Assembly: GCA_964646355.1 (NCBI GenBank) | Contig: CAZYEE010000002.1 | Location: 1-45,909, forward strand | Direction of reading: 5' to 3' | Source: an uncultured archaeon | Lineage (GTDB): Archaea; Asgardarchaeota; Lokiarchaeia; Helarchaeales; HEL-GB-B | Length of the DNA stretch: 45,909 nucleotides | Shown: in pieces, positions 1 to 45,909 of the stretch | Layout: each line of letters opens with the position of its first letter | Position numbering within the stretch: position 1 is the stretch's first letter | Notes under the pieces: generated by a model | Seen by the model: the letters and a program-made list of their open reading frames with translations, nothing else | Database searches by the model: none | Told to the model about the DNA's origin: nothing | Position numbers and translations under genes: made by a program

Positions 1-221
1 ATCATATAATATTAAATGTTTTTGATAAAAATTTAGAAAAAAAATTTATATTATAATAATTAAAATAATACAATTAACTGTTCCCTCTTATATTAAGCTA
101 AAAGGCTGGAAAATATGTAAAAAATTTTTCAAAAGTTTATATCGTTCTTGTAAAATGTTAGTTTTTTAGTAAAAATTATATTATAAAAAGTATAAACTTT
201 ATTCAGTTAATAGATAAATAG

Positions 222-1958
222 GTGTTTTTATTGCCAGATACATCAGATCCAATTAATTCGTTTATTAACGAATTCTCAAAAATTTTCCCAGAGAATATTA
301 GAGATATTTCAATTATAGAGGAATTTATTCAAAATAAAATACCTGGTAAAATCAAGAAGAACTCTGAATTAAAAAAAGAATATAAAACTCTGTTAACAAA
401 ATTTAACGATTTACTCAATGAAATTAAAAATAAACTTAATGATTTAAGAAAAAAATCTAAAAACGTTGATGATTTATCATCAGAACTTAAAGAACTAAAA
501 AAATATGCTTTTGAAAAAAGACTTGATATATTACAAAAGTTGAATCAAATAGCTGAAAAATTAGAAACAAAAGATACTGATTCTATAGAAGAAATTATAA
601 TTCAAGAGGAAAGTTCTATCGAAGCAAAAGTTAATTTAGAAAATTCTGAAATAGAGGAAAAAGGACCAATTGAGAATTTAGAAAAAATTCAGAGTGAGGA
701 AAAAATTTTAGATGTCAAGACTTCATCAAAGGAAAAAGAAGAAGAATTTGTAATAGAAGATAAAATTTCAGAAGAAATTGAAGTAAAAACTGATGAAGCA
801 ATAGAAAATATATCAGAAACATCTGAAATTAGTGATGAAACTGTTGAAATTCCAGATAAAGTTCCTGAGAATTTAGAAATTGAAGCTAAATTAACTGAGA
901 TACCCGAAATTGAGAGCGAGACCATCGAATCTTCAGAAGCTCCGCTTGAAGTCCCTGAAATTGAAGGCGAACCTATTGAAGTCCCAGAAGCTCCGCTTAA
1001 AGTCCCTGAAATCGAGGGCGAACCTATTGAAGTCCCAGAAGCTCCACTTGAAGTCCCTGAAATCGAGGGCGAACCTATTGAAATCCCAGAAGCTCCACTT
1101 GAAGTCCCTGAAATTGGGGGCGAACCTATCGAAGTCCCAGAAGCTCCACTTGAAGTCCCTGAAATTGAGGGCGAACCCATTGAAATCCCAGAAATTCCTG
1201 AACCACCAGTTCCTATAGAAAAACATTTAGAAACAAGTGCATCTTCAATAGAATCAGAACCTACGCCTGGTATAAGTTCTGTCAAGATAACTCAAGAAAT
1301 TAAAAACCAAGAATTACCAAAAACTATTGAGATAGAAAAGAAAAAAGAAGAGAAGAAATTAATAACAGAAGTACCAAGACCGTTTCTATCAGAAACATCA
1401 CCAAGAGAAATAATAGAATCAGTAATTAGAAATAATCCTGAAATAGCTAAATTATTAAATAAAAGAGAAAGTGTTATGGAGTTTAATGTATTATATAAAA
1501 AAGCATTAGAAAAAATAGGAAAGAATGATTTTGATAAAGCATTAAATTTATTGGAAGAATGTCTAAAAGAATCAGTATTATCTAAAGAAGATAAAAGAAG
1601 AAAAGATGTAAATGATAAGATTAGAGAAGTTTGTAGAAAATTAGCCAAAAAATATTATGATATAGGAATGCAAAATTATAAGAATAAGAATTTTAACGAA
1701 ACTATTAAAAATTGGAAAAAATCGCAAGTATATTATAAAAAATTAGGACAAACAAGCAAAGTTAATGAATTAAAAAAATCGATTGAAAAAATTATGAAGA
1801 AATATGGTGTTGGTACAAAAGAGGATATGGAGATCGTCGTAGCGGAAGAGTCGGATAAATCAAAAGTTGCAAAAGTATGTCCAAAATGCAAAAGCCAATT
1901 AGAGTTTATTGTACAATATCAGCGGTTCTACTGTCGTAATTGTAAGAAATATGTTTAA
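222..1958 (+). CDS. Acidic repeat protein with helical (TPR-like) C-terminal region and terminal C4 zinc ribbon; function unknown
   Basis: 578-codon ORF with a GTG start. The N-terminus is K/E-rich and coiled-coil-like. The centre holds tandem 17-aa units EAPLEVPEIEGEPIE(V/I)P. The C-terminus has CPKC...x16...CRNC. No recognisable enzymatic motif. Confidence 0.75.
   Translation: MFLLPDTSDPINSFINEFSKIFPENIRDISIIEEFIQNKIPGKIKKNSELKKEYKTLLTKFNDLLNEIKNKLNDLRKKSKNVDDLSSELKELKKYAFEKRLDILQKLNQIAEKLETKDTDSIEEIIIQEESSIEAKVNLENSEIEEKGPIENLEKIQSEEKILDVKTSSKEKEEEFVIEDKISEEIEVKTDEAIENISETSEISDETVEIPDKVPENLEIEAKLTEIPEIESETIESSEAPLEVPEIEGEPIEVPEAPLKVPEIEGEPIEVPEAPLEVPEIEGEPIEIPEAPLEVPEIGGEPIEVPEAPLEVPEIEGEPIEIPEIPEPPVPIEKHLETSASSIESEPTPGISSVKITQEIKNQELPKTIEIEKKKEEKKLITEVPRPFLSETSPREIIESVIRNNPEIAKLLNKRESVMEFNVLYKKALEKIGKNDFDKALNLLEECLKESVLSKEDKRRKDVNDKIREVCRKLAKKYYDIGMQNYKNKNFNETIKNWKKSQVYYKKLGQTSKVNELKKSIEKIMKKYGVGTKEDMEIVVAEESDKSKVAKVCPKCKSQLEFIVQYQRFYCRNCKKYV
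936..1190 (+). repeat. Five head-to-tail copies of a 51-bp (17-codon) tandem repeat inside the 222..1958 CDS, with degenerate partial copies on both flanks (about 900-935 and 1191-1210)
   Basis: Units start at 936, 987, 1038, 1089 and 1140 (gaagctcc[g/a]cttgaagtccctgaaat...). Only a few substitutions separate the copies. The period is a multiple of 3, so the reading frame is kept. Confidence 0.95.
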
Positions 1959-2118
1959 TGAAAAAATAAAGAAATAGGAAAAATAGGATTCTAATTTTAT
2001 ATATTTCCAATTCTTATTGACTATTTTGAATATTTGATTAATAATTAAATTAATAACATCAAATTAGATTCAATATTAAAAAATTAATAAAAAATAACCG
2101 AGTGATTTAACACTGAAA

Positions 2119-3051
2119 ATGCAACCATATTTAGATAGATATAATCGTCCCATTGATAATATTAGAATTGCGATAACAAATAGATGTAATTTAAATTGTG
2201 TATATTGCCATAGAGAGGGAAATGATTCTGGCAATATAGATGAGATGAGTTCAGATGAGATTGCTAAAATAATAAATATTGCTACTGATTTTGGTATAAA
2301 ATATGTGAAGATAACGGGAGGAGAGCCATTAATTAGGAGTGATATTTTAGAGATTATTACAAAAATAAGAGAAATTCCATTAATAAAAAATATTTCACTA
2401 GTAACAAATGGAATCTTGTTGGGCCCACTGGCAGAAAAACTGAAGCATGCAGGACTTGATAGGGTTAACATAAGTTTGGACACCCTAGACCCTTGTAAAT
2501 TTTCAAATATTACACAAATGGATGAAAAAAATCATAAAAAAATCTTGGATGGTGTTATAAAAGCAATAAAAGCTGGGCTTACTCCTTTAAAGATAAATAT
2601 GGTCATGCTTAAAAGTATAAATGAAGAAGAGTTTGAGGAAATGTATAATTTTACAAAAGAAAATGGTTGTATATTACAATGTATTGAATTGATTCCATTA
2701 AAAAACGGTAGAGATTTTTTTAATGAACATGTAGATTTGAAAAAACTTGAGAATGAAGTTAGACAGAAAGCGCAAAAAATTATTGTCAGAAGAATGCAAA
2801 AAAGGAGAAAATACTTCTTAAGAGATGGAGGGATAATAGAATTTGTATCTCCATTTCATAATTCAGAATTTTGCAAAAATTGTACAAAAATTAGGTTGAC
2901 AAGTGATGGAAAATTAAAGCCATGTCTCCTTAGAAATGACAATTTGGTTGATATTATAAGTCCACTGAGGAATGGAGCGTCAAATGAGGAACTTAAGGAA
3001 GTTTTTCGACGTGCGATTGATTTAAGGGAACCTTTTTATAAAGATGAATAA
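2119..3051 (+). CDS. moaA: GTP 3',8-cyclase MoaA (radical SAM, molybdopterin biosynthesis)
   Basis: N-terminal radical-SAM cluster motif CNLNCVYCH (CxxxCxxC). Also GGEPL, and C-terminal CxxC...C (CKNCTKIRLTSDGKLKPCL), typical of the MoaA second cluster. 310 aa. Confidence 0.9.
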   Translation: MQPYLDRYNRPIDNIRIAITNRCNLNCVYCHREGNDSGNIDEMSSDEIAKIINIATDFGIKYVKITGGEPLIRSDILEIITKIREIPLIKNISLVTNGILLGPLAEKLKHAGLDRVNISLDTLDPCKFSNITQMDEKNHKKILDGVIKAIKAGLTPLKINMVMLKSINEEEFEEMYNFTKENGCILQCIELIPLKNGRDFFNEHVDLKKLENEVRQKAQKIIVRRMQKRRKYFLRDGGIIEFVSPFHNSEFCKNCTKIRLTSDGKLKPCLLRNDNLVDIISPLRNGASNEELKEVFRRAIDLREPFYKDE

Positions 3052-3201
3052 AAATGGAAAATAATAAAATTAAATGAATTAAATAAGTATATTGATTTAT
3101 GATAATAGATGAAATTAAGTTTACATTAAAAATTAGGTGGATACTAAAGCTATTATTTAAAAATAAAAAAGATGGCGGTTCTAATTTTTCTTATCTTAAA
3201 A

Positions 3202-4452
3202 CTATTCCCTAAAACTCATTTTTGATAATTTATTTTCAACTACTTCTTTAGCGCTAATCCATTTGTTTAATTCTTCAGCCATTTTGTTTTCATAAGGAGT
3301 GCCTTTAAATACCTGAGAATTATCATTGATCCATTTTTGGAGATCGCGGTCATATGCTTCTAGGGAATTTTTAATTTCAACACAACGTGAAGATATTAAT
3401 TCCATAAATTCGCCCAACATGCTCATATAATAGTTAATGCTTTCCTCGATATTCTTTTTCATCTCAATATACATATTATTTAGTTGATCCATTCGTTCTG
3501 TAGAGATTATTTCTTCTGGAGCTGCCACTTCTTCTGGGAAGAGCTGTTTAAACAAAATATTTACAGTTTCTATAAATTTTTGTGATTTCTCGTCCCCATA
3601 TTCACGTTCGATATTTTTAATCATGTATTTTACTTCTGAGAGGATTGGAATAAAGCCATTTTTTAGATCGAATAGTGTAAGATATACTAAAGGTTCAACA
3701 CCTTCCATGGATCCAGCATGGGCAGTCAAGAAACCTTTATTTTGGCTGGTAAATACAGTAGTCATAACAGGAGAACCAAGTCCTGCATTTTCACCTTTTT
3801 CCTTAGCTATAGCATCTACAGCTAGTAAAGTACCGCCCAATTCTTCAGCATCCATATTGAAATCGGATCTATTTATATATGCGATAGGTAGTCCTAATTC
3901 ATTAGTTATACAATTAGCATAGACTGTAGGATTTCTAATTTCTTTAAATAATTCTTGTATAATGTCGAATGCTGAGTCATCTACGTTAAATGGGGGTACT
4001 CTGTCTCCCTCATATAACAAGGATATTGTGTTTTTTATTTTGCTAACATTTGAGAAATCATATCCATCTAATCCCAACTGATTGACCCATAAATCAATCA
4101 ATTCCCGTACTGCCGAATCAATAATCTCAGCATCAAGTATCCATCTCGTTTTATAATCTAATACCATTACTAGACTACCAATTCCTATATCCAATCCTAG
4201 AATGGCATATTCATCATAAAGAGATAGATGTAAGATGGATTTTCCCAAATTTAAAAATTCTACTATATCTTCAGTGCTCCTGAAAATCGATGCTTCAAGA
4301 GCTCCTATTCCCTCAATGGGTTTTGTTCTTAAGACTTTAGCTATAACTAAACCTACAGTATCAATCACAAGTATTTGTTTAATAGCCCTTGAACTTCTTA
4401 ATATTTTAGCTAAGGTTGTTTCAGGTGTTGCTGGCGCACTCATTTTTTTCAC
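3202..4452 (-). CDS. Protein with two Roadblock/LC7 (MglB-like) domains and a helical C-terminal domain
   Basis: Two segments fit the Roadblock pattern: about aa 20-120 (ILVIDTVGLVIAKV...SLVMVLD) and about aa 175-285 (NCITNELGLPIAYI...LVYLTLFD). That pattern is beta strands around a small-residue-rich helix, ending in G..hhhhh. The C-terminal 120 aa are predicted helical. The family call comes from pattern recognition only. Confidence 0.65.
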   Translation of the reverse strand: MKKMSAPATPETTLAKILRSSRAIKQILVIDTVGLVIAKVLRTKPIEGIGALEASIFRSTEDIVEFLNLGKSILHLSLYDEYAILGLDIGIGSLVMVLDYKTRWILDAEIIDSAVRELIDLWVNQLGLDGYDFSNVSKIKNTISLLYEGDRVPPFNVDDSAFDIIQELFKEIRNPTVYANCITNELGLPIAYINRSDFNMDAEELGGTLLAVDAIAKEKGENAGLGSPVMTTVFTSQNKGFLTAHAGSMEGVEPLVYLTLFDLKNGFIPILSEVKYMIKNIEREYGDEKSQKFIETVNILFKQLFPEEVAAPEEIISTERMDQLNNMYIEMKKNIEESINYYMSMLGEFMELISSRCVEIKNSLEAYDRDLQKWINDNSQVFKGTPYENKMAEELNKWISAKEVVENKLSKMSFRE

Positions 4453-4523
4453 TTTTCCCTAAATAAATTCATTCAAATAAAATAATTTAAACATAAATTA
4501 AATACTTTCGATTTTCTTAAAAA

Positions 4524-5126
4524 TCATAATTCCATCCCACAATAAGGACAGAATTTTGTTGCATCTTCGGGAAGCGTTTCACCACAAGTTGGGCAAATAC
4601 GGGATTTATGGGTTTCTAGATCTTCTTTTTCAGGTAATGAAGGTGATATTACAGTTTCTTGATTTATTTTAGGTGTTGAAGGAATTGGTTCTTTAACTAT
4701 GGGCGCTTGTTTTTGAGGGGGTGGAGGTGGTGTTTCAGAATCTTCCTCTATAACTAATTCTTTTTCCAACATTTTAGCTCTCGCATTTGATATTGCAGTC
4801 CATAAAATTGTAGCGATTTTACGGGGACGTTCTTTATGGGTTTTACAATATAATGTAAGATTAGTAGTTTCTCCAGTAGTACTCATCTTTAAATCAGTTA
4901 ATTCCTCCCCGCACCTACATTGATAAATATGTTTCGTTAAAATATCAATCCATTTTATCATATCTTCCATCGGTAACTTGATGGTTTTTTTATGACCTTT
5001 AATACATTTAGATATTACATTGGCGTTATCTTTTACAATTGTAACAATACCAGCTACTAAAGGATTTCCACAACGCTCACATGTAAAAAGTTCTGCGTAA
5101 TTACTCAAAACTGGCACCTTTCTCAT
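4524..5126 (-). CDS. Multi-zinc-ribbon protein with proline-rich linker; function unknown
   Basis: Two CxxCG...C..H modules (CERCG...CIKGH and CRCG...CKTH). These are followed by a PPPPPQ linker and a C-terminal double CxxC ribbon (CPTCGETLPEDATKFCPYCG). It lies 71 nt upstream of the Roadblock gene on the same strand. Confidence 0.7.
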   Translation of the reverse strand: MRKVPVLSNYAELFTCERCGNPLVAGIVTIVKDNANVISKCIKGHKKTIKLPMEDMIKWIDILTKHIYQCRCGEELTDLKMSTTGETTNLTLYCKTHKERPRKIATILWTAISNARAKMLEKELVIEEDSETPPPPPQKQAPIVKEPIPSTPKINQETVISPSLPEKEDLETHKSRICPTCGETLPEDATKFCPYCGMEL

Positions 5127-5276
5127 TTTATAAAAAGGTTTGCTTGTATTTATTTTAAATTAATGGCAATATCTTGATATTAAATAAGAAAATAATTTAA
5201 TTAAACTTTATGGAAAGACAATTGATAAAATCAAAAATAAAATAAGATAATCAATTGTTATTAAAATTATTGTTGA

Positions 5277-6725
5277 TTAATAATTAATCCATTCACTCTC
5301 AAATTTTTTACCTGGTTGTAGGATATTATTAGGATCAAATATTTTTTTTATTTTAAGCATATAATCGAGTGATTTACCATGTTCTAATCTGTTGAAACCA
5401 CCAAGTCGATCTCCATCACCAATATATGTAGACATTGTGCCCTCTTTTTCAATTGCCATTTCCGACATTTCTTTGACATAGCTATAAAAATTTCTGACTT
5501 TTTCTGGTGTTGAATCGTCTACAAACACGGCAAAAGATATGCTGGGTGAAATTCTATTCGGTCGTTCGTTATAAACGCACATACCCAAAATTTGAATGTC
5601 ATATTTACTGGCGATTTCATTATATTTTTCATAAGCATCTTGAATCCTACCTATTGGTATACCTAAATCTGCTGAACCAAATTTTTTGACCCTTTGAGAT
5701 TCAGGCCATTTTTGTACAAATGGTATCAAACTTAAAGTATGCTTGCTTGCCCACCATGAATCGATTATTTCTCGTTCTTTCACTATCTGTCCATTTGTCA
5801 GTATCTTTTTTGCATAATTTCTCGAAAAATCTACTACTTCTTTATCTCCATTAAAGGAAATGAAAAGTATAGAGCCAGCCCATTCTGGAATTTCAGGTTC
5901 TCTACCATATTTTTCTCTATAAGCTTGAGTATAAAATCCTAATCTAGACTTACAGTTAATATGAGCACTTTCTACACTTAGACCAGATTTAATTATCCGA
6001 TTAAGTCCATCAAGAGCATCTTGTATTGACCTAAAAAGATATCCATCTACTGCTCTTGTTTCTGGAATTGGAAAAATGTTGAGTGTAACTTCAGTAATAA
6101 TGCCCAGCGTGCCTTCTGCACCAATAAGCAACCAATGCAATTTATAACCAGTAGATGTACATAGAGCTTTTCTATGTCCTACCCTTAAAATCTCACCTGT
6201 ACCTGTTACTATCACGGCATTTAATAAAAAATCGACTGACCTACCATATTTGATTCCAAAAGTAGAATCATTATCACATGAGATTGCTGCACCTACTGTA
6301 CTTGAAGGTTTTGATTCAGGATCATGTGGCCACCATAAACCTTTTTTTTGGAGCGCTTCATTTAATTTCAATACAGTTATACCGGCTTGTGTTGTAACTG
6401 TAAGATTTTTTTCATCTATTTCAATAATCTTATTAAGACCCTTTGTTTCTAAGGCAATACCACCTTTTACTGGAACCGCTCCTCCACCCATGCCTGTAAG
6501 CCCTGCAATTGGAGTGACTGTAATTTTATATTTATTTGCAATTTTTAATACCTCAGAAACCTCTTCAGTAGTTGTTGGTCTAATAACGACATCCGGTAAA
6601 TGTGTATCATCCTTTGGTCGAGGAGACCAGTCTCTTGAATAAGCCATTAATTGAAAATCTTCTACTTTTACTTTATCAGTACCTAGTTTTTCTCTCAACT
6701 CATTTAAAACTTCAGTTGCCAGCAA
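5277..6725 (-). CDS. FAD-linked oxidase/dehydrogenase (GlcD / D-lactate dehydrogenase / PCMH family)
   Basis: FAD_binding_4-type N-terminal half (PDVVIRPTTTEEVSEVLKIANKYKITVTPIAGLTGMGGGAVP, EGTLGIITEVTL). 482 aa, TTG start. Confidence 0.85.
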   Translation of the reverse strand: MLATEVLNELREKLGTDKVKVEDFQLMAYSRDWSPRPKDDTHLPDVVIRPTTTEEVSEVLKIANKYKITVTPIAGLTGMGGGAVPVKGGIALETKGLNKIIEIDEKNLTVTTQAGITVLKLNEALQKKGLWWPHDPESKPSSTVGAAISCDNDSTFGIKYGRSVDFLLNAVIVTGTGEILRVGHRKALCTSTGYKLHWLLIGAEGTLGIITEVTLNIFPIPETRAVDGYLFRSIQDALDGLNRIIKSGLSVESAHINCKSRLGFYTQAYREKYGREPEIPEWAGSILFISFNGDKEVVDFSRNYAKKILTNGQIVKEREIIDSWWASKHTLSLIPFVQKWPESQRVKKFGSADLGIPIGRIQDAYEKYNEIASKYDIQILGMCVYNERPNRISPSISFAVFVDDSTPEKVRNFYSYVKEMSEMAIEKEGTMSTYIGDGDRLGGFNRLEHGKSLDYMLKIKKIFDPNNILQPGKKFESEWINY

Positions 6726-6795
6726 TCAATGCACCTCAATTGATTTTAATATTAAATGAATTACATATAAATTTAATTGAAGTTGAAGTTAATTG

Positions 6796-7551
6796 ATGAC
6801 ATATGTAATTTTTTTTATAGGATCAGCTGGAGCGGGCAAATCGAGTTTAGTATATAAATTTGGTGAATGGATTAAAAATAAGAGAAATGTGACTATAAAA
6901 CGGATTAATTTGGATCCAGGAGCGACAGTAATTCCATATAAACCCGATTTTAATATTAGAGATTATTTTACAGTCGAAGAAATAATGAGAAAAGAGAATT
7001 TAGGGCCAAATGGAGCTATAATAAAGTCAAATGAAATTTTATTAAAGAATTTTAATGAATATCTAAAAATTTTTGCAGACTTTGATTGCGAATATTTGTT
7101 ATTTGATACTCCAGGTCAACTTGAGCTTTTTATTTTTAAAGATATAGCATTAAAAATTTTGGAAATGCTCAGTAATAAATTTAGAGTCGTAGGTATTAAT
7201 ATAATTGATTCAAATTTAACAAGTAGTTCGACCGAGCTTGTTATTGCTCAGCTTATAAGTTTTGTTTTATCTTTTAAATTGGGAATTGAAATAACCACCA
7301 TAATTCATAAATCAGATTTAGAAAAACATGGTAGAATTGTAAAAATGTTAGAAAATAAAGAATATATGATTAAACAGATTAAAGAGGAAAAAGGTGTTAT
7401 GGCTGACCTTGTACTACCAATATTGGAGCATCTATCTACTCTTTGTCCACCTAGCAAGTTTATTTCTACTTCTATTTATAAGGACGAAGGTTTAGAAGAG
7501 TTATATGATCGAATTCATGAACATTTTTGCGCTTGTGGTGATTTAAGTTAA
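6796..7551 (+). CDS. GPN-loop GTPase
   Basis: P-loop GSAGAGKSS, GPN motif (NLGPNGA), DTPGQLE (G3) and HKSD (G4-like). The ORF track starts at TTG 6793, and an ATG follows immediately at 6796. Confidence 0.85.
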   Translation: MTYVIFFIGSAGAGKSSLVYKFGEWIKNKRNVTIKRINLDPGATVIPYKPDFNIRDYFTVEEIMRKENLGPNGAIIKSNEILLKNFNEYLKIFADFDCEYLLFDTPGQLELFIFKDIALKILEMLSNKFRVVGINIIDSNLTSSSTELVIAQLISFVLSFKLGIEITTIIHKSDLEKHGRIVKMLENKEYMIKQIKEEKGVMADLVLPILEHLSTLCPPSKFISTSIYKDEGLEELYDRIHEHFCACGDLS

Positions 7552-7652
7552 AAAGAAGTAAAATAAAAGAATAATAGAAATGAAACGAAAATGGAATAAA
7601 ATTAAGATAGAATTAGAATAGGAATCTCATAAAATTAATAATAAATTATCAA

Positions 7653-8405
7653 TTATCGATTGCAACAGATATTGCATTTTGGATTTCTTTTAATAGTAAT
7701 AGTTCTAAAACTCATAACTCTTCCATCAATTACAAGAAACTTCCCGATTAAATTTTCTCCTATTCCTGTAAGATATTTGATCGCTTCTGTAGCTTCAATA
7801 GATGCAGTAATTCCTACTGAAGCACCTAAAACTGGGAACTTTCCCATTGGAGGAGTGTCTTCAGGATAAAAGCATCCAAGACAAGGTGAATCTTGATGAT
7901 TTGGGTCTATAAACATCGCTCTACCTTCAAGTCCATAAATGGCACCATGAACCAGTGGAATTTTGTATTTCACGCAATTTTTGTTTATTAAAAACCTTGT
8001 TTTAAAATTATCAAGACAATCGATGACTAAATCAACATCAGAAATAAATTCATCTATATTGTCCTCGGATAAGGTAATCGCATGTCCATATATTTCAATA
8101 TCAGGGTTTAATTTTCTTAATTTTTTTTGGGCACTTAATGCTTTAGGCTTATTTAGATCATCCATATTATACAAAATCTGTCTATTTAAATTACTTAAAT
8201 CTAATTTATCGTGATCTACGATTGATATATGCCCAACCCCTGCTGCTGTTAAATATAATAGGACGAGTGATCCAAGACCTCCTGCTCCAACCACTAAAAC
8301 TTTGCTGTTTTTTAATTTTAATTGTCCTTCTTCTCCCCAATTTTTGATTATAATTTGTCTATCATATCGTTCTAGTTCATTTTTAGATAATTTTTCCATA
8401 TTCAC
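7653..8405 (-). CDS. ThiF/MoeB/UbaA-family adenylyltransferase (E1-like, sulfur-carrier activating)
   Basis: YDRQI...VLVVGAGGLGS Rossmann motif, D.D.LDLSNLNRQ, DCLDNF.TR, and zinc pairs CLGC ... CNIC. It sits beside thiI. Confidence 0.85.
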   Translation of the reverse strand: MNMEKLSKNELERYDRQIIIKNWGEEGQLKLKNSKVLVVGAGGLGSLVLLYLTAAGVGHISIVDHDKLDLSNLNRQILYNMDDLNKPKALSAQKKLRKLNPDIEIYGHAITLSEDNIDEFISDVDLVIDCLDNFKTRFLINKNCVKYKIPLVHGAIYGLEGRAMFIDPNHQDSPCLGCFYPEDTPPMGKFPVLGASVGITASIEATEAIKYLTGIGENLIGKFLVIDGRVMSFRTITIKRNPKCNICCNR

Positions 8406-8490
8406 TATTTTTTATCACCTAAATTCTTGTTTTCTAAATTATTTTGATTATAAATAATAAGAATTTATAAGAAATTAAAATAGTTTTGTT

Positions 8491-9654
8491 TCAGATTAAG
8501 ATTTTTTTCATGTTTTTTATTGAATTATTTATCAGATTGTCAATATCCAATGACGATTCAATTTCTATTATTTCGTCCAAATTTCCTTTAATTGTAGGAT
8601 TATCGGGTACTGCTTTACATGAAGCAGAATAAGTAATAGTTTGTTGGAATGTCCCTATTTTTTTAGCAATCTCGATAATTTCAGATTTGTCAAACCCTAA
8701 AAGCGGGCGAAATACTGGTAAATCAATGGTATTATCTAATATTTTTAGGTTATCAAGGGTTTGACTTGCTACTTGTCCTAAATTTTCGCCTGTAACTAAC
8801 GCTTTTGCTTTTATTCGTCTAGCTATTGCTTCAGATACTCGATACATCATCCTTTTACATAGAAGACAAATATATTTAGATGGTGCGTTATCCCAGAAAT
8901 ATTTGAGATTTGCACCATGAGGGATCACATATAAATAAAATTCATTTCGTGGATCATAAGTTCGGATTATTTTTAATACATTTATTACTTTATTTACATT
9001 ATCTTTTGGTAGATACGGATGATTATCAAAATATATTGGTCGAATATAACAACCGCGCTTCATCATGATCCACGCTGCTACTGGACTATCAATGCCCCCT
9101 GATATTAAACTGACAATTTTACCCTGAACTCCGATTGGAAGTCCTCCCATTCCTTTTATTTTTTCATTAAAAATGTACGACTTCCGATCTCTAATTTCGA
9201 TATAAATAATTTTTTTAGGATTTGAAAGATCAACGGAAATATTCCGATTTTTAAAATTTTTTAATATTTCACCACCTACAATTTTTGCGATGTCAGTTGA
9301 GGAATAATTGTGAGAACCGCTTCGCTTGACCCTTACTGCAAAAGTGTCATTTTTATCCAGTATCTTATCAGCCAATTGGATTGATAACTCAGTAATGGAT
9401 TCTACAGAATCAGTCCCCTCAACAACCTCGCTAAAAGATGTAATTCCGCTTACTTTTTTTAAAACAGAAGATATTTTGCTTGTTAAAGGAGCATATAAAA
9501 AGATTCTACCGCGTGTAGGCAAAAATATAATCTTATCAAATTCAATATTATTTTGTTTAAGCATATTTTTTATGTTTGAGACTAACATTCTTTCCCAGTT
9601 TATTCGTATTCGTTTGGTTTTAAGTGCAATTTCACCGTATCTAATTAGAATCAT
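8491..9654 (-). CDS. thiI: tRNA 4-thiouridine synthase / thiamine sulfur transferase ThiI (THUMP + PP-loop)
   Basis: N-terminus is IRYGEIALKTKRIR. The PP-loop is SGGIDSPVAAW. 387 aa, with no rhodanese extension. Confidence 0.9.
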   Translation of the reverse strand: MILIRYGEIALKTKRIRINWERMLVSNIKNMLKQNNIEFDKIIFLPTRGRIFLYAPLTSKISSVLKKVSGITSFSEVVEGTDSVESITELSIQLADKILDKNDTFAVRVKRSGSHNYSSTDIAKIVGGEILKNFKNRNISVDLSNPKKIIYIEIRDRKSYIFNEKIKGMGGLPIGVQGKIVSLISGGIDSPVAAWIMMKRGCYIRPIYFDNHPYLPKDNVNKVINVLKIIRTYDPRNEFYLYVIPHGANLKYFWDNAPSKYICLLCKRMMYRVSEAIARRIKAKALVTGENLGQVASQTLDNLKILDNTIDLPVFRPLLGFDKSEIIEIAKKIGTFQQTITYSASCKAVPDNPTIKGNLDEIIEIESSLDIDNLINNSIKNMKKILI

Positions 9655-10253
9655 TTTTGATCACAGATTGCTTGATTAATTTATTTACTTTCAGTTATTC
9701 TGGCTGATATAAGAATTTCTTTTGTCCTTTTGCTTATTTTAATTTTTCTGCAAAACTGAAGCCTTTTTATTTTTCTCACATTTTCATTCTCATTTTAATA
9801 TTGAAGTAGATTCATTTAATTAATAAAATTGAAATATTAGTGGTGTTCTTCAATAATTTGTCAATCTTTAATATTATGAGTTAATTTTTTAAATAAGAAT
9901 TTATTTATAATAGAGAATTAAAGATTTTTTTTTCTGATTTTTTATTAATTTGATTATCAAAAATTCAGTAAACATTAAAAAAGATTTAAATCAAATTTAG
10001 AATTTATCTAAGTATATATTCTAAAATTTTTTACAAAATTGAATATAATAGTGTTTAATAAATGAGAATAATAAACCTATAACGCTATAGACTGGATATT
10101 AATATATAATGATATTTTAAGAATTGTGTTTATTAAATATTGAAATGAATTAACGATGAATGAAATAATATTTGCCAATAATTAAAATATGAAGAAAAAT
10201 TTTAATATAATGTTTTAATATTGGAAACCTTGAAAAAAATAATTAAAAATAAT

Positions 10254-10326
10254 GCCAGGATAGTCTAGTTGGCGAGGCGGCGGCCTGCAGAGCCGCTTTA
10301 CATGGGTTCAAGTCCCATTCCTGGCT
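10254..10326 (+). tRNA. tRNA-Cys (anticodon GCA), no intron, no encoded CCA
   Basis: Manual cloverleaf. Acceptor GCCAGGA/TCCTGGC; D stem GTCT/AGGC; anticodon stem GCGGC/GCCGC with loop CTGCAGA (GCA at 10287-10289). Variable loop TTTAC; T arm ATGGG-TTCAAGT-CCCAT. Discriminator is U, as expected for tRNA-Cys. Confidence 0.95.
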
Positions 10327-10391
10327 TCTTAATTATTATTTTAAATTTCTATATGTTTACTTCACGATCAAAAATACTACTTTTGAATAAT

Positions 10392-11252
10392 TTATAGAAT
10401 TTCAGTTATATCAAGACTTAAATTTAATGCTTTTGAACTATGAGTTAAATATCCTAGAGAAATGATATCTACATCCAACTCTGCATATTCTTGAATGTTT
10501 TGAGGCGTAATATTGCCAGATATTTCAAGAATTAGGTTTTCACGTAATCCATATTTTTGTAGCTCATGGATAACAGATTTTGCATCATCAGGAGAAAAAT
10601 TGTCTAACATTAGGATATCCACGCCGAATTTTGCTCCATTAATCGCTTCTTCTTTCGTTTTAACTTCAAGTTCAATCTTTTTTGAAAAACTTAATTTATT
10701 CTTGAGGTCTTTAATAGCGCGCTCTAAATTTTTAATACAAAATAAATGATTGTCTTTAATAAGTATCATATCATCTAGTCTATACCTATGAGAATCTCCA
10801 CCTCCGATAATAACTGCCCGTTTTTCAAAATAACGGAATCCTGGAGTAGTTTTTCTCGTACATGCAATCTTTACCTTATCATTAACCGATTTAACTTTTT
10901 CAACTAATTGATTGGTAAGCGTCGCAATTCCACTCATACGCATAAGAATATTTAATAGTGTTCTCTCTACGGTTAAAATAGATTTGGCTTTACCTTCTAA
11001 AAGAATGATTTTGGAATTTTCTCGAATTTCTGAACCATCATTTACAAGAACAGTATATTCGATGTCCATTAGCTCGCATAAAATAGTTGCTTCCTTAACT
11101 CCAGCTATTATACCTTTAGTCCTCGAAAAAACACATGCCTTGACTTTCATACTATCAGGAATCAGCAAATTTGAAGTGAGATCTCCAAATCCAATGTCTT
11201 CTTCTAAAAATTCAAGTAATTTCTTTTTTAAAATTGAGTTAGGAACTTCCAT
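10392..11252 (-). CDS. nadC: Nicotinate-nucleotide pyrophosphorylase (quinolinate phosphoribosyltransferase)
   Basis: EEDIGFGDLTS, ERTLLNILMRMSGIAT, TRKTTPGFR, GGGDSHRYRLDD..LIKDNH. 286 aa. Confidence 0.9.
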   Translation of the reverse strand: MEVPNSILKKKLLEFLEEDIGFGDLTSNLLIPDSMKVKACVFSRTKGIIAGVKEATILCELMDIEYTVLVNDGSEIRENSKIILLEGKAKSILTVERTLLNILMRMSGIATLTNQLVEKVKSVNDKVKIACTRKTTPGFRYFEKRAVIIGGGDSHRYRLDDMILIKDNHLFCIKNLERAIKDLKNKLSFSKKIELEVKTKEEAINGAKFGVDILMLDNFSPDDAKSVIHELQKYGLRENLILEISGNITPQNIQEYAELDVDIISLGYLTHSSKALNLSLDITEIL

Positions 11253-11271
11253 TTTAAATCATTTAGTAAAT

Positions 11272-11748
11272 TTATTCAGAATAATTTTTAACTTTTTCTA
11301 GTTGTTTTCTAATTTTAACCCAATGCATTCCTTCATAGTATATTTTTCCACATTTTTTATTCGTACATATCCAATATTTTTCAAATCTTAAGTAAGTTTT
11401 TTCAGGTACCTTTCCTTTAATTTTCTCTTTAGGAATCGGCGTGATTTCACTATTACATACTGGGCACCTTGATTTATTGGAATCTAATTCTAGATTAAGC
11501 GAGAATCTTTTATAGATTTCATGAAAATTTCTTGTAAAATCAACAGATCGAAGTAATATGAACGGAATATTTCTTGATCTTGCTCGTTCAGAAAGTTGGA
11601 CATCTCTCGTTATAATTATTCTATTCTCCTTTTTTGCAATTTCCAATATCTCTGAATCACTTATATCATTTGGGTAGAAAGTGTCATAACCTAAAATTCT
11701 TAGATATCTTGCAATTCGACCATGCATTGCATCTGTAACAAATTTCAT
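11272..11748 (-). CDS. Mut7-C/DUF82-type PIN-like RNase domain protein with zinc ribbon
   Basis: MKFVTDAMHGRIARYLRILGYDT is the hallmark N-terminus of the family. It also has CPVCN ... C..KKCG. The track ORF starts at GTG 11766, but ATG at 11748 fits the family N-terminus. Confidence 0.7.
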   Translation of the reverse strand: MKFVTDAMHGRIARYLRILGYDTFYPNDISDSEILEIAKKENRIIITRDVQLSERARSRNIPFILLRSVDFTRNFHEIYKRFSLNLELDSNKSRCPVCNSEITPIPKEKIKGKVPEKTYLRFEKYWICTNKKCGKIYYEGMHWVKIRKQLEKVKNYSE

Positions 11749-11951
11749 GATAAACCCAAGAATCACATTCTAAATTTGTAATAACAAAAATTCAATTTAA
11801 ATCATTTGTTTTAAAAACTTTTATTTTTTCATCTGTTCAGATGTCGAAATATTAGGTATAGTAATTTAATATCAATATAATTATTCTAATTGGATTATTT
11901 TTAACGGTCTTATGCGATTTTAAATATTTATTTAATATAATTCAATATTAG

Positions 11952-13313
11952 TTAATATTTTTTTAATATTATTTTTCCATTTCCCTTGTCGAAACAGATT
12001 TCGTCATTTTTCATTGCTAATTTTCCGTTAATAAAAGTCATAATTGGTTTACCTTTACATTTAAAGTTTTTAAATGGAGAATATTTTGCTTTTGAATAGA
12101 ATTTATTTGGGTCTATTTCAAATTCAATTTTTGGATCGATAACCACCAGATCAGCGTCATAATTTATGGCTATCTGACCCTTATTTTTGATCTTAAATAA
12201 TTTAGCTGGATATTCGGAGAAAAATTTGCATACATCGAAAATTGAAAAAATGCCTTGGTTTACTTTAATTAATAATAATGGTAATACTGTTTCAAGATTT
12301 GGAATACCAGATGGAGCACGTGAAAATGACAAATTTTTCTCATCTAATGAATGTGGTGCATGATCTGTTCCAATCACTTCAATAATCCCCGATTTTAACG
12401 CTTCTATTAATTTGATACAATCCTTATGCGTTCTTAAAGGAGGCAACATTTTGGCATAAGAGCCCCACTTATACAAATCTTTTTCGGTTAAAAACATATG
12501 GTGTGGAGTAACTTCTGAGGTGATTTTTAGGTTGTGATTTTGTGCTTTAAAATTAGAAATTAGTTGGATGTCCATAGCTGTGCTTAGATGACAAAAATGT
12601 ATATGACAATCAATATCCTTACAAATATCTAAAATGAATTCGATAGTTCTGAATTCATTAGTCTCATCATGTATTTTAAGAAATTTGGATATTTCATCAT
12701 CATTTTCATGAATTTTTAATTTTTCTTCGACCAAATATTTGAACTCAGGATGAATTAAAACGCTTAATTGGTTCTCTGCACATCTTTTTATTATATTTAT
12801 AAATATTTCAGCATTATTATATTCATAATCAGTCATTGGATTATTTAACAATAATTTTACTCCAAAAATTCCCATTTTAGAGAGAGCTTGTAGTTCGTCC
12901 AGATTTTTCGGAACCCCCGAATAAAAGCCCACATTGCATACTATCTTTTTACGAGCAGTCTCTATCTTTTGATTTAATTTTTCGGTTGAAATTGTTGGTG
13001 GCTTGGTATTCGGCATGTCGAGAATAGTTGTAATTCCACCATGTAAAGCTGCTGCGGTAGCAGTAAAATAATCCTCCTTATATGCTAGGCACATATCTCT
13101 ACAATGCACATGAACATCAATTAAACCAGGAAGTACTAACTTATTTTTTATATCAATAGTAGTATCAGCTTTCAATAAATTATTAGATTTAGATATTTTG
13201 GCAATTTTACTATCCAGAATGGATATTCCGCCATCTACTATCTCTGAGCCCATTACTATTTTACAATTAATGAGGTTTAAATCGCATGACTGAGTATTGC
13301 TATCAAAAGACAT
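11952..13313 (-). CDS. Cyclic amidohydrolase, most likely dihydroorotase
   Basis: PGLIDVHVHCRD (HxH metal site), GITTILDMPNTKP and GTDHAPH. 453 aa. Dihydroorotase cannot be separated from allantoinase or hydantoinase by eye. Confidence 0.75.
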   Translation of the reverse strand: MSFDSNTQSCDLNLINCKIVMGSEIVDGGISILDSKIAKISKSNNLLKADTTIDIKNKLVLPGLIDVHVHCRDMCLAYKEDYFTATAAALHGGITTILDMPNTKPPTISTEKLNQKIETARKKIVCNVGFYSGVPKNLDELQALSKMGIFGVKLLLNNPMTDYEYNNAEIFINIIKRCAENQLSVLIHPEFKYLVEEKLKIHENDDEISKFLKIHDETNEFRTIEFILDICKDIDCHIHFCHLSTAMDIQLISNFKAQNHNLKITSEVTPHHMFLTEKDLYKWGSYAKMLPPLRTHKDCIKLIEALKSGIIEVIGTDHAPHSLDEKNLSFSRAPSGIPNLETVLPLLLIKVNQGIFSIFDVCKFFSEYPAKLFKIKNKGQIAINYDADLVVIDPKIEFEIDPNKFYSKAKYSPFKNFKCKGKPIMTFINGKLAMKNDEICFDKGNGKIILKKY

Positions 13314-13398
13314 CTTAAATAAACTATATTAAAATTATTTAAAAAGCTCCTTCTTTATTCTTTTATTAACTAACTCTAAATTAAATTGAAAAAGAGAA

Positions 13399-13947
13399 AT
13401 GAAGATGATCATAGGATTAGTAGGAAAAATTGGAGCAGGTAAGGATAGTTTTGCTAAAATATTATTGAATAAATTTAATTTTGATGAACAGATTAGATTT
13501 AGCGACCCCTTAACTGAATTTATGATCGGGATTGGATTGGAGTTAAATAGAGAAAATTATATGAAAGTAGGTTATTATTTAAGAAAAATTTTTGGAAAAA
13601 AGGTCGTAATTGATACTATAATCCGTAGAATAAAAGATAAATCAGATAAAAAATTGGTAGTCAATGGTATTAGATATAAAATAGAATTCGATGCCATAAA
13701 GAGTTTAGGTGGAATTATTGTTGGAATTATTACAAATGACGAAATTAGATTTCAAAGAATAAATGAACGTAAACGTTTCGATAGAGAAATAAGTTGGGAA
13801 GAGTTTCTCGAGTATGACAAACGAGAAACTGAAGTAGAGATTGATGATCTTTTAAAAATGACAGATTATACGATTGAAAATAATGGTACACTTGAAGACT
13901 TAGAAAATGAAATAAAAAAATTACTTGCTATAATTAAAAAGTATTAA
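13399..13947 (+). CDS. Small P-loop nucleotide kinase (archaeal UPF0200/CoaE-like)
   Basis: Walker A is GLVGKIGAGKDS. Size is 182 aa, with a VNGIR... core and a lid-like R-rich segment (RFQRINERKRFDRE). Confidence 0.6.
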   Translation: MKMIIGLVGKIGAGKDSFAKILLNKFNFDEQIRFSDPLTEFMIGIGLELNRENYMKVGYYLRKIFGKKVVIDTIIRRIKDKSDKKLVVNGIRYKIEFDAIKSLGGIIVGIITNDEIRFQRINERKRFDREISWEEFLEYDKRETEVEIDDLLKMTDYTIENNGTLEDLENEIKKLLAIIKKY

Positions 13948-13949
13948 AA

Positions 13950-14105
13950 ATGATAAATATCCATCTTCAAATATTATTAAGTCCTCTTTTAATTATAATA
14001 ATTGGGGATATAGCTGGTAAAGTTAATTTATTCCAAAAAAATGAAATAATTTTACTTAATAAATTATCATTTTTTTTGAGATTCCATTTACTTCAACTTA
14101 ATTGA
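13950..14105 (+). pseudogene. Possible truncated N-terminal remnant of an auxin-efflux-carrier (AEC) family permease, or a small membrane peptide
   Basis: My own translation of a 51-codon ORF gives MINIHLQILLSPLLIIIIGDIAGKVNLFQKNEIILLNKLSFFLRFHLLQLN. It resembles the conserved N-terminus of AEC permeases (hydrophobic helix, G, then short polar loop, LNKL). No downstream continuation exists in any frame. Confidence 0.3.
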
Positions 14106-14228
14106 TTGAATCGAAAATTTTTTAATACTCGAAGATATGTTTTGTATATAGATGTAAAAGTAAGAATAAAAGTCTTCGATAAGTATTAGAATAGTGCAGG
14201 GATAGCCAAGCGGTCAACGGCGCTGGAC

Positions 14229-14255
14229 AATCTGGGATTTTCCCGGATTCCAGAC
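14229..14255 (+). other. tRNA-Leu intron 1 (27 nt), non-canonical position about 32/33
   Basis: A 4-bp helix CTGG(14223-26):CCAG(14050+200-53, i.e. 14250-14253) is flanked by the bulge AC(A) on the 5' strand and ACT on the 3' strand. The inner intron hairpin is AATCTGGGA-TTT-TCCCGGATT. Because GAC is duplicated, the junction can slide by up to 3 nt without changing the mature sequence. Confidence 0.7.
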
Positions 14256-14260
14256 TCAAG

Positions 14261-14276
14261 GTCTATGTGATGTGAA
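14261..14276 (+). other. tRNA-Leu intron 2 (16 nt), canonical position 37/38
   Basis: Relaxed BHB. The central helix is C14255-G14274, (T.T), C14257-G14272, A14258-T14271. The bulges are AGG (14259-61) and AAA (14275-77). The inner pairs are T14262-A14270 and C14263-G14269. Confidence 0.75.
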
Positions 14277-14307
14277 ATCCAGTCGTGTAGACGTTCATGG
14301 GTTCGAA

Positions 14308-14334
14308 AATTCTCCCATTATGGGAGGTCGAAAT
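14308..14334 (+). other. tRNA-Leu intron 3 (27 nt), T-loop position 59/60
   Basis: Strict hBHBh' motif. The outer helix is the T stem ATGGG:CCCAT. The central 4-bp helix is TTCG(14302-05):CGAA(14329-32). The 3-nt bulges are AAA (14306-08) and ATT (14333-35). The inner hairpin is CTCCCA-TTA-TGGGAG. Splicing gives the consensus T loop TTCGAAT. Confidence 0.85.
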
Positions 14335-14360
14335 TCCCATTCCCTGCACTATCCTTATTT

Positions 14361-15368
14361 TTGGTGTCTTTAATGCTGGAATTAAAAAATTATTTTACAA
14401 AGGATAATTTGAAATCTATTTTGATTTCAACTCATTTAAATTCCGATCCGGATGGTATTTTTAGTTCAATAACATTTATATCGTTTATAAAACATTTTTG
14501 TAAAGATTGTGAGGTTAAAATTTATTCAGAAGATTTCACTTTAATTACCAGGAAAATAATTGATGAATTAAATTATTGGAATCTAATAACACAAGATTTG
14601 GATGGAGTAAACCCGGATGTTATTGTTTTAATTGATGTGAATAATATTGAGATTATTGGTAAAATCAAGGATTTAATTATTAATGGGACGCCATTTATCG
14701 TGATAGATCATCATTCAGATATGAAACGGAGAAAATATGAACCTATCTTTTCAATAATAATGGAGGACTATAGTTCAGCTGCTGAAGTTATTTTTGAATT
14801 ATTTGAAAAAAACAATATCAAGTTGAGTCAAGCAGATGCAAAGAATCTGCTTTTAGGAATATTATACGATACTAAGCATTTTACAATAGCTACAAATAGG
14901 ACTTTTCAAATAGTGAATGAAATTTTGAAAAAAGGTGTGAGTTATAGAGATACTATTAGAATGTTAAGATATCCACTTGAACGCTCAGAAAAAATTGCAA
15001 GATTAAAAGCCGGAAATAGAGCAAAAATTCATACAATTGGAGATTGGATAATAGTTTCATCAGAAATTAGCTCATATGAAGCAAGCGCATGTCGGGGATT
15101 ATTGAATTTAGGGGCGGATGTTGCAATAGTTCAATCCCTGAGAAAAAACGAAACGAGGGTGAGTTTGAGGTCCACACAGGAATTTTATGAAAGTACAAAT
15201 ATCTCATTAAGTGATTTATGTATTGAGTTGATCGAAATTTACAAAAATTCTGGAAATTTAGAATTATCAGCTGGTGGACACACTACAGCAGCAGGAATTA
15301 ATACATCAATGAAAAATAAAAGTTTAATAGACACAATTATTGAACTGATTAAAAAAAAATTAAAATAG
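14361..15368 (+). CDS. DHH-family phosphoesterase (NrnA/RecJ-like core, DHH + DHHA1)
   Basis: Motifs STHLNSDPDG, VLIDVNN, VIDHHSD and the DHHA1 motif AGGHTTAAG. The start is ambiguous between TTG 14361, GTG 14364 and ATG 14373. Confidence 0.8.
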   Translation: MVSLMLELKNYFTKDNLKSILISTHLNSDPDGIFSSITFISFIKHFCKDCEVKIYSEDFTLITRKIIDELNYWNLITQDLDGVNPDVIVLIDVNNIEIIGKIKDLIINGTPFIVIDHHSDMKRRKYEPIFSIIMEDYSSAAEVIFELFEKNNIKLSQADAKNLLLGILYDTKHFTIATNRTFQIVNEILKKGVSYRDTIRMLRYPLERSEKIARLKAGNRAKIHTIGDWIIVSSEISSYEASACRGLLNLGADVAIVQSLRKNETRVSLRSTQEFYESTNISLSDLCIELIEIYKNSGNLELSAGGHTTAAGINTSMKNKSLIDTIIELIKKKLK

Positions 15369-15479
15369 ATTTTATAATAAAGAATTTGAAAAAGTATAGT
15401 TGAATAGTTCTTTATTAATCGACTAATTACTCTAAACATATCAAAAATTAGACACAATAATTTAGAAAGAGGTCGCTTA

Positions 15480-16337
15480 ATGGACATTATTGTAATAGAA
15501 AATTTGAGTTTTGCATATGCCAGTAATCCGGAAATAGAAGTATTAAAGGATATTAATTTAAGAATCCAAAGAGGTGATTTTGTTTTATTATGTGGACCAA
15601 CTGGATGTGGTAAGACCACATTAATCGAGTGTCTAAATGGGCTGGTCCCACATTTCCATTCTGGGGAAATAAAAGGGCGAATAATTGTAGCAAATAAGGA
15701 GGTCATATATACTCCAGTCCATGAAATGAGTAAATATGTAGGAATAGTATTTCAAAATCCAGAAAATCAATTAATTTCAATGAATGTTGAAAAAGAGCTT
15801 AGTTTTGCATTGGAAAATTTTGGTGTAGATCCCATTGAGATGAGAAAAAGGGTAGACAAAGTTTTAAGAATGTTGAATATAGAAGATTTGAGATATAAAG
15901 CTCCATATGATCTTTCGGGTGGACAACAACAAAGAGTCGCTATTGCATCCATATTAACATTAAATCCTGATATTATTATATTTGATGAGCCTACTTCAAA
16001 CCTAGATCCAGTAAGTACAATACAAATTCTTGAATTAATCAATAACCTCAATAAAAAATATGGTAAAACGATAATCTTAATCGAACATAGATTAGAAATG
16101 GTCCTTAAATATGTTAATAAAATAGTCGTAATGAACGAAGGAAAAATAATTCGAGAAGGGCCACCTGAACAAATAATCATCGATGATAAATTAGAAAATC
16201 TCGGATTAAGAATCCCTAAAATAATCCAATTATATAAATTATTGATAAAAAATGGGTTTAAATTAAATAAAATTCCGCTTACTATTAATGATATGGCAGA
16301 GTTATTAATAAACTTGGTGGAAGGAGAAAATGATTGA
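15480..16337 (+). CDS. ecfA1: ECF transporter ATPase component (EcfA1/CbiO-like)
   Basis: Walker A GPTGCGKTT, signature LSGGQQQR and Walker B IIIFDEPTS. It is followed by a second ATPase and a T component. Confidence 0.85.
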   Translation: MDIIVIENLSFAYASNPEIEVLKDINLRIQRGDFVLLCGPTGCGKTTLIECLNGLVPHFHSGEIKGRIIVANKEVIYTPVHEMSKYVGIVFQNPENQLISMNVEKELSFALENFGVDPIEMRKRVDKVLRMLNIEDLRYKAPYDLSGGQQQRVAIASILTLNPDIIIFDEPTSNLDPVSTIQILELINNLNKKYGKTIILIEHRLEMVLKYVNKIVVMNEGKIIREGPPEQIIIDDKLENLGLRIPKIIQLYKLLIKNGFKLNKIPLTINDMAELLINLVEGEND

Positions 16338-17157
16338 ATGTTTTGGTATCTCATTTACATATCCCGACAATGTTCAGGCGCTTAGGAATATTAATCTCAG
16401 AATAGAGGATAAGGAATTTGTTGCTATAATAGGAGAGAATGGTGCTGGTAAGACTACATTGGCAAAATGTATAAATGGATTATTAAGACCACAGGTAGGT
16501 AAAATATATATAGATGGTGAAGACACGTCCAAGCAGTCTGTCGCCCAATTGGCTAGAAAAATTGGTTTTGTTTTTCAAAATTCAGACCATCAAATTTTTG
16601 CACAAACTGTAGAAGATGAAATTATGTTTGGACTTAAGAATTTAAATTTCGAGAAAGAAGAAATTGAAAAAAGGACTGAAAATATATTAAAAAATTTGAA
16701 TTTAAAACAATATAGAGATGTATCACCATTTAATTTAAGTGGAGGAGAAAGAAAAAGAGTTGCTCTAGCTTCAATTTTATGTTTAGACCCTGAGATTCTA
16801 ATTCTTGATGAACCTACCTTAGGACAGGATTCGCACCAAAAGGAATACCTTATAAAATTGATAAACGATTTACGGGATAAAGGAAAGACTATTCTAATTA
16901 TTACTCACGATATAGAATTTGCATCGGAATATGTACCGAGATTAATTGTGATGAGTAAAGGTAGAATAATTGCGGATGGGCCAAATGATGTAATTTCAAA
17001 TAATGAATTTATTTTAAAAAATGCGAGTCTAATGCTTCCACAATTGCCGGCATTATCAAAAGCATTAAAAAAGCATAAGAAATTTGAAAATCTTAAAGCT
17101 AATTACTCAGATGTATATTCATATTATAACGAAATTAAAAAATATTTGAAGAGTTGA
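16330..17157 (+). CDS. ecfA2: ECF transporter ATPase component (EcfA2/CbiO-like)
   Basis: Walker A GENGAGKTT, signature LSGGERKR and Walker B ILILDEPT. The start overlaps the ecfA1 stop by 8 nt (ATGATTGA). Confidence 0.85.
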   Translation: MIECFGISFTYPDNVQALRNINLRIEDKEFVAIIGENGAGKTTLAKCINGLLRPQVGKIYIDGEDTSKQSVAQLARKIGFVFQNSDHQIFAQTVEDEIMFGLKNLNFEKEEIEKRTENILKNLNLKQYRDVSPFNLSGGERKRVALASILCLDPEILILDEPTLGQDSHQKEYLIKLINDLRDKGKTILIITHDIEFASEYVPRLIVMSKGRIIADGPNDVISNNEFILKNASLMLPQLPALSKALKKHKKFENLKANYSDVYSYYNEIKKYLKS

Positions 17158-17164
17158 AATTAAA

Positions 17165-17938
17165 ATGTCGATAAATACCGCTGCTATACTTGATATTTTT
17201 AAATTTAAGAGAAAAAATACTATTATACATAAATTGGATCCTCGTACTAAACTATATTATGCTTTAGTTATCTCAATCTTAGCCCTAATTTTTGTGGATA
17301 TAATACCATTAATGATTATTTTTGTTTCAACAATACCAATGTTTATAGCAGCTAAGTCATTAAGAAATTGGTATTACACAATCAAGGGGCTTTTTATTTT
17401 AGTGTTAATAATCGTAATAATTGATACGTTATTTATTTCATTTTCGCTTGCCATTTCAATGGTATTTAGGCTATTTAGTCTAATAACTTCTTTTTCGCTA
17501 TTTTTTCTTACAACACATCCGGATGATTTTTCTCAAGCTTTAATCCAAATGCATATACCATATTCCTTTGCGTTTACTTTAAGTTTATCAGTAAGATTTA
17601 TTCCAACTTTAGGTACTGAAACCCAGACTGTAATGGAGGCACAGATGAGTAGAGGTTTGGAACTACAAAAAGGAAATATGTTAAAAAGAGTTAGAAATTT
17701 TATTCCTATTATTGTTCCAATGATTGTATTATCGATAAGAAGAGCATTATTAATTGCTGAAAGCCTCGAATCAAGGGGTTTCGGTGTCTCAGAAACAAGG
17801 ACATATCTTTATAAATTGAAAATGAGCTGGAAAGACTATTTGATAATAGTTTTTCTAACATTAATTCTTGTATTATCAGTAATTTTTGTATATTATATCG
17901 GATTACCACAATTTTTAATATATAAAATTCCTTTTTAA
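17165..17938 (+). CDS. ecfT: ECF transporter transmembrane T component (EcfT/CbiQ-like)
   Basis: Polytopic membrane protein of 257 aa with the conserved Arg-rich coupling helices (...MSRG..., ...ESRGFG...). It lies directly downstream of the two EcfA genes. No S component is in the window. Confidence 0.8.
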   Translation: MSINTAAILDIFKFKRKNTIIHKLDPRTKLYYALVISILALIFVDIIPLMIIFVSTIPMFIAAKSLRNWYYTIKGLFILVLIIVIIDTLFISFSLAISMVFRLFSLITSFSLFFLTTHPDDFSQALIQMHIPYSFAFTLSLSVRFIPTLGTETQTVMEAQMSRGLELQKGNMLKRVRNFIPIIVPMIVLSIRRALLIAESLESRGFGVSETRTYLYKLKMSWKDYLIIVFLTLILVLSVIFVYYIGLPQFLIYKIPF

Positions 17939-17985
17939 AATAATAAATAATTTTTAAAAAATACCACCAAAAATAAGGGAATAAT

Positions 17986-18942
17986 ATGGAAAATTTGTTG
18001 AAAGTAGTTGATGATATTCATAATATAAGAATTCAAGGAGCCACAAATGTTGCAATTCATGGAATAAAAGCTTTTTCAGAATATATTCAAGCCATAGATG
18101 TAAAAGATTTGGATGAATTAAAGAAAAAAATGGAAAAAGCAAGAAAATTATTGAGTGAGGCTAGACCTACAGAACCAGGATTAATTAACGGATTAATCCA
18201 TGTAATAAATGGTCTGAATATTGACAATATAAAAGAAGATAATCCTATTGAAATTATAAAACACAGGATTGGGATTATAACCGATTATTATATTAATTTT
18301 ATTAAAGAGGCAAAAGAAAAAATTGGAATGATAGGTGCTAGAAGAATAGAAAATGGGAGTATAATTATGACCCATTGCCATTCTTCTGTTGTAACTAATA
18401 TTTTTATTACTGCAAAAAATATGGGTAAAGAATTTCAGGTGATTTGTACTGAAACAAGACCTAAATATCAAGGACGAATTACGGTAAAGGAAATGCTGGA
18501 AAATGGAATTCCTACTACATTGATTGTAGATTCTGCGATGCGATGGATCTTAAAACATAAACAAGTGGACTTGATAATTACTGGATGTGATTCAATTACA
18601 TCAGAAGGTACTGTGATTAATAAAATTGGTTCTAGATTACTTGCGTTGGCTGCTCATGAGATGGATGTGCCATTCTATACCGCTACCACCCTTATTAAAT
18701 ATGATCCAAATACTTCTTTTGGCTATCTGGCTGCAATTGAGCAACGAAGCCCTAATGAGATCTGGGCTGATAGACCTGAGAGTGAGAATTTAAAAATATT
18801 AAATCCTGCATTTGAAACTATTTCAAGAGAATATATAGATGCTTTAATCACAGAGGTTGGTGTTTTTCCGCCCACAATGATTTCGCATATTTATGACAGA
18901 CATTTTGGATGTGTAATAAAAGAATTAAAAAATTTGAGGTGA
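17986..18942 (+). CDS. Ribose-1,5-bisphosphate isomerase (eIF-2B alpha/beta/delta family)
   Basis: eIF-2B-like fold motifs (IRIQGATNVAIHG, MTHCHSS, TETRP..QG, GCDSITSEGTVINKIGS). It sits 6 nt upstream of form III RuBisCO, the classic archaeal AMP-salvage pairing. Confidence 0.8.
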   Translation: MENLLKVVDDIHNIRIQGATNVAIHGIKAFSEYIQAIDVKDLDELKKKMEKARKLLSEARPTEPGLINGLIHVINGLNIDNIKEDNPIEIIKHRIGIITDYYINFIKEAKEKIGMIGARRIENGSIIMTHCHSSVVTNIFITAKNMGKEFQVICTETRPKYQGRITVKEMLENGIPTTLIVDSAMRWILKHKQVDLIITGCDSITSEGTVINKIGSRLLALAAHEMDVPFYTATTLIKYDPNTSFGYLAAIEQRSPNEIWADRPESENLKILNPAFETISREYIDALITEVGVFPPTMISHIYDRHFGCVIKELKNLR

Positions 18943-18948
18943 TTTAGT

Positions 18949-20226
18949 TTGAGTTATGATGATTCCATTTTTGTTTCCACGCCGGAGGAAATAGACCCGA
19001 ATGAGTATGTTATTGCAAAATATATGGTAAATTCAAAATATCCGACGAAAAAAGTAGGTCAGATCATAGCAGCAGAGGAATCTATCGGAACATGGACTAA
19101 ACTTGAACATGATATTGAATTTGTGCATGAAAATTTGGTGGCTAAAGTCTTTGAATATACAAATTCAAATTCTGGAGTCATTGCAATAGCATATCCCGTT
19201 GATTTATTCGATATTGAGACAGGAGGAATTCCGAATTTATTAAGCATTATAGCAGGAAATTTATTCGGTCTAACTGAACTTAAAACAATACGTTTGTTAG
19301 ATGTGGATTTCCCGAAAGAATATGTTAGACATTTTCCAGGCCCAAAAATTGGTATTGATGGTATAAGAAAAATTTGTGGGACTACTGAATCTAAGCGACC
19401 GCATGTGGGCACTATAATAAAGCCCAAAGTTGGGCTTGATCCAAAACAGACGGCATTAGTTGCTTATCGAGCAGCACAAGGAGGGCTCGATCTAATTAAA
19501 GATGATGAGACTCTAACAAATCAAAAATTCTGCCCGTTAGAAGAGAGATTGGTAAATGTAATGGAAAAGCTGGATCAACATAAAGAGGAGACGGGTAAAA
19601 CGGTATTGTACGCAGTAAATATATCCTCTGACTATGATAAACTGCTTGATTTAGCTGATTTTGCCAAAAATAATGGTGCAAACTGTTTAATGATAGACGT
19701 CTTAACATGTGGTTTTAGTGCAGTCAAAATTATCGCGGAAGACGCGTCAATAAAATTACCGATCCATATTCATAGAACAATGCATGGCGCAATAACCAGA
19801 GCTAAAAATTATGGTATTTCAATGCTTACTATAGCAAAACTGGTCCGAATGGTAGGTGGAGATCAACTTCATACTGGAACAGGAGCTGGAAAAATGGGAG
19901 ATGTAGATGAATTACCTGAAATTCAGCAAATTAATAAATTTTTGAGAAGTGATTGGTATGGATTTAAAAAGACATTTCCAGTAGCATCAGGAGGCATTCA
20001 TCCCGGCATTGTGCCCCGAAATATAGAGTTATTGGGCACGGATATAGTTATACAGGCTGGTGGTGGTGTTCATGGGCATCCAATGGGTACTACAGCAGGA
20101 GCAAAGGCTATGATACAAGCTGTTGAAGCATCTATGAAAGGAATTGAGTTAAAGGAATATGCAAAAACGCATAAGGAACTAAAAATTGCAATCGATAAAT
20201 GGGGAGAATTATATAAAAAAGTTTAA
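18949..20226 (+). CDS. rbcL: Ribulose-bisphosphate carboxylase large subunit, form III
   Basis: Catalytic motifs are intact: GNLFG, GLDLIKDDE (carbamylated Lys), HIHRTMHG, GGIHPG and GGGVHGHP. 425 aa. The start is TTG. The next in-frame Met is residue 26, which lies inside conserved sequence. Confidence 0.92.
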   Translation: MSYDDSIFVSTPEEIDPNEYVIAKYMVNSKYPTKKVGQIIAAEESIGTWTKLEHDIEFVHENLVAKVFEYTNSNSGVIAIAYPVDLFDIETGGIPNLLSIIAGNLFGLTELKTIRLLDVDFPKEYVRHFPGPKIGIDGIRKICGTTESKRPHVGTIIKPKVGLDPKQTALVAYRAAQGGLDLIKDDETLTNQKFCPLEERLVNVMEKLDQHKEETGKTVLYAVNISSDYDKLLDLADFAKNNGANCLMIDVLTCGFSAVKIIAEDASIKLPIHIHRTMHGAITRAKNYGISMLTIAKLVRMVGGDQLHTGTGAGKMGDVDELPEIQQINKFLRSDWYGFKKTFPVASGGIHPGIVPRNIELLGTDIVIQAGGGVHGHPMGTTAGAKAMIQAVEASMKGIELKEYAKTHKELKIAIDKWGELYKKV

Positions 20227-20245
20227 ATCCTTTTTTTTGATCTAA

Positions 20246-20878
20246 ATGACCTCTAAAAAGATGAATTACGAGTCAGAAATTAGAATATTTATTAATGATA
20301 TAGAATATTTTATTAAAAAACTTCTAAATCTAAATGCAAAAGTTATAAAACGGTATAGTTTTATTGATGAAGTCTATACACCAAATAACGAGACTTGGGA
20401 CATTAAAACCAAATGTATTAGGATTAGGACATATTCTGATTCCGAGGAAAGCAAAATTTTATTATCAAGCGTTAAGTTATATAAAATAAAAGGTTTTGAA
20501 TTTAAACAATCAAAATATCCTGAAGGAAAAGTTGTTTTATACACTGGTAAAAAAGATATTGTTATTGAAATATTAAAAGACCTTGGATTTAAACATCTAT
20601 TTACAATAGAAAAGGTTAAGGGAGAATTATACGAAATACCAGCAACTCATAACACAGATAAATTTATTATTGCAGTAGAAAAAATCTGTTACTATTCTAG
20701 TAAAAATCCAGAAAAACGAGAATCAAAATATTTAGCAGAACTCGAAGTTTGGGGAGAGAATATTGATGATATTATAAAAAAATTCAAGAATAGAATACAA
20801 TTACTAAAGATTTCCGAAAAAGATATTACTAATAATTCAGTCCCATATATAGTTTTTAAGAACTTAGGATTTTTTTAA
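20246..20878 (+). CDS. CYTH-domain protein (CyaB/thiamine-triphosphatase-like)
   Basis: N-terminal ExExR/K-like strand (ESEIRIF), IRIR..., and a C-terminal acidic strand (YLAELEVWGE) fit the CYTH barrel pattern. The call is pattern level only. Confidence 0.5.
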   Translation: MTSKKMNYESEIRIFINDIEYFIKKLLNLNAKVIKRYSFIDEVYTPNNETWDIKTKCIRIRTYSDSEESKILLSSVKLYKIKGFEFKQSKYPEGKVVLYTGKKDIVIEILKDLGFKHLFTIEKVKGELYEIPATHNTDKFIIAVEKICYYSSKNPEKRESKYLAELEVWGENIDDIIKKFKNRIQLLKISEKDITNNSVPYIVFKNLGFF

Positions 20879-21916
20879 TTAACCCTGAGAGATCTCATTA
20901 ACAAATTTCTTTATAAACAAGTTTAACTTATTATAAGGAATTCTAGCGCCACAGGCATATTTATGTCCGCCACCAAATCCATTACATAATTTTGAAGTTT
21001 TAATTACAATAGTATGAACTGGTTTGGTACTACGAATGCTAATTCGAATCATTGAATCCTTATAAGGTTCTTTTTTTCTTAAAAAGGGTTTAATAAATGA
21101 TTTTAAGAATAGAAATAATTTAGCAAGCGGATGAATATTTGGTCCATCACCAATAGCTATTGCGTATTCAATATCAGGGACATCAATTAATATTCCCGCA
21201 GCTAATCCGATATATTTCTTAAAAATATGAATTACTGCTACATTATTTTTCATTAAAATAAATTTTTTCAGAACATATTTTCTTATTTTTTCAAGAAATA
21301 ATCTTTTTCTGCTGGCTCTTTCATATATTTTTTTCATTTTATTTTCTTTTTCCAATAAAATGCATCTTAAAAATTCATAACCGTTCTTTATACCCGCCAG
21401 ATTGATAGCATAAAGATCATAAGATTTTTCCCATCTAAATTTTAATATTCTATTTGTGATGTTTTGACTTACCCTTTTATCGGCAATGGCTCCAAGACAC
21501 ATCAGGAACTCTGCTTTATCTCTATCTTTGATATTAATTCTATCCTTATAGACTTTATAAACCAGTTCACTGCAACATAAAGATAGATCACGAATAACTG
21601 TTATTCCATTTTTTCTAATTTCATCATCAAAAGAGTCATAAGTGATATGATGGTCAATTAAGGTGATACGAAAACCATTTTTGACTAATTTGATTAATAA
21701 ATTTTTATATGTAATTGTATCATCTGCATTTAAATCAAAAATGAATAAATTACAAGGTTTTTCTCGTTTTAAAATTTGATTTAATAAAATATTTATATAA
21801 CGGACTGTAGCATAGCGAATTGTATCGATATTTTCTTCATACTTTTTACTAATATCTGTTAATAAGAATATTCCAGCACTGCACCAGCCGTCCGCATCAG
21901 CATGAGTAATAATCAA
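20879..21916 (-). CDS. DHH/DHHA1-family phosphoesterase
   Basis: THADADG, IFDLNAD, LIDHH and the DHHA1 motif GGGHKYACG. TTG start. The stop abuts the stop of the convergent CYTH gene. Confidence 0.8.
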   Translation of the reverse strand: MIITHADADGWCSAGIFLLTDISKKYEENIDTIRYATVRYINILLNQILKREKPCNLFIFDLNADDTITYKNLLIKLVKNGFRITLIDHHITYDSFDDEIRKNGITVIRDLSLCCSELVYKVYKDRINIKDRDKAEFLMCLGAIADKRVSQNITNRILKFRWEKSYDLYAINLAGIKNGYEFLRCILLEKENKMKKIYERASRKRLFLEKIRKYVLKKFILMKNNVAVIHIFKKYIGLAAGILIDVPDIEYAIAIGDGPNIHPLAKLFLFLKSFIKPFLRKKEPYKDSMIRISIRSTKPVHTIVIKTSKLCNGFGGGHKYACGARIPYNKLNLFIKKFVNEISQG

Positions 21917-21970
21917 AGTATATCCTCATTAGAATTTATATGCAATATCCAAATATAATTAAAATATTAT

Positions 21971-22357
21971 CTAAATATCAATTTTTTTCTTCAAAAAATC
22001 AGTAAATTCCTTAAGAAGTTTCTCCACAATAGATTTTTTTTCAGCTTTAAAATTAGCTTCAAGCCATCGGACTTGATTCTTTTCGACCAATCCAGTCATT
22101 TTGATTCTGCATTTATTAATAGACCCTGAAATCACAATCGATTCAATAGGAGTTTCAAATGATTTAATAGCATTATTTATTGAATCAGGGAATTTTTCTA
22201 TGTGTAGATGTGGTGGCTTTTTTAAATCTTTTCTTGGCATGGCGTATATATCAATTGTTAAATTTTCCCATTCAAAACTACTTAATTTATTGAAAAATTC
22301 AACCAAACTCATTTCATTTATTATTGAAGATGTTAAAATTAAACTCTCTTCAGTCAA
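21971..22357 (-). CDS. Hypothetical protein (128 aa)
   Basis: The ORF fills the gap between the flanking genes and has plausible amino-acid composition. No motif was recognised. Confidence 0.45.
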   Translation of the reverse strand: MTEESLILTSSIINEMSLVEFFNKLSSFEWENLTIDIYAMPRKDLKKPPHLHIEKFPDSINNAIKSFETPIESIVISGSINKCRIKMTGLVEKNQVRWLEANFKAEKKSIVEKLLKEFTDFLKKKIDI

Positions 22358-22474
22358 TGTTATCTCACTAATAGATTTAATTATTGAACGTAAAATAAAG
22401 GTTGTTATTAATTTTTTCTTACCATATTAAATTTCACATTAAATTTAAAATCGTAATTATTCAATAAATAATTG

Positions 22475-22915
22475 ATGACTGGTATTTATAAAAAAGGAAC
22501 GATTACTCTAATCGATTTGATAAATAAAGTAAAACAGAATCCAAGAATTGACGAAGCAGGAGCTATAGTAACTTTTACTGGTATTGTTAGAGGATTAAAT
22601 TCAGAGAATAAGAAGGTCGAACACCTCGAAATAGATTCTTATGAGGAAATGGCAGATAAAATACTTAAAAAAATTGCTCAAGAAGAGATTAATAATGGGA
22701 TAATAGATATCCAAATCGCACATATGATCGGTGATTTTTCTAAAGGAGAGGATCTGGTTTATATCGTAATTTTAGGTGCACATCGCAAAGAATGTTTTGA
22801 AACCTTGAAACGTGTTGTTGATAGATATAAATCTGAAGCCCCTTTATGGAAAAAAGAATTCTTAGAATCTGGAGAATCATACTGGATTGGAACACCGACA
22901 GAAAATTCAGAATAG
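22475..22915 (+). CDS. moaE: Molybdopterin synthase catalytic subunit MoaE
   Basis: GAIVTFTGIVRG..., ...LEIDSYEEMA..., HMIGDFSKGEDLVYIVILGAHRKECFE, PLWKKE. The track ORF starts at TTG 22472, and an ATG follows at 22475. Confidence 0.85.
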   Translation: MTGIYKKGTITLIDLINKVKQNPRIDEAGAIVTFTGIVRGLNSENKKVEHLEIDSYEEMADKILKKIAQEEINNGIIDIQIAHMIGDFSKGEDLVYIVILGAHRKECFETLKRVVDRYKSEAPLWKKEFLESGESYWIGTPTENSE

Positions 22916-23009
22916 CAAAACTTTTGAAAATTTTTATAAACAATGATTCCAATTTTTGTTTTACAACTAATTGTATTAATAATTTAAGATAAGAATATGG
23001 TGTGAATTT

Positions 23010-24293
23010 TTGGAACATGAAGAAGAATCTAAATCATATAAATTATATTTACTTAAGAAGAAGATTGAAGTATTAAAACAGAAAAAAGGTTTTCATACAG
23101 CACTTATCTCACTTTATATACCTCCAAATAAATCAGTCAGTGATGTAACTAACTACTTGAAAAACGAATATTCACAAGCATCTAATATAAAATCAAAATC
23201 CAATCGAAAAAACGTTATGGACGCTATTACTTCGATTATTGCCAAATTAAAGATGATTAAGAAAATTCCAGATGAGGGTTTAGCAATTTTTGTGGGTGCT
23301 ATACCAACAAATGGTCCTGGAACCGAGAAAATGGAGAGCTATATGGTATTACCTCCTGAAAAAATTACTACATTTAGATATTATTGTTCATCAGAATTTT
23401 ATCTAGATCCATTAAAAGACATGCTTAGACCAAAAAATGTTTATGGACTTGTAGTATTGGATAGATCTGGAGCGACATTTGCTACTTTACAAGGATCTTC
23501 ATTAAATATTTTGAAAAGAATTTCTTCTGCAGTTCCAGGAAAGCATGGTAAAGGTGGACAATCGCAAAGAAGATTTGAACGATTAATCGAACAAGCTGCA
23601 CATGAATTTTTTGTGCGAGCGGGTGAACATATGAATACGATCTATCTTCCTTTGCTTGAAGGTGAAGAAGGAAACAAACTTGAAGGTATTATTATAGGAG
23701 GCGCTGGACCAACTAAAGAAAAATTTGCAGAAGGAAATTATTTTGACTATAGACTTAAAGAAAAGATAATAACAATTGTAGATGTGGGCTATAGTGATGA
23801 GGCGGGAATTAAGGAAATAATCAGAAAATGTGAAAATCTTTTAGAAAACCTTCAATACATGAAAGAAAGAAAATTAGTACAAACATTTATGAAACATCTA
23901 GCAAAAGATACTGGACTTGCAATATATGGAGAAGAAGAAGTAAGGAAATATTTAAAAATGGGTGCCGTAGAAACTGTTTTGATATCTGAAAATGTAGATA
24001 TTATTAGAGTTACTGTTAGCTGTGATAATTGTGGATGGACTGATAAAAAGACAATGAACTCAAATGAATTTATGAGCTTTGAAATGAAAATTTCAGATAT
24101 GCACTGTCCACAATGCAACTCATCTCTAATTTCTATAAAGGAGAAAATAGATTTAATTGAAAATTTTGGTGAAATTGCAAAAGAAGTAGGAAGTGCTGTA
24201 GAAATTATTTCAAGTAATACTGAGGAAGGTGGCCAATTCTGGGCCGGATTCGGTGGTATAGGTGCAATATTGAGATATAAGGTTAACGAATAA
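23010..24293 (+). CDS. prf1: Peptide chain release factor aRF1
   Basis: NIKS motif (ASNIKSKSNR) and GGQ motif (HGKGGQSQRRFERL). 427 aa. TTG start with no alternative upstream of the conserved N-terminus. The C-domain carries a CDNC...x26...CPQC insertion. Confidence 0.92.
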   Translation: MEHEEESKSYKLYLLKKKIEVLKQKKGFHTALISLYIPPNKSVSDVTNYLKNEYSQASNIKSKSNRKNVMDAITSIIAKLKMIKKIPDEGLAIFVGAIPTNGPGTEKMESYMVLPPEKITTFRYYCSSEFYLDPLKDMLRPKNVYGLVVLDRSGATFATLQGSSLNILKRISSAVPGKHGKGGQSQRRFERLIEQAAHEFFVRAGEHMNTIYLPLLEGEEGNKLEGIIIGGAGPTKEKFAEGNYFDYRLKEKIITIVDVGYSDEAGIKEIIRKCENLLENLQYMKERKLVQTFMKHLAKDTGLAIYGEEEVRKYLKMGAVETVLISENVDIIRVTVSCDNCGWTDKKTMNSNEFMSFEMKISDMHCPQCNSSLISIKEKIDLIENFGEIAKEVGSAVEIISSNTEEGGQFWAGFGGIGAILRYKVNE

Positions 24294-24325
24294 TATAATA
24301 GAAAAAATAATAAGATTATCTAAAA

Positions 24326-24568
24326 TTATTCGATCTTATTTTCTTGATATATTCTTATTATTTTATTCTGACTTAATTCTCCTTTTATAATATTTATTGC
24401 GGATTTTTTGATATTAAAAAATTCAGAAAGCACCTTTATTAATTCTTTATTAGCTTTACCTTTTATGGGAGGTGCCTTTAGCTTGATCTCAAAATAATCG
24501 TGTGAGATCTGCACAATTTTAGTCTCTTTTGATCCTGGTATTACATGTACCTTTATAGTTTTTGTCAT
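24326..24568 (-). CDS. DUF167/YggU-family small protein
   Basis: V.PGSK....I......I.L.APP..GKAN.ELIK.LS..F.I.KS.I.I..G..S..K.I.I is the family signature. 80 aa. Confidence 0.75.
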   Translation of the reverse strand: MTKTIKVHVIPGSKETKIVQISHDYFEIKLKAPPIKGKANKELIKVLSEFFNIKKSAINIIKGELSQNKIIRIYQENKIE

Positions 24569-24729
24569 GAAAAAACCTATTATAGTTAAAGTAATAAGAG
24601 CAGGTTATATTTAATCTAAGTTAGCATTTTTTAAGATATAAGAAATTGTTATTCTTTTAGAATAAGGATAATAAAATATAAATTAATTATGAATATAAAA
24701 GAAATAAATTAAGATAAGTATAATATAAA

Positions 24730-25044
24730 TTAGGTAAAGATATCATCTATATCTTCGTCTTCTAACAAATCATCTTCGATTTCGTCGTCTAAATCAAATT
24801 CAATATAATCATCATCATCAATATATTCTACATCAACATATTCAGCATTTGGTGGCAATTTTCCTTGCATAAAACGCTGATATTCTAAAAATTCTTTTCT
24901 AAATCTAGGGTCTCTTAACATTCGTCGCATAGCATCTTCAGCATTCTGCATACCCTTTCTATATCTTACAAACATTATTGGAAACATTATAATCATTTTA
25001 ATGATTTCAATAAACTTTTTTATTGGATTAACCAAATTTATCAC
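24730..25044 (-). CDS. Small protein with N-terminal hydrophobic helix and extremely acidic C-terminal tail; function unknown
   Basis: 104 aa, GTG start. The tail is YVDVEYIDDDDYIEFDLDDEIEDDLLEDEDIDDIFT. It lies 34 nt downstream of scpB on the same strand. Confidence 0.5.
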   Translation of the reverse strand: MINLVNPIKKFIEIIKMIIMFPIMFVRYRKGMQNAEDAMRRMLRDPRFRKEFLEYQRFMQGKLPPNAEYVDVEYIDDDDYIEFDLDDEIEDDLLEDEDIDDIFT

Positions 25045-25078
25045 ATCTTACTTTATTTAGTTTTTATTTTATTATTGA

Positions 25079-25576
25079 CTATTCATAAAGTTTTTCCAAT
25101 TCGTCTGCTACTCGTTTTAAATTTACTTCATTTATTAATTTTTGGGTGATTTGAAATGTTTCATTTTTGTCATCATAGACAATATAATTAGCTGCTTGTA
25201 ATTCCTTTAAATGTTGTTTCACATTTTGACCTCTTAAGGATTTAAGTAAATCTATATCGATTTTCTGATTTCTGTAATAATATAGAATTATTACTGCTAA
25301 TGTAGCTGTTGCTGCCTTACTTAATTTTGGTCTAACTATCTCTAAATTTTGTAAATAATCAATAAATTCTGGTTTAAGCATTAAATAGAATCTTTTATTT
25401 TTTGTATTATATTTTAAACATAAAACTGAATTCTCTAATTTAGCTTCAAGTTGAGATATTAAAAATAAGCTGTATTCATAATCTTTAATCTTTATTAATT
25501 TAGAGATGTCATGAATAGAAACTCCTTTTTCACCTCTAATAAATAACAATGATTCAAGACACAATAAATGATTCAA
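25079..25576 (-). CDS. scpB: Segregation and condensation protein B (ScpB)
   Basis: N-terminal LESLLFIRGEKGVSIHDISKLI is the ScpB signature. It has two winged-helix halves and follows scpA by 26 nt. Confidence 0.8.
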   Translation of the reverse strand: MNHLLCLESLLFIRGEKGVSIHDISKLIKIKDYEYSLFLISQLEAKLENSVLCLKYNTKNKRFYLMLKPEFIDYLQNLEIVRPKLSKAATATLAVIILYYYRNQKIDIDLLKSLRGQNVKQHLKELQAANYIVYDDKNETFQITQKLINEVNLKRVADELEKLYE

Positions 25577-25602
25577 AATCTCACTTCCAATTTATTCATT
25601 TT

Positions 25603-26289
25603 TTATTCATTAACTACTTTTATATAAATTGTCCCATTAGGAAAATCTTCCTGATATATCTCAATTTTTTCCTCATTTGCTAGATAAGTTAATAAAATAA
25701 GTAGAGCGCCAGCTTCAGACCAATCTTTCCTGGTTAGTAATTCCTCGAATTCAATAACATTTTTATTCATTGAGCGTATCTTCTTATATAATTCATTTAA
25801 TTCTTTTTCAATCAGATAAACTTCAGTTTCTACTGGAAAATAATCAACAATCTGCATGGTTTTATTGTATTTTTTACGTTCAGGTCGATTTATTACGAGG
25901 TCAGTATAACATTTTATAAAATAATTTTCAGTAAGCGGGACCGAGAATTCTGGAATTTTATGATAGAAATTAATAGTTTCTGCAAGTTGGTCATCATTAA
26001 GGGATTTTATTGTTTGAAAAAACTCGAAATTTCCTTTTATTTTTTTTCCAATTATTTTTTGTAAAAGATTTTCTACTTTTTTCTGTATAATTTCAGCAGA
26101 TTGTGAATACACTTCCACTGTTATTTCATCATATCGCCCTTTTTTCAACTCAGATTTTAAAGGTTCATATATGGTATTTATCAAGTTTAGGTTATCTAAA
26201 GAGATTTCACCTTTGAGTGCTTTTGTACATATTTCCAAAATTTTTTCTGCATTGTTTATTTTATTTTTAATTTCTTTATCTTCAGACAT
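25603..26289 (-). CDS. scpA: Kleisin ScpA (segregation and condensation protein A)
   Basis: 228-aa helical protein sitting between smc and scpB, the conserved operon position. The C-terminal winged-helix-like segment is WSEAGALLILLTYLANEEKIEIYQE. Confidence 0.7.
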   Translation of the reverse strand: MSEDKEIKNKINNAEKILEICTKALKGEISLDNLNLINTIYEPLKSELKKGRYDEITVEVYSQSAEIIQKKVENLLQKIIGKKIKGNFEFFQTIKSLNDDQLAETINFYHKIPEFSVPLTENYFIKCYTDLVINRPERKKYNKTMQIVDYFPVETEVYLIEKELNELYKKIRSMNKNVIEFEELLTRKDWSEAGALLILLTYLANEEKIEIYQEDFPNGTIYIKVVNE

Positions 26290-26397
26290 AATTAAACCTT
26301 TAAAATCTTCGTTTAATTTCTATTATAATTCTTATAGAATTTTCATCCATTTTTTATAATTTTCACCTAGACTTTAGGTTCTGTTATCTTAAATTTA

Positions 26398-29300
26398 TTA
26401 ATTATAAGATTCGCGTTTTATACAAGTTATCCTTGTAAAACCCTTCTTTTTATGAAGAGAATAAATTCGTTGAGCAAATACTCGAAGATAGGACTTTCTT
26501 GGGGTAGTAACTATATATTGACTACTATTAGAAAGTTGTACCAACAATTTTCCCAGTGATTCGCAATGTTGATCATCTAAATGAGCATCAATTTCATCAA
26601 GAAAATACCAAACACTTTTTTTAAGTAGTCTTTGAATTGCAAAAATAATACTTGCGGCGACTATACTATTTTGTCCACCTGAGAGAGATCGAGTACTTGA
26701 TACCACACCAGAGCCCATATCTACCCTTATATCTACTCCACTTTCAAGTGGAGATTGTGGATTAATTGAAATTAGTTCAATACTACCTTTAGGATGTATT
26801 TTATTAAAGATATATTTTAAATTCTTATTCAATTTATCTAAAGTTTCAATAAATTTTTGCTTCTTTTGTTCATAAAGATCATAATATAAATCAGAAGCGG
26901 ACTCTAATTCCTCTTTGCAGGTCTTTCTTTTTTCAACTAGTTCATTAATCTTTTTCATTTCTTCCTCATATTTTTCGGGAGCTGTGGGGTCAACAGGGCC
27001 CAATTTGCTTAACTCCTCTTCTAATTTTTCAATTTCAAGGTCTATTTCTTTAAAATCAATTTCCTTTATCTCATCAATTTTTACACCGAGTGATGCCATT
27101 TTATCCTCAATATTTTTAGCTCGTTCTAAGAGAGTGGATTTAGATTTATTTAACTCATTAATTTCATATATTAAACCTTTAATTTCTGCATCTATCTCCT
27201 CTTTTTTATCTACAATTTTTGCCCTTCTTTTTTGTATAGACTCTAATTGTTCATTAATCTCTTTGATTTTATTATCGATTTCATCATATCGTTCTCTTTG
27301 AGTATCTATCAGCTTTGTTAATTCCTCTCTTTCTATATCTAGTTCAGACCGCTCTTTTTCTACTTCTTTAATTTGATTTTGATACTCCTGTATCTGGCTT
27401 TCAAAAAAGGCGATTCGTGAATTGTAATTAAGAATTTCGGTATTATATCGTGCAATTTCTTTTTCTGAACTTGAAATTTTTTTATGTAAAGAAAGAATCT
27501 GCCCTTGTTTCTCTTTTATTTGATTTTCGACATTACCTAATTCAGTATTATCAATTTTAAGTTGAATTTCAGCCATTTTATTTTCTAATTCTCGAATTCT
27601 TTCGATAGTTAATCCTAATTCGGCGTCAAGATTTTCAAATTGTGTGACCGCTTCAATATATTCATCTTCTAATTTTCTATAGTCCATTATTACTTTATCT
27701 AGTATAGGATTAATTTCTAGAACTTGATTTTCTAGCTCCAAAATTCTTCCGTCTAACTGAGCTAGCTCTTCAACAATTTCAATTCGTTTCCGATCAGACC
27801 TCTCACGATCAGTGGTTAATTTGGTCACTTTTTTTCTTAATTGTGTATAATGACCTGTTAATTCTTCAAGTTCAAGTTTTACTTCGTAAATTTTTCGTCT
27901 ATAAAATTCATTAATTAATAAAAATCTTGAATCAAATTTATTTAATATCACAATCTCGCCAGTGGGCTCCACCAGAATACCGTCCTTAGTCACGCATCTA
28001 AAATTCGAATATTTTAATGCGGTATCGAGATCGACGACTAATAAAGTATTCTGAAATATTGCTTTGAATAATTTTTCATATTTTGGATCATACATAACAT
28101 AGTCAATAATTTTTCCAAGAACTTTGCTATCAGCTGGCACTTTCAATTCTTTAAACTCTTTAATATCGTTTAATGAAAAAAATGAGATTTGGCCAAAATT
28201 TAAGTCATTAATTTTCTGGGTAATCTCTTCTATATCATGATAATTATTTACCACAATATTTTGAAGTTTCTCGCCCCCCGCAATTTCAATAGCAAGAGCA
28301 TAATCCTTTTTTATATCAGAAATTAATTCTAAGGGAGTACCAATTACTGTTTTTAATATGCTATCGTCTCTTAATTTGAGTATTTTCTGTATTTCATCTG
28401 AATATCTAGGAATCATTTTTTCAAGTCTTATTTCGAGTTCATGTTTTTTCTCCGTTAATTCATTTATTTGTTTTTCATATTCGGTAATATTATAAAATAA
28501 ATCTCGCATTTCATCTTGACTATACGTTAAAAAGGTTTCAATTTTGTTTTTTTCATTACGTAAACGGTTTGATTTTCTTTGCATTCTGGTAAGTTTGCTG
28601 TTTATATTATTTAAAGAATCTTCTAATTCATTTTTTCGATTTAATAAGCTTTCTCGTTTATTTGATAGAATTTCAGTCTTACTCCTCCATTCAGTACGAA
28701 ATTTATCAATTTCATTCTTTTTTTGTTCTAGTTTTTTGATCTGTTCGTCTATTTTTTGGCGTTCTAAAGTAAGATATTTATATTCATCTTCAAGAGCAGG
28801 TAATCTATCTTTTAACTTTAAAACTTCCAGTTGCAGTTTTCTGCTTTTCTCTTTATTTTCTTTATCTAATTCTCTGATTTCAGATAATTTTTTCTCTGCT
28901 TTTTTTCTTTGATCTATGAGTTTCTTGATAGACTCATTTCTAAAAGTATTAATTTTTCTTTTAAATTCATCGATTTTTTCTTTTTTCTTAAAAATTTCAT
29001 CATTTATTCTATTTAAATTCTGAATTTGAATGCTGGATGCACCTGCCATCCGCATTTTTTCCTGTTCCAGCTTAGTACGTTTTAACCTTTCTTTTTCAAT
29101 CTGACCTCTTATTTCAGAAATTTCAACATCAAGTTGAGAAATTTGATTTTCCAGCTCTTTTATCTTGTTATTTCGTTCATTTATTTGATTATCGTGTTCA
29201 GAAATTTTTGAATTAAGTCTATTCAAAACGGATAATAATTTTAAAGCTTTATTATAATTTATTTTTTGCTTTATTTCTCTATATTTTAAGGCTTTATCTC

Positions 29301-29919
29301 TAGATTTTTTATATTTCTCTAATCTATTTTTAGCATCTTCTATAAGTAGTTCAATATGGTACAAAACATTTTTTGCATTATTTATTTTAGCTTCTGCTTC
29401 TGATATTTTTGGGTCATATTGAGATACACCTGCAATTCTTTCAATTAATTTTCTAAGACTCTCAGGAGATTCATTAATCTTAGTAGATATTTCTCCTTGT
29501 TTTACCATATTAAATCCATTTTGATTTATTCCATACTTGGCTAAAACTTCTTGAATCTCTGATAAAGAAGCGTTATTGCCATTTAATTTATAAACACTAT
29601 AAGCCCGCCCACTTTTTGGGACCCTTAATTGTCTTGTAATGGTTATAATTTCATTTTCTTCATCATCACTAAATATTAATGTTACTTCACAAAAATCAGC
29701 CATTCTCTGATTTATTGTAAAGTCTTTACTTATTAATTCAATTGCAGTACCTTCTAATCGATCATCATGTCCTCCTAATGCAAATGATATGGCATCTAGA
29801 ACGTTCGATTTACCTGTACCATTATTTCCCGTTAAAAGAGTTATCTTTTTTGAAAAATCTATTTCAAAAGATCCATTAAAAGTTTTGAAATTTGTTATAA
29901 TAGCCTTAGATAAGTACAT
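26398..29919 (-). CDS. smc: Chromosome segregation ATPase SMC
   Basis: Walker A GNNGTGKSNVLDAISFALG, with long coiled coils flanking a central hinge (about aa 520-680). Signature LSGGQNS and Walker B WYFLDEIDAHLD. 1173 aa. Confidence 0.95.
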   Translation of the reverse strand: MYLSKAIITNFKTFNGSFEIDFSKKITLLTGNNGTGKSNVLDAISFALGGHDDRLEGTAIELISKDFTINQRMADFCEVTLIFSDDEENEIITITRQLRVPKSGRAYSVYKLNGNNASLSEIQEVLAKYGINQNGFNMVKQGEISTKINESPESLRKLIERIAGVSQYDPKISEAEAKINNAKNVLYHIELLIEDAKNRLEKYKKSRDKALKYREIKQKINYNKALKLLSVLNRLNSKISEHDNQINERNNKIKELENQISQLDVEISEIRGQIEKERLKRTKLEQEKMRMAGASSIQIQNLNRINDEIFKKKEKIDEFKRKINTFRNESIKKLIDQRKKAEKKLSEIRELDKENKEKSRKLQLEVLKLKDRLPALEDEYKYLTLERQKIDEQIKKLEQKKNEIDKFRTEWRSKTEILSNKRESLLNRKNELEDSLNNINSKLTRMQRKSNRLRNEKNKIETFLTYSQDEMRDLFYNITEYEKQINELTEKKHELEIRLEKMIPRYSDEIQKILKLRDDSILKTVIGTPLELISDIKKDYALAIEIAGGEKLQNIVVNNYHDIEEITQKINDLNFGQISFFSLNDIKEFKELKVPADSKVLGKIIDYVMYDPKYEKLFKAIFQNTLLVVDLDTALKYSNFRCVTKDGILVEPTGEIVILNKFDSRFLLINEFYRRKIYEVKLELEELTGHYTQLRKKVTKLTTDRERSDRKRIEIVEELAQLDGRILELENQVLEINPILDKVIMDYRKLEDEYIEAVTQFENLDAELGLTIERIRELENKMAEIQLKIDNTELGNVENQIKEKQGQILSLHKKISSSEKEIARYNTEILNYNSRIAFFESQIQEYQNQIKEVEKERSELDIEREELTKLIDTQRERYDEIDNKIKEINEQLESIQKRRAKIVDKKEEIDAEIKGLIYEINELNKSKSTLLERAKNIEDKMASLGVKIDEIKEIDFKEIDLEIEKLEEELSKLGPVDPTAPEKYEEEMKKINELVEKRKTCKEELESASDLYYDLYEQKKQKFIETLDKLNKNLKYIFNKIHPKGSIELISINPQSPLESGVDIRVDMGSGVVSSTRSLSGGQNSIVAASIIFAIQRLLKKSVWYFLDEIDAHLDDQHCESLGKLLVQLSNSSQYIVTTPRKSYLRVFAQRIYSLHKKKGFTRITCIKRESYN

Positions 29920-29934
29920 TTTAACAACATCTAA

Positions 29935-31614
29935 TTATTTATTTAATTCAAATTCAGTAATAACTTCATTATATTGATCATCGGTAAAAGATATAGTATA
30001 TTTTTTCCCAATTTTTGGAAAGAGAATTGAATATGGATTTTTATTTAAAGTCCTTTTTAACGTTTCAATATTTATTCCGGCTACTTTTTGAATTTCACTT
30101 AAGTCTAGGGCTCTCTGTTCTGTTTCAAATAATTTAGCTAATCTTGAAATCAAATTATAATTATCAGATAGCGCAAGTCTCAGCGCATTCTTGATCATCT
30201 TTTTGTTTATTAACATTTGAGAGTTTAATGCTTCGATTTTTAATTCAATTTCTTCTAAATCAGAGGAACTAGAATAAATCTTATCTGTGGTAGATTGAAC
30301 TTTAGAAATTTTTTTCAATCTTGGAGAAAACTTTGATTTTTGAGCAACAATATTATTAAACGAAAATTGGATATCATCTTCAGAAACATATTCTTTATTT
30401 TCATTGATTGATTTAAAATAAGCTCCTTCAACTATCTTTACAAGATCTTTGCAGGAAAGCCCATCCATATTTTCATCCATAGTTAAATTGCTCACTAAAA
30501 TATTGATATCTAGATTTTCATCCAAATTAATATTTTCTAATAATCTATGTAAGATTTCAGAACGTGCAACCTCGTTTGGATAGTCAAATAAACAATATTG
30601 ATCAAATCTTGACAAAAGCGGTTGATCTAGATCGTCCAGATCTATTGTAGTACATATAACCAAAACTTTATCATTACATAAATTAATTTTATCTAAGAAA
30701 TTTAAAAAATTAAGAAGTGCCATGTTTGAGATTTCCGAATTAAATATTAACTGAACATTTTCGATTAATAAAATACAAGGTATTATATTTTCATTATTTT
30801 TTACGAGATTAATTATATAGTCAAGCGATTCAATCTGAAATTTGATATTATTTGCTAATAATAATGGTAAATTTAACTCTAAAATATTTAATGACAACTC
30901 TTTTGCTATTGCATAAACTGTAGATGTTTTTCCATTTCCTGGTGGGCCATAAAGTAATATTTTTGAGTCAAAATTGTATAATTGCTTAGGTAATTTGATA
31001 AGCCGTCCTCTTGATAATATAAGATCTTTATTTGATTGATAATCACCCAGCATTTCCAAAGTAATTTTGATGTCTTCGGGGGATACGATTTTATATATCT
31101 TTTCAATATTTGAACTTTCTTCGGAATCTGGGGCAGATTTGATTAAGTTCTTGATGGTATCTTGGAATTCCTGAGTGATTTTTCTGATTTCTTCTATGAT
31201 AGAATCAGTTCCATAATCTCTAATTGCGCCCATATTAATTTCAATTTGACCATCTGCTACTTGGGAAATTATCGAATCAACCTTTTTAGCCCAATTATCT
31301 ATTTTATTATAATTAGTCTGTAGCTCAGAAATATTCTTTATATTGTTTTCAAGCTGACTTTTAATTTCAACTAAATCTTCTTTTATTACTACCAGATCTG
31401 CACCTAATTCAGATAGCTCTTTACCATTTAAAAGTCTCAAGCTTTCGCTTAATTTTTTACTTAATTCTGATACCTTGCTTGTAATAATATTAAAAGCTTC
31501 TATAACTCCTTCAGCTTTCGGGACGTCTCCTTCAGGAGTTGCAATTCTCTCTATTACGATATTTTTTTTCTCAGACACTTTGACCAAATCCCTATAGTTA
31601 TATATTATCATCAA
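29935..31614 (-). CDS. Classic-clade AAA+ ATPase with N-terminal coiled coil and C-terminal winged-helix-like domain
   Basis: Walker A LLYGPPGNGKTST. The Walker B position reads CILLIENV, so the Asp is replaced. It also has a sensor/second region of homology (VICTTIDLDDLDQPLLSRFD..., P.EVARSEIL). The stop is 15 nt upstream of the smc start on the same strand. Confidence 0.8.
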   Translation of the reverse strand: MMIIYNYRDLVKVSEKKNIVIERIATPEGDVPKAEGVIEAFNIITSKVSELSKKLSESLRLLNGKELSELGADLVVIKEDLVEIKSQLENNIKNISELQTNYNKIDNWAKKVDSIISQVADGQIEINMGAIRDYGTDSIIEEIRKITQEFQDTIKNLIKSAPDSEESSNIEKIYKIVSPEDIKITLEMLGDYQSNKDLILSRGRLIKLPKQLYNFDSKILLYGPPGNGKTSTVYAIAKELSLNILELNLPLLLANNIKFQIESLDYIINLVKNNENIIPCILLIENVQLIFNSEISNMALLNFLNFLDKINLCNDKVLVICTTIDLDDLDQPLLSRFDQYCLFDYPNEVARSEILHRLLENINLDENLDINILVSNLTMDENMDGLSCKDLVKIVEGAYFKSINENKEYVSEDDIQFSFNNIVAQKSKFSPRLKKISKVQSTTDKIYSSSSDLEEIELKIEALNSQMLINKKMIKNALRLALSDNYNLISRLAKLFETEQRALDLSEIQKVAGINIETLKRTLNKNPYSILFPKIGKKYTISFTDDQYNEVITEFELNK

Positions 31615-31758
31615 ATATAAACTTTAGAGATTTAATATACTAAAAATTTTAATTTAAAATAATATTATCAATAAAAATTCACTCTAACTTAATAATTTAA
31701 ATATATTTTTTATTTGTCTGAATGATTTTATTCCATATTTATATCCATTTAAATTAGG

Positions 31759-31766
31759 TTTATATT
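31759..31766 (+). promoter_or_regulatory. Candidate TATA box for the E2 operon (TTTATATT), 24-31 nt upstream of ATG 31790; would imply a leaderless or near-leaderless mRNA
   Basis: Sequence match only. Such A/T octamers are frequent in this AT-rich DNA, so the call is weak. Confidence 0.25.
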
Positions 31767-31789
31767 TAAGGAATTATTTAATATAAACA

Positions 31790-32302
31790 ATGGACGATTT
31801 AGATTTTAATATTACATTAGGAGAAGTAAAAGGTTATTGGAATTGGAAACATAACATACCCTTATTTAGATTTACCGAGGGTAGAGGCGAAAATTGGAAG
31901 AGAAGATTAAAGGAAGAATTGGAAAAATTAGAGATACTAAAGAAATATGGTAAAGAAAAAATATTCTTTGAGGATATAATTTTAGACGAAAGAAATGACA
32001 GAATTTTTCATTGTCTTAGCAATATAAAAGGTAAGAAAATTGATATTGTTATAAGATTACCCGTGCGATATCCAAAAGATCCACCTCTTGCGGACTTTTC
32101 GGTAGGACCATGGGCATTTCCCAGTGAAGCTGGTATTAGATCTGCATGTTTAGGCCAAATTTACAGTAAATGGGATAGGACCGGAAGGATGGGAGTGGCG
32201 CATTTTGTAGGGATGTTAGGTTCATATATAGCTCTTGCCCTACATTCAATTTCAACCCCAAGAGTAAAAAATGAAAATCTAAAAAGACGAAAAAAGCATT
32301 AA
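31790..32302 (+). CDS. UFC1-like (UFM1-conjugating-enzyme-like) E2, paralogue 1
   Basis: 170 aa, against 167 for human UFC1 as I recall it. WKRRLKEELEKL matches UFC1 WVQRLKEEYQSL. IRLPVRYPKDPP matches IPITYPTTAP. The candidate catalytic Cys120 lies in SACLGQIYSKWDRTGRMGVAHFVGMLGSYIALA, compared with [34 protein letters not shown]. There is no HPN motif, as in UFC1. Confidence 0.8.
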   Translation: MDDLDFNITLGEVKGYWNWKHNIPLFRFTEGRGENWKRRLKEELEKLEILKKYGKEKIFFEDIILDERNDRIFHCLSNIKGKKIDIVIRLPVRYPKDPPLADFSVGPWAFPSEAGIRSACLGQIYSKWDRTGRMGVAHFVGMLGSYIALALHSISTPRVKNENLKRRKKH

Positions 32303-32320
32303 ATTTTTATAAAGAGGGTG

Positions 32321-33157
32321 ATGATCATAGATTTTGCGGATATTGCAGATGAGATAAAATCAGAAATGAGACCATGGACTGAAGTTGAGGTAATTATTTC
32401 CGATATTCAAGGAAATATAAAGTATTCAGATATTTTTTCTCAAAAGTTTTTATTAGCACTCTCAAGATTTATTAAGAAAAAAGGTCCAACTTTTGCAATC
32501 GGGGATTATTACTATATCCAAAATGTTTCTGGTGTCATGCTCTTCAAAACTTCGATGAACAGTATGGTAATTCTTAGAACACAACAAAAATTAGGGATTT
32601 TATTGATCTTTCTTAAAATATTAGAACGTATAGGACTTGAAATTGATATTCTATTAGGAGATTATATTCGAATAGAAAAAACACCACCAAAATATTGTGA
32701 TCAAGAGTTCATTCCCAGAGAAATACCATTATTTAATATCATTGCTAAACCAAATTCTCCAAATTGGCTTGACAGGTTACAAGAGGAATATGATAAATTA
32801 AATTATTTATATAGATTAAGAGATACTTATTCAACATTTAGTATATATAAACAAGCAAATAGTAATAGAATTTTCAAATGTTCATTCCAAGGTATTGTAT
32901 TCGATCTCAGATTAAGCCTTCAATATCCATTTGTTATGCCTATTGCTGATGGCTTTTATTTTGGTCGATGGTTTAATCCTGCAGGAGATCATAAAAATGC
33001 ATGCTTAGGCATATTAAAAAATAGATGGAGACCCGATGGAAGAATGGGAATCGCTCATTTTATTCAATTATTAGGATATTATACCTCTATAGCAAATTCG
33101 AAACCAGTTGAATTTAAGGTAAGACAGCCAAGAGCAATAAATATTCATTTTTATTAA
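32321..33157 (+). CDS. Roadblock/LC7-like N-terminal domain fused to a UFC1-like E2 domain, paralogue 2
   Basis: The N-terminal 115 aa or so fit the Roadblock pattern (EVEVIISDIQGNIKYSD...VMLFKTSMNSMVILRTQQKLGILL). The C-terminal half has WLDRLQEEYDKL, LSLQYPFVMP and NACLGILKNRWRPDGRMGIAHFIQLLGYYTSIA. The Cys codon is at 33002-33004. It starts 15 nt after paralogue 1; GTG is at 32318 and ATG at 32321. Confidence 0.75.
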   Translation: MIIDFADIADEIKSEMRPWTEVEVIISDIQGNIKYSDIFSQKFLLALSRFIKKKGPTFAIGDYYYIQNVSGVMLFKTSMNSMVILRTQQKLGILLIFLKILERIGLEIDILLGDYIRIEKTPPKYCDQEFIPREIPLFNIIAKPNSPNWLDRLQEEYDKLNYLYRLRDTYSTFSIYKQANSNRIFKCSFQGIVFDLRLSLQYPFVMPIADGFYFGRWFNPAGDHKNACLGILKNRWRPDGRMGIAHFIQLLGYYTSIANSKPVEFKVRQPRAINIHFY

Positions 33158-33257
33158 TTATTGCTCCTTATTTATTCCTAATGTTTAATTGTGTTATTTT
33201 TTTACGAATTTTAACGGCTGTTTTTCAATAGAACATGTTTTATTCAATATCAAATCT

Positions 33258-34082
33258 CTATCTTTTTTCTTGAATATCACCACATGTATCGCAATTTTTT
33301 CTAGGAGTTAGATTAAAGTACTGGAGCGATACATCTTTTTCAAGTGAAAATCTTATTTGTGAAGGTATTGGCTCATTTAAAACGAGTTTTATTCCTTGAT
33401 CTGCTTGAAGACTGCCCGTTATATTCATAGTTGTTGCCAAACTTGCGCCGCAAGGTATTTTTGGAATTTGTATTTGAGATTCATCAGGTTCTAGGTCTAT
33501 CAAAGTATCATAGCTATAATAGCATTCTAAACAAGGTGTCTTTCCAGGTATTACATTATTAACAATCCCTCTTAATGCATTTTCAGATGTACCACCATCT
33601 ATTAAAGGTTTTCTTGATATTACCGCATATAGATTTACCTCAATCCTTGCAGCTTCATTATCAAAACATGTAAAAATAAGATTAGATTTTCTTATCAACT
33701 CTTCTAATTTGTCCCAAGCAATTATATCAGCCAAATACCATTCAGTTTTAACATGAAACTTTTTATCGATTTCAGGGAGATTTCTTGTCCGTTCTAAGAA
33801 TTTTGCCAAGGTTTCAGATTTACTTTTTCCCAAATCTTCTTCGTGATGGTTCATACGATTCAAATTTTCCTCAGAAACGATATCCTTGTCCACGATTATA
33901 AATTTTCCAAATCCACATCTATTCAAAATATCTGCTACAATTCTACCAAGTCCACCAGCGCCCCCAATAAATACCGTGGTATCTAGAAATTTACGGACAT
34001 CATAGCCAGCAAATATAACTCGTGAAAACATTTTTGGCATATTCAAAGCAAGCTCTTCTCGTTCTTCAACTGGAATCAACAT
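33258..34082 (-). CDS. UBA5-like E1 (ThiF-fold adenylating enzyme with catalytic-Cys loop)
   Basis: [68 protein letters not shown] matches UBA5 [50 protein letters not shown] matches UBA5 [26 protein letters not shown], which contains the catalytic Cys. The second zinc pair is CDTC near the C-terminus. Confidence 0.85.
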   Translation of the reverse strand: [274 protein letters not shown]

Positions 34083-35150
34083 TTAGATATACCACCCAAA
34101 TGTGTCAGTTATTAAAATATCTAATATCAGATCAAATAGATTCTTAAAAAAAATTAAATTAATCTTTTTATGCTCTTCAATTATTTTCCATTCTAATGGT
34201 GTTTTTATTTTGGAAACTTTAGTATAATTTGGTAAAATTTTATCATTTTCAACAAATCTGAGTTTAGTTATTTCGGATTCGTCTATTTTAATAAGGTCTA
34301 ATAAAATATCTCTTAATTTATACAAAGTATCATCTTGATCCAAGAAAATCCGAATTAGAATATCCTCATTTAAACCAACATTTTTTAAATAAACAGGGTA
34401 TCGTGGAGGAATGTCCAATTTTTTGGGTATTTGATCCAACTTTAAATCATAGGGAATAGGTATATTATCTATTTCAAAATCAGATCTCGAAAATAATTTT
34501 AATAATTCATGCCCTATTTGGTCTAAGAATCGATACTTTAAACCTTTTACATTTTCAGATTTTTGTGCTACCAGTTTTAGATCTATTTTAAGCGAAATTT
34601 TTTTCTCAATTAACTGTTCATAAGGTTCGAGTTCTCGAATTTCTACTTCTACTTCATAGATATTATTTTCAGTGGCTGTATAGCCTGCTATTCCATCATA
34701 CGGCTCTACAATATAAATTATAAAGGCATTCTGAGAAGAACCTTTACCATATAATAGATAATCTTTTTTATCTGTTCCGCTATAACCTAAAAATCCTGGA
34801 TGTTTATGCATATTTCCAACAATATCAAGCCCAGCAGGTAATCCAGCCCTTATTCTGGCTATTTTTTTTAATCCGGATTTTATAAACGCACCTGATTGCT
34901 CAGTATAGTCGAATTCAATTAAATCATAAATATAACAAGTCTTACCTCTAAATAAACCTACAATATAAAACCCTACCTCATTTGGTGTTTGACGACCGAT
35001 ATCTAATGCCTTTAACCATAATTTTGTAGGTAATATTATTTTATTTACTATGGGTTTATCTTCATGTTCTATATCTAAATACCCAAATTCACTTTCATAA
35101 TCATCATATTTCTTTTTATAACGTTGACTTTTTCTGAAAAACAAGATCAA
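34083..35150 (-). CDS. JAMM/MPN+ metalloprotease domain fused to a C-terminal beta-grasp (ubiquitin-like) candidate segment and a hydrophobic tail
   Basis: Glu in PNEVGFYIVG. The metal/catalytic motif HKHPGFLGYSGTD (H115, H117, S124, D127) is at nt 34770-34808. Residues about 251-324 (PVYLKNV..ILIRIFLDQDDTLYKLRDILLDLIKID..KLRFVENDKIL..LEWKII) have a beta-beta-alpha-beta-beta-beta pattern. The last 27 or so aa are hydrophobic (LIFFKNLFDLILDILITDTFGWYI). TTG start. The gene is flush with both neighbours: a 5-nt gap upstream and 0 nt downstream. Confidence 0.7.
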   Translation of the reverse strand: MILFFRKSQRYKKKYDDYESEFGYLDIEHEDKPIVNKIILPTKLWLKALDIGRQTPNEVGFYIVGLFRGKTCYIYDLIEFDYTEQSGAFIKSGLKKIARIRAGLPAGLDIVGNMHKHPGFLGYSGTDKKDYLLYGKGSSQNAFIIYIVEPYDGIAGYTATENNIYEVEVEIRELEPYEQLIEKKISLKIDLKLVAQKSENVKGLKYRFLDQIGHELLKLFSRSDFEIDNIPIPYDLKLDQIPKKLDIPPRYPVYLKNVGLNEDILIRIFLDQDDTLYKLRDILLDLIKIDESEITKLRFVENDKILPNYTKVSKIKTPLEWKIIEEHKKINLIFFKNLFDLILDILITDTFGWYI

Positions 35151-35155
35151 AACCC

Positions 35156-35704
35156 CTAAATGTTAATAGGTCTGCTTTTTCGTTCTAATGCATAATAATA
35201 TCCGATCATGGTACAAAAATGTGCAAGACCAAATCTTCCATCAATTCTCCAGCGCTTTATAAGTTTTCCAAAACATTTATAAGCAAGAGAGACATGAAAA
35301 TCACCCTCAGACCTCTGAACTAAAGGAATTTGCTTCGGATATAAAATTGATAACCTTATTTCTAATTTCATAGGTTTTGAACCTTTTGAAAAATAGAAAT
35401 CGGCGCTCCAGATTCTCGTATTATTGCTTTCATGTTTCAAATTGTCAAAAACATAAAAACCTACCGAATGTATGTATTTTTCTTTTAAAATATTAAAAAT
35501 TTCATATTCTTCCTGGACTCGAAGGTTCCATTTGGTCGATCTTGGAGTATAAATATTTTTAAACAATGGTAATTCTTCAAAAATAGCATCGCTTTTAATC
35601 TTAAGTTCGTATGGAGTAAGAAAATTTTTCCGAATAAATTCATTCATATCTATTGAAATATCGTCGAAGTATTTTCGCATATCAAGATAATCTTTGTCCG
35701 TCAA
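35156..35704 (-). CDS. UFC1-like E2, paralogue 3 (most divergent)
   Basis: WNLRVQEEYEIF, IRLSILYPKQIP and YKCFGKLIKRWRIDGRFGLAHFCTMIGYYYALE. The Cys144 codon is at 35273-35275. 182 aa, TTG start. It is the first gene of the E2-JAMM-E1 operon. Confidence 0.75.
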   Translation of the reverse strand: MTDKDYLDMRKYFDDISIDMNEFIRKNFLTPYELKIKSDAIFEELPLFKNIYTPRSTKWNLRVQEEYEIFNILKEKYIHSVGFYVFDNLKHESNNTRIWSADFYFSKGSKPMKLEIRLSILYPKQIPLVQRSEGDFHVSLAYKCFGKLIKRWRIDGRFGLAHFCTMIGYYYALERKSRPINI

Positions 35705-36508
35705 TTTCAGTTCCCATTATTAATAAAATGTTAATTTTATTTAAAGTATTTGAATTTAATATTTTAAAATATAGAGCTCATAATTTAACAAATCATTTTT
35801 GAAAATAACCAGTTTTTTTATTAATGTCTAAAAAATATATCTATAAGGAATTACCTTTTTATTGAAAATATTTGATTCTTTCATTGGAGTAAAATAACCA
35901 TCACGTTTTTTATATCATTTAACCGAAATCATTAAACTAATCCTTGATTTTAATTTTTTTATTTTTGTGGATAAGCTTAATTTTTACACCATTACTAAAA
36001 ATAATAATGGATATTGGATCAAATTAGGAGAATTTTCAAGAAAAATTACACTTTACACTTTACAATCGAAAAAAAGATAAAAATACAATGATGAATTTAT
36101 TAGTAATTTATGAATTAATTCTGAATAATCAGAAAAAAAATAAAAATTCACTGTAAGAATTTTAGGATTAATTTACGGTGATTTTATTTTGCAGACTAAA
36201 AAATCAAAATATTATAATAAAAGTAGTAAACAATACGGCAGACAACACAATAAACAAAAGATTGTTCAATATTTACATGTTTTTAAATCTGTATCACTTA
36301 AAAAATTGAACAAGATATCCGGCTGAACTTTAATGAAATTCAAGAAATAATCAATAATGAATTAAATTCGGGGAGAATTATCGGGGAATTTAAATTTGGA
36401 ATATTTTATAGGGATCTAGATATATCCAAAAAAAAGAAGGAACTATTATTAAAATATATAAATGAAAATGATAAGATTTTTTTAGAGGATGCCTCAAGGA
36501 TCGCCCGA

Positions 36509-37393
36509 TTGAGTCCAAGACAGACTCGTGACTTAATTGATGAATATTTAAATGGAAATATAATTAAAGGGAAATGGAATTCAGAAAAAAATCTATTTAT
36601 CAATTTTGCTGTAGAAAGTGTTTCAAAAGAATTAGAGGTAAAAAGAGATTTTGATTATGTTGGAGGGAATGTACGCTTTAAAGTGGTCGTGAGAAATGTC
36701 ACAAAGATGCCAATAACAGATATTAATGTAATATTAAATGTAGGTGGACAGTACATAATTGATGAAGAGTCCAAAAAGGTTGAGGCATTAATGCCTGGAG
36801 AAACGAGGGGGGTAGATTTTATGCTTACACCAGTCACATGCAGAATATCAAAAATATTAGGACTGGTCACCTATTATGACCCATTCAATGAAATGCATAG
36901 TATTACTATAAGACCAAAGGATATTCGAATTAAATGTCCTTTAGTAATCCCCGCTGATGCAACAAATAGCGAAATAATTGAATGGCAAAAATCATTGTTA
37001 AAGGGTTATAGCGTTATTCAATATAAGGATTTACCACCAAATCATGTTTTTAATATAGTCTGTGATCAAATATCTTCTTTAGATTTAAAATTAATCAGCA
37101 GGAATGATGAAGACCTAATCTCAACTTATGCAGGAATAACAAAAATCTCTAACTCAAAACTTGTGGTAGTCGCTAAAATTAATCGTGATGAAATCAAAAT
37201 AGCAACATGGACTCCATCATTAAAAGAAGCTACGGGGTTTATTGCATATTTAAAGAATCTAATCAATATTGCACTAGATGCATCCCAATTAAAAGTAGGT
37301 ATGGAGAAAATAGGACAAAAAATCATTAGGCTTTTTGAAGTATCTCAAAGATTAATTACATTATACGAGTTTTGTAGAAAAAAGAATCAGTAG
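36509..37393 (+). CDS. Winged-helix + beta-sandwich protein, function unknown; true 5' end probably lies upstream of 36509
   Basis: The WH-like N-terminus is FLEDASRIARLSPRQTRDLIDEYLNGNIIKGKW. The Ig/CARDB-like segment is GGNVRFKVVVRNVTKMPITDINVILNV...LMPGETRGVDFMLTPV. The same frame stays open back to 36302 (69 codons) with no ATG, GTG or TTG in it. Confidence 0.65.
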   Translation: MSPRQTRDLIDEYLNGNIIKGKWNSEKNLFINFAVESVSKELEVKRDFDYVGGNVRFKVVVRNVTKMPITDINVILNVGGQYIIDEESKKVEALMPGETRGVDFMLTPVTCRISKILGLVTYYDPFNEMHSITIRPKDIRIKCPLVIPADATNSEIIEWQKSLLKGYSVIQYKDLPPNHVFNIVCDQISSLDLKLISRNDEDLISTYAGITKISNSKLVVVAKINRDEIKIATWTPSLKEATGFIAYLKNLINIALDASQLKVGMEKIGQKIIRLFEVSQRLITLYEFCRKKNQ

Positions 37394-37434
37394 AGGATTT
37401 ATTAATCCTAATAAAAGAGATAAAATATAAATTG

Positions 37435-38109
37435 ATGAAAATTGATAGAAATAACAAAATAATAAATTATATTGAGCAATGGGAAATAGATTTTGGTACA
37501 AAATATGATGAAAATAATCTTAAAGAAAACATTATATCAAATTTAATATATGATACTTTAAATTGGTTGGAAGAATTAGAAGATTCTATTAATACAAATA
37601 TCGATAATTATTATGCCTCATTTAAAGAGAATATTGAAGCAATTGAAGAAAATAAGAAAAAATTATACGAATTAAGAAAAAATATTAAATTAATACAAAA
37701 AGATTACCTGAATTTAATTCTTAGATATATAATGGTCATCTATAAAAATAGTGGAATTGTTGTTTATTCTTATGCGTTCAGTGGATTTGATATGGATGAA
37801 GATTTAATTTCGGGATTTCTTACAGCTATCGGTTCTTTTGGTACCGAAATAACAAAAAAAGATACTGATATGGAATCGATTAAATATCAAGATTTTGAAA
37901 TAGAGGTGGCAAATGGCACGAATATTAAAGTCGCCTTGATTTTAAATGGGAAAAAAATAGATGTTATTAAAAAATTGATTAGAAAATTTATAAATATGTT
38001 TGAAATGGAATATAAAAATGAATTGAAAAATTGGAGTGGTGATGTTTCTATCTTCAATAATGCTAATAAATTAATTGATGAATGTTTTAATTTTGGTAAT
38101 GAAAATTAA
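37435..38109 (+). CDS. Coiled-coil protein with C-terminal Roadblock/longin-like domain
   Basis: The N-terminal 90 aa or so are helical. The C-terminus (IMVIYKNSGIVVYSYAFSG.DMDEDLISGFLTAIGSFGTEI...IKVALILNGK) fits the archaeal Roadblock/longin-like pattern. TTG is at 37432 and ATG at 37435. Confidence 0.6.
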   Translation: MKIDRNNKIINYIEQWEIDFGTKYDENNLKENIISNLIYDTLNWLEELEDSINTNIDNYYASFKENIEAIEENKKKLYELRKNIKLIQKDYLNLILRYIMVIYKNSGIVVYSYAFSGFDMDEDLISGFLTAIGSFGTEITKKDTDMESIKYQDFEIEVANGTNIKVALILNGKKIDVIKKLIRKFINMFEMEYKNELKNWSGDVSIFNNANKLIDECFNFGNEN

Positions 38110-38119
38110 GGGGACAATC

Positions 38120-41100
38120 ATGATGAAGATAAATAATAAAAAGATTTTTTTCATATTGGTAATAAATATTTTAGTATTTTCCTTTTTAATGAACTTTCTC
38201 GTGAGTTTTTATTCCAGAAATAGTCTTAATCAGAATAATATACCTAATCATGACACAATAAGAAAAATATCAAGTAGTACGGTTTATCCACCATTTTTAC
38301 GTGCCCAAAAGGAATGGTTTACAGAAAATGATACACAGACCTATGACCTAGCAAGTTATGATTTTGACGGAGATAATATATCGGAGATAATTTCGGTAGG
38401 GTTTTATAAAAACGATGCAGATCAAATATTTGGGCAAATTAGGATTTGGAATTTTAGTTTAAATAGAATAAATCTAATAATATCAAAATCATTTAGAGAA
38501 TCGAGCGATATTATATTCCGCGGTATAGAAATTACAGATATAGACAATGATGGAGTAAGTGAATTAATCATAGCCGGGGATTTAGAACCATTAAAAAAAG
38601 GTATAATTACAATATGGAATTATACGAATAATGCATTGGAATTGGAAGCAGAAAAGACATGGGGTTATAATGTTATTGGGCCCTATGTTTTTGGAGTTGC
38701 AGTGAATGATTTTGATAACGATTCTTATTATGAAATTGCTACTATTGGGTATTATTCTGGATATACTTATCTAAATATTTGGAACTATTCAACAAATCAG
38801 ATATTAAATGAATCACAATTTAATTGGAGAAAAGGTGCAGATACCATACCTAATTCAATTGCAGCTGATGATATAAACGGAGATGGAATTATTGAAATAA
38901 TAATAGGAGGTCGAATCTCAAAAACGCCATATAATGCATTTGTTAATATCGTAAAATATGCTAATGGAAGTTTATATAATCTCTATGAAACAGAGTGGGC
39001 TGATGGAAACACTGAAGTTCTTGTCGTAAAGACCTGGGATTTCAATAATGATACTATACACGAGATAATTTCGGGTGGATATACAAAAAAGGACGCACTA
39101 TATTCTGCAATGGAAATTGCTATCTGGGAAATTGATAATAATAGTCTTGTCCTAATTAACGAAACATATTGGTATTCATCATCATCGCATGCAAGATTGT
39201 GGGATTTAGAAATTACTGATTTTGATAATGATGGATTTATTGAAATTATTTCGGGTGGATATATTGGTAGAAAATCTGAATTTAGAATTTGGAATCTTAC
39301 AAACGATAATATAAATTTAGAAGCATCAGCTGAATGGGATACCTATGAGGATTTGACTGGCGGTTTTGACAATGTTGCAGACTATAATTTATTATCCGGA
39401 GATTTTGATTCAGATAATGTACTTGAACTTTTAACATCTATTCAGAATAAGACAAGCCTCAGTGGAGATTGGAAAGTTCAATTCAGAGTTTGGGATGCAA
39501 ACAATTATACGATAATCTTTGAAGATTTTAAAGTAAAATACAATCCAATTTCGCAATGTGTAAATATAAAGACTAAATTAAAATGTACATATCAAGGACA
39601 CGGATATCTAAATGCCTCAGAAATTAAAACAGCTAAATATTATATTAGAAAAAATAATGGGAATGATACTGGGCTATCAGGAAATTTGGTTTATGATTTA
39701 TTAAATGATTCATATTGGTCTGCTATTGTTAATGTATCTATTTTGCCAAAAGGAATTTATTATATAGAACTATTTGCTGATGATGGGCATGTCTCAAACA
39801 ATACAGGATATTTACCTGGAAATCAAAACCAATTCAAAATAGGGTTTGAATTAAATAATTTATACAACTTACAGCTGATAAGTTCCACTGAGTGGATCAG
39901 TAATTCAAGTTCTACATATATTTATGATAAAAAAGTAATTGATATAGATAACGACGGAATTAAAGAAATTATAGTATTCAGTAGAATATTTTTAAGTCCA
40001 AATTTGGCTGAATTACAGGTTTGGAATTTTGTAAATGAAGAATTGATATTAAAAGATACTTTTCAATGGGGTATGGGCGGTTCAACAGACATAATACCGA
40101 GAGCGATTGATGTGGGCAATATTTTAGGGGATGATAACTTAGAAATAGTGTGTGGGTCATATTTTAAAAATGAATCTGGTAAAAATGAGATTCTAATTAA
40201 TATATTTAATTATACTGATGGTAAAATTAAAAATGTTACCGCATTTAAATGGCACTATTATAATGAAACTTGGATCTATGATATGAAAATTGGAGATATA
40301 GACAATGATAACACCAACGAACTAATTACTGGTGGAAGCTTTTTTGAGAATGATCGAGAAAAAGCTTTACTAGCTGTTTGGAATTTTTCTAATAATAAGC
40401 AATCATTAGAAGCCGTAAAAACCTGGATTTATAATCCATATAACGATACTTTTATTTATAGACTTGATATAGCAGATATTAATAATGATAATAACCTTGA
40501 GATCGTTGCTGGAGGGATTATATATATTGGTAAGTTTATAACCGCAGCTTTCTTATCTGTTTATAATTATAGCCATAATATAATATTAAATATGTCATCA
40601 AATCTAATTATTGACGATCCATACGATATGTCTATTACCTATCTTTGTTGTGATGATGTTGATAACGATAATTTGACTGAAATAGTTGCTTCTTTTAAAG
40701 TTGATACGGAAGGTAATTGTACTATTGGTGTATTTAACTTTACTGAAAAGTCCATAAATATTGAAAATTATACTAGAGTATATTTTGGAGTCTCGACAAC
40801 TATAATGAGTACATGCACGGGAGATATCGATAAGGATAATTATACTGAAATTGTATTTACTGGATTCTTGTCAGCTAATCCATCCGATGCCTTTTTCGTA
40901 ATCTATAACAAAACAGGAAACAATTTTCTCAAGGAAAACTTTACTCGTTTTGATATCAATATTAATGATATTATTTACCAAGCAAAAATTTCTGATATTG
41001 ATAATAATGGGATACCTGAATTAATCACATTTTCAAATATATACTATGCAAATCCAATTTCTAAAAATTATGCTCAATTAAGAATTTGGATAGCACCATT

Positions 41101-42043
41101 CTTAAAAATTAAAATAGGTAAAATAACTCAAGATTACAAGAAGGACCTAATTTCTCTCTGGGATATTTCCGTTTATTCTTTTTTACATGGATTTATAAAT
41201 GGTACGGGTTATCATCAGACCAATTTTAAAGTTTATAATGCTACTGGAGAATATACAGGGATAAATGGCATTCTTGAATATAATTTAGATACTCAGAGCT
41301 GGTGTGCAGAAAATATAAATGTATCGAGCCTTTTAGACGGCTTGTACTATGCAATCATATATTTTGAATATTATGATTCATTAGGATTTAGTTTTCATAT
41401 AATAAATGATACAAGTGAATTTGTTATTGACAATACTAAACCTTATTTTTTGGATACACCCAATGATTATCAATATATAGTAGGAACAAGGGGTAATATT
41501 ATAGAATGGATTCCTATGGATCTTCATCCTGGTCAGTATTTTATTTATATCAATGATATTTTGGAAGAATCTGGATTCTGGGAAGCAAATAAATCAATTA
41601 AATTTAATTTAGATGGGTTCAATGTTGGGACATATACTGTTAAAATAGTAATTAATGATTCTTTTTCAAATATTATAACGCATCAATTTACATTAACAGT
41701 CTATAATTCTAATAAACCACCTGAAAATTATTGGTTAATTATATGGATTACTATAATAATCATGGTAATTTCGGTGGCTATATCTATATTTCTTGTAAAA
41801 ACTTATCAGACAAAAAAATCATATCTAAAAGAAAAAACTACCCAAACTTTTGACCAAATTATCAAAAGTATTCGATTTTTAATAGAAGGTAGGGATGAAG
41901 TAAATATAAATGAAATATCTAATAAAATTGGGAAGTCATATGAAGAGACTGAAGAAATAATCGTGTCTTTGACTTATAAGGGTATTTTAAAGGGATTTAT
42001 TGATAAAAATATATTTTATAATGAGGAAAATTTTTTAAATTAA
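38120..42043 (+). CDS. Giant surface protein: signal/anchor helix, two seven-bladed FG-GAP/VCBS-type beta-propellers each followed by an Ig-like domain, a third Ig-like domain, a TM helix and a cytoplasmic winged-helix tail
   Basis: There are 14 Ca-binding-loop-like motifs of the D.D.DG..E(I/L)(I/V) type, 7 per half. Examples are DFDGDNISEII, DIDNDGVSELII, DINGDGIIEIII and, in the second half, DIDNDGIKEIIV, DIDNDNTNELIT, DIDNNGIPELIT. N-x-S/T sequons are abundant. The TM helix YWLIIWITIIIMVISVAISIFLV is at 41729-41797. The track start at 38075 overlaps the upstream gene, whereas ATG 38120 is preceded by AAGGGGA. Confidence 0.85.
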   Translation: MMKINNKKIFFILVINILVFSFLMNFLVSFYSRNSLNQNNIPNHDTIRKISSSTVYPPFLRAQKEWFTENDTQTYDLASYDFDGDNISEIISVGFYKNDADQIFGQIRIWNFSLNRINLIISKSFRESSDIIFRGIEITDIDNDGVSELIIAGDLEPLKKGIITIWNYTNNALELEAEKTWGYNVIGPYVFGVAVNDFDNDSYYEIATIGYYSGYTYLNIWNYSTNQILNESQFNWRKGADTIPNSIAADDINGDGIIEIIIGGRISKTPYNAFVNIVKYANGSLYNLYETEWADGNTEVLVVKTWDFNNDTIHEIISGGYTKKDALYSAMEIAIWEIDNNSLVLINETYWYSSSSHARLWDLEITDFDNDGFIEIISGGYIGRKSEFRIWNLTNDNINLEASAEWDTYEDLTGGFDNVADYNLLSGDFDSDNVLELLTSIQNKTSLSGDWKVQFRVWDANNYTIIFEDFKVKYNPISQCVNIKTKLKCTYQGHGYLNASEIKTAKYYIRKNNGNDTGLSGNLVYDLLNDSYWSAIVNVSILPKGIYYIELFADDGHVSNNTGYLPGNQNQFKIGFELNNLYNLQLISSTEWISNSSSTYIYDKKVIDIDNDGIKEIIVFSRIFLSPNLAELQVWNFVNEELILKDTFQWGMGGSTDIIPRAIDVGNILGDDNLEIVCGSYFKNESGKNEILINIFNYTDGKIKNVTAFKWHYYNETWIYDMKIGDIDNDNTNELITGGSFFENDREKALLAVWNFSNNKQSLEAVKTWIYNPYNDTFIYRLDIADINNDNNLEIVAGGIIYIGKFITAAFLSVYNYSHNIILNMSSNLIIDDPYDMSITYLCCDDVDNDNLTEIVASFKVDTEGNCTIGVFNFTEKSINIENYTRVYFGVSTTIMSTCTGDIDKDNYTEIVFTGFLSANPSDAFFVIYNKTGNNFLKENFTRFDININDIIYQAKISDIDNNGIPELITFSNIYYANPISKNYAQLRIWIAPFLKIKIGKITQDYKKDLISLWDISVYSFLHGFINGTGYHQTNFKVYNATGEYTGINGILEYNLDTQSWCAENINVSSLLDGLYYAIIYFEYYDSLGFSFHIINDTSEFVIDNTKPYFLDTPNDYQYIVGTRGNIIEWIPMDLHPGQYFIYINDILEESGFWEANKSIKFNLDGFNVGTYTVKIVINDSFSNIITHQFTLTVYNSNKPPENYWLIIWITIIIMVISVAISIFLVKTYQTKKSYLKEKTTQTFDQIIKSIRFLIEGRDEVNINEISNKIGKSYEETEEIIVSLTYKGILKGFIDKNIFYNEENFLN

Positions 42044-42365
42044 TATAACTGGTCATTTGAGTTATAAATTATATAAATAATAATACTTGAAAATCAATTT
42101 AAAAAAACAATTCTTTTAATTTCAATATAAAACCTTATTTTTTTACTATTGTCAATGACTTAGTACCTTTTTTAACGATTAAAGATTCGGTTTTACTAAA
42201 CTTTTTCAACATTTGGTATTGAAAGATTATATATAATATTTTTATAATCTATATAGATTATTAATTTTTATAAAATTCTCAATATGACTATAGTAAAATT
42301 TATAAAAATTTATAGATTCTTAAACTTGAATAAAATTTATCCCCAAATTATTAAAAGGTGTTTTA

Positions 42366-43277
42366 TTGGAAAAGATAGAGACTTTCGTGCCAGGTCATTT
42401 AACAGGACTTTTTGAAATCTGTAATGGAAGTACTATCTTAAAGACAGGGTCTGTAGGTGCAGGTCTATCCATTAAATATGGTGTTAAGACAAGAATTGAA
42501 GTTAAAGAAAGTGATGAAAATAAAATCAAGATTTATTTTAATGATAAAATTATAGAAAATGCGAAAGTCTCAAAGTATGTTGTTGATTATTATCTAAAAA
42601 CAATCCAATTACCAAAATACGAAATTAAAGTAATACATCAAATTGATTTTCCTGTCGGATGTGGATTTGGTGCCTCCGGTGCGGGTGCGCTTGGAGTTTC
42701 TTATGGACTAAATGTATTATTAAATACACAATTTACAAAAATTAAGTGCGGGCAAATAGCACATATAGCGGAAGTTGTAAATAAGACAGGGTTAGGAGAC
42801 GTGATAGCTCAAACATATGGAGGAGTGGAGATAAGAAAAAAGCCGGGTGCGCCGGGTATTGGAGTACTGGATAATATTTTATATCGACCTAATTTAAAGA
42901 TAGTATGTTATACAAATGGTAAAATAGATACAGCATCAATAATTGGGGATAAAAAGCATAAAGAAGTTATTAAAAAAGTAGGCAATAAATTAATTAGGAA
43001 TGTTATAAACAATCCTTCAATTGATAGCTTGATGAGAACTGCTTATCAATTTGCTTTAGAAACTGAACTTATGTCGGAGGATATTAAAGAGCTTCTTGAG
43101 AATTTGCATTCTGCTGGCTATAAAAATTCTTCAATGATAATGTTAGGAAATTCAATATTTTGCATAGTTGAAAAAGAAAAAGCTGATATAGTTGCCGATT
43201 TAATAAAAAGTAATACAAATAATGGAATAATATTTATTACGGATATTGATAATGAAGGAGCAAGAATAATAGGATAG
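42366..43277 (+). CDS. Pantoate kinase (archaeal CoA pathway, GHMP kinase family)
   Basis: N-terminal VPGHLTGLFEI and GHMP motif PVGCGFGASGAGALG. 303 aa, immediately upstream of phosphopantothenate synthetase. TTG start. Confidence 0.8.
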   Translation: MEKIETFVPGHLTGLFEICNGSTILKTGSVGAGLSIKYGVKTRIEVKESDENKIKIYFNDKIIENAKVSKYVVDYYLKTIQLPKYEIKVIHQIDFPVGCGFGASGAGALGVSYGLNVLLNTQFTKIKCGQIAHIAEVVNKTGLGDVIAQTYGGVEIRKKPGAPGIGVLDNILYRPNLKIVCYTNGKIDTASIIGDKKHKEVIKKVGNKLIRNVINNPSIDSLMRTAYQFALETELMSEDIKELLENLHSAGYKNSSMIMLGNSIFCIVEKEKADIVADLIKSNTNNGIIFITDIDNEGARIIG

Positions 43278-43282
43278 ATAAT

Positions 43283-44089
43283 ATGATAGAAATACCAGAT
43301 GATCACCCAAGGGCAGAATCCTTAAGAATAAGACATAAAGTTCAGAAGGGTTTTGAAGATAAGGTAGTGGCAACTGCAGGACTTTTTGCTCATGGAAGAG
43401 GAGAGGCTTTTGATTATATAATAGGTGAGAAAACTTGTCCGCCAGCTATTGAAGCAATTAAAGCGGCATTAGCCATGATCAAATTAGCAAAGCATCCTGT
43501 TTTTAGTATCAATGGAAATATAGCAGCATTAGCTCCAAAAGAAATTGTGGAATTTGCAAAAATGTCTGGAATGAAAATGGAAATTAACCTATTTTATAGA
43601 AGTGAAGAAAGGATACAAGCAATAAAAAAATATTTAGAGGAAGCCGGCGCTAATGAGATTTTGGGTACGGGCCCAGAATGGGCAACTATCCCTGAATTAT
43701 CTAGCCAGAGAAGATTGGTTGATCCAAATGGTATTTTAAAGGCAGATGTTGTGCTAGTTCCGCTTGAAGATGGTGATAGAACTGAAGCTCTGAGGAAAAT
43801 AGGAAAGATTGTAATTACAATAGATCTGAATCCTTTGAGTAGAACTGCTCAATGGTCAAATATAACGATCGTTGATAATTTTGTTAGAACTATAAAATTA
43901 TTTATAAAACTTTGGCCAGAAATTGAAAAATTGTCTGAAAGTAAATTAAAAGAAATAGTCAATTCGTTTGATAACAAATTGAATTTAAGCAAAATGATAG
44001 AATATTCTATTAATTATTTAAAAGATATAGCCAAACAAGGTATATATATTGAAGAGGTTTTAAATTTAGGGTATAAAATTAAAGTGTAG
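43283..44089 (+). CDS. Phosphopantothenate synthetase (4-phosphopantoate--beta-alanine ligase, archaeal)
   Basis: The N-terminal signature of the archaeal family is IPDDHPRAESLRIRHKV..G......GLFAHGRGEAFDYIIGEKT. 268 aa, in the conserved pairing with pantoate kinase. Confidence 0.8.
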   Translation: MIEIPDDHPRAESLRIRHKVQKGFEDKVVATAGLFAHGRGEAFDYIIGEKTCPPAIEAIKAALAMIKLAKHPVFSINGNIAALAPKEIVEFAKMSGMKMEINLFYRSEERIQAIKKYLEEAGANEILGTGPEWATIPELSSQRRLVDPNGILKADVVLVPLEDGDRTEALRKIGKIVITIDLNPLSRTAQWSNITIVDNFVRTIKLFIKLWPEIEKLSESKLKEIVNSFDNKLNLSKMIEYSINYLKDIAKQGIYIEEVLNLGYKIKV

Positions 44090-44096
44090 TGAGGAA

Positions 44097-45410
44097 ATGA
44101 GTGAAGATTTAAGTAGAAATATTAAGATACAAGTAGCACTTGATTTAATGAATTTGGATAGAGCAGTACAGATAGCAAAAGAAGCAATTGAAGGAGGAGT
44201 TGATTGGCTGGAAGCTGGTACCCCATTAATCAAGTCAGAAGGCATGAATGCTGTTAGGACTTTAAAGAAAAATTTTCCAGATAAAACGGTAGTCGCTGAT
44301 ATGAAAATAATGGATGTTGGTAGTCTAGAAGTAGAGATGGCTTCAAAAGCGGGCGCAGATGTTGTAATTATACTGGGAGTAAGTGATAACTCAACAATTC
44401 TTGAAGCAATCGAGGCCGGTAAAAAATATGGCTCCCAAATTATGGTGGATCTTATTAATGTTGATAACTACATTGAAAGAGCCGTTGCTCTTGAACAAAT
44501 GGGAATAGACATAATATGTATTCATGTGGGTATTGATCAACAAGTCAAGGGAATGAACCCAATTAATATAACAAGAGAGATAAGTGAAGTTGTATCTAAT
44601 GTAAAATTGGCTATAGCCGGTGGGCTTAATTCAGAAACAGCACCACTAGCCGTGGAAGCAGGGGCTGAAATAATAATCATAGGACATGCAATAACTGCTG
44701 CTGAAAGTCCTGCTGAAGCCGTAAGGACAATAAAAAAAGCAATACAAACAGGAAAACCAATAAAATCGAAACTTATGAAGAAATATGGAGAGGAAGAATT
44801 CCATAAAGTATTCTCATTAGTCTCGACACCAAATATTTCGGATGCTATGCATAGAAAGCCATGCTTGGAAGGAATTAGACCTGTCTGGAAAGGCGCGAAA
44901 CTTGTTGGAAGAGCAGTTACTGTTAGGTGTTATAATGGAGATTGGAGTAAACCTGTCGAGGCAATTGACATAGCACAAAAAGGCGATGTTATAGTCATTG
45001 ATGAGGGTGGTGGAGATATTGCAGTATGGGGAGAACTTGCCAGCTGGTCTTGTAAAATGAAAGGAATTAATGGCGTTGTAATAGATGGAGCAATAAGAGA
45101 TGTCGAAGATATTGAAGAAATGAAATTTCCCGCTTTCGCAAGATACATAAAATCTAATGCGGGTGAACCTAAAGGTTTTGGAGAAATAAATATTGAAATA
45201 GACTGTGGTGGACAAAAAATTAGACCAGGTGATTGGATAATAGGCGATGATAATGGGGTTGTAGTTATCCCAAAGGAAAAGGCTCAAGAAATGGCTAATA
45301 GAGCGATTATGGTGCATGAAAATGAAAATAGGATCCGTGAAGAAATAAAAAGAGGTAGTACATTATCAAAAGTTCTAAAATTAAAGAAATGGGAAAAAGT
45401 AATAGGGTAG
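44097..45410 (+). CDS. Fusion protein: 3-hexulose-6-phosphate synthase-like (OMPDC-fold) N-domain + RraA-family C-domain
   Basis: The N-half has IQVALDLMNLDRAV...GVDWLEAGTPLIK...VVADMKIMD...IHVGIDQQ. The C-half has ISDAMHRK...GRAVTV...GDVIVID.GG....WGELAS......NGVVIDGAIRD......FP.FAR...GEINIEI.CGG..I.PGDWIIGDDNGVVVIP. Confidence 0.85.
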   Translation: MSEDLSRNIKIQVALDLMNLDRAVQIAKEAIEGGVDWLEAGTPLIKSEGMNAVRTLKKNFPDKTVVADMKIMDVGSLEVEMASKAGADVVIILGVSDNSTILEAIEAGKKYGSQIMVDLINVDNYIERAVALEQMGIDIICIHVGIDQQVKGMNPINITREISEVVSNVKLAIAGGLNSETAPLAVEAGAEIIIIGHAITAAESPAEAVRTIKKAIQTGKPIKSKLMKKYGEEEFHKVFSLVSTPNISDAMHRKPCLEGIRPVWKGAKLVGRAVTVRCYNGDWSKPVEAIDIAQKGDVIVIDEGGGDIAVWGELASWSCKMKGINGVVIDGAIRDVEDIEEMKFPAFARYIKSNAGEPKGFGEINIEIDCGGQKIRPGDWIIGDDNGVVVIPKEKAQEMANRAIMVHENENRIREEIKRGSTLSKVLKLKKWEKVIG

Positions 45411-45420
45411 GTATATATAA

Positions 45421-45909
45421 TTGAAGATAGCTATTATGGGTGCTGGAGCTATAGGAAGTTTATTTGGTGGTTATTTACAAGAATCGGGTCAAGATGTAGT
45501 GTTAATTGGTAGGTCCTGGCATATAGACCCGATTATAAAAAACGGACTTATTCTTGTCCCTTTTGGCTCGGATAAAGAACTTAATATAAAAATTGAAGCG
45601 ACTACTGATCCCAATACTTGTGGGGCCCAGGATCTAGTCGTATTGACAGTAAAGGCATATGATACTAAAAAGGCATTAGAGGACGCCAGACCTTTAATTA
45701 AAGAAAATTATACAAGAATATTATGCCTTCAAAATGGTTATGGAACAGAAAATATTGCGGCTGATTTATATGGTAGAAAGCAGACACTTAGAGGTGTTAC
45801 CTCTCATGGGGCATTAATAAGTCCAGGCCGTGTGGTGCATACAGGCACTGGTGAAACATATATTGGAAGATTGGATAATTCAACAAAAGTTGAGGATATT
45901 ATTGAAATT
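45421..45909 (+). CDS. panE: 2-dehydropantoate 2-reductase (ketopantoate reductase), 5' partial; runs off the window end
   Basis: It is not in the ORF track because no stop falls in the window. My own translation from TTG 45421 gives MKIAIMGAGAIGSLFGGYLQESGQDVVLIGR...LTVKAYDT...CLQNGYG. This shows the Rossmann GxGxxG and KPR motifs. 163 codons are open to the last base. Confidence 0.8.
   Translation, partial: MKIAIMGAGAIGSLFGGYLQESGQDVVLIGRSWHIDPIIKNGLILVPFGSDKELNIKIEATTDPNTCGAQDLVVLTVKAYDTKKALEDARPLIKENYTRILCLQNGYGTENIAADLYGRKQTLRGVTSHGALISPGRVVHTGTGETYIGRLDNSTKVEDIIEI

Follow-up and report, generated by a model that had tools for sequence, protein, structure and literature searches.

A three-intron tRNA-Leu(CAA) gene with a predicted five-nucleotide internal exon in a Helarchaeota-related Asgard archaeon

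Positions 14196-14348 of the window (the whole 45,909-nt stretch of DNA that was analysed) carry what we take, with a probability of close to nine in ten, to be a functional, single-locus class II tRNA-Leu(CAA) gene of an Asgard archaeon related to Helarchaeota, interrupted by three introns of the EndA type at tRNA positions 32/33, 37/38 and 59/60, of which intron 1 would be removed before intron 2. Between these two introns lies an exon of only 5 nt that contains the anticodon. The exons are almost unchanged in orthologs from several Asgard lineages, and the intron interiors differ about as much as the intergenic DNA next to the gene.

Gene structure and detection

An earlier note on this DNA had proposed a tRNA-Leu(CAA) gene with three introns at this place, and all the coordinates and sequences that it gave match exactly (Table 1). 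Excision of the three segments (14229-14255, 14261-14276 and 14308-14334) yields, as proposed, an 83-nt class II tRNA-Leu(CAA) that ARAGORN folds into a perfect cloverleaf and calls tRNA-Leu(caa). This spliced 83-mer has a 7-bp acceptor stem, G18 G19, the anticodon CAA, a long variable arm with a 3-bp stem, the T-loop TTCGAAT and A73; its variable arm, Leu anticodon, discriminator base and D-loop and T-loop nucleotides are those of a class II tRNA-Leu, and all universal tRNA positions are intact. The canonical cloverleaf is thus restored by removal of the introns, as is characteristic of archaeal EndA/BHB introns, and the placing of the 5-nt anticodon exon between the 32/33 and 37/38 introns was also right. 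All four exons are colinear within 153 nt, so that this is neither a split nor a permuted tRNA gene. The fourth exon ends at the discriminator, CCA not being encoded. The mature sequence has a GC content of 57%, compared with 29% for the window, which shows just two intergenic GC spikes, at this locus and at a tRNA-Cys gene. The T-rich tract a few bases beyond the tRNA is likely to be an archaeal oligo-T terminator, a putative function; 3' of it lie a GGTG ribosome-binding site and then the start of a DHH phosphoesterase gene.

Table 1. Features of the tRNA-Leu(CAA) locus, in positions of the window.
Feature	Positions	Strand	Description
Exon 1	14196..14228	+	33 nt; tRNA positions 1-32: acceptor 5' strand, D-arm, anticodon-stem 5' strand CUGGA, C32
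Intron 1	14229..14255	+	27 nt; non-canonical, 32/33
Exon 2	14256..14260	+	5-nt micro-exon UCAAG: U33, C34 A35 A36 (14257-14259), G37
Intron 2	14261..14276	+	16 nt; canonical, 37/38
Exon 3	14277..14307	+	31 nt; positions 38-59: anticodon-stem 3' strand, long variable arm, T-stem 5' strand, T-loop to A59
Intron 3	14308..14334	+	27 nt; T-loop, 59/60
Exon 4	14335..14348	+	14 nt; positions 60-73: T-loop end, T-stem 3' strand, acceptor 3' strand, A73
T-rich tract TTATTTTT	14355..14362	+	A few bases 3' of the tRNA; read from the sequence; likely terminator

The expectation that standard finders may miss such a gene was borne out with ARAGORN and with Infernal run on the Rfam tRNA model. The unspliced locus received no ARAGORN call, with or without intron mode, and the Rfam tRNA model was silent there both at its gathering threshold and at E<=5. 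The sole ARAGORN call in the window was the tRNA-Cys gene at 10254-10326, and no further hidden tRNAs were found in the window by Rfam at E<=5 or by the scan for GC spikes. When a single anticodon-arm intron was left in the sequence, ARAGORN called the gene together with that intron; when the T-loop intron alone was left in, it called nothing. In the public MAG that holds the ortholog L043, a protein-coding call overlaps the tRNA gene. Because both programs miss the gene and a coding sequence has been annotated over it in L043, tRNA genes are probably undercounted in MAGs of the Helarchaeota and Loki types; undetected disrupted tRNA genes had already been suspected in Asgard genomes by Kaneta et al. 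(PMC5829648).

Splice-site motifs and the order of intron removal

The geometry used for the splice sites was a 4-bp central helix (involving the first two anticodon bases in the case of the canonical intron) with two 3-nt splice-site bulges (PMC4090602), the relaxed motifs (HBh', hBH and BHL) being defined as in PMC5829648. The ortholog comparison comprised the window and five sequences from further lineages, namely L005 (Hel_GB_B), L008, L043 (from a MAG labelled Lokiarchaeota), L044 and L045. A scan for BHB geometry in precursors and splicing intermediates does not discriminate, as shuffled precursors gave about 47 relaxed and about 0.9 strict matches each and the spurious strict matches would delete exons. 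With so many relaxed matches in the shuffles, geometry adds little for introns 1 and 2, whose support is the restoration of the tRNA together with conservation.

The grading of the T-loop intron as strict and of the two anticodon-arm introns as relaxed, also made in the earlier note, was correct. Intron 3 has the strict hBHBh' motif exactly as described there, with a central helix of TTCG (14302-14305) and CGAA (14329-14332), bulges AAA and ATT, the T-stem as outer helix (h) and a 7-bp hairpin as h'. A direct test of the geometry found this motif strict in all six orthologs (6/6), with bulges AAA and A-N-T, an h' of 6-8 bp that contains two compensatory pairs among the orthologs, and pair probabilities of 0.83-0.99. 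Such an intron could be cut by any archaeal EndA and, being presented in a strict BHB, would be cut independently of introns 1 and 2.

Intron 1 shows a relaxed HBh' motif, in which the intron bases CCAG (14250-14253) mimic the 3' strand of the anticodon stem and pair with C27-G30 (14223-14226) to give a complete central helix (4/4). The inner helix (h') is an 8-bp internal hairpin, and there is no outer helix, the only pair at its place being G26:C34. The same HBh' arrangement is found in all orthologous carriers of the intron (5/5) and in three more distant sequences (L079, L113 and L056), with bulges AC+N and A-(C/U)|U33 and an inner helix of up to 8 bp among carriers, closed by a GAAA tetraloop in L005. 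The central helix is GTGG/CCAC in the three distant sequences as against CTGG/CCAG in the clade of the window, a compensatory double change that leaves the bulges the same. The intron-1 hairpin of the window is displaced by one base, so that U21 of the intron stays unpaired. A further hairpin of the window, AGAC-UCAAG-GUCU with the micro-exon in its loop, was rejected, being conserved in no ortholog.

The central helix of intron 2 pairs C32 U33 C34 A35 with UGUG and, in the window, has three of four pairs (a U.U mismatch). Its bulges there are AGG and AAA and h' is hardly present (2 bp), a relaxed motif of a quality that is common by chance in shuffles. L008, L043 and L045 have all four pairs of this helix, and L005 and L044 have 3/4 (C x A), as does the window; across the orthologs the bulges are AG+N and A-N-A. 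The outer helix of intron 2 is the anticodon stem itself, which is formed only once intron 1 has been removed. Moreover, the 3' bulge of intron 1, which consists of the last two intron bases (A and C) and U33, takes up nucleotides of the 5' strand of the central helix of intron 2, so that the motifs of the two introns are mutually exclusive, which argues that intron 1 is cut and ligated first.

Folding predictions point in the same direction (Table 2). For the primary transcripts, the intron-1 helix reached 0.56-0.93 in four of the five sequences and was weak in L005, with the true anticodon stem at 0-0.34. After removal of intron 1 the anticodon stem rose to 0.73-1.0 in four of five, and in the three sequences with a perfect intron-2 helix that helix reached 0.70-0.99. 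The low values for the window without intron 1 arise because its intron 2 is predicted to form 11 bp, G.U pairs among them, with the variable arm, a complementarity that none of the orthologs has. The intron 2 of the window itself is, in these predictions, the weakest instance of ordered removal.

Table 2. Predicted pairing probabilities in the full precursor and after removal of intron 1 in silico.
Quantity	Window	L005	L008	L043	L045
Full precursor, intron-1 central helix	0.88-0.92	0.26-0.37	0.56-0.62	0.78-0.80	0.92-0.93
Full precursor, anticodon stem	0.00	0.03-0.06	0.28-0.34	0.06	0.02
Intron 1 removed, anticodon stem	~0.2	0.73-0.78	0.98-1.0	0.96-0.98	0.75-0.76
Intron 1 removed, intron-2 central helix	~0	0-0.05	0.88-0.99	0.86-0.97	0.70-0.75

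As modelled, the exclusive motifs and predicted folds imply that introns 1 and 2 would be spliced in order with the 5-nt exon staying attached throughout, an order that we infer. The 5' strand of the anticodon stem (CUGGA) would pair with the decoy in intron 1 rather than with positions 39-43, creating the HBh' substrate; intron 1 would be excised and the ends ligated; the RNA would then refold, allowing the true anticodon stem to form and the canonical intron 2 to be presented; and a second round of cleavage and ligation would complete the anticodon loop. By this route, the micro-exon would never be freed as a pentamer.

The same three introns could also be removed in no obligatory order, intron 2 leaving first or both being cut at once with the pieces held together by the tRNA body and proteins. 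We regard this as unlikely, though it is the strongest of the alternatives. In its favour, U33 is preceded by C both with and without intron 1, the last base of that intron being C itself; the intron-2 helix of L008 is predicted even in the full precursor, with a probability of 0.8-0.9; and a broad-specificity EndA cuts motifs that have no outer helix (PMC5829648). Against it stand the nucleotides shared by the intron-1 3' bulge and the intron-2 central helix, the lack of an outer helix for intron 2 until intron 1 is gone, and the 5-nt fragment that simultaneous cutting would free, held by at most three base pairs. Removal of one intron before another is, besides, a known feature of archaea, in which some tRNA introns lie so close together that one must leave before the second BHB can form (PMC8450103, tRNAscan-SE 2.0). 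Removal of intron 1 followed by intron 2 is consequently the reading that we prefer.

A second question concerns the boundary of intron 1, which in the window is ambiguous over four positions, from 29/30 to 32/33, since GAC closes exon 1 as well as intron 1. Were the intron at 29/30, 30/31 or 31/32 rather than 32/33, the mature sequence of the window would be the same and the internal exon would measure 6-8 nt; internal exons of 7-9 nt are a common size in published Asgard tRNAs. Such a shift is nevertheless improbable, since the rule of a 4-bp helix with two 3-nt bulges leads to 32/33 in all eight intron-1-bearing sequences (8/8). In addition, the intron of L045 ends in GAT, and any of the other positions would there turn C32 into U32, an argument that assumes conservation of C32, which is otherwise invariant, including in L044 where intron 1 is missing.

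The position 32/33 also agrees with L044 itself, which contains introns 2 and 3 and from which intron 1 is precisely absent (...CTGGAC|TCAAG...). The lack of exactly the 27-nt segment argues that intron 1 is a discrete insertion at the predicted junction, and on the aligned loci it is shown to be present or absent between lineages. The converse state occurs in L079, L113 and L056, more distant Leu(CAA) genes that have only the 32/33 intron (36-39 nt) and from which the other two are absent; these belong to another Asgard lineage, with best named matches in Promethearchaeota and Lokiarchaeota MAGs.

Host lineage and conservation of the locus

The host is an Asgard archaeon near Helarchaeota, as judged from the homologues of the adjacent gene, a syntenic contig of Hel_GB_B and the archaeal gene content. 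The best named relatives of the DHH phosphoesterase encoded directly downstream of the tRNA are from Helarchaeota MAGs (56% identity), followed by those from Lokiarchaeota and other Asgard. Other genes of the window encode aRF1, a form III RuBisCO beside an e2b2-type isomerase, SMC/ScpB, ThiI, MoaA/MoaE, NadC and a Fae/Hps-like fusion. The gene order amidohydrolase, AAA_18 kinase, gap, DHH, EcfA, EcfA', EcfT, e2b2 is conserved in L005-L008 and L043-L045, and the gap between the AAA_18 kinase and DHH genes holds the same tRNA in each contig compared. No mobile element was seen beside this tRNA. Two distant DHH homologues (P0010 and P0011) have a different upstream context with no tRNA.

The precursor of the window is identical base for base in four other assemblies (L001-L004), with at least four of the metagenome assemblies that carry it independent; it is therefore not an assembly artefact. 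Among the window and the five orthologs, the exons are 94-99% identical (mean 96.5%). Identity is 57-66% in the intron interiors, on a par with the 63% of the background, taken from 60 nt of intergenic DNA upstream, and the neighbouring protein is only ~50-56% identical across lineages with such exons. Exon 1 is near-invariant in the six sequences, with changes only in the D-arm region at positions 16-22, and exon 2 (UCAAG) and exon 4 are invariant in all orthologs. Elsewhere the exons differ only at a single base that separates variable arm from T-stem (14293 in the window) and, in the variable-arm stem of L008, by a compensatory change from U:A to C:G. Of 11 intron hairpins, 10 are more stable than those of shuffled sequences, with z between -2.9 and -6.6 and equal stability reached by no more than 1.8% of shuffles; the exception is intron 1 of L045 (z -1.6, 7.6% of shuffles). 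A T-run is found at the same downstream place in all orthologs. Exon conservation set against intron interiors at background level argues for selection on the mature tRNA, and on this comparison the exons are shown to be under strong purifying selection and the intron interiors to drift while retaining their hairpins and the handful of positions from which the motifs are made.

That the locus is a decaying tRNA pseudogene or a chance resemblance, in either case without function, as had been considered earlier and as the silence of the standard finders might suggest, is scarcely credible in view of this cross-lineage conservation, with exons kept while the neighbouring protein diverges and the intron interiors lie at background, with compensatory stem changes, a syntenic position, a conserved downstream T-run and intact universal tRNA positions, and with the identical sequence recurring across those independent assemblies.

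Species-representative genomes searched with the pattern GGCGCTGGAC-N(0-30)-TCAAG-N(0-30)-ATCCAGTCG contained no intron-less gene with this exact exon pattern, the 33 matches comprising 32 chance occurrences in GC-rich bacteria and Hel_GB_B. A search of metagenome contigs keyed on exon 1 gave, among the matches listed, mostly unrelated intron-less Leu(CAG) genes; it also gave L079, L113 and L056 and an intron-less Leu(CAA) gene, L084, which is a natural homologue with the same acceptor stem and D-arm.

Splicing enzymes and relation to known tRNA introns

Cleavage at introns 1 and 2, whose motifs are relaxed, needs an endonuclease of broad specificity. Neither EndA nor RtcB is encoded within the window. 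An (alpha-beta)2 EndA with the L1 loop and broad specificity has been reported in Odin-, Loki-, Thor- and Heimdallarchaeota (four Asgard genomes; PMC5829648), and two EndA genes (K01170) are annotated in Atabeyarchaeia-1 (PMC11291895). By analogy, this need would plausibly be satisfied in the host, the enzymes being likely an (alpha-beta)2 EndA with the L1 loop, as in other Asgard, and an RtcB-type ligase.

The earlier note had set the gene among multi-intron tRNAs of the Thermoproteales and a few other archaea. Such tRNAs do occur there, but that framing needs updating, the host being an Asgard archaeon and not a member of the Thermoproteales. Likewise, the gene is less informative about endonuclease type and lineage than had been claimed, as both the multi-intron tRNAs of Asgard and their EndA type have already been published. 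Kaneta et al. mapped multi-intron tRNAs in Asgard genomes (PMC5829648), and 92-95% of the tRNA genes of Atabeyarchaeia and Freyarchaeia contain introns, more than half of them several and many at non-canonical positions (Valentin-Alvarado et al. 2024, PMC11291895). These lineages belong to the same superphylum, and the window comes from a different class-level lineage (Helarchaeota/Lokiarchaeia-related).

Supplementary Data 4 of the latter study (PMC11291895) allows the same tRNA to be compared. The Leu(CAA) genes of both Atabeyarchaeia genomes are 175 nt long and contain three introns each, a single one of which was detected by tRNAscan-SE; the likeness to the present gene is one of count, the positions of the two uncalled introns not being given. 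In the Freyarchaeia Leu(CAA) gene one intron follows nt 38 and a second, of 26 nt, comes after a further 31 nt of exon (PMC11291895), spacings that match those of the introns at 37/38 and 59/60 in the window. Of the 74 internal exons in that table, 21 measure 7-9 nt, and its two shorter values, 1 and 3 nt, stem from a call contradicted by R2DT (two introns called, one observed) and from a gene flagged 'possible pseudo' (PMC11291895). The minimum credible internal exon of the Atabeyarchaeia/Freyarchaeia table is thus 7 nt, compared with 5 nt in the window.

[quoted passage not shown] 2007, 2008, reviewed in PMC4090602 and PMC4033280). [quoted passage not shown] They differ in belonging to another phylum, and the GC content here is 29%; moreover, transposition of introns between tRNA genes has been described for Thermoproteales. 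An intron of ARMAN-2 has the same T-loop insertion point as intron 3, yet it is of the relaxed hBH type and is cut by an epsilon2 enzyme, whereas intron 3 is a strict hBHBh'. In Caldiarchaeum subterraneum, heterogeneity in the presence and absence of an intron has been reported at a tRNA locus (PMC3293823), and close genomes there differ by one whole intron, as L044 does from the other orthologs. A mobile element and a split fragment were linked to the change there, whereas no mobile element is seen beside the tRNA of the window.

Heavily interrupted tRNA genes are, then, already documented in Asgard, and the locus is a clean and extreme example that leaves current understanding unchanged; its 5-nt exon is the extreme of the documented Asgard pattern when compared with the Supplementary Data 4 table. 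Its practical value lies in the annotation of Asgard MAGs. The ortholog set amounts to a natural experiment in which the same tRNA occurs with three, two or one introns, and in which a stem decoy encoded by the intron co-varies with the exon and overlapping motifs predict an obligatory order of removal. This series also provides defined substrates for studying the action of an Asgard endonuclease and ligase on relaxed motifs and on exons of a few nucleotides.

Tentatively, and with the balance of probability somewhat against the joint proposal, 5 nt may be the shortest internal exon documented for any endonuclease-spliced tRNA, viable only through cutting, ligation, refolding and renewed cutting enforced by the decoy, and the pair of introns at 37/38 and 59/60 may be ancestral across Asgard classes (Helarchaeota-related, Freyarchaeia and probably Atabeyarchaeia), with the 32/33 intron gained and lost independently. 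A canonical intron is also found in the tRNA-Leu(CAA) genes of eukaryotes, and modification of C34 depends on it in yeast and human (PMC4090602). If the pair is indeed ancestral, a shared origin of the canonical Leu(CAA) intron with that of eukaryotes would become testable.

Intron 2 and the variable arm

The 5′ part of intron 2 of the window's tRNA-Leu(CAA) gene (14261–14271, GUCUAUGUGAU) is complementary to the variable-arm region (14282–14292, GUCGUGUAGAC) over 11 bp, G·U pairs counted, and in the predicted folds this pairing outcompetes the anticodon stem plus the intron-2 motif. The 11-bp pairing was found only in the window and is absent from every ortholog compared.

A probably overlooked tRNA in L043, and other genes of the window

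The public protein call for the downstream DHH phosphoesterase gene of the ortholog L043, P0007, is 360 amino acids in length, against 331–341 in its relatives. Because this call begins inside the L043 tRNA (2402–2549), the annotation of the MAG suggests that the tRNA was overlooked.

Elsewhere in the window, an ORF at 222–1958 (+) contains a 51-nt tandem repeat (906–1193; 5.6 copies, 90% match), which translates to a proline-rich and acidic 17-residue repeat; its 578-amino-acid protein had no Pfam match. An e2b2-type ribose-1,5-bisphosphate isomerase homologue with a form III-like RuBisCO large subunit directly downstream (17986–20226, +), together the AMP-salvage pair, is preceded by an ECF transporter module (15480–17938). 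A protein of 1322 amino acids with FG-GAP/VCBS-type repeats (38075–42043, +) lies near several ORFs (31790–33157, 35156–38109) without a Pfam match.

Introns in other tRNA genes

Features located in the window and in related contigs
Feature	Contig	Position	Strand	Remark
DHH gene, P0007	L043 (GCA_014729825.1, WJJF01000245.1)	2501–3583		public annotation
tRNA-Cys(GCA)	window	10254–10326	+	57.8 bits vs Rfam
tRNA-Leu(CAA)	L079	2106–2227	−	
tRNA-Leu(CAA)	L113	466–584	−	
tRNA-Leu(CAA)	L056	12328–12423	+	

The window's tRNA-Cys(GCA) is intron-free; interruption does not extend to all tRNAs of this genome. Among the metagenome matches listed, a tRNA-Leu(CAG) gene family (L047, L087, L100, L112, L139, L140 and L160) carries long introns (about 70–95 nt) close to the canonical site, with a conserved core (CCCTTTT...AAAAGCG); L100 has an additional insertion in the T-loop region. 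The tRNA-Leu(CAA) genes of another Asgard lineage (L079, L113 and L056) contain a sole intron of 36–39 nt, at 32/33, and the intron content of tRNA-Leu(CAA) is thus mosaic among Asgard lineages.

Follow-up and report, generated by a model that had tools for sequence, protein, structure and literature searches.

A UFM1-pathway-like set of probable ubiquitin-like conjugation genes in an Asgard archaeal genome

The E2 enzyme of the UFM1 pathway has hitherto been thought to be exclusive to eukaryotes. The question raised by five adjacent genes of an uncultured archaeon, whose products most resemble the enzymes of that pathway, is whether they belong to a conjugation system of the same type. UFMylation has been proposed to have a mosaic origin, in which UFC1 and UFM1 are found only in eukaryotes, UBA5 is bacterial and UFL1/DDRGK1 derive from Asgard archaea (Picchianti et al. 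2023, PMC10183829), and structure-based searches have identified Asgard homologues of Ufm1 without conjugation machinery (Koestlbacher et al. 2026, PMC12962969). No published report of the E1/E2/JAMM operon was found; new here are the sister-locus operon containing a ubiquitin-like protein (Ubl) gene, the family of this candidate modifier, the linkage to AAA and SMC genes and the distribution of the families. We consider it probable that the cluster encodes the enzymes of a chromosomal Ubl-conjugation system of Asgard archaea (Helarchaeota type), and among known systems the eukaryotic UFM1 cascade comes closest to it. A functional Ubl cascade of the UFM1 type is the most likely interpretation.

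Gene organization and conservation in Asgard relatives

In the window, i.e. the whole stretch of 45,909 nucleotides that was analysed (GCA_964646355.1, CAZYEE010000002.1), the five ORFs were confirmed at the positions and on the strands given by the initial annotation, arranged in two convergent gene sets (Table 1). The same set, with its order kept, occurs in other Asgard contigs with 54-79% identity, and homologues with 30-60% identity are found in rearranged operons. Because of this recurrence in other Asgard contigs, the five ORFs are taken as real genes and not as chance reading frames. In each of the nine distinct loci with which the comparison began, the E1 gene lies next to the JAMM gene, and the eight of these loci that are not cut off have at least two E2-like genes. 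The true start of E2-like 2 may be the ATG at 32321.

Table 1. Positions of the conjugation genes and of their neighbours in the window
Feature	Coordinates	Strand	Description
E2-like 1	31790..32302	+	170 aa, UFC1-like E2, putative catalytic Cys120 (codon 32147..32149)
E2-like 2	32318..33157	+	279 aa, ~120-aa N-terminal domain and UFC1-like E2 domain, Cys229 (codon 33002..33004)
UBA5-like E1	33258..34082	-	274 aa, adenylation domain only, putative thioester Cys211 (codon 33450..33452)
JAMM/MPN+ metalloprotease	34083..35150	-	355 aa, adjoins E1 start codon
E2-like 3	35156..35704	-	182 aa, UFC1-like E2, Cys144 (codon 35273..35275)
AAA+ ATPase	29935..31614	-	559 aa, single classical AAA domain aa 219-344
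SMC	26398..29919	-	genomic context, directly downstream of AAA gene (Pfam, precomputed annotation)
ScpA-position gene	25603..26289	-	SMC-ScpAB context block 25079..29919
ScpB	25079..25576	-	SMC-ScpAB context block 25079..29919

Closest relatives of the encoded enzymes

The E1 matches Pfam ThiF with an E-value of 2.2e-37 and contains all the features by which it had first been likened to UBA5: the stretches GTSENALRGIVNNVIPGKTPCLEC and CGASLATTMNITGSL, a Cys (Cys211) located 24 residues past the first CxxC pair (Cys184/187), and a second, C-terminal CxxC (Cys264/267). Its GxGxxG motif is at residues 41-46, the GGAGGLG loop is invariant, and Cys211 and both CxxC pairs, five Cys in total, are invariant in eight orthologues. 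UBA5 was the best PDB match both with the single sequence (1.7e-21) and with the family profile (2.8e-31), the runners-up of the profile being MccB (1e-22) and MoeB (1e-17); in bits, UBA5 scored 111.7, MccB 83.4 and MoeB/ThiF 67, i.e. margins of 28 and 45. Human UBA5, with 29.9% identity over 231 aligned residues, is closer to this E1 (80 bits) than is the window's own second ThiF gene (54.8 bits). By profile scores, the E1 is thus nearer to UBA5 than to any MoeB/ThiF/UbaA/MccB enzyme, as had been proposed. Moreover, the alignment places Cys211, in PCGASLATTM, together with the active-site Cys of UBA5, in VCAASLPTTM, which supports its assignment to the UBA5 catalytic position; this putative catalytic Cys lies inside the adenylation domain, without a separate Cys domain. 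The UFM1-interacting and UFC1-binding sequences at the C-terminus of UBA5 are absent, since the protein ends 7 residues past the second CxxC, and it has no rhodanese domain. None of the NCBIfam equivalog cut-offs was reached, the ThiF and UbaA models matching below theirs (72.5 bits against a cut-off of 450 bits for UbaA).

The family to which the three small proteins belong is rare, with 37 clusters among 1.84 billion proteins. Each of the three carries the W..R..EE helix motif, YP..(P)P and C[LF]G...W...G[VIL]AHF, with 15 residues between Cys and Gly, and HPN is absent in all three, as in UFC1, so that the E2 hallmarks initially described are found in every one of them. Across the family, neither HPN nor the TAK motif of UFC1 is present, this loop being variable (FPS in E2-like 1). 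The family profile (35 members) matched UFC1 with an E-value of 1.1e-11 over UFC1 residues 8-141, the extra N-terminal helix included, and the best canonical E2 in the PDB was UBE2L3 (3.5e-7). The Pfam family matched was UFC1 in 16 of the 35 members (best E-value 2.5e-7), RWD in 9 and UQ_con in 8. The proteins of the window scored 12.2, 13.1 and 14.3 bits (E 0.03-0.15) against Pfam UFC1 (PF08694), for which the gathering threshold is 25 bits; because of these sub-threshold scores, the family is regarded as a distinct relative that falls outside the curated PF08694.

The AF2 model of E2-like 1 (pLDDT 82.5) comprises a helix, four strands, the Cys loop and helices. In Foldseek, ranks 1-19 were UFC1, with TM-scores of 0.55-0.60 against ~0.47 for UBCs, and all 50 matches listed were E2 enzymes or E2-containing complexes. 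The Cys is invariant in all 35 members, and HMM alignments put it on Cys116 of UFC1 (GGKICLTD). By profiles and by the predicted model, the closest relative of the family is UFC1, ahead of canonical UBC, RWD and UEV proteins, and both kinds of search bear out the E2 fold and the catalytic position expected at the outset. The claim that the matches to the UFM1 machinery are of orthologue grade is too strong for the E2s: UBA5 and UFC1 are indeed the closest relatives, but the E2s, with ~20% identity to UFC1 and sub-threshold scores, form a separate family. In addition, the E1 lacks the C-terminal tail.

The E2 gene at the end of the Ubl>E2>JAMM>E1>E2 operons described below is the orthologue of E2-like 1, and that of E2-like 3 (family HMM, E 3.5e-47; best Pfam family UFC1, E 0.034) is, in other loci, the E2 gene immediately behind the Ubl gene (49-54% identity). 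E2-like 2 (family HMM, E 2e-44) is confined to window-type loci; for its N-terminal domain there was no Pfam match, and hhalign indicated no roadblock relationship. Fusions of the E2 domain to Ras-like GTPases were also observed, which offer a lead to the cellular role.

The fifth gene had been annotated as a JAMM/MPN+ enzyme and not a UfSP, an assignment that the data uphold. Its MPN domain (aa 37-171, 34638..35042) bears the motif E58...H115-x-H117...S124-x-x-D127 (HxH..S..D at 34770..34808), whose five residues are invariant in 22 homologues; the spacing from the second His to the Ser is 6 residues, not 7. A β-grasp domain (aa 251-323, 34182..34400; P 7e-4 against ubiquitin in hhalign) and a C-terminal helix (aa 332-351) follow. 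Pfam Prok-JAB gave a sub-threshold match (E 0.11), and the best Foldseek matches of the AF2 model (pLDDT 83.7) were Rpn11 (6e-9), CSN5, BRCC36 and the Caldiarchaeum Rpn11 homologue. On the basis of its motif and predicted fold, the protein is a JAMM protease with an intact active-site motif and a C-terminal β-grasp domain.

A different reading would place the E1 among the adenylyltransferases that act on sulfur carriers or modify peptides (MoeB/ThiF/MccB type) and would make the E2-like proteins adaptors of the UEV/RWD kind without catalytic activity. In its favour, MccB, MoeB and ThiF rank next after UBA5 for the E1, ThiF and UbaA models appear in the NCBIfam results, each below its cut-off, RWD is matched by 9/35 E2-like members and the window has MoaA and MoaE genes. 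The invariant Cys of the E2-like family speaks against adaptors of this sort. Furthermore, the JAMM gene is always in the module, the sister loci add a Gly-terminated protein of β-grasp size with putatively cleavable extensions, and for sulfur transfer the window encodes a separate ThiF-ThiI pair, the E1 itself being devoid of a rhodanese domain. We therefore regard this alternative as highly improbable.

Candidate modifier, sister operons and chromosomal setting

In Helarchaeota, sister loci carry these genes as one operon with the order Ubl>E2>JAMM>E1>E2>AAA ATPase>SMC. The portion Ubl>E2>JAMM>E1>E2 was found in L007/L018, L009/L021, L019, L020, L026 and L031, and also in the divergent locus L017, but there with the last E2 gene on the opposite strand. 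The candidate modifier encoded by the Ubl gene has 88-92 aa and an invariant C-terminal PDQLG (ending ...G[TS]PDQLG), beyond which there is nothing, 1-9 variable residues or unrelated domains of 59-155 aa (more than 30 sequences), the signature of a processed precursor. Between MAGs that bear the labels Hel-, Loki-, Hod- and Thorarchaeota, its identity stays at 64-93%. Some solitary modifier genes (L013, L014, L016) lie among many small unannotated co-directional genes.

The modifier gene was not found in the 45.9-kb window by tblastn (E<=10) or HMM search. As the window has none, we infer its presence in the same genome from a relative, GCA_014729825.1, which has a window-type locus (L004) and a modifier gene on a separate contig (L010); window-type genomes would thus encode the modifier elsewhere than in the cluster. 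Its tie to UFM1 is unproven at the sequence level: hmmsearch of the family against the PDB gave nothing at E<=10, and the hhalign match to human UFM1 is not significant (P 0.011, probability 4%), with a sensible register; for ubiquitin, P was 0.09-0.34.

E1 and E2 independently indicate one eukaryotic pathway, the E2 match covers the distinctive N-terminal helix of UFC1 and the W...G-x-A-H segment after the Cys, and the modifier, like UFM1, ends in a single Gly, is often short-tailed and has a similar length. The Asgard-restricted Ufm1 homologues mentioned above, which may be the PDQLG family, point the same way. These observations make it unlikely that the cluster encodes a working archaeal Ubl-conjugation system without specific kinship to UFMylation, in which the E2s would be an independent offshoot of their superfamily and UBA5 and UFC1 the best matches as the simplest, most "prokaryote-like" eukaryotic E1 and E2. 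Such a reading would account for the low identity and TM-scores with UFC1, the matches of the E2-like family to canonical UBCs and RWD, the absence of TAK, the lack of significant UFM1 similarity in the modifier and the second place of MccB among the E1 matches, and it would agree with the bacterial origin of UBA5 inferred by Picchianti et al. 2023.

The AAA gene is divergent from E2-like 1 across a 175-bp spacer. Its product matches Pfam AAA (E 7e-22), with VAT, Cdc48, Afg2 and Msp1 as best PDB matches. In L008, L009/L021, L020, L026 and L031 an orthologue comes directly behind the last E2 gene, in the same orientation, and in L001 and L004 it adjoins the module; wherever a related locus extends far enough, the AAA gene is followed by SMC. 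The ATPase is probably an accessory part of the system; alternatively, its gene could be the opening gene of the neighbouring SMC operon. A scan that covered most of the larger ORFs of the window found no UFL1- or DDRGK1-like gene and no E3, in agreement with the initial annotation, to which no UFL1-like E3 was obvious.

The GC content is even across the window, housekeeping neighbours are syntenic, no E2-like protein has a PADLOC match and no relatives were found in IMG/VR; for these reasons the cluster is not a mobile island. The last two results also count against antiviral defence of the Bil/Bub or CBASS Cap2/Cap3 kind, in which phage or host proteins would be tagged during infection. The parts list is that of BilABCD and the gene order of the sister loci is shared as well, the PADLOC Cap2 E1-E2 models match the E1 (~1e-11, in the Rossmann region only, at most residues 20-167), and the setting of the solitary modifier genes would be compatible with defence. 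However, the JAMM match in PADLOC is marginal (E 0.015), E1 structures of the Bil/Bub type (9egb, BubCD) score far below UBA5, the synteny of the locus with eRF1, SMC-ScpAB and an EF-2 paralogue is conserved, and the modifier is very strongly conserved, unlike typical defence genes. A role in defence thus appears improbable.

Proposed cascade and comparison with known systems

In the UFM1-type cascade that we favour, the modifier would be synthesized in its mature form or extended by a C-terminal tail or a fused domain, from a gene outside the cluster in the case of the window's genome. The JAMM metalloprotease would trim it to expose the terminal Gly, and probably reverses conjugation too. 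The UBA5-like E1 would adenylate this Gly and then take the modifier onto Cys211 as a thioester, from which it would be handed to the E2 Cys (Cys120, Cys229 or Cys144) and then to target lysines. E2 types 1 and 3, conserved everywhere, presumably serve separate targets or steps, and E2-like 2 would be a lineage-specific duplicate with an added N-terminal domain. The AAA ATPase, and possibly SMC-ScpAB, may act with the system or be among its targets; their recurrent linkage is a concrete lead to the cellular role.

An operon that physically combines a single-Gly modifier and a protease with a UBA5-like E1 and UFC1-like E2s would provide the enzymes that have been missing and would argue for a whole cascade in Asgard archaea, not scattered parts. 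It would also offer a small, soluble and reconstitutable system of 4-6 proteins in which to study how a UFM1-type cascade can run without the UFL1 E3. More tentatively, and with doubt prevailing, the UBA5, UFC1 and UFM1 core could descend from an Asgard operon of this kind, whose original partners were a JAMM protease and an AAA unfoldase, and which was coupled genomically, and perhaps functionally, to SMC-ScpAB. If so, UFC1 would not be a eukaryotic invention, nor would UBA5 have been acquired separately from bacteria.

The sampylation system of Euryarchaeota (SAMP/UbaA/HvJAMM1) has in common with the Asgard genes an archaeal Ubl, a ThiF-type E1 and a JAMM protease. It is not known to have an E2; SAMPs end in GG, and the UbaA model is far below its cut-off for the Asgard E1. 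The Bil (BilABCD) and Bub systems share all four functions, and the Bil gene order, Ubl, E2, JAB protease and E1, is that of the sister loci. However, no specific sequence relationship with them is detectable, and the Asgard genes have an archaeal host, a chromosomal, housekeeping context and several E2s. The archaeal ubiquitin operons (Caldiarchaeum subterraneum and the Asgard Ub-E1-E2-RING-Rpn11 type) are likewise compact Ubl/E1/E2/JAMM operons, and the Caldiarchaeum Rpn11 homologue is among the best structural matches of the JAMM domain. They encode ubiquitin proper, ending in GG, a UBA1-like E1, canonical HPN UBC E2s and a RING E3. The genes described here differ in their UBA5-like E1 and UFC1-like E2s, in the absence of a RING protein and in a modifier whose sequence is unrelated to ubiquitin.

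In comparison with the eukaryotic UFM1 cascade (UBA5, UFC1, UFM1, UfSP1/2 and UFL1-DDRGK1-CDK5RAP3), the Asgard proteins are remote, with ~30% identity for the E1 and ~20% for the E2s. The Asgard E1 is devoid of the UIS and the UFC1-binding tail, two or three E2 paralogues without TAK take the place of a single E2, and the protease is a JAMM metalloenzyme where the UFM1 pathway uses a UfSP cysteine protease. The genes are organized as an operon next to AAA ATPase and SMC genes, with no linked UFL1/DDRGK1. Nevertheless, both systems have in common a single-domain E1 with the active-site Cys in the adenylation domain and two CxxC pairs, an E2 without HPN but with an extra N-terminal helix and a C-L-x7-W-x6-G-x-A-H segment, and a modifier of ~85-90 aa whose one terminal Gly is in many cases covered by a short tail.

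The five-gene module and its conservation

The five genes proposed in the initial annotation to form a UFM1-pathway-like conjugation locus (Table) are real and conserved. The ORFs lie exactly where that annotation had placed them, and every motif quoted there was found in the window proteins. The same set, with its order unchanged, is present in at least three further distinct genomes (L001/2/3/6, L004 and L005, referred to below as window-type loci). The nearest homologs are encoded in Helarchaeota and Lokiarchaeota MAGs, with Hel_GB_B at 75% identity. The whole window is uniformly AT-rich (26-34% GC) and carries ordinary archaeal genes, such as those for eRF1, SMC/ScpB, form III RuBisCO, an ECF transporter, ThiI and a second ThiF. 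A viral or mobile origin of the module was rejected, as IMG/VR contains no relatives of either the E2 family or the modifier described below. Elsewhere in the window, a RuBisCO large-subunit gene is immediately preceded by a gene of the ribose-1,5-bisphosphate isomerase type (IF-2B family), as in the archaeal AMP salvage pathway.

Table. Positions of the module genes and other features in the window.
Feature	Position	Strand	Length	Remarks
ThiF-family gene, second	7653..8405			
ThiI	8491..9654			
Isomerase-RuBisCO gene order	17986..20226			
AAA ATPase-SMC-ScpA-ScpB block	25079..31614			
AAA+ ATPase	29935..31614			Cdc48/VAT/Msp1-like
E2-like 1	31790..32302	+	170 aa	
E2-like 2	32318..33157	+	279 aa	
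E1	33258..34082	-	274 aa	
JAMM	34083..35150	-	355 aa	
E2-like 3	35156..35704	-	182 aa	
Spacer	35705..36508		805 bp	AT-rich
Protein gene	36509..37393		294 aa	
Protein gene	37432..38109		225 aa	
FG-GAP-repeat protein	38075..42043		1322 aa	

Relationship of the enzymes to UBA5, UFC1 and JAMM proteases

The E1 belongs to the Pfam ThiF family (E 2e-37), and its description as UBA5-like was borne out. Searched as a single sequence against all PDB sequences, it matched UBA5 at 1.7e-21 (80 bits), followed by MccB and MoeB at ~1e-11. The margin widened with a profile of eight orthologs, which gave 111.7 bits for UBA5, 83.4 for MccB, ~67 for MoeB/ThiF, ~64 for the NEDD8 E1 and ~44-46 for Bil/Bub-type bacterial E1s. 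Moreover, human UBA5 (29.9% identical to the module E1 over 231 aligned residues) is nearer to the module E1 than is the second ThiF-family gene of the window (54.8 bits to the module E1); this gene, used as an in-genome control, adjoins the ThiI gene and probably encodes a sulfur-transfer E1-like enzyme. Against NCBIfam the E1 scored below every equivalog cut-off (72.5 bits for UbaA versus the 450 required). Cys211 aligns onto the Cys of the UBA5 segment GVCAASLPTTMG, and both the Gly loop and the CxxC pairs 184/187 and 264/267 are invariant among the orthologs. Since the protein ends directly after the second CxxC pair, it is devoid of the C-terminal segments by which UBA5 binds UFM1 and UFC1.

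Taken singly, the three E2-like proteins have UFC1 as their sole Pfam match, below threshold (E 0.03-0.15), and none matched a PADLOC or NCBIfam model. Profiles gave a clearer picture: with 10 sequences UFC1 was matched at 1.3e-6 versus 3.5e-3 for the best canonical E2, and with 35 trimmed domains at 1.1e-11 (47.8 bits; UFC1 residues 8-141), the best canonical E2 then being UBE2L3 at 3.5e-7. The match of the 35-domain profile spans the extra N-terminal helix of UFC1. When the members were scanned against Pfam one by one, 16 of the 35 matched UFC1, nine RWD and eight UQ_con. The AlphaFold2 model of E2-like 1 (pLDDT 82.5) retrieved UFC1 at Foldseek ranks 1-19 (E 6e-6, TM 0.55-0.60), and then canonical UBCs at a TM of ~0.47. 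The Cys of the family is invariant and aligns with Cys116 of UFC1, and the segment C-[LFM]-G-x(4-7)-W-x(3-6)-G-[IVL]-A-H-[FYW] parallels a 22-residue stretch of UFC1; neither HPN nor the TAK motif of UFC1 is conserved in the family. These proteins are therefore a clade of the E2 superfamily whose nearest known family is UFC1. The family is rare: when 1.84 billion representative proteins were searched exhaustively by HMM, only 37 clusters were recovered at E<=0.001.

Thus, the UFM1-type interpretation of the initial annotation is supported, but its term "orthologue-grade" is too strong, as the E2s are remote from UFC1 (~20% identity), match it below threshold and fall outside PF08694 as curated.

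E2-like 3 is the counterpart of the E2 encoded next after the modifier gene in sister loci, and E2-like 1 of that encoded next after the E1, so that two Cys-bearing E2 lineages are constant in the system. E2-like 2 is confined to window-type loci and bears an extra N-terminal domain of ~120 aa; a Roadblock/LC7 identity for it, suggested by eye, found no support from Pfam or hhalign. Among metagenomic relatives, the UFC1-like domain is fused to Ras-family GTPases, HEAT repeats or zinc ribbons (P0040, P0047, P0049, P0045 and P0053), and one of the Ras-family GTPase fusions shows a weak Roadblock/LC7 match.

The fifth protein is a JAMM enzyme, as first proposed. Residues E58, H115, H117, S124 and D127 are invariant across 22 homologs, and the AlphaFold2 model (pLDDT 83.7) has three parts: an MPN domain (residues 37-171) with Rpn11, CSN5, BRCC36 and a Caldiarchaeum Rpn11 homolog as best structural matches, a β-β-α-β-β-β domain (251-323) with weak resemblance to ubiquitin (hhalign P 7e-4), and a C-terminal helix (332-351). 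This β-grasp domain was considered as the modifier itself and rejected, since it lies inside the protein, lacks a terminal Gly and shows no relationship to the modifier family (hhalign P 0.6).

The modifier and the gene neighborhood in related loci

Comparison of all ORFs across loci revealed a gene of 88-89 aa that sits immediately before the first E2 gene in L007 (L007:4907-5173, 89 aa), L008 and L009. Homolog searches and a metagenome scan extended this family to more than 40 sequences, mutually 64-93% identical, and the module is linked to this single-Gly modifier in sister genomes. The motif G[TS]PDQLG is invariant and is followed by nothing, by 1-9 variable residues or, in L022, L028 and L030, by unrelated extensions of 59-155 aa. 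Judged from sequence, this terminus with its variable tails is the behavior expected of a processed ubiquitin-like precursor. The fused genes, which read through PDQLG (L022:954-1691, L028:1028-1735 and L030:8001-8447), resemble ubiquitin-fusion precursors; one of the C-terminal domains has predicted transmembrane helices and another is Cys-rich. The divergent modifier of L017 ends in TPDMLGG.

The modifier had no match in the PDB at E<=10. Its profile aligned with the single human UFM1 sequence in a plausible register at hhalign P 0.011, versus 0.09-0.34 for ubiquitin, and at the sequence level it is not demonstrably UFM1. The window has no modifier gene: neither tblastn at E<=10 nor an HMM search of every ORF of 45 aa or more recovered one, and the 805-bp spacer beside E2-like 3 offers no plausible ORF for it. 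However, assembly GCA_014729825.1 holds both a window-type locus (L004) and, on a separate contig (L010), a modifier gene, indicating that genomes of this type keep the modifier elsewhere.

The order Ubl>E2>JAMM>E1>E2 forms an operon in L007/L018, L009/L021, L019, L020, L026 and L031. This gene set recurs in the divergent L017, where the last E2 gene is on the opposite strand. A distance of a few kb separates the E1-JAMM pair from the Ubl gene in L008 and L012; two E2 genes come after the Ubl gene in L008. L007 (DATKTP010000204.1) is a 105.8-kb contig labeled as the bacterium 'Candidatus Deferrimicrobium' that carries the full Asgard-type operon, with HMM scores and gene lengths essentially equal to those of the metagenome locus L018; misbinning of an Asgard contig is the probable explanation. 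Solitary modifier genes, one of them preceded by a zinc-ribbon E2-like gene, occur in L013, L014/L015 and L016 amid long series of small genes that are unannotated and share one direction. These regions might be mobile or viral elements, even though relatives are absent from IMG/VR.

In L008, L009/L021, L020, L026 and L031, the gene immediately after the last E2, and on its strand, encodes an AAA+ ATPase; an AAA+ ATPase gene also adjoins the module in the window, L001 and L004. SMC comes after it in every locus of sufficient length, and ScpA and ScpB follow wherever the sequence extends that far. The module thus nearly always precedes or adjoins an AAA ATPase and then SMC-ScpA-ScpB (window, L008, L009, L020, L021, L026 and L031); L005 and L017 are exceptions. 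In sister loci all these genes share one strand and are only 30-120 bp apart, suggestive of a single long transcription unit. The AAA gene is a probable accessory of the conjugation module, and its linkage together with SMC may be functional or may reflect synteny inherited within one lineage. A paralog of EF-2/EF-G-like GTPases (~800 aa) is a recurrent upstream neighbor (L005, L009, L020, L021, L026 and L031).

The initial annotation had seen no obvious UFL1-like E3; indeed, neither UFL1, DDRGK1 nor any other E3 was detected among the module neighbors and the 20 other window ORFs scanned. In the FG-GAP-repeat protein, a C-terminal transmembrane helix is accompanied by a winged-helix-like tail on the cytoplasmic side. 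Its PCI-like C-terminus was rejected as an E3, since the match is marginal (E 0.08) and the gene is not a conserved neighbor. The spacer between E2-like 3 and the next gene encloses no complete ORF above 50 aa and lacks Rfam matches and repeats; in its place, related genomes have an Fe-ADH gene within ~60-170 bp after E2-like 3. The 294-aa and 225-aa proteins beyond lack significant Pfam matches; the latter bears a segment, GFLTAIGSFGTE, that appears roadblock- or longin-like by eye.

Proposed pathway and relation to known systems

We propose that the JAMM protease would bare the terminal Gly of the modifier, which the UBA5-like E1 would adenylate and bind as a thioester on Cys211. The UFC1-like E2s could then accept the modifier on their Cys, before it is joined to lysines of target proteins. 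The JAMM protease may also undo the modification, with the AAA ATPase as a possible factor in processing of the conjugates.

UFM1 and UFC1 have been considered exclusive to eukaryotes, with UBA5 derived from bacteria and UFL1 and DDRGK1 of Asgard origin (Picchianti et al. 2023, PMC10183829). Structure-based Ufm1 homologs have been described in nine Asgard clades (Koestlbacher et al., bioRxiv 2024; Nat Microbiol 2026, PMC12962969); that work says nothing about conjugation enzymes or operons, nor about UFC1 and UBA5. Liu et al. 2020 mention UFL1-domain fusions alone. The literature covered, which is incomplete, yielded no account of UFC1-like E2s in archaea or of the E1-E2-JAMM operon. The module is a variant within the known class of prokaryotic operons that combine Ubl, E1, E2 and JAMM proteins, and, as far as this survey reached, is the first such operon whose E1 and E2s alike indicate the UFM1 pathway.

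Follow-up and report, generated by a model that had tools for sequence, protein, structure and literature searches.

Do three UFC1-like proteins encoded in a single archaeal locus act as E2 enzymes of a UFM1-type conjugation system? The locus lies within a 45,909-nt stretch of DNA (here, the window) from an Asgard archaeon of the Helarchaeota type, and one 2023 survey placed the UFC1 family in eukaryotes only. Two UFC1-like E2s, a UBA5-like E1, an Rpn11-like protease, and a third UFC1-like E2 are encoded there in the order A-B-E1-JAMM-C, next to an AAA+ ATPase gene:

29935..31614, minus strand, AAA+ ATPase, 559 aa, single-domain, Cdc48/VAT/Msp1-like (Pfam AAA, 7e-22)
31790..32302, plus strand, E2 paralog A, 170 aa, UFC1-like, A-type (ORF; orthologs P0001-P0008; A-type profile)
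32318..33157, plus strand, E2 paralog B, Roadblock plus UFC1-like E2 domain (ORF; orthologs P0009-P0015; AF2; Foldseek)
33258..34082, minus strand, E1-like activating enzyme, 274 aa, UBA5-like (Pfam ThiF, 2.2e-37)
34083..35150, minus strand, JAMM/MPN+ protease, 355 aa, probable ubiquitin-like domain plus a helix at the C-terminal end (AF2; Foldseek; ortholog alignment)
35156..35704, minus strand, E2 paralog C, 182 aa, UFC1-like, C-type, extended by approximately 45 aa at its N terminus (ORF; orthologs P0016-P0022; C-type profile)

The ORF of B opens with GTG at 32318 (279 aa), while the database gene call P0009, like the preliminary description of this DNA, starts from ATG at 32321 (278 aa).

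Conservation and context of the cluster

The A-B-E1-JAMM-C cluster was found in L001 to L006, which represent at least five independent assemblies labeled Helarchaeota or Lokiarchaeota, drawn from ENA, NCBI, and JGI and including Hel_GB_B and GCA_014729825.1. Because the five genes recur in independent assemblies, an assembly chimera, a concern raised in the preliminary description, is ruled out. Synteny with the housekeeping genes SMC, ScpA/B, eRF1, and EF-2 is kept across relatives down to approximately 40% protein identity, and the GC content of the cluster is the same as that of the rest of the window. The system is best read as chromosomal and vertically inherited in Helarchaeota-type Asgard archaea. 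Three E2s do not represent the ancestral state: in deeper relatives the operon encodes two, one A-type and one C-type, and is ordered as small modifier (Ubl), C-type E2, JAMM, E1, and A-type E2.

The AAA+ ATPase, whose closest solved relatives are VAT and Cdc48 (approximately 1e-19), adjoins the A-type E2, before SMC, in L001 to L004, L006 to L008, L016, L017, and L026, and is absent from that place in L005. It is a syntenic neighbor and a possible partner of the E2 cluster. Neither a UFL1 nor a DDRGK1 gene was found inside the cluster; a DDRGK/PCI-like tail, scoring below threshold, was observed 2.4 kb from it. Elsewhere, the window encodes a MoeB/UbaA-type enzyme (7653-8405, 235 to 273 bits).

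Three paralogs with an invariant cysteine and different modules

The following features were mapped in the three E2 genes:

32147..32149, plus strand, candidate catalytic Cys120 of A, codon TGT (column invariant)
32255..32299, plus strand, Lys/Arg-rich C-terminal tail of A, TPRVKNENLKRRKKH (sequence)
32318..32629, plus strand, Roadblock/LC7-fold domain of B, residues 1-104 (AF2; Foldseek)
32705..33103, plus strand, E2 domain of B, residues approximately 130-262 (AF2; Foldseek)
33002..33004, plus strand, Cys229 of B, codon TGC (column invariant)
35273..35275, minus strand, Cys144 of C, codon TGT (column invariant; aligned with UFC1 Cys116 by the C-type profile)

The three UFC1-like ORFs reported earlier were all recovered and are paralogous. 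Using BLASTP, A and B share 37% identity over 130 aa (E 5e-20), A and C 35% over 133 aa (E 4e-17), and B and C 31% over 159 aa (E 3e-19), with 20 to 28% identity between each of them and eukaryotic UFC1 over approximately 130 aligned positions. The divergence noted in the preliminary description is indeed deep, but its view that the motif skeleton alone is held in common goes too far, as pairwise similarity far exceeds chance.

The three Cys codons lie exactly where they had been placed. The Cys column is invariant in the 22 orthologs and in a 59-sequence family alignment; in the 22-sequence alignment, YP, W, G, and HF columns are invariant as well. Invariance in all groups and throughout the 59-sequence family extends to the flanking G and to W...G.AHF, the segment surrounding the UFC1 active site. 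A downstream R..G..G.AHF motif had been ascribed to each copy; G..G.AHF does occur in A, B, and C, but the leading R is confined to B and C, and A reads D-R there.

Each paralog carries a different addition to the E2 domain. Basic C-terminal tails are present in most A-type orthologs, including distant ones. The AF2 model of the N-terminal domain of B has an alpha-beta-beta-alpha-beta-beta-beta-alpha order, and its best Foldseek match, a Lokiarchaeota Roadblock domain (8yql; E 9.4e-4, TM 0.72), identifies it as a Roadblock fold; Pfam returned no match in this region. In a neighbor-joining tree the C-type clade received 94% bootstrap support, and the attachment point of eukaryotic UFC1 was not resolved. 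From the differing modules (basic tail, Roadblock domain, and N-terminal extension), and from these only, it would appear that A, B, and C have sub-functionalized. Purifying selection acts on all three genes, with dN/dS of approximately 0.06 to 0.24 per paralog (dS is near saturation) and pN far below pS. Together with the recurrence of the cluster in L001 to L006, this agrees with the earlier proposal that the copies are maintained rather than decaying.

One or two of the three might instead not be conjugating enzymes themselves but serve the one true E2 as regulators, adaptors, or E3-like partners, for instance in heterodimers of the UEV1/Mms2-Ubc13 kind, with the Cys kept for a noncatalytic or redox reason. 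Two or three paralogs are always co-encoded, and their operon places are held apart, the C-type beside the modifier and the A-type beside the E1, as might be expected of such partners. The Roadblock domain of B would also fit, the fold being mainly associated with dimeric scaffolds. However, the Cys and its surrounding active-site segment are invariant in all groups and throughout the 59-sequence family, whereas known E2 variants have lost this residue (PMC9192718); we consider such a division of roles unlikely. Since the Cys is kept in every copy, the E2/E2-variant pairs suggested in the preliminary description are disfavored in the UEV sense.

Assignment of the paralogs to the UFC1 family

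The UFC1 label given to A, B, and C is drawn from profile and structure evidence and not from a Pfam call, because single-sequence scores against Pfam UFC1 (PF08694) were 12.2, 13.1, and 14.3 bits, respectively (E 0.03 to 0.15), and did not reach the gathering threshold of 25. When profiles were compared with solved structures, the combined A/B/C profile matched human UFC1 at E values of 1.2e-9 to 5.5e-8, against 3.3e-4 for the best canonical E2. With the A-type profile, UFC1 scored 5e-6 and no canonical E2 was better than 9e-4, and for the C-type profile UFC1 was the sole match (9.4e-5). In both the combined and the C-type profile alignments, the Cys column coincides with Cys116 in the 'KICL' of UFC1. 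A profile search of 1.84 billion representative proteins gave 44 matches in all and recovered bona fide eukaryotic UFC1 at E values of 5e-5 to 8e-4. Among 45 aligned sequences (42 matches plus A, B, and C), 12 matched PF08694 at an E value of ≤0.01, and five of these 12 read as true eukaryotic UFC1.

The structure model covers B, the assignment of A and C being made by profiles. The E2 domain of B (block-mean pLDDT approximately 84 to 97) has an E2 fold in the AF2 model, and its Cys is equivalent to UFC1 Cys116 by profile alignment. Using Foldseek, UFC1 structures were the best matches among E2s, with TM scores of 0.52 to 0.61 (mostly 0.56 to 0.61) over approximately 140 columns; most canonical E2s scored 0.38 to 0.54, with one at 0.56. 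With the profile of each paralog group preferring UFC1 and the B model closest to it among E2s, the designation UFC1-like stands.

In the B model, the Cys is followed by a short helix (residues 230-235), a long helix (244-258), and then the chain end. There are 50 residues after the Cys in A and 38 in C, for which the minimal core was judged from the sequence. The E2 core of all three is short, and the pair of C-terminal helices seen in canonical E2s would not fit. The HPN motif is absent from A, B, and C, and the canonical UBC E2 model UQ_con (Pfam PF00179) matched none of them at an E value of ≤1. The TAK motif, named in PDB entry 9i9m, is missing upstream of the Cys at the aligned position, where A has PSEAGIRSAC, B has PAGDHKNAC, and C has VSLAYKC against GKTAKMYRGGKIC in UFC1.

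The E1, the JAMM protease, and a small modifier

Three features of the E1 and protease genes are considered here:

33450..33452, minus strand, codon of E1 Cys211, in IPCGASLATTM (aligned with the UBA5 Cys of 'vCAASLPTTM')
34176..34412, minus strand, probable beta-grasp (ubiquitin-like) domain of the JAMM protein, residues approximately 247-325 (AF2 secondary structure)
34770..34808, minus strand, JAMM metal-binding motif H115-K-H117-PGFLGY-S124-GT-D127 (sequence)

The closest solved relative of the E1 is UBA5 (1.7e-21), which leads MccB and MoeB (approximately 1e-11) by approximately 32 bits. The protein carries a GAGGLG nucleotide loop and CLEC and CDTC zinc motifs, and Cys211 aligns with the catalytic Cys250 of UBA5. 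The E1 is of the UBA5 type, with the candidate catalytic Cys inside the ThiF adenylation domain. UBA5 has a C-terminal tail that binds UFM1 and UFC1. No C-terminal UFM1-interacting or UFC1-binding sequences were found in the archaeal E1, whose chain stops at residue 274, shortly after the second CxxC, so E1-E2 recognition must differ from that between UBA5 and UFC1.

The AF2 model of the JAMM protein (mean pLDDT 73) matched Rpn11, CSN5, BRCC36, and the Caldiarchaeum Rpn11 homolog in Foldseek at 4e-9 to 4e-7, with TM scores up to 0.74. Its motif aligns with HSHPG...S.TD of the Caldiarchaeum protein, six residues separate the second His from the Ser, and E58, H115, H117, S124, and D127 do not vary among 7 to 11 orthologs. 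The protein has an MPN fold with an E...HxH...S..D metal site of the Rpn11/CSN5 type; Pfam Prok-JAB scored below threshold. Residues approximately 247-325 follow a beta-beta-alpha-beta-beta-beta order in the model (block-mean pLDDT approximately 68 to 89), and from this order alone they probably form a ubiquitin-like domain; it has no C-terminal Gly, and no fold match was obtained for it.

A small ORF of approximately 88 to 96 aa lies directly upstream of the C-type E2 in L007 to L009, L014 to L017, and L026. The modifier that it encodes is approximately 88 aa long and has a C-terminal LG that is invariant in 25 sequences, followed by 0, 1, 2, 9, 58, or approximately 145 to 155 residues. In the clade of the window its gene is outside the cluster, and neither gene nor remnant was found within the window; in the GF329 MAG, which has the triple-E2 cluster, the modifier is GF329_07210, whose locus tag is far from those of the cluster and which lies on a different contig, of 3,043 bp. 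At the sequence level, the modifier did not significantly match UFM1, ubiquitin, or anything in Pfam or the PDB, and hhalign against UFM1 was not significant (P 0.02 to 0.07). It may have a ubiquitin or UFM1 fold.

A modifier not demonstrably UFM1 could also mean that the E2s work in the canonical Asgard ubiquitin pathway (Ub-E1-E2-Rpn11, ESCRT-linked) and resemble UFC1 in their minimal core only. In a GC-rich lineage (L012 and L030), the orthologous E2-E1-JAMM-modifier block directly adjoins genes for ESCRT-II, Vps25, Vps4, and Snf7, in keeping with the synteny that Hatano et al. (PMC9192718) report for Asgard genomes between genes of ubiquitylation and of ESCRT, and the Rpn11-like protease has a parallel in the Caldiarchaeum ubiquitin operon. 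However, all group profiles favor UFC1 over any canonical E2 by four to five orders of magnitude, the E2s lack HPN, the E1 is of the UBA5 type with its Cys within the adenylation domain, and the modifier has no ubiquitin Pfam match and one terminal Gly (LG) instead of GG. A role in ubiquitylation is therefore decidedly improbable.

The gene content (E1, E2, JAB protease, and small modifier) is also that of bacterial antiviral systems such as CBASS Cap2-Cap3 and the Bil-like systems, and the cluster could be mobile defense of that type. The E1 partially and weakly matched PADLOC 'E1-E2' (Cap2-type) models (5e-12, residues 29-107), and the neighboring AAA ATPase gave weak IetA and TRIP13 matches. 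These E1 matches are, however, confined to the shared nucleotide-binding (Rossmann) region, PADLOC models matched no E2, JAMM protein, or modifier, and both the housekeeping synteny and the uniform GC content speak against mobility, making a defense role very improbable. The E1 also matches ThiF, MoeB, and UbaA profiles (72 to 82 bits, far below their cut-offs), which would fit a role in sulfur transfer or E2-independent modification of the SAMP/UbaA kind, the E2-like proteins doing something unrelated. This is scarcely credible, as a proper MoeB/UbaA-type enzyme is already encoded at 7653-8405, and in all relatives the E1 is tightly operonic with the E2s, the JAMM protease, and the LG-ending modifier.

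A proposed conjugation cascade

The explanation that we favor, and hold to be probable, is that A, B, and C are paralogous Cys-dependent UFC1-family E2s of a UFM1-type conjugation cascade and that they diverged by adding different modules. The modifier, made as a protein of approximately 88 aa ending in the invariant LG, often extended, and in this clade encoded outside the cluster, would be cut by the Rpn11-like JAMM protease (34083-35150) to expose its Gly. The UBA5-like E1 (33258-34082) would then adenylate it and hold it as a thioester on Cys211, before handing it to the active-site Cys of an E2 (Cys120 of A, Cys229 of B, or Cys144 of C). All three E2s may share this modifier, with the basic C-terminal tail of A, the N-terminal Roadblock domain of B, and the N-terminal helical extension of C sending it to different targets or places. 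The same protease could also undo conjugation.

Comparison with known systems

Archaeal sampylation (SAMPs, UbaA, and HvJAMM1) likewise pairs an E1-like adenylating enzyme with a JAMM protease whose substrate is a small modifier ending in Gly, but it has no E2, and the window has a separate MoeB/UbaA-type enzyme. Bacterial E1/E2/JAB defense systems (CBASS Cap2-Cap3 and Bil) share the enzyme classes and operon logic of the cluster, whereas the archaeal E1 and E2 are separate proteins, the E2s, protease, and modifier have no PADLOC match, and the genes show housekeeping synteny and vertical inheritance.

The ubiquitin operon of Caldiarchaeum subterraneum and the Asgard Ub-ESCRT clusters (Ub, E1, E2, RING E3, and an Rpn11 homolog) have a comparable modifier-E1-E2-Rpn11-like JAMM operon. 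The Caldiarchaeum Rpn11 homolog, which is reported to process the Ub precursor (PMC6043591), is one of the best-scoring structural matches to the JAMM protein, and one lineage has the present system beside ESCRT genes. The cluster differs from both in that its E2s are UFC1-like rather than UBC-like and exist as several paralogs, its E1 is of the compact UBA5 type, a RING E3 is missing, and the JAMM protein adds a probable ubiquitin-like domain and a terminal helix.

Compared with the eukaryotic UFM1 cascade (UBA5, UFC1, UFM1, UFSP1/2, and UFL1-DDRGK1), the archaeal system has two or three E2 paralogs instead of one, with one fused to a Roadblock domain, and uses a JAMM metalloenzyme in place of the UFSP cysteine protease. 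Its E1 is without the C-terminal tail by which UBA5 binds UFM1 and UFC1, its E2s lack the TAK motif, its modifier is not demonstrably UFM1, and its genes are operonic, with UFL1 and DDRGK1 not in the cluster. The two are alike in the following: the E1 is nearest to UBA5, with the Cys aligned within the adenylation domain; all three E2 groups are nearest to UFC1, with their Cys equivalent to Cys116; the E2 core is short, without HPN or space for the canonical C-terminal helices; and the modifier has a single terminal Gly preceded by a hydrophobic residue and, in many cases, followed by a few residues that would have to be trimmed off.

Organization of the E2 gene cluster

The three UFC1-like E2 paralogues (A, B, and C) lie in the window together with genes for a UBA5-like E1 and an Rpn11/CSN5-like JAMM protease (JAMM protein), arranged as follows.

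31790-32302, plus strand: A, ORF of 170 aa
32318-33157, plus strand: B, ORF for which the database gene call begins at the ATG at 32321
33258-34082: E1, 274 aa, ThiF fold (Pfam)
34083-35150: JAMM protein, 355 aa (motif and predicted structure)
35156-35704, minus strand: C, ORF of 182 aa

The ORF listing places A, B, and C where the preliminary description had located them, and the Cys codon that it had assigned to each gene was found to be correctly positioned upon checking the sequence. The motif R..G..G.AHF, which it had attributed to all three, is complete in B and C, but A has G..G.AHF without the leading Arg. Its statement that only a motif skeleton is shared did not hold, as similarity goes further, at 31 to 37% identity over 130 to 159 aa by BLASTP (A-B, 37% over 130 aa, E value of 5e-20; A-C, 35% over 133 aa, 4e-17; B-C, 31% over 159 aa, 3e-19). 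Given pairwise E values of 4e-17 to 5e-20, A, B, and C are, as judged from their sequences, certainly paralogues.

Seven or eight close orthologues were identified for each of A, B, and C. A ends in a Lys/Arg-rich tail that is present in most A-type proteins (the orthologue group of A), distant ones included. B contains a Roadblock domain, with a Lokiarchaeota Roadblock domain as the best structural match of the predicted model in Foldseek; the Roadblock fold is known mainly as a small-GTPase platform. In C, an alignment of 22 sequences revealed an N-terminal extension of approximately 45 residues and a shorter loop ahead of the Cys. A and B share a reading frame across 31790-33157, where the stop codon of A plus 15 bases separate them. 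At L004 (L001 to L032 denote related loci), A and B instead overlap, by 4 bases, and thus their spacing would seem to reflect a tightly packed operon and not read-through.

Relationship of A, B, and C to UFC1

As single sequences, A, B, and C scored 12 to 14 bits against the Pfam UFC1 model, below the threshold of 25, and PDB searches returned only marginal matches to assorted E2s; profiles were therefore needed. Using a combined profile built from all 22 sequences (A, B, C, and their orthologues), approximately 26 distinct UFC1 sequences were matched in PDB at E values of 1.2e-9 to 5.5e-8, compared with 3.3e-4 for the best canonical E2. This alignment spans UFC1 residues ~8 to 150, places the invariant Cys of A, B, and C on the Cys of the UFC1 "KICL" motif, and pairs their "IPLF...W..RL.EE" segment with "IPVLK...W.QRLKEEY" of UFC1. 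The preference was also seen with narrower profiles, as UFC1 scored 5e-6 with the A-type profile, compared with 9e-4 or worse for canonical E2s, and UFC1 was the sole match of the C-type profile (9.4e-5). Against 1.84 billion representative proteins, the combined profile gave just 44 matches at an E value of 1e-3 or better, five of which were read as bona fide eukaryotic UFC1 (related proteins P0059 and P0061 to P0064).

An AlphaFold2 model of B, for which a 59-sequence alignment was the input, had a mean pLDDT of 81.7, with block means of ~84 to 97 across residues 130 to 260, the region in which an E2 fold is predicted. Among E2s, the best TM-scores of the model were to UFC1 (0.52 to 0.61, mostly 0.56 to 0.61, over ~140 aligned columns), and those to canonical E2s were mostly 0.38 to 0.54, with a single one at 0.56. 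Foldseek E values for the model did not separate UFC1 from canonical E2s, and UBE2S outranked UFC1. Past the Cys, the modeled chain has a short helix (residues 230 to 235) and one long helix (244 to 258) and then ends, as does the short UFC1 core. The HPN motif is absent from A, B, and C, which also lack the TAK motif of UFC1, and identity to eukaryotic UFC1 is 20 to 28%. A, B, and C were therefore classed within the UFC1 lineage of E2s, in which they are divergent members and not UFC1 orthologues. In a neighbor-joining tree of the E2 family, the C-type clade was recovered with 94% bootstrap support and the A and B clades with 100% each; the deep nodes and the placement of eukaryotic UFC1 were left without resolution by this method.

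The E1 and the JAMM protein

UBA5 is the closest solved relative of the E1 by a wide margin (1.7e-21, compared with ~1e-11 for MccB and MoeB), and Cys211 of the E1 pairs with the Cys in "VCAASLPTTM" of UBA5. The E1 chain stops right past the adenylation domain and thus, unlike UBA5, has no C-terminal tail. A second E1-like gene in the window (7653-8405), distinct from that of the UBA5-like E1 and outside this system, encodes a typical adenylyltransferase of the MoeB/UbaA (SAMP-activating) type, which scored 235 to 273 bits against NCBIfam models.

The JAMM protein carries E58 and an H115-x-H117-x6-S124-x2-D127 motif that are invariant among orthologues. Its AlphaFold2 model (mean pLDDT of 73) matched Rpn11, CSN5, BRCC36, and the Caldiarchaeum Rpn11 homologue at E values of 4e-9 to 4e-7 and TM-scores of up to 0.74. 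Beyond the MPN domain lie a linker region, a beta-beta-alpha-beta-beta-beta unit (residues ~247 to 325), and a terminal helix; from its predicted secondary structure, the unit is read as a putative nonconjugatable ubiquitin-like domain. The invariant Gly259 had been considered as a possible site of internal cleavage, at the end of a middle ubiquitin-like domain. This idea was dropped, since in the model the residue sits at a turn that joins two strands within one C-terminal beta-grasp-like domain.

Conservation of the five-gene cluster

The G+C content of the window is ~28% throughout. Those close relatives of its proteins that carry a name all come from MAGs labelled Candidatus Helarchaeota or Lokiarchaeota, and Hodarchaeota and Promethearchaeota are the labels of more remote members of the family; the window thus belongs to an Asgard archaeon. 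The E2 triplet is conserved as a unit, as all five genes occur in the same order and orientation at L001 to L006, which derive from independent ENA, NCBI, and JGI assemblies that include Helarchaeota Hel_GB_B and "Lokiarchaeota" GCA_014729825.1. This recurrence, with flanks that differ on one side of the cluster at L005, excludes the assembly chimera that the preliminary description had named as a way for the triplet to be an artifact. Its view that the E2 genes are maintained rather than decaying was borne out, with nonsynonymous changes far below synonymous ones for each E2 (dN/dS of ~0.06 to 0.24 between cluster genomes, ratios that are approximate because dS is close to saturation).

On the A side of the cluster lie, in order after the A-type E2, genes for an AAA ATPase (29935-31614), SMC (26398-29919), a probable ScpA (25603-26289), and ScpB (25079-25576). 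This order is kept across Helarchaeota relatives at only ~40% protein identity, in which all four genes are on the same strand as the conjugation operon, with the exception of L005. On the C side, where related genomes have an Fe-alcohol dehydrogenase gene and a cupin gene flanking the cluster, the window instead has two ORFs without significant match in Pfam (36509-37393, 294 aa, and 37432-38109, 225 aa), located just past the gap that lies upstream of C. The gene at 38075-42043 encodes a 1,322-aa protein with FG-GAP repeats and a hydrophobic, probably membrane-spanning stretch near its C terminus; its 83-residue tail (41792-42040) gave subthreshold matches to PCI (E value of 1.2e-3) and DDRGK (0.052). 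In eukaryotes, the UFM1 ligase is anchored to the membrane by DDRGK1. In related genomes, the gene for the FG-GAP protein does not adjoin the cluster.

A two-E2 operon in distant relatives

Helarchaeota at only ~40 to 54% protein identity (L007 to L009 from the genome collection and L014 to L017 and L026 from metagenomes) carry a single-strand operon in the order small ORF (~88 to 96 aa), C-type E2, JAMM protein, E1, and A-type E2, followed in most of these loci by the AAA ATPase and SMC genes. Relative to this ancestral order, the A(+B) segment of the window is inverted and the small ORF is missing. The second (A-type) E2 of the operon is roughly as far from A as it is from B (39 to 45%), and the tree does not distinguish derivation of B from A within the clade of the window from membership of B in an older B-like group, which would include P0024 and P0028.

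In the fusion protein P0028, the non-E2 part gives Pfam matches to Roadblock and a Ras-like GTPase; a second family member, P0036, is fused to a Ras-like GTPase, and one member has HEAT-repeat matches and another zinc-ribbon matches (judging by sequence, probably P0037 and P0034, respectively). L010 and L011 each have a weakly Arf-like GTPase gene whose end overlaps a B-like E2 gene; at L010 (7117-8606) the overlap takes in the E2 start codon. Neither the Roadblock of B nor the L010 GTPase gene was retained as a homologue of the Roadblock-GTPase part of P0028, BLASTP having detected no similarity in either case.

In a lineage of 54 to 64% G+C (L012 and L028 to L032), an orthologous block comprises E2, E1, JAMM protein, and the small ORF. 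At L012 (4072-10842) and L030 (1245-7994), both of 60 to 64% G+C and the contigs long enough for the neighborhood to be visible, this block directly adjoins genes for ESCRT-II (EAP30), Vps25, Vps4, and Snf7, which hints at a tie between the candidate modifier and membrane remodelling. Hatano et al. described ubiquitylation genes that are syntenic with ESCRT genes in several Asgard phyla and noted that Thorarchaeota seem to be without true ubiquitin (PMC9192718).

The candidate modifier

In 25 sequences, the small ORF has an invariant LG near its C terminus, usually inside ...PDQLG, which is followed by no residue, one or two residues (F, L, S, R, W, or FR), 9 or 58 residues, or, in two cases, ~145 to 155. 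Long extensions (58 to ~155 residues), as in the copies at L018 (954-1691), L023 (1028-1735), and L025 (6001-6447), may indicate precursor or anchored forms; that of the L018 copy includes a long hydrophobic stretch. An LG with variable extensions is what one would expect if a ubiquitin-like precursor were trimmed by a protease to end in Gly, and the small ORF is likely the modifier of the system.

Pfam and PDB searches with the modifier gave no match. Using hhalign, the modifier family had no significant match to human UFM1, ubiquitin, NEDD8, SUMO1, Urm1, or Atg8; the longest global alignment was to UFM1 (P of 0.02, not significant). One Gly after a hydrophobic residue is closer to the end of UFM1 (VG) than to that of ubiquitin (GG), a possible likeness that was taken as a lead only.

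Upstream of C is an 804-bp gap (35705-36508; 22% G+C), where distant relatives have the modifier gene. The gap contains no plausible ORF, tRNA, or Rfam match, and neither a modifier ORF nor, by tblastn, a remnant of one was found in the window. In AT-rich, window-like contigs (L019 to L022 and L025) the modifier ORF is solitary, apart from the enzymes, and in the MAG with the triple-E2 cluster (GF329_21260-21280) it lies on a separate 3,043-bp contig with a distant locus tag, GF329_07210. Thus, the organism of the window very probably has a modifier gene outside the given 46 kb.

Proposed pathway and alternatives

The evidence best supports a UFM1-type cascade, every chemical step of which we infer. 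The JAMM protease would mature the modifier and later strip it from targets, the UBA5-like E1 would activate it, and two or three UFC1-like E2s would carry it, with their differing modules (the tail of A, the Roadblock of B, and the extension of C) as the means by which one modifier would reach different partners. The Cdc48/VAT/Msp1-like AAA ATPase, which adjoins the A-type E2 across the clade, could act on conjugates; this role is offered as a suggestion only, since the ATPase is not beside the A-type E2 at L005.

As the modifier is unclassified, the E2s might instead serve a canonical ubiquitin pathway, which is unlikely given that all profiles consistently prefer UFC1 and the E1 is of the UBA5 type. 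That some paralogues are noncatalytic "variant" E2s is likewise improbable, as the Cys is invariant. A sulfur-carrier role is unlikely in view of the operon shared with E2s and the presence of a separate MoeB/UbaA gene. Scans with Pfam, PADLOC, and NCBIfam gave no significant match for the E2s, JAMM protein, or modifier, and this lack of PADLOC matches, with the housekeeping synteny, speaks against a defence system.

Comparison with eukaryotic UFMylation and known archaeal operons

A phylogenomic survey of UFMylation placed UFC1, UFM1, and UFSP2 in eukaryotes only, derived UBA5 from bacteria, and traced UFL1 and DDRGK1 alone to Asgard archaea (PMC10183829). A structural-genomics paper of 2026 reported UFM1 homologues in nine Asgard clades, with no mention of UBA5, UFC1, ThiF, or E1/E2-like enzymes in its main text (PMC12962969). 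Tentatively, and with more doubt than confidence, we propose that the operon of LG-ending modifier, UBA5-like E1, and UFC1-like E2s may be the archaeal counterpart, possibly the source, of the eukaryotic UFM1 core, with E2 paralogues already diversified in Asgard archaea, some wired to Roadblock/small-GTPase modules, and with the operon beside ESCRT genes in some lineages. If true, UFC1 and UBA5 would, like UFM1, UFL1, and DDRGK1, be of Asgard origin and not eukaryotic inventions or bacterial imports.

No description of an archaeal UFC1 was found in the literature searched, the coverage of which was incomplete, so that prior notice elsewhere is possible. At this locus, the enzymes that had been missing are present together in a conserved gene cluster, linked in relatives to a candidate modifier, and the origin of UFMylation is therefore directly testable with recombinant proteins. 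Archaeal E1/E2/JAMM/modifier operons as such are already known; within the literature covered, what is new is the presence outside eukaryotes of UFC1-like E2s, two- or three-fold, together with a UBA5-like E1, and the unusual state in which a single E1 is accompanied by two or three divergent E2s, one of them fused to a Roadblock domain.

Follow-up and report, generated by a model that had tools for sequence, protein, structure and literature searches.

We analyzed a 45,909-nucleotide stretch of DNA from an Asgard archaeon of Helarchaeota type (hereafter the window) that carries a conserved cassette of five genes. Three of them encode UFC1-like E2 paralogues, one a UBA5-like E1 and one a protein with weak similarity to JAMM. 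The cassette was found at six loci, including the window. We focus on one of the E2 genes, a Roadblock-E2 fusion on the forward strand at 32321..33157, which runs from ATG to TAA (278 aa plus stop) in a single frame without a frameshift. Its product comprises a Roadblock/LC7-fold domain defined by an AF2 model and Foldseek (residues 1-112, 32321..32656), an inter-domain linker placed by alignment and model (residues ~113-130, 32657..32710), a UFC1-like E2 (UBC-fold) domain delimited by a family profile and Foldseek (residues ~131-262, 32711..33106), and a fusion-specific C-terminal tail recognized in the orthologue alignment (residues 263-278, 33107..33154). The codon of the predicted catalytic residue, Cys228, is the TGC at 33002..33004.

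The fusion gene is flanked on both sides by other members of the cassette. E2a, a stand-alone UFC1-like E2 (170 aa, Cys120, basic C-terminal tail; 31790..32302, forward strand), ends 18 nt 5' of the fusion gene and lies directly upstream of it in 6/6 loci; the two genes are probably co-transcribed. The remaining three genes are on the reverse strand: the UBA5-like E1 of ThiF fold (274 aa, 33258..34082; Pfam ThiF, 2.2e-37), the JAMM-like protein, which has an uncharacterized C-terminal half (355 aa, 34083..35150), and E2c, the third UFC1-like paralogue (182 aa, Cys144; 35156..35704), which occupies the same place in all six loci. An AAA+ ATPase gene divergent from E2a (559 aa, 29935..31614, reverse strand; Pfam AAA, 7.3e-22) adjoins the cassette in the window and in loci L002, L003, L004 and L010 but not in L001, and falls outside the strict core. 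At the other loci, the cassette is followed by an Fe-alcohol dehydrogenase (Fe-ADH) gene.

The fusion recurs as a full-length, collinear protein of 276-283 aa in seven protein clusters, including the window's own; the other six are 60-76% identical to the window protein, and the source assemblies come from JGI, NCBI and ENA. An uninterrupted fusion ORF is also present in L001-L004 and L010. A frameshift or mis-assembly merging two adjoining genes had been named as a way in which the first-pass annotation might fail. With the same domain order and length in seven clusters and five further loci, and with full-length orthologues from independent assemblies, we therefore consider the probability of such an artefact negligible. 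The fusion is thus confirmed as a genuine conserved polypeptide in which a Roadblock/LC7-fold domain is joined through a linker to a UFC1-like E2. Its distribution is restricted to a narrow, Helarchaeota-type clade: it accounts for seven of 5.8 billion clusters at 90% identity and, within the GTDB representative genomes, for a single locus in one species. The first-pass annotation was aware of no E2 fused to a Roadblock domain, and we likewise found no earlier account of such a fusion in the literature searched.

Sequence searches did not recognize the N-terminal domain. Pfam Robl_LC7 (PF03259) gave no match up to an E-value of 10, either with the whole protein or with seven isolated N-domains, and searches of NCBIfam and of the PDB (phmmer and profile) returned no match to this domain. 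The Roadblock/LC7 assignment, originally made from the sequence, was instead borne out by structure prediction. An AF2 model of the fusion built from a 29-row alignment had a pLDDT of 85.3 and a pTM of 0.81, with N-domain blocks mostly above 90, the N-domain portion of the alignment comprising only 11 sequences. DSSP assigned to residues 1-112 the order alpha-beta-beta-alpha-beta-beta-beta-alpha (helices 5-16, 41-57 and 93-111; strands 23-28, 33-36, 63-66, 72-76 and 81-86), which is the secondary-structure order of Roadblock/LC7 domains, including their optional last helix. The best Foldseek match in the PDB, at a modest E-value of 1.8e-4, was 8yql_A, a Roadblock domain taken from the Roadblock-Longin protein of a Lokiarchaeota archaeon (TM 0.71, rmsd 2.9 A, 105 columns). 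Nearly all other matches were likewise of Roadblock type (MglB, the C-terminal domains of Gtr1/2, LAMTOR and Prometheoarchaeum Roadblocks), the exceptions being two low-probability matches to Mon1-Ccz1 (longin). An earlier AF2 model from a 7-row alignment (pLDDT 40), a hint only and superseded by the 29-row model, had the same element order and gave the same Foldseek answer. Residues 1-112 are thus confidently modeled as a Roadblock fold. The domain shares this fold with the Roadblock/LC7 superfamily (8YQL/8YQK, 9JUE, 7F8M, MglB, LAMTOR2/3 and the Rag/Gtr C-terminal domains), with TM-scores of 0.5-0.6 against MglB and LAMTOR. It differs from known Roadblocks in having no detectable sequence similarity to them (9-20% identity in structural alignments), in being fused to an enzyme, and in having no apparent partner GTPase.

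Among the fusion orthologues the N-domain is well conserved, with a mean column identity of 77%. Roadblock domains pair as homo- or heterodimers through the beta3 edge strand and alpha2; the beta3 segment here, 'GDYYYI', is almost invariant, a pattern compatible with such an interface. The domain family is tiny: four proteins reached E <= 0.001 among 1.84 billion representatives, and a homologue search with the N-domain alignment added one 120-aa fragment (P0011). The only other relatives are N-terminal modules of proteins in which a Roadblock domain is followed by a disordered linker and winged-helix repeats. In the nearest of these, P0010, the winged helices match Pfam HTH_NPRL3. The genomic context of these relatives (P0009 and P0010) contains no GTPase or Ubl-system genes. 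That the N-domain heads otherwise different proteins fits a portable interaction domain.

The linker has few invariant columns and varies in sequence and length, one orthologue (P0007) carrying an 8-residue insertion. In the model it contains a short strand (115-117), and residues 121-130 have a pLDDT of 69. The first-pass annotation had proposed a linker of about 20 residues; a linker is indeed present, and its length is better given as about 20-35 residues, since the start of the N-terminal extension of the E2 can be placed at different points.

The E2 domain has many invariant residues among the fusion orthologues, and three lines of evidence place it nearer to UFC1 than to canonical E2s: (i) profile similarity, (ii) the position of the catalytic cysteine, and (iii) the modeled fold. 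A profile of the 25-member E2 family matched human UFC1 in the PDB with an E-value of 2e-8 (37 bits), its positions 41-170 aligning to UFC1 residues 10-150, nearly the whole UFC1 length; the canonical E2s UBE2L6 and UBE2N scored about 1e-4 (25 bits) under the same profile. In Pfam, 16/25 family members matched UFC1 at E < 0.1 (best 5.2e-6) and 1/25 matched UQ_con. Cys228 is invariant in 25/25 members and aligns to Cys116 of UFC1 ('naClG' facing 'KICLT' in the HMMER alignment). All E2-domain matches among the top 50 in Foldseek were UFC1 (TM 0.52-0.57, probability 1.0). In the model, a helix directly follows the cysteine (226-235), one long helix spans 244-258, and alpha3 and alpha4 are absent, a comparison that rests on the model, in which the loop ahead of the cysteine (216-227) is of low confidence. 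A helix after the cysteine, one long alpha2 and the lack of alpha3/alpha4 are specific to UFC1 (Kumar et al. 2021, PMC8481289). The complete UFC1-like domain with its cysteine that the first-pass annotation had recognized therefore stands.

The fusion protein thus resembles eukaryotic UFC1 (PF08694; 2Z6O, 7NVK) in its UBC-type fold, in the position of its cysteine, in the elements around it and in being paired with a UBA5-like E1. Unlike UFC1, it is very divergent, scoring 13.1 bits against Pfam UFC1 (E 0.076, residues 134-168), below the cutoff of 25 bits. It also differs in that it has a Roadblock domain of 112 residues and a C-terminal tail peculiar to its family, and in being one of three paralogues in one operon-like cassette. 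The tail ends in P[RK]A[IV]NIHFY, is kept in seven orthologues and missing from the E2-only paralogues, and forms a short strand (271-273) in the model. A further difference is the archaeal host, since UFC1 has been reported only from eukaryotes (PMC10183829).

The E1, too, is closest to an enzyme of the UFM1 system. Searched against the PDB, it matched UBA5 best (E 1.7e-21, 80 bits, full length), ahead of MccB and MoeB (1e-11); the E2-E1 fusion BubCD was also among its matches. The segment around the predicted catalytic Cys211, 'IPCGASLATTM', faces 'VCAASLPTTM' of UBA5, and the cysteines of the zinc site (CxxC motifs at 184 and 264) align as well. The archaeal E1 stops 7 residues past the last CxxC (CDTC, 264-267) and, unlike the E1 of the human UFM1 system, is without the C-terminal UIS, linker and UBS on which human UFC1 depends. 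In human UBA5, the C-terminal linker and UBS recruit and activate UFC1 (PMC8481289). Hence, the E2 must be recruited in another way than in humans, which leaves room for an additional docking or dimerizing module.

The 355-aa protein carries a JAMM/JAB-type motif, HKHPGFLGYSGTD at 34770..34808, that is invariant in four orthologues. The region around it matched Pfam Prok-JAB (E 0.11, residues 53-132) and PADLOC JAB (E 0.015, residues 52-129), and a sequence search against the PDB gave no match. On the basis of the motif and the two weak matches, we tentatively regard its N-terminal domain as a JAMM/JAB metalloprotease.

We searched the cassette and its surroundings for the modifier (Ubl). No Ubl gene with a C-terminal glycine was found in or beside the cassette, none of UFM1, UFL1 and UFSP is encoded adjacent to it, and the 800-bp gap at 35705..36508 contains no ORF of at least 50 aa. 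Two candidates were rejected. A conserved 104-aa ORF at 24730..25044 encodes an acidic-tailed protein and is no beta-grasp candidate. A Ufm1-like C-terminal half of the 355-aa protein, suggested by eye, was dropped as unsupported: a profile search with this half matched no PDB chain, and hhalign against UFM1 gave a probability of 0.2%. Ufm1 homologues have been reported from nine Asgard clades (PMC12962969).

We lean towards a reading in which the fusion is a two-domain enzyme whose Roadblock domain dimerizes or docks one of the three E2s, giving it a location or targets of its own. Characterized Roadblock relatives are all homo- or heterodimerizing platforms. In the mechanism we propose, a dimeric UBA5-like E1 would adenylate a Ubl encoded elsewhere, the Ubl would form a thioester on Cys211 of the E1, and transthiolation would move it to Cys228 of the fusion, which is predicted to be catalytically active. 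The Roadblock domain would dimerize the fusion E2, dock it onto a putative partner protein, or both. Docking would direct the fusion to a different location or to different substrates than the stand-alone E2s, a task that otherwise falls to an adaptor or an E3. The JAMM-like protein may serve to process the modifier or to remove it. Several points weigh against this reading: no Ubl gene was found in the cassette, the protein itself falls far short of the Pfam UFC1 cutoff, the Roadblock assignment depends on a model with only 11 N-domain sequences and on modest Foldseek E-values, and the two stand-alone E2s do without a Roadblock domain, which is thus not required for E1-E2 transfer as such.

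The Roadblock domain might act within its own chain, packing on the backside or the active-site face of the E2 to regulate or stabilize it and, for example, standing in for the UBA5 linker in active-site desolvation. The pTM of 0.81 for the whole chain suggests a defined arrangement of the domains, and a fixed contact between them could mean intramolecular regulation rather than docking. The E1, without the C-terminal linker and UBS that complete the human UFC1 active site, and the conserved aromatic tail found only in the fusion family point the same way. We nevertheless find this reading doubtful, because the linker varies in length and because E2a and E2c keep the same active-site motifs without a Roadblock domain. 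A different partner for the domain would be a Ras-, Rag-, Arf- or MglA-like GTPase, bound directly or through a Roadblock/longin heterodimer, so that conjugation would be switched or localized by nucleotide state. The structural neighbors of the N-domain include GTPase partners (MglB, a GAP acting on MglA; the C-terminal domains of Rag/Gtr; LAMTOR), and the family that the winged helices of P0010 match, HTH_NPRL3, is that of a GATOR1 subunit. Dynein light chain LC7, also among the structural matches, is however not known to be a GTPase regulator. In prokaryotes, the small GTPase that partners a Roadblock of the MglB/Ragulator type is usually encoded close by; here, no small GTPase gene was found in the cassette neighborhood at 6/6 loci or beside the Roadblock-winged-helix relatives. 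The sole GTPase-like genes observed encode a GPN-loop protein, at a distance of 25 kb within the window, and, in L001, a protein of MMR_HSR1 type that is not conserved. Asgard archaea have many Roadblock/longin proteins and small GTPases, including fusions of the two (PMC10933270; bioRxiv 10.1101/2020.10.19.343400), but proteins with the Roadblock fold are widespread among prokaryotes (PMC12962969). We judge a GTPase-coupled E2 unlikely on this evidence, and the fuller version, a self-contained proto-UFMylation cassette in which the Roadblock domain ties Ubl conjugation to a platform of Roadblock/longin proteins and small GTPases, quite unlikely. The first-pass annotation had seen a hint of a link between Ubl conjugation and GTPase-type scaffolds in two further Roadblock-like ORFs of the window. 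This link was not upheld, given the GTPase-free cassette and ORFs that could not be confirmed as Roadblock or longin proteins and are unrelated to the N-domain by sequence. The supposed tandem Roadblock protein at 3202..4452 had only a sub-threshold Robl_LC7 match (E 0.032) and the Roadblock/longin-like ORF given as 37435..38109 (ORF 37432..38109) had none. Against the N-domain profile, each gave an hhalign probability below 1%, and an hmmsearch of the window with this profile returned E > 1. Counterparts are absent from the stretches compared at the other loci: nothing corresponds to 36509..38109 3' of the cassette there, and 3202..4452, about 28 kb from the fusion, is outside the stretches compared.

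The cassette could also be what archaea have in place of the E1-E2-JAB conflict systems of bacteria, with a role in antiviral defense or stress and not in proto-UFMylation housekeeping. As in type II CBASS, Bil and Bub, a ThiF-type E1, E2-fold proteins and a JAB-like protein share one cluster, a gene content classical for prokaryotic operons of this kind. The E1 partially matches the PADLOC CBASS 'E1-E2' models (E about 1e-11), the JAB-like protein weakly matches PADLOC JAB, and the spread is narrow and patchy, with the single locus among GTDB representatives. Unlike those systems, however, the cassette has three E2 paralogues, none of which matches any PADLOC defense-system model, and an E1 that is separate from the E2s and fits UBA5 over its full length better (80 bits) than the CBASS models over its Rossmann part (43 bits). 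Genes for a cyclase, an effector or a Ubl do not adjoin the cassette. The surroundings (SMC/ScpB, eRF1 and Fe-ADH) are housekeeping genes in conserved synteny, so the cassette does not resemble a defense island. A conflict system therefore seems very unlikely to us, and we retain the docked or dimerized two-domain E2 as the preferred reading.

Accessory domains are known from other E2-fold proteins. BIRC6 and UBE2O are large E2/E3 hybrids and UBE2K carries a UBA domain, while Cap2 is an E2-E1 fusion and variants of the fold include the UEV of TSG101/Vps23 and the RWD domains of GATOR2 subunits. The fusion follows the same principle, by which a protein of E2 fold gains targeting, partner binding or E3-like specificity from an additional domain. 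To our knowledge, none of the accessory domains of BIRC6, UBE2O, UBE2K, Cap2, BubCD, or the UEV and RWD proteins is a Roadblock. Roadblock and RWD domains do cooperate in the Rag/Ragulator/GATOR system, on separate polypeptides and with a non-catalytic RWD. A Roadblock domain on a predicted catalytic E2 would be a way of achieving E2 specificity that we did not find described in the literature searched. The fusion also unites two families that are strongly expanded in Asgard archaea and relevant to eukaryotic trafficking and signaling.

The only paper in the literature searched that covers both UFC1 and Asgard archaea describes UFM1, UFC1 and UFSP2 as exclusively eukaryotic, UBA5 as also prokaryotic, and UFL1 and DDRGK1 as derived from Asgard archaea (PMC10183829). 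A 2026 study adds Asgard Ufm1 homologues, without mention of UFC1 or UBA5 (PMC12962969). The conserved Asgard cassette, having three UFC1-like E2s beside its UBA5-like E1, would fill the place of the E2 still missing from this picture, and biochemical work on a few small proteins could then test how UFMylation originated. If the proto-UFMylation reading is true, UFC1, so far eukaryote-only in reports, would have an Asgard origin. If the GTPase-platform reading is true, Ubl conjugation addressed by a GTPase or to a membrane would have, in the fusion, a precedent among prokaryotes.

Several minor observations concern the neighborhood. Scans for Rfam families and tRNAs gave no hits in the vicinity of the cassette. 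A 293-aa gene that overlaps a gene of a fourth E2 subfamily (201 aa, L005/L006) was considered as a split form of the fusion and set aside, its product not being a relative of the N-domain. The first-pass annotation did not place the fusion among the three UFC1-like E2 paralogues and the UBA5-like E1. At the 5' end of the fusion ORF, a GTG lies one codon ahead of the ATG, at 32318, and is directly preceded by the Shine-Dalgarno-like GAGGGTG.

The open reading frame at 32321..33157 of the window (forward strand, ATG to TAA) encodes a 278-aa protein, here called RB-E2, in which an N-terminal Roadblock-type domain (residues 1-112) precedes a UFC1-like E2 domain (residues ~131-262). A GTG lies one codon 5' of the ATG, preceded by the Shine-Dalgarno-like stretch GAGGGTG, and 18 nt separate the gene from the stop codon of E2a, a 170-aa ORF in the same orientation (31790..32302). 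An 837-nt open frame is unlikely to arise by chance in a genome this AT-rich (G+C of the window ~28%), and homologues settle the matter beyond this improbability. Our search of 5.8 billion protein clusters recovered seven full-length collinear proteins, including the window's own; the orthologues, from JGI, NCBI, and ENA assemblies, have 276-283 residues and share 60-76% identity with RB-E2 of the window. Their alignment shows strong conservation of both halves, while the segment between these is variable and carries an 8-residue in-frame insertion in one orthologue. The same single ORF was found again at the DNA level in five further loci (L001-L004 and L010, the last from Helarchaeota Hel_GB_B). 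With uninterrupted orthologues in seven clusters and five further loci, neither a frameshift nor misassembly can account for the fusion, which is genuine. It is narrowly distributed, in seven protein clusters and, among the GTDB representatives, in a single species (Hel_GB_B); these representatives were scanned with exact peptide patterns that could miss divergent copies. The closest relatives of the window proteins come from Helarchaeota and Lokiarchaeota MAGs.

The N-terminal domain carries no recognizable sequence signature. Pfam, including Robl_LC7, gave no match for whole RB-E2 or for seven isolated N-domains at E-values up to 10; NCBIfam gave none for the N-domain, nor did the PDB, by sequence or by profile. 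We relied on predicted structure for the Roadblock/LC7-like fold proposed by the first-pass annotation. An initial AF2 model built from seven sequences had a pLDDT of 40, yet an alpha-beta-beta-alpha-beta-beta-beta-alpha order was visible, and nearly all of its Foldseek matches were Roadblock/LC7 proteins. A second model, based on a 29-row alignment enlarged by 18 E2-only paralogues and by distant relatives of the N-domain, reached a pLDDT of 85.3 and a pTM of 0.81, with the N-domain mostly >90. Its top match in the PDB was a Lokiarchaeota Roadblock domain (8yql_A; E 1.8e-4, TM 0.71, rmsd 2.9 A over 105 columns), followed by MglB, the C-terminal domains of Gtr1/Gtr2, LAMTOR subunits, and Roadblocks of Prometheoarchaeum and Thorarchaeota. 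The modelled strand and helix order fits Roadblock, not longin. Although the Foldseek E-values are modest, we accept a Roadblock fold as predicted by these models, and the domain is best called a divergent member of the Roadblock superfamily, with the fold present and the sequence signature absent.

Very few proteins share this N-domain. When 1.84 billion representative proteins were searched exhaustively with an HMMER profile, only four scored E <= 0.001: the fusion family and three homologous proteins (P0008-P0010), in which the N-domain is again N-terminal and is followed by a disordered linker. In two of the three, winged-helix domains follow the linker (weak in P0009, clear in P0010), and those of P0010 match Pfam HTH_NPRL3, the family of a GATOR1 subunit. 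This architecture is reminiscent of the longin/Roadblock-plus-wHTH subunits found in GTPase regulators of eukaryotes. The linkers of these sole other relatives (loci L007, 6001..7482, and L008, 6001..6858) are long and either acidic or proline-rich.

RB-E2 alone scores 13.1 bits against Pfam UFC1, below the cutoff of 25. It is one of three paralogous E2-like ORFs in the window (31790..32302, 32321..33157, and 35156..35704; 170, 278, and 182 aa), which have in common an invariant C[LF]G...W...G..G.AHF motif. Profile searching gathered a family of 25 proteins, all from Asgard MAGs or metagenome contigs, that subdivides into four: stand-alone forms of ~170, 182, and 201 aa, and the fusion. The family profile matched human UFC1 over nearly the entire protein (E 2e-8), aligning the invariant Cys228 of RB-E2 with UFC1 Cys116, and canonical E2s ranked behind (E ~1e-4). 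Pfam UFC1 was matched by 16 of the 25 members and UQ_con by one. Among the top 50 Foldseek matches, every one to the E2 domain was a UFC1 structure (TM 0.52-0.57). In the AF2 model, a helix directly follows the cysteine (226-235), a single long helix spans 244-258, and alpha3/alpha4 are absent, features that set UFC1 apart from other E2s according to Kumar et al. (PMC8481289). Taken together, the family profile, Pfam, Foldseek, and these helices identify the C-terminal domain as a divergent but recognizable UFC1-type E2 with a predicted catalytic cysteine, and the complete UFC1-like domain originally annotated was thus borne out. It resembles UFC1 and is predicted to work like it, yet falls below Pfam's own threshold, and is best called a divergent superfamily member. 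A C-terminal tail of 16 residues, with P[RK]A[IV]NIHFY at its end, is confined to the fusion family. Among the paralogues, the 201-aa subfamily is nearest to the fused E2 domain (43-48% identity); it has an N-terminal helical extension and lies away from the cassette in Helarchaeota genomes (L005, 2314..3797; L006, 7123..8606). The 5' end of the 201-aa gene overlaps the 3' end of an uncharacterized 293-aa gene that bears no relation to the Roadblock domain.

RB-E2 belongs to a five-gene cassette (31790..35704, both strands) conserved in all six loci compared (the window, L001-L004, and L010). E2a and RB-E2 occupy one strand; convergent to them are E2c (35156..35704), a 340-355-aa protein (34083..35150), and a ThiF-type E1 (33258..34082). 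The top PDB match of the E1 was UBA5 (E 1.7e-21; MccB and MoeB, 1e-11). Its Cys211 ('IPCGASLATTM') aligns with the UBA5 catalytic cysteine ('VCAASLPTTM'), and the CxxC motifs of the Zn site are conserved. At 274 aa, the archaeal E1 stops at the end of the adenylation domain and hence, in contrast to human UBA5, is without the tail (UIS, linker, and UBS) that the human enzyme requires to bind and activate UFC1 (PMC8481289). The 355-aa protein has an invariant HKHPGFL.YS.TD motif and two independent weak JAB matches covering a common stretch (Pfam E 0.11, PADLOC E 0.015), and we tentatively regard it as JAMM-like; its C-terminal half showed similarity neither to UFM1 nor to any PDB chain. As for the modifier, the cassette contains no suitable small ORF and no Ubl gene. 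A AAA+ ATPase (29935..31614, reverse strand, 559 aa, with a coiled-coil region at the N-terminus and an extension at the C-terminus) is divergent from E2a in five loci out of six, and so lies outside the strict core. A 175-bp AT-rich spacer separates the two genes, and the ATPase has weak PADLOC matches to IetA and TRIP13-type AAA models.

The literature searched yielded no account of a Roadblock-E2 fusion. In a structural survey of Asgard Roadblocks and GTPases, GTPase and longin domains are the only fusion partners of Roadblock mentioned (PMC10933270). UFC1 has been stated to be exclusive to eukaryotes (PMC10183829, the only paper found naming both UFC1 and Asgard archaea), and Ufm1 homologues were reported in Asgard archaea in 2026 with E1 and E2 unmentioned (PMC12962969). 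A new mode of E2 targeting and the roots of UFMylation in archaea can both be tested directly with this cassette.

What might the Roadblock domain do? To our knowledge, this fold is a dimerizing platform in all characterized relatives, and we lean modestly towards a role as platform or adaptor for the E2. This reading starts from what we observe: both folds, cysteine conservation, a pairing of UBA5/UFC1 type, and synteny. A dimeric E1 would activate a Ubl encoded elsewhere and hand it to Cys228, while the Roadblock domain would dimerize the E2, dock it on a partner, or both. One of three paralogous E2s would thereby gain its own address or substrates, through a built-in adaptor or E3-like function. 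In humans, UFC1 is recruited by a UBA5 tail that the E1 of the cassette is without, so here the E1 and E2 must recognize each other in a different way, which makes an extra module plausible; a dimeric E2 opposite a dimeric E1 is an attractive predicted possibility. The pTM of the second model suggests instead that the domain could act mainly as an intramolecular regulator, which we think unlikely. Direct coupling to a GTPase, whose gene might lie elsewhere in the genome, is brought to mind by MglB, Rag C-terminal domains, and LAMTOR among the Foldseek neighbors; it seems to us less likely again, as the conserved cassette is without a small GTPase gene. Least probable is that the whole cassette is a conflict system: no PADLOC model matched any cassette E2 and the surroundings are housekeeping (SMC/ScpB, eRF1, Fe-ADH), so that by these tests it is not a defense system.

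The fusion itself is confirmed, with models, profile, and orthologues agreeing on its architecture, and its initial interpretation is partly supported. The suggested link between Ubl conjugation and GTPase scaffolds found no support, the window's sole GTPase-like gene being a GPN-loop protein 25 kb away. Nor did the nearby Roadblock/longin-like proteins hold up as companions. The 416-aa ORF at 3202..4452 (reverse strand) has only a sub-threshold Robl_LC7 match (E 0.032, residues 18-68), the 225-aa ORF at 37432..38109 (forward strand) has none, and neither is related in sequence to the N-domain of RB-E2. By eye, the former resembles two Roadblock-like repeats with a C-terminal coiled coil; the latter has a coiled-coil N-half, and its C-half resembles, again by eye, a beta-beta-alpha-beta-beta-alpha pattern. 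The 225-aa ORF runs 35 nt into the gene of a 1322-aa FG-GAP/beta-propeller protein (together 37432..42043, forward strand) with a weak BBS2_Mid match. Counterparts of 36509..38109 are missing from the orthologous loci, where a Fe-alcohol dehydrogenase gene follows the cassette after ~150 bp only. At that position the window has 800 bp (35705..36508) with no ORF of at least 50 aa, tRNA, or Rfam match, which may be a rearrangement breakpoint or an unrecognized non-coding element.

Genes of the Ubl-related sulfur-carrier pathways are scattered through the window (2119..3051, 7653..8405, 8491..9654, and 22472..22915): MoaA, a second, classical ThiF/MoeB-type E1 (Pfam ThiF 1e-76), ThiI, and MoaE. 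At least two distinct E1-type enzymes are thus encoded within 45 kb of genome. At 17986..20226 (forward strand), an IF-2B-family protein, presumably ribose-1,5-bisphosphate isomerase, is directly followed by a RuBisCO large-subunit homologue that we take to be form III, of archaeal AMP/nucleoside salvage. A five-gene run at 24326..29919 (reverse strand), its order kept in L002, L003, and L004, comprises SMC (1173 aa), a 228-aa protein at the kleisin (ScpA) position, ScpB, a conserved 104-aa protein whose tail is acidic, and a DUF167/YggU protein.

Follow-up and report, generated by a model that had tools for sequence, protein, structure and literature searches.

Archaea and bacteria are already known to have operons that combine an E1, an E2, a JAMM protease and a ubiquitin-like protein (Ubl), and the system considered here is therefore not of a new kind. 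Rpn11 sits on the proteasomal AAA ring, and USP-type deubiquitinases carry ubiquitin-like (UBL) domains. In USP14/Ubp6, USP7 and USP4 this domain is integral and non-cleavable, lacks a C-terminal Gly, and serves docking or allosteric control. In the UFM1 pathway, the architecture of UBA5 includes C-terminal peptides that bind UFM1 and UFC1. To our knowledge no JAMM enzyme has a UBL domain, and a search of the literature found none described.

The Rpn11 of Caldiarchaeum both processes the ubiquitin precursor and performs deconjugation (PMC6043591). UFC1 and UfSP have been treated as eukaryote-only (PMC10183829), and for Asgard archaea Ufm1 homologues alone were reported (PMC12962969). A ThiF with a fused N-terminal Ub-like domain was found to co-occur with a standalone ThiS, the fused copy being read as having a different role, and a TAPI-JAB fusion was described in an E. 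coli prophage (Iyer, Burroughs and Aravind 2006, PMC1779556).

We analysed a 45.9-kb stretch of Asgard archaeal DNA (the window), in which the original prediction had placed a JAMM gene between an E2 and an E1 gene and had proposed a beta-grasp domain fused to the protease as a possible modifier. The operon context was confirmed, and its members could be assigned to a UBA5-like E1 and UFC1-like E2s. The features of the locus are as follows:

29935..31614, minus strand: Cdc48/VAT-class single-domain AAA ATPase, a possible partner, with synteny to the Ubl system in relatives
31790..32302, plus strand: second UFC1-like E2, 170 aa, with a basic tail (E2 profile)
32318..33157, plus strand: third UFC1-like E2, 279 aa, with an N-terminal fusion (E2 profile)
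33258..34082, minus strand: UBA5-like E1, 274 aa (Pfam ThiF, 2e-37; PDB, UBA5)
34083..35150, minus strand: gene for a 355-aa JAMM/MPN+ protease that carries a UBL domain at its C-terminus, TTG start
34098..34157, minus strand: residues 332-351 of the JAMM protein, amphipathic C-terminal helix, then an aromatic tail FGWYI (AlphaFold2 pLDDT 61-74)
34182..34400, minus strand: residues 251-323, ubiquitin-fold (UBL) domain, beta-beta-alpha-(alpha)-beta-beta-beta (AlphaFold2, Foldseek)
34401..34637, minus strand: residues 172-250, ordered middle region with an extended segment and helices at 201-220 (AlphaFold2 pLDDT 81-96)
34638..35042, minus strand: residues 37-171, MPN+ (JAMM) catalytic domain (motif and Foldseek)
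34770-34808, minus strand: H115-x-H117...S124..D127 motif of the JAMM signature
34977-34979, minus strand: E58 codon of the JAMM signature
35156..35704, minus strand: UFC1-like E2, 182 aa, with 5 nt between its end and the start of JAMM downstream (profile against PDB)
35705..36508, no strand: 804-nt gap, syntenic with the position of the free Ubl gene in deeper clades, with no Ubl remnant

The proposed JAMM signature (E58, H115-K-H117, S124 and D127) is intact as stated, and it is invariant across 26 homologues that share 29–59% identity with the window protein (called as 353 aa in another assembly of the same DNA). The spacer between H and S comprises 6 residues compared with the canonical 7, a length that is found in one clade. 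In the AlphaFold2 model of the full-length protein (mean pLDDT 82.7, pTM 0.75), pLDDT ranges from 84 to 97 at residues 30–80 and from 73 to 96 at 90–171 of the MPN domain, with a dip to 59 at 81–90. Foldseek matched the MPN fold to Rpn11, Caldiarchaeum Rpn11, BRCC36 and CSN5 (E 1e-8 to 1e-6, probability 1.00). The protein missed the Pfam threshold (Prok-JAB, with an E of 0.11 and 12.9 bits where the cut-off is 25; the curated families considered were PF01398 or PF14464), and just 7 of the 26 family members gave weak Pfam matches; this is because the sequence has diverged, not because of the active site. Conservation extends into the middle region, where E215, K218, S221, R222 and P249 are near-invariant in the 26 homologues. 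We conclude that the protein is an MPN+ metalloprotease with an intact active site and putative Zn-dependent isopeptidase activity.

The E1 and E2 genes place this protease in a cascade of UFM1 type. Searched against the PDB, the window E1 matched UBA5 at 1.7e-21 and its next-best E1 at 1e-11; in the alignment with UBA5 the catalytic Cys (CGASLATTM to CAASLPTTM) and both Zn motifs (CLEC to CFAC) match up. A profile built from 16 E2s matched UFC1 in the PDB at 8e-10 to 7e-9, versus 1e-4 or worse for canonical UBC, and the catalytic Cys144, invariant in the E2 family, is aligned with the UFC1 Cys. The N-terminal part of the third E2 is a conserved domain of ~130 aa of no recognised type. A UBA5-like E1 together with three UFC1-like E2s therefore indicates a UFM1-type cascade, restricted to Asgard archaea and equipped with an Rpn11-like protease. 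None of the eight locus proteins scanned gave a UfSP-like match. The ORF at 36302-37390, tried as a UFL1/DDRGK1-like E3, was rejected as it had no Pfam match.

In the C-terminal part of the JAMM protein, the original prediction had assigned a beta-grasp to about residues 251–324. Two independent structure models, one of the full-length protein and one of residues 240–330 alone, agree in their elements and match that assignment: strands at 251–256, 266–270, 297–301, 304–306 and 319–323, helices at 276–286 and 291–296, and then the further helix that had been expected beyond the beta-grasp, at 332–351. The domain is predicted as a ubiquitin fold with pLDDT above 90. When it was searched in isolation, the best 50 Foldseek matches consisted exclusively of ubiquitin, SUMO, FAT10 and UBL domains, with ubiquitin at the top (5m93_B, E 7.5e-4, target-normalised TM 0.75, rmsd 2.6 Å). 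UFM1 was absent among these 50, and the nearest structures are those of ubiquitin. R267 is invariant, and F269, L279 and L306 are near-invariant, in the 26 homologues. All 26 family members have the UBL, or at minimum its N-terminal half, fused to JAMM, and the same holds for two divergent high-GC loci (L017 and L018). Kinship in sequence to the free Ubl described below or to UFM1 was rejected, with hhalign probabilities of 0.5% against the free Ubl family profile and 1.7% against the UFM1 profile, and there was no Pfam UFM1 match. The C-terminal helix contains 4 charged residues and so is not transmembrane, and a role as membrane anchor was rejected. Reading the ...GWYI end as an HbYX motif or as the tail of a Ubl was likewise discarded, since its Gly and Tyr are unconserved in the close clade; the caution already expressed about the Gly of ...TFGWYI was justified, as close homologues have K or W in its place.

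Related loci encode a free Ubl of ~90 aa up to ...PDQLG (for example at L001:9038-9304), with a tail beyond it that varies from 0 to ~140 aa. Both G89 and the preceding P85-D86-Q87-L88 are invariant in this family, and in roughly half of its proteins the Gly is followed by a further 1 to ~140 aa (for example ...PDQLGL and ...PDQLGYIPLNNNLI). Such an end, invariant up to the Gly and variable after it, is the hallmark of a processed Ubl, and this free protein is, judging by its sequence, the likely candidate for the modifier. It had zero matches to Pfam and PDB sequences. Its profile found 13 proteins among 1.84 billion, and Pfam UFM1 matched 0 of the 8 that were scanned. A comparison of the family with UFM1 by hhalign gave a weak match (probability 16.6%, E 0.0015) that is in register over 66 columns. 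The gene order in deeper clades is Ubl-E2-JAMM-E1-E2 (L001, L014, L015, L019-L022, L027 and L032); the Ubl gene is adjacent in L003/L016, L017 and L018, and locus tags in the context of the free Ubl stand two genes apart (ACTSRS_13250/13260 and VMV49_12765/12775). The fused UBL and a free ...PDQLG gene coexist in every locus examined outside the window's clade.

The window itself has no such gene. The original prediction had seen no free Ub/UFM1-like ORF at 31615-36508, and this was upheld for the whole 45.9 kb: tblastn with two Ubls and human UFM1 found nothing, and the best match of the free Ubl family HMM in all six frames had an E of 3.6 (1e-47 to 1e-55 on control loci). That the modifier might be encoded elsewhere was borne out in relatives, and in relatives alone. 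Within the window's clade, GCA_014729825.1 carries the JAMM gene on contig WJJF01000618 but has its Ubl gene on a different one, WJJF01000227, and on Helarchaeota contig Ga0366834_1002995 the Ubl lies 9.5 kb away from an E2. In the search for the window organism's own Ubl, an E1 100% identical to that of the window was found on ENA contig ERZ27248458:k141_829306; the Ubl contigs that we looked up came from other samples, and the Ubl loci of JGI metagenomes had no overlap with the window. Two of the loci compared (L024 and L005) share one metagenome. In the window's low-GC clade the Ubl gene thus appears to have been relocated outside the operon, and we infer from the relatives that the window's genome also encodes a separate free Ubl.

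Our preferred explanation, which we regard as likely, is that JAMM is the Rpn11-type processing and deconjugating protease of an Asgard Ubl cascade, that the fused UBL is an integral part of it and not the modifier, and that the modifier is a separate protein. The cascade would comprise the UBA5-like E1, the three UFC1-like E2s, the Rpn11-type JAMM isopeptidase and the separate Ubl. The ~90-aa ...PDQLG modifier would often be made with a C-terminal tail that needs trimming, and JAMM would cut after its terminal Gly, in precursors as well as in conjugates. The fused domain, predicted to be a non-conjugatable part of the JAMM protein, most likely has a role in docking or regulation. It and the amphipathic helix would act as modules of this kind, for which the translationally coupled E1, an E2 and the neighbouring AAA ATPase are candidate partners.

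A farther-reaching reading, which we hold only tentatively and think doubtful, is that eukaryotic UFMylation has in this operon its prokaryotic ancestor or sister, with a UBA5-like E1, UFC1-like E2s, a UFM1-like ...LG modifier and an Rpn11-like JAMM in place of UfSP. In it, the UBL and helix of JAMM would supply in trans the E2- or Ubl-binding modules missing from the E1. JAMM and E1 would then form one split enzyme coupling tail-trimming, activation and deconjugation.

It is unlikely, by our estimate, that the UBL and C-terminal helix act, like the ubiquitin-fold domain (UFD) of canonical E1s, as a module that recruits the E2 in trans for a minimal E1, with JAMM and E1 in an obligate complex that would couple tail-trimming to activation. 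This arrangement is suggested by the E1 itself, which at just 274 aa stops at the end of the adenylation domain, with no C-terminal extension, no UFD and none of UBA5's C-terminal UFM1- and UFC1-binding peptides. It also fits the position of the genes. The E1 ATG immediately adjoins the JAMM stop codon, and across clades the two genes abut, overlap or nearly do so (a separation of 0 nt in L004, L005 and the window; an 8-nt overlap in L006; 9-23 nt in L003 and L001). In prokaryotic systems, JAB is typically found fused to E1 or next to it (PMC1779556). However, the module is a matter of pure inference, and what Foldseek matched best to the domain was free ubiquitin and Ubl domains, not E1 UFDs.

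We consider it improbable that the UBL works as a pseudo-substrate in cis or as a handle by which the neighbouring AAA ATPase is docked, which would resemble the UBL domains of USP-type deubiquitinases and the seat of Rpn11 on the proteasomal AAA ring. The full-length pTM of 0.75 would suggest a fixed packing of the domains, the ATPase is of the Cdc48/VAT class, and its gene is syntenic with the Ubl system in four loci (L003, L005, L006 and L011), forming in L003 a tight same-strand Ubl-E2-E2-AAA cluster. Yet the AAA gene is always next to SMC-ScpAB, and its synteny with the Ubl system may therefore reflect the SMC-ScpAB link instead.

The idea from which the analysis set out, that the fused beta-grasp is itself the modifier, freed by self-processing of JAMM or active in cis, now seems very improbable. 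It would account for a locus with no free Ubl gene; the domain does have a ubiquitin-like fold, the window does lack a free Ubl, and Ufm1-like segments have been mentioned inside larger Asgard proteins (PMC12962969). However, a conserved Gly is absent from the 10 residues past beta5, where Gly occurs in at most 1 of the 26 sequences at each position from 324 to 333. Because the domain lies C-terminal to the protease, two cuts would be required for its release. It is dissimilar to the free Ubl family, the same fused domain occurs beside adjacent free Ubl genes, and close relatives with the same Ubl-less operon encode a free Ubl elsewhere.

A sulfur-carrier pathway of ThiS/MoaD type with no protein conjugation, in which JAMM would merely unmask the carrier protein, is scarcely credible: ThiF and MoeB models also match the window E1, but UBA5 scores ten orders of magnitude above MoeB or ThiF in the PDB search, the three E2s have an invariant catalytic Cys, and the operon has no rhodanese domain or cofactor-biosynthesis genes.

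With the CBASS Cap2/Cap3 and Bil/Bub operons the locus has in common the operon logic of E1, E2, JAB and Ubl. PADLOC models gave no match to the JAMM protein, the E2s or the Ubl and only generic E1-E2 adenylation-domain matches to the E1 (~1e-11), and membership in the anti-phage E1-E2-JAB systems (CBASS, Bil) was rejected, there being no match beyond the generic E1. The surroundings are conserved housekeeping synteny (AAA-SMC-ScpAB, eRF1) and no defence island.

The likeness to the eukaryotic UFM1 pathway lies in the E1, whose best match is UBA5, in the E2 profile, which matches UFC1 best and aligns with it at the Cys, and in a free Ubl of ~90 aa that ends in a hydrophobic residue and Gly plus a removable tail and aligns weakly but in register. 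In contrast to that pathway, the protease is a JAMM metalloprotease and not a cysteine protease of the UfSP type (UfSP1/2), the E1 is without the interaction peptides at the C-terminus of UBA5, the E2 exists in three paralogues, and both the free Ubl and the fused domain fall short of Pfam UFM1. What is unusual about the Asgard operon is its UBA5/UFC1 character, its restriction to Asgard archaea and the absence of annotation: all members are labelled 'hypothetical', and JAMM, the E2s and the Ubl have no Pfam domain. With E1, E2s, protease and candidate modifier in one compact operon, ideas on the origin of UFMylation could be put to the test in vitro.

The archaeal Ub operon of Caldiarchaeum subterraneum resembles the locus in that JAMM shares an operon with E1, E2 and small Ubl genes, and its Rpn11, like Rpn11 in general, shares with the window JAMM the MPN+ fold and the HxHPGF-type JAMM motif (PMC6043591). 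By analogy, precursor trimming and deconjugation would be expected of the window JAMM. Unlike Rpn11, however, the window JAMM has an H-to-S spacer one residue shorter and an additional ordered middle region, ubiquitin-fold domain and amphipathic helix. The E1 and E2s are of UBA5/UFC1 type here and of Uba1/UBC type in Caldiarchaeum, the Asgard Ubl ends in a single Gly (LG) and not GG, and no RING E3 was seen in the window operon.

In the literature searched we found no description of a JAMM protease that has a ubiquitin-fold domain as an integral part. This apparently undescribed architecture could shed light on the tethering of early deubiquitinases to partner proteins. The TAPI-JAB fusion is a sparse precedent for a Ub-like domain fused to JAB, and the ThiF fusion resembles our case in having a fused beta-grasp on a pathway enzyme beside a free Ubl; both differ in the enzyme (an E1 or a phage tail protein), the N-terminal position, the lineage and the pathway. 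In carrying an integral ubiquitin-fold domain, the window JAMM is akin to the Ubl proteases USP14/Ubp6, USP7 and USP4, although those are eukaryotic cysteine proteases.

We conclude that the JAMM gene encodes an unannotated, predicted JAMM-UBL protease that belongs to a UBA5/UFC1-type conjugation system specific to Asgard archaea, UBL being the protein’s C-terminal ubiquitin-fold domain (residues 251-323). The gene belongs to the following cluster of the window (G+C ~29%):

26398-29919, minus strand, SMC gene
29935-31614, minus strand, AAA ATPase gene
31790-32302, plus strand, E2-like gene
32318-33157, plus strand, E2-like gene (279 aa)
33258-34082, minus strand, E1 gene
34083-35150, minus strand, JAMM gene, under study
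35156-35704, minus strand, third E2-like gene, upstream of the JAMM gene
beyond the third E2-like gene, 804-nt gap, end of the cluster

Only 5 nt separate the end of the third E2-like gene from the JAMM start, and the E1 ATG directly abuts the JAMM stop codon.

The predicted JAMM signature (E58, H115, H117, S124 and D127) was found at these positions, and all five residues are invariant across the alignment of homologues, which form only 26 clusters in a search of 5.8 billion proteins. All 26 are unnamed or ‘hypothetical’, none has a Pfam domain, and the taxon labels, where given, read Helarchaeota, Lokiarchaeota or Hodarchaeota, apart from one contig binned under Deferrimicrobium. From the second His to the Ser, the window protein has a spacer of six residues (canonical minus one), and Hodarchaeota-type members have one of seven. 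AlphaFold2, run on the homologue alignment, gave a full-length model (mean pLDDT 82.7, pTM 0.75) with a predicted MPN domain (residues 37-171), an ordered middle segment, C-terminal strands (251-256, 266-270, 297-301, 304-306 and 319-323) and helices (276-286 and 291-296), and a further helix (332-351) beyond the last UBL strand. Using Foldseek, the whole model matched Rpn11, the Caldiarchaeum Rpn11 homologue, BRCC36 and CSN5 at about 1e-8.

Long-tail homologues (P0008-P0022 in the family alignment A1) end in a conserved LDY[FY][IT], and many repeat an amphipathic motif (LLPIFKNFHKFL..., LQPILKNFFTFL...) flanking a variable charged/polar linker; the motif may be a partner-docking peptide. Locus L013 (DATKTP010000204.1), binned as the bacterium ‘Candidatus Deferrimicrobium sp.’, has the complete Ubl-E2-JAMM-E1-E2 operon together with a histone gene of archaeal type; it is probably an Asgard contig placed in the wrong bin.

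Residues 240-330, modelled on their own in an independent run (pLDDT 86.5), again gave the strands and helices of the full-length model, and the top 50 PDB matches of this second model in Foldseek were all ubiquitin or ubiquitin-like domains (best match: E 7.5e-4, target-normalised TM 0.75, rmsd 2.6 Å). The strand and helix assignment of the original prediction is therefore correct; of the ubiquitin/UFM1-like beta-grasp that it proposed, the fold is nearest to ubiquitin and not to UFM1.

Related loci encode a separate candidate modifier of ~90 aa (free Ubl). In a profile survey of 35 fetched loci, covering all four protein types, co-linear Ubl-E2-JAMM-E1-E2 operons occur in the higher-GC ‘long-tail’ clade (L001, L014, L015, L019-L022, L027 and L032), and the Ubl gene adjoins the system in L003/L016 and in the divergent L017 and L018; locus tags (ACTSRS_13250/13260, VMV49_12765/12775) are consistent with Ubl linkage. 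The window’s low-GC clade (L004, L005=L012 and L006) has a JAMM protein of ~355 aa and an operon lacking Ubl (E2-JAMM-E1 / E2-fusion-E2 / AAA-SMC), the place of Ubl being taken by an Fe-ADH gene and, in the window, by the 804-nt gap. No free Ubl was found anywhere in the 45.9-kb window, in agreement with the predicted lack of a separate Ub/UFM1-like gene at the locus. That the modifier is encoded elsewhere, as also proposed, is supported by relatives in the window’s clade, where free Ubl lies off-operon. In GCA_014729825.1, the JAMM gene is on WJJF01000618 and a 92-aa gene ending ...PDQLGL on WJJF01000227; Helarchaeota contig Ga0366834_1002995 has Ubl 9.5 kb from E2, between the E2-JAMM-E1 and AAA-SMC genes; and metagenome Ga0190360 contains, besides a Hel_GB_B-type JAMM contig, another contig of low GC that carries Ubl.

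The free Ubl family is small and highly conserved, closer clusters sharing 60-91% identity and an invariant C-terminal P-D-Q-L-G. In L001, the locus of a distant JAMM-family member, the gene just upstream of E2 encodes 89 aa terminating in ...GTPDQLG, and an 88-aa gene of the Hodarchaeota-type locus L003 terminates in ...GSPDQLGF. Distant members, except P0063, end in ...PDMLG, ...PDILG or ...NELG with variable tails; in about half of the whole family, the Gly is followed by 1 to ~140 further residues. A conserved terminal Gly with such variable tails marks a Ubl that a protease trims before activation. Alignment to UFM1 (hhalign) placed 66 columns in register, weakly (probability 16.6%, E 0.0015); the two have in common length class and a single terminal Gly after an aliphatic residue, and equating them is only suggestive. 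Free Ubl had no Pfam match and no PDB sequence match. Among individual members, P0063 (174 aa) is a tandem repeat without terminal Gly, P0055, P0051 and P0043 extend 30-140 aa beyond ...PDQLG, and one is labelled ‘Mor family transcriptional regulator’ by JGI.

Elsewhere in the window, an unlisted ORF (24326-24604, minus strand; 92 aa stop-to-stop, containing ...KVHVIPGSKETKIV...IKLKAPPIKGKANKELI...), which we presume to resemble the DUF167/YggU family, was ruled out as a Ubl by the free Ubl HMM (A4; E 7.9). A 294-aa plus-strand ORF (TTG at 36509; region 36189-37393) is open upstream to 36302 without ATG, GTG or TTG; joining it to an ORF of 45 aa in a different frame (36189-36326, ending ...LNKISG) gives a plausible continuous helix-turn-helix-like N-terminus, an indication of a sequencing error or a frameshift near 36320. 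The extended ORF had no Pfam match. Within a 413-nt gap (13948-14360), a GC island (14150-14350, plus strand; 42-51% GC against ~25% background; plus-strand folding z = -5.7) starts GCAGGGAUAGCCAAGCGGUCAACGGCG and ends CCCUGCA, tRNA-like as if intron-interrupted; ARAGORN and Rfam made no call there.

In the PDB, the window E1 has its best match in UBA5 (1.7e-21; next E1 families, ~1e-11), with catalytic Cys (CGASLATTM against CAASLPTTM) and Zn motifs aligned, and ends right after the adenylation domain. The signature C...W...G..G..HF is invariant in the three window E2-like proteins and counterparts from five related loci. A 16-sequence E2 profile matched UFC1 structures at 8e-10 to 7e-9, Cys aligned, and canonical UBC only at 1e-4; in Pfam, each E2 sequence taken singly reached UFC1 only below threshold. 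Anti-phage models matched neither JAMM nor E2s. The ~130-aa N-terminal domain of the 279-aa E2 (32318-32710, plus strand; ...VVISD.QGNIKYSD...GDYYYIQNVSGVMLFKTS...) is conserved in L004, L005 and L006 and matched nothing in Pfam; only loci of the Ubl-unlinked clade were seen to carry this E2-fusion paralogue.

Judging by protein family and genomic context, the JAMM protein would most likely trim the Ubl tail and remove Ubl from targets, and the UBA5-like E1 and UFC1-like E2s would conjugate it. The Caldiarchaeum Rpn11 homologue was shown to do both, tail trimming and removal from targets (PMC6043591). The UBL and the amphipathic helix (332-351) are candidates for docking onto the translationally coupled E1, which is without any E2- or Ubl-binding extension of its own; onto the neighbouring Cdc48/VAT-class AAA ATPase, found in L003 in a tight Ubl-E2-E2-AAA cluster (spacings 3-20 nt); or onto an E2. 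The AAA ATPase (29935-31614, minus strand) has an N-terminal coiled coil and, with SMC-ScpA-ScpB, is syntenic with the Ubl system in the window (26398-31614, minus strand), L003, L005, L006 and L011, across Loki-, Hel- and Hodarchaeota-type loci, which hints at the AAA ATPase, or even SMC, as its partner or target.

The proposal that the fused domain is itself the modifier is rejected: none of the ten residue positions that follow its last strand has a conserved Gly, it precedes a helix and stands C-terminal to the protease domain, profile comparison found no similarity to free Ubl (probability 0.5%) or UFM1 (1.7%), and it is kept in all family members, including those adjoining free Ubl. The divergent L017 and L018 proteins retain its N-terminal half with an invariant Arg; identity in the close clade is 41-53%, against 72-77% for the MPN domain.

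Our literature search found no published description of this E1/E2/JAMM/Ubl operon. UFM1, UFC1 and UFSP2 were considered eukaryote-only by Picchianti et al. (PMC10183829). The Ufm1 homologues that Kostlbacher et al. reported from nine Asgard clades include segments of longer proteins and cases with several regions hit (PMC12962969); these would fit the tailed and tandem free Ubl members, family identity being only possible. The same reasoning about a fused domain was applied earlier to ThiF (PMC1779556): there a fused Ub-like domain co-occurs with free ThiS, as the fused UBL of the JAMM family does in related loci with free Ubl.
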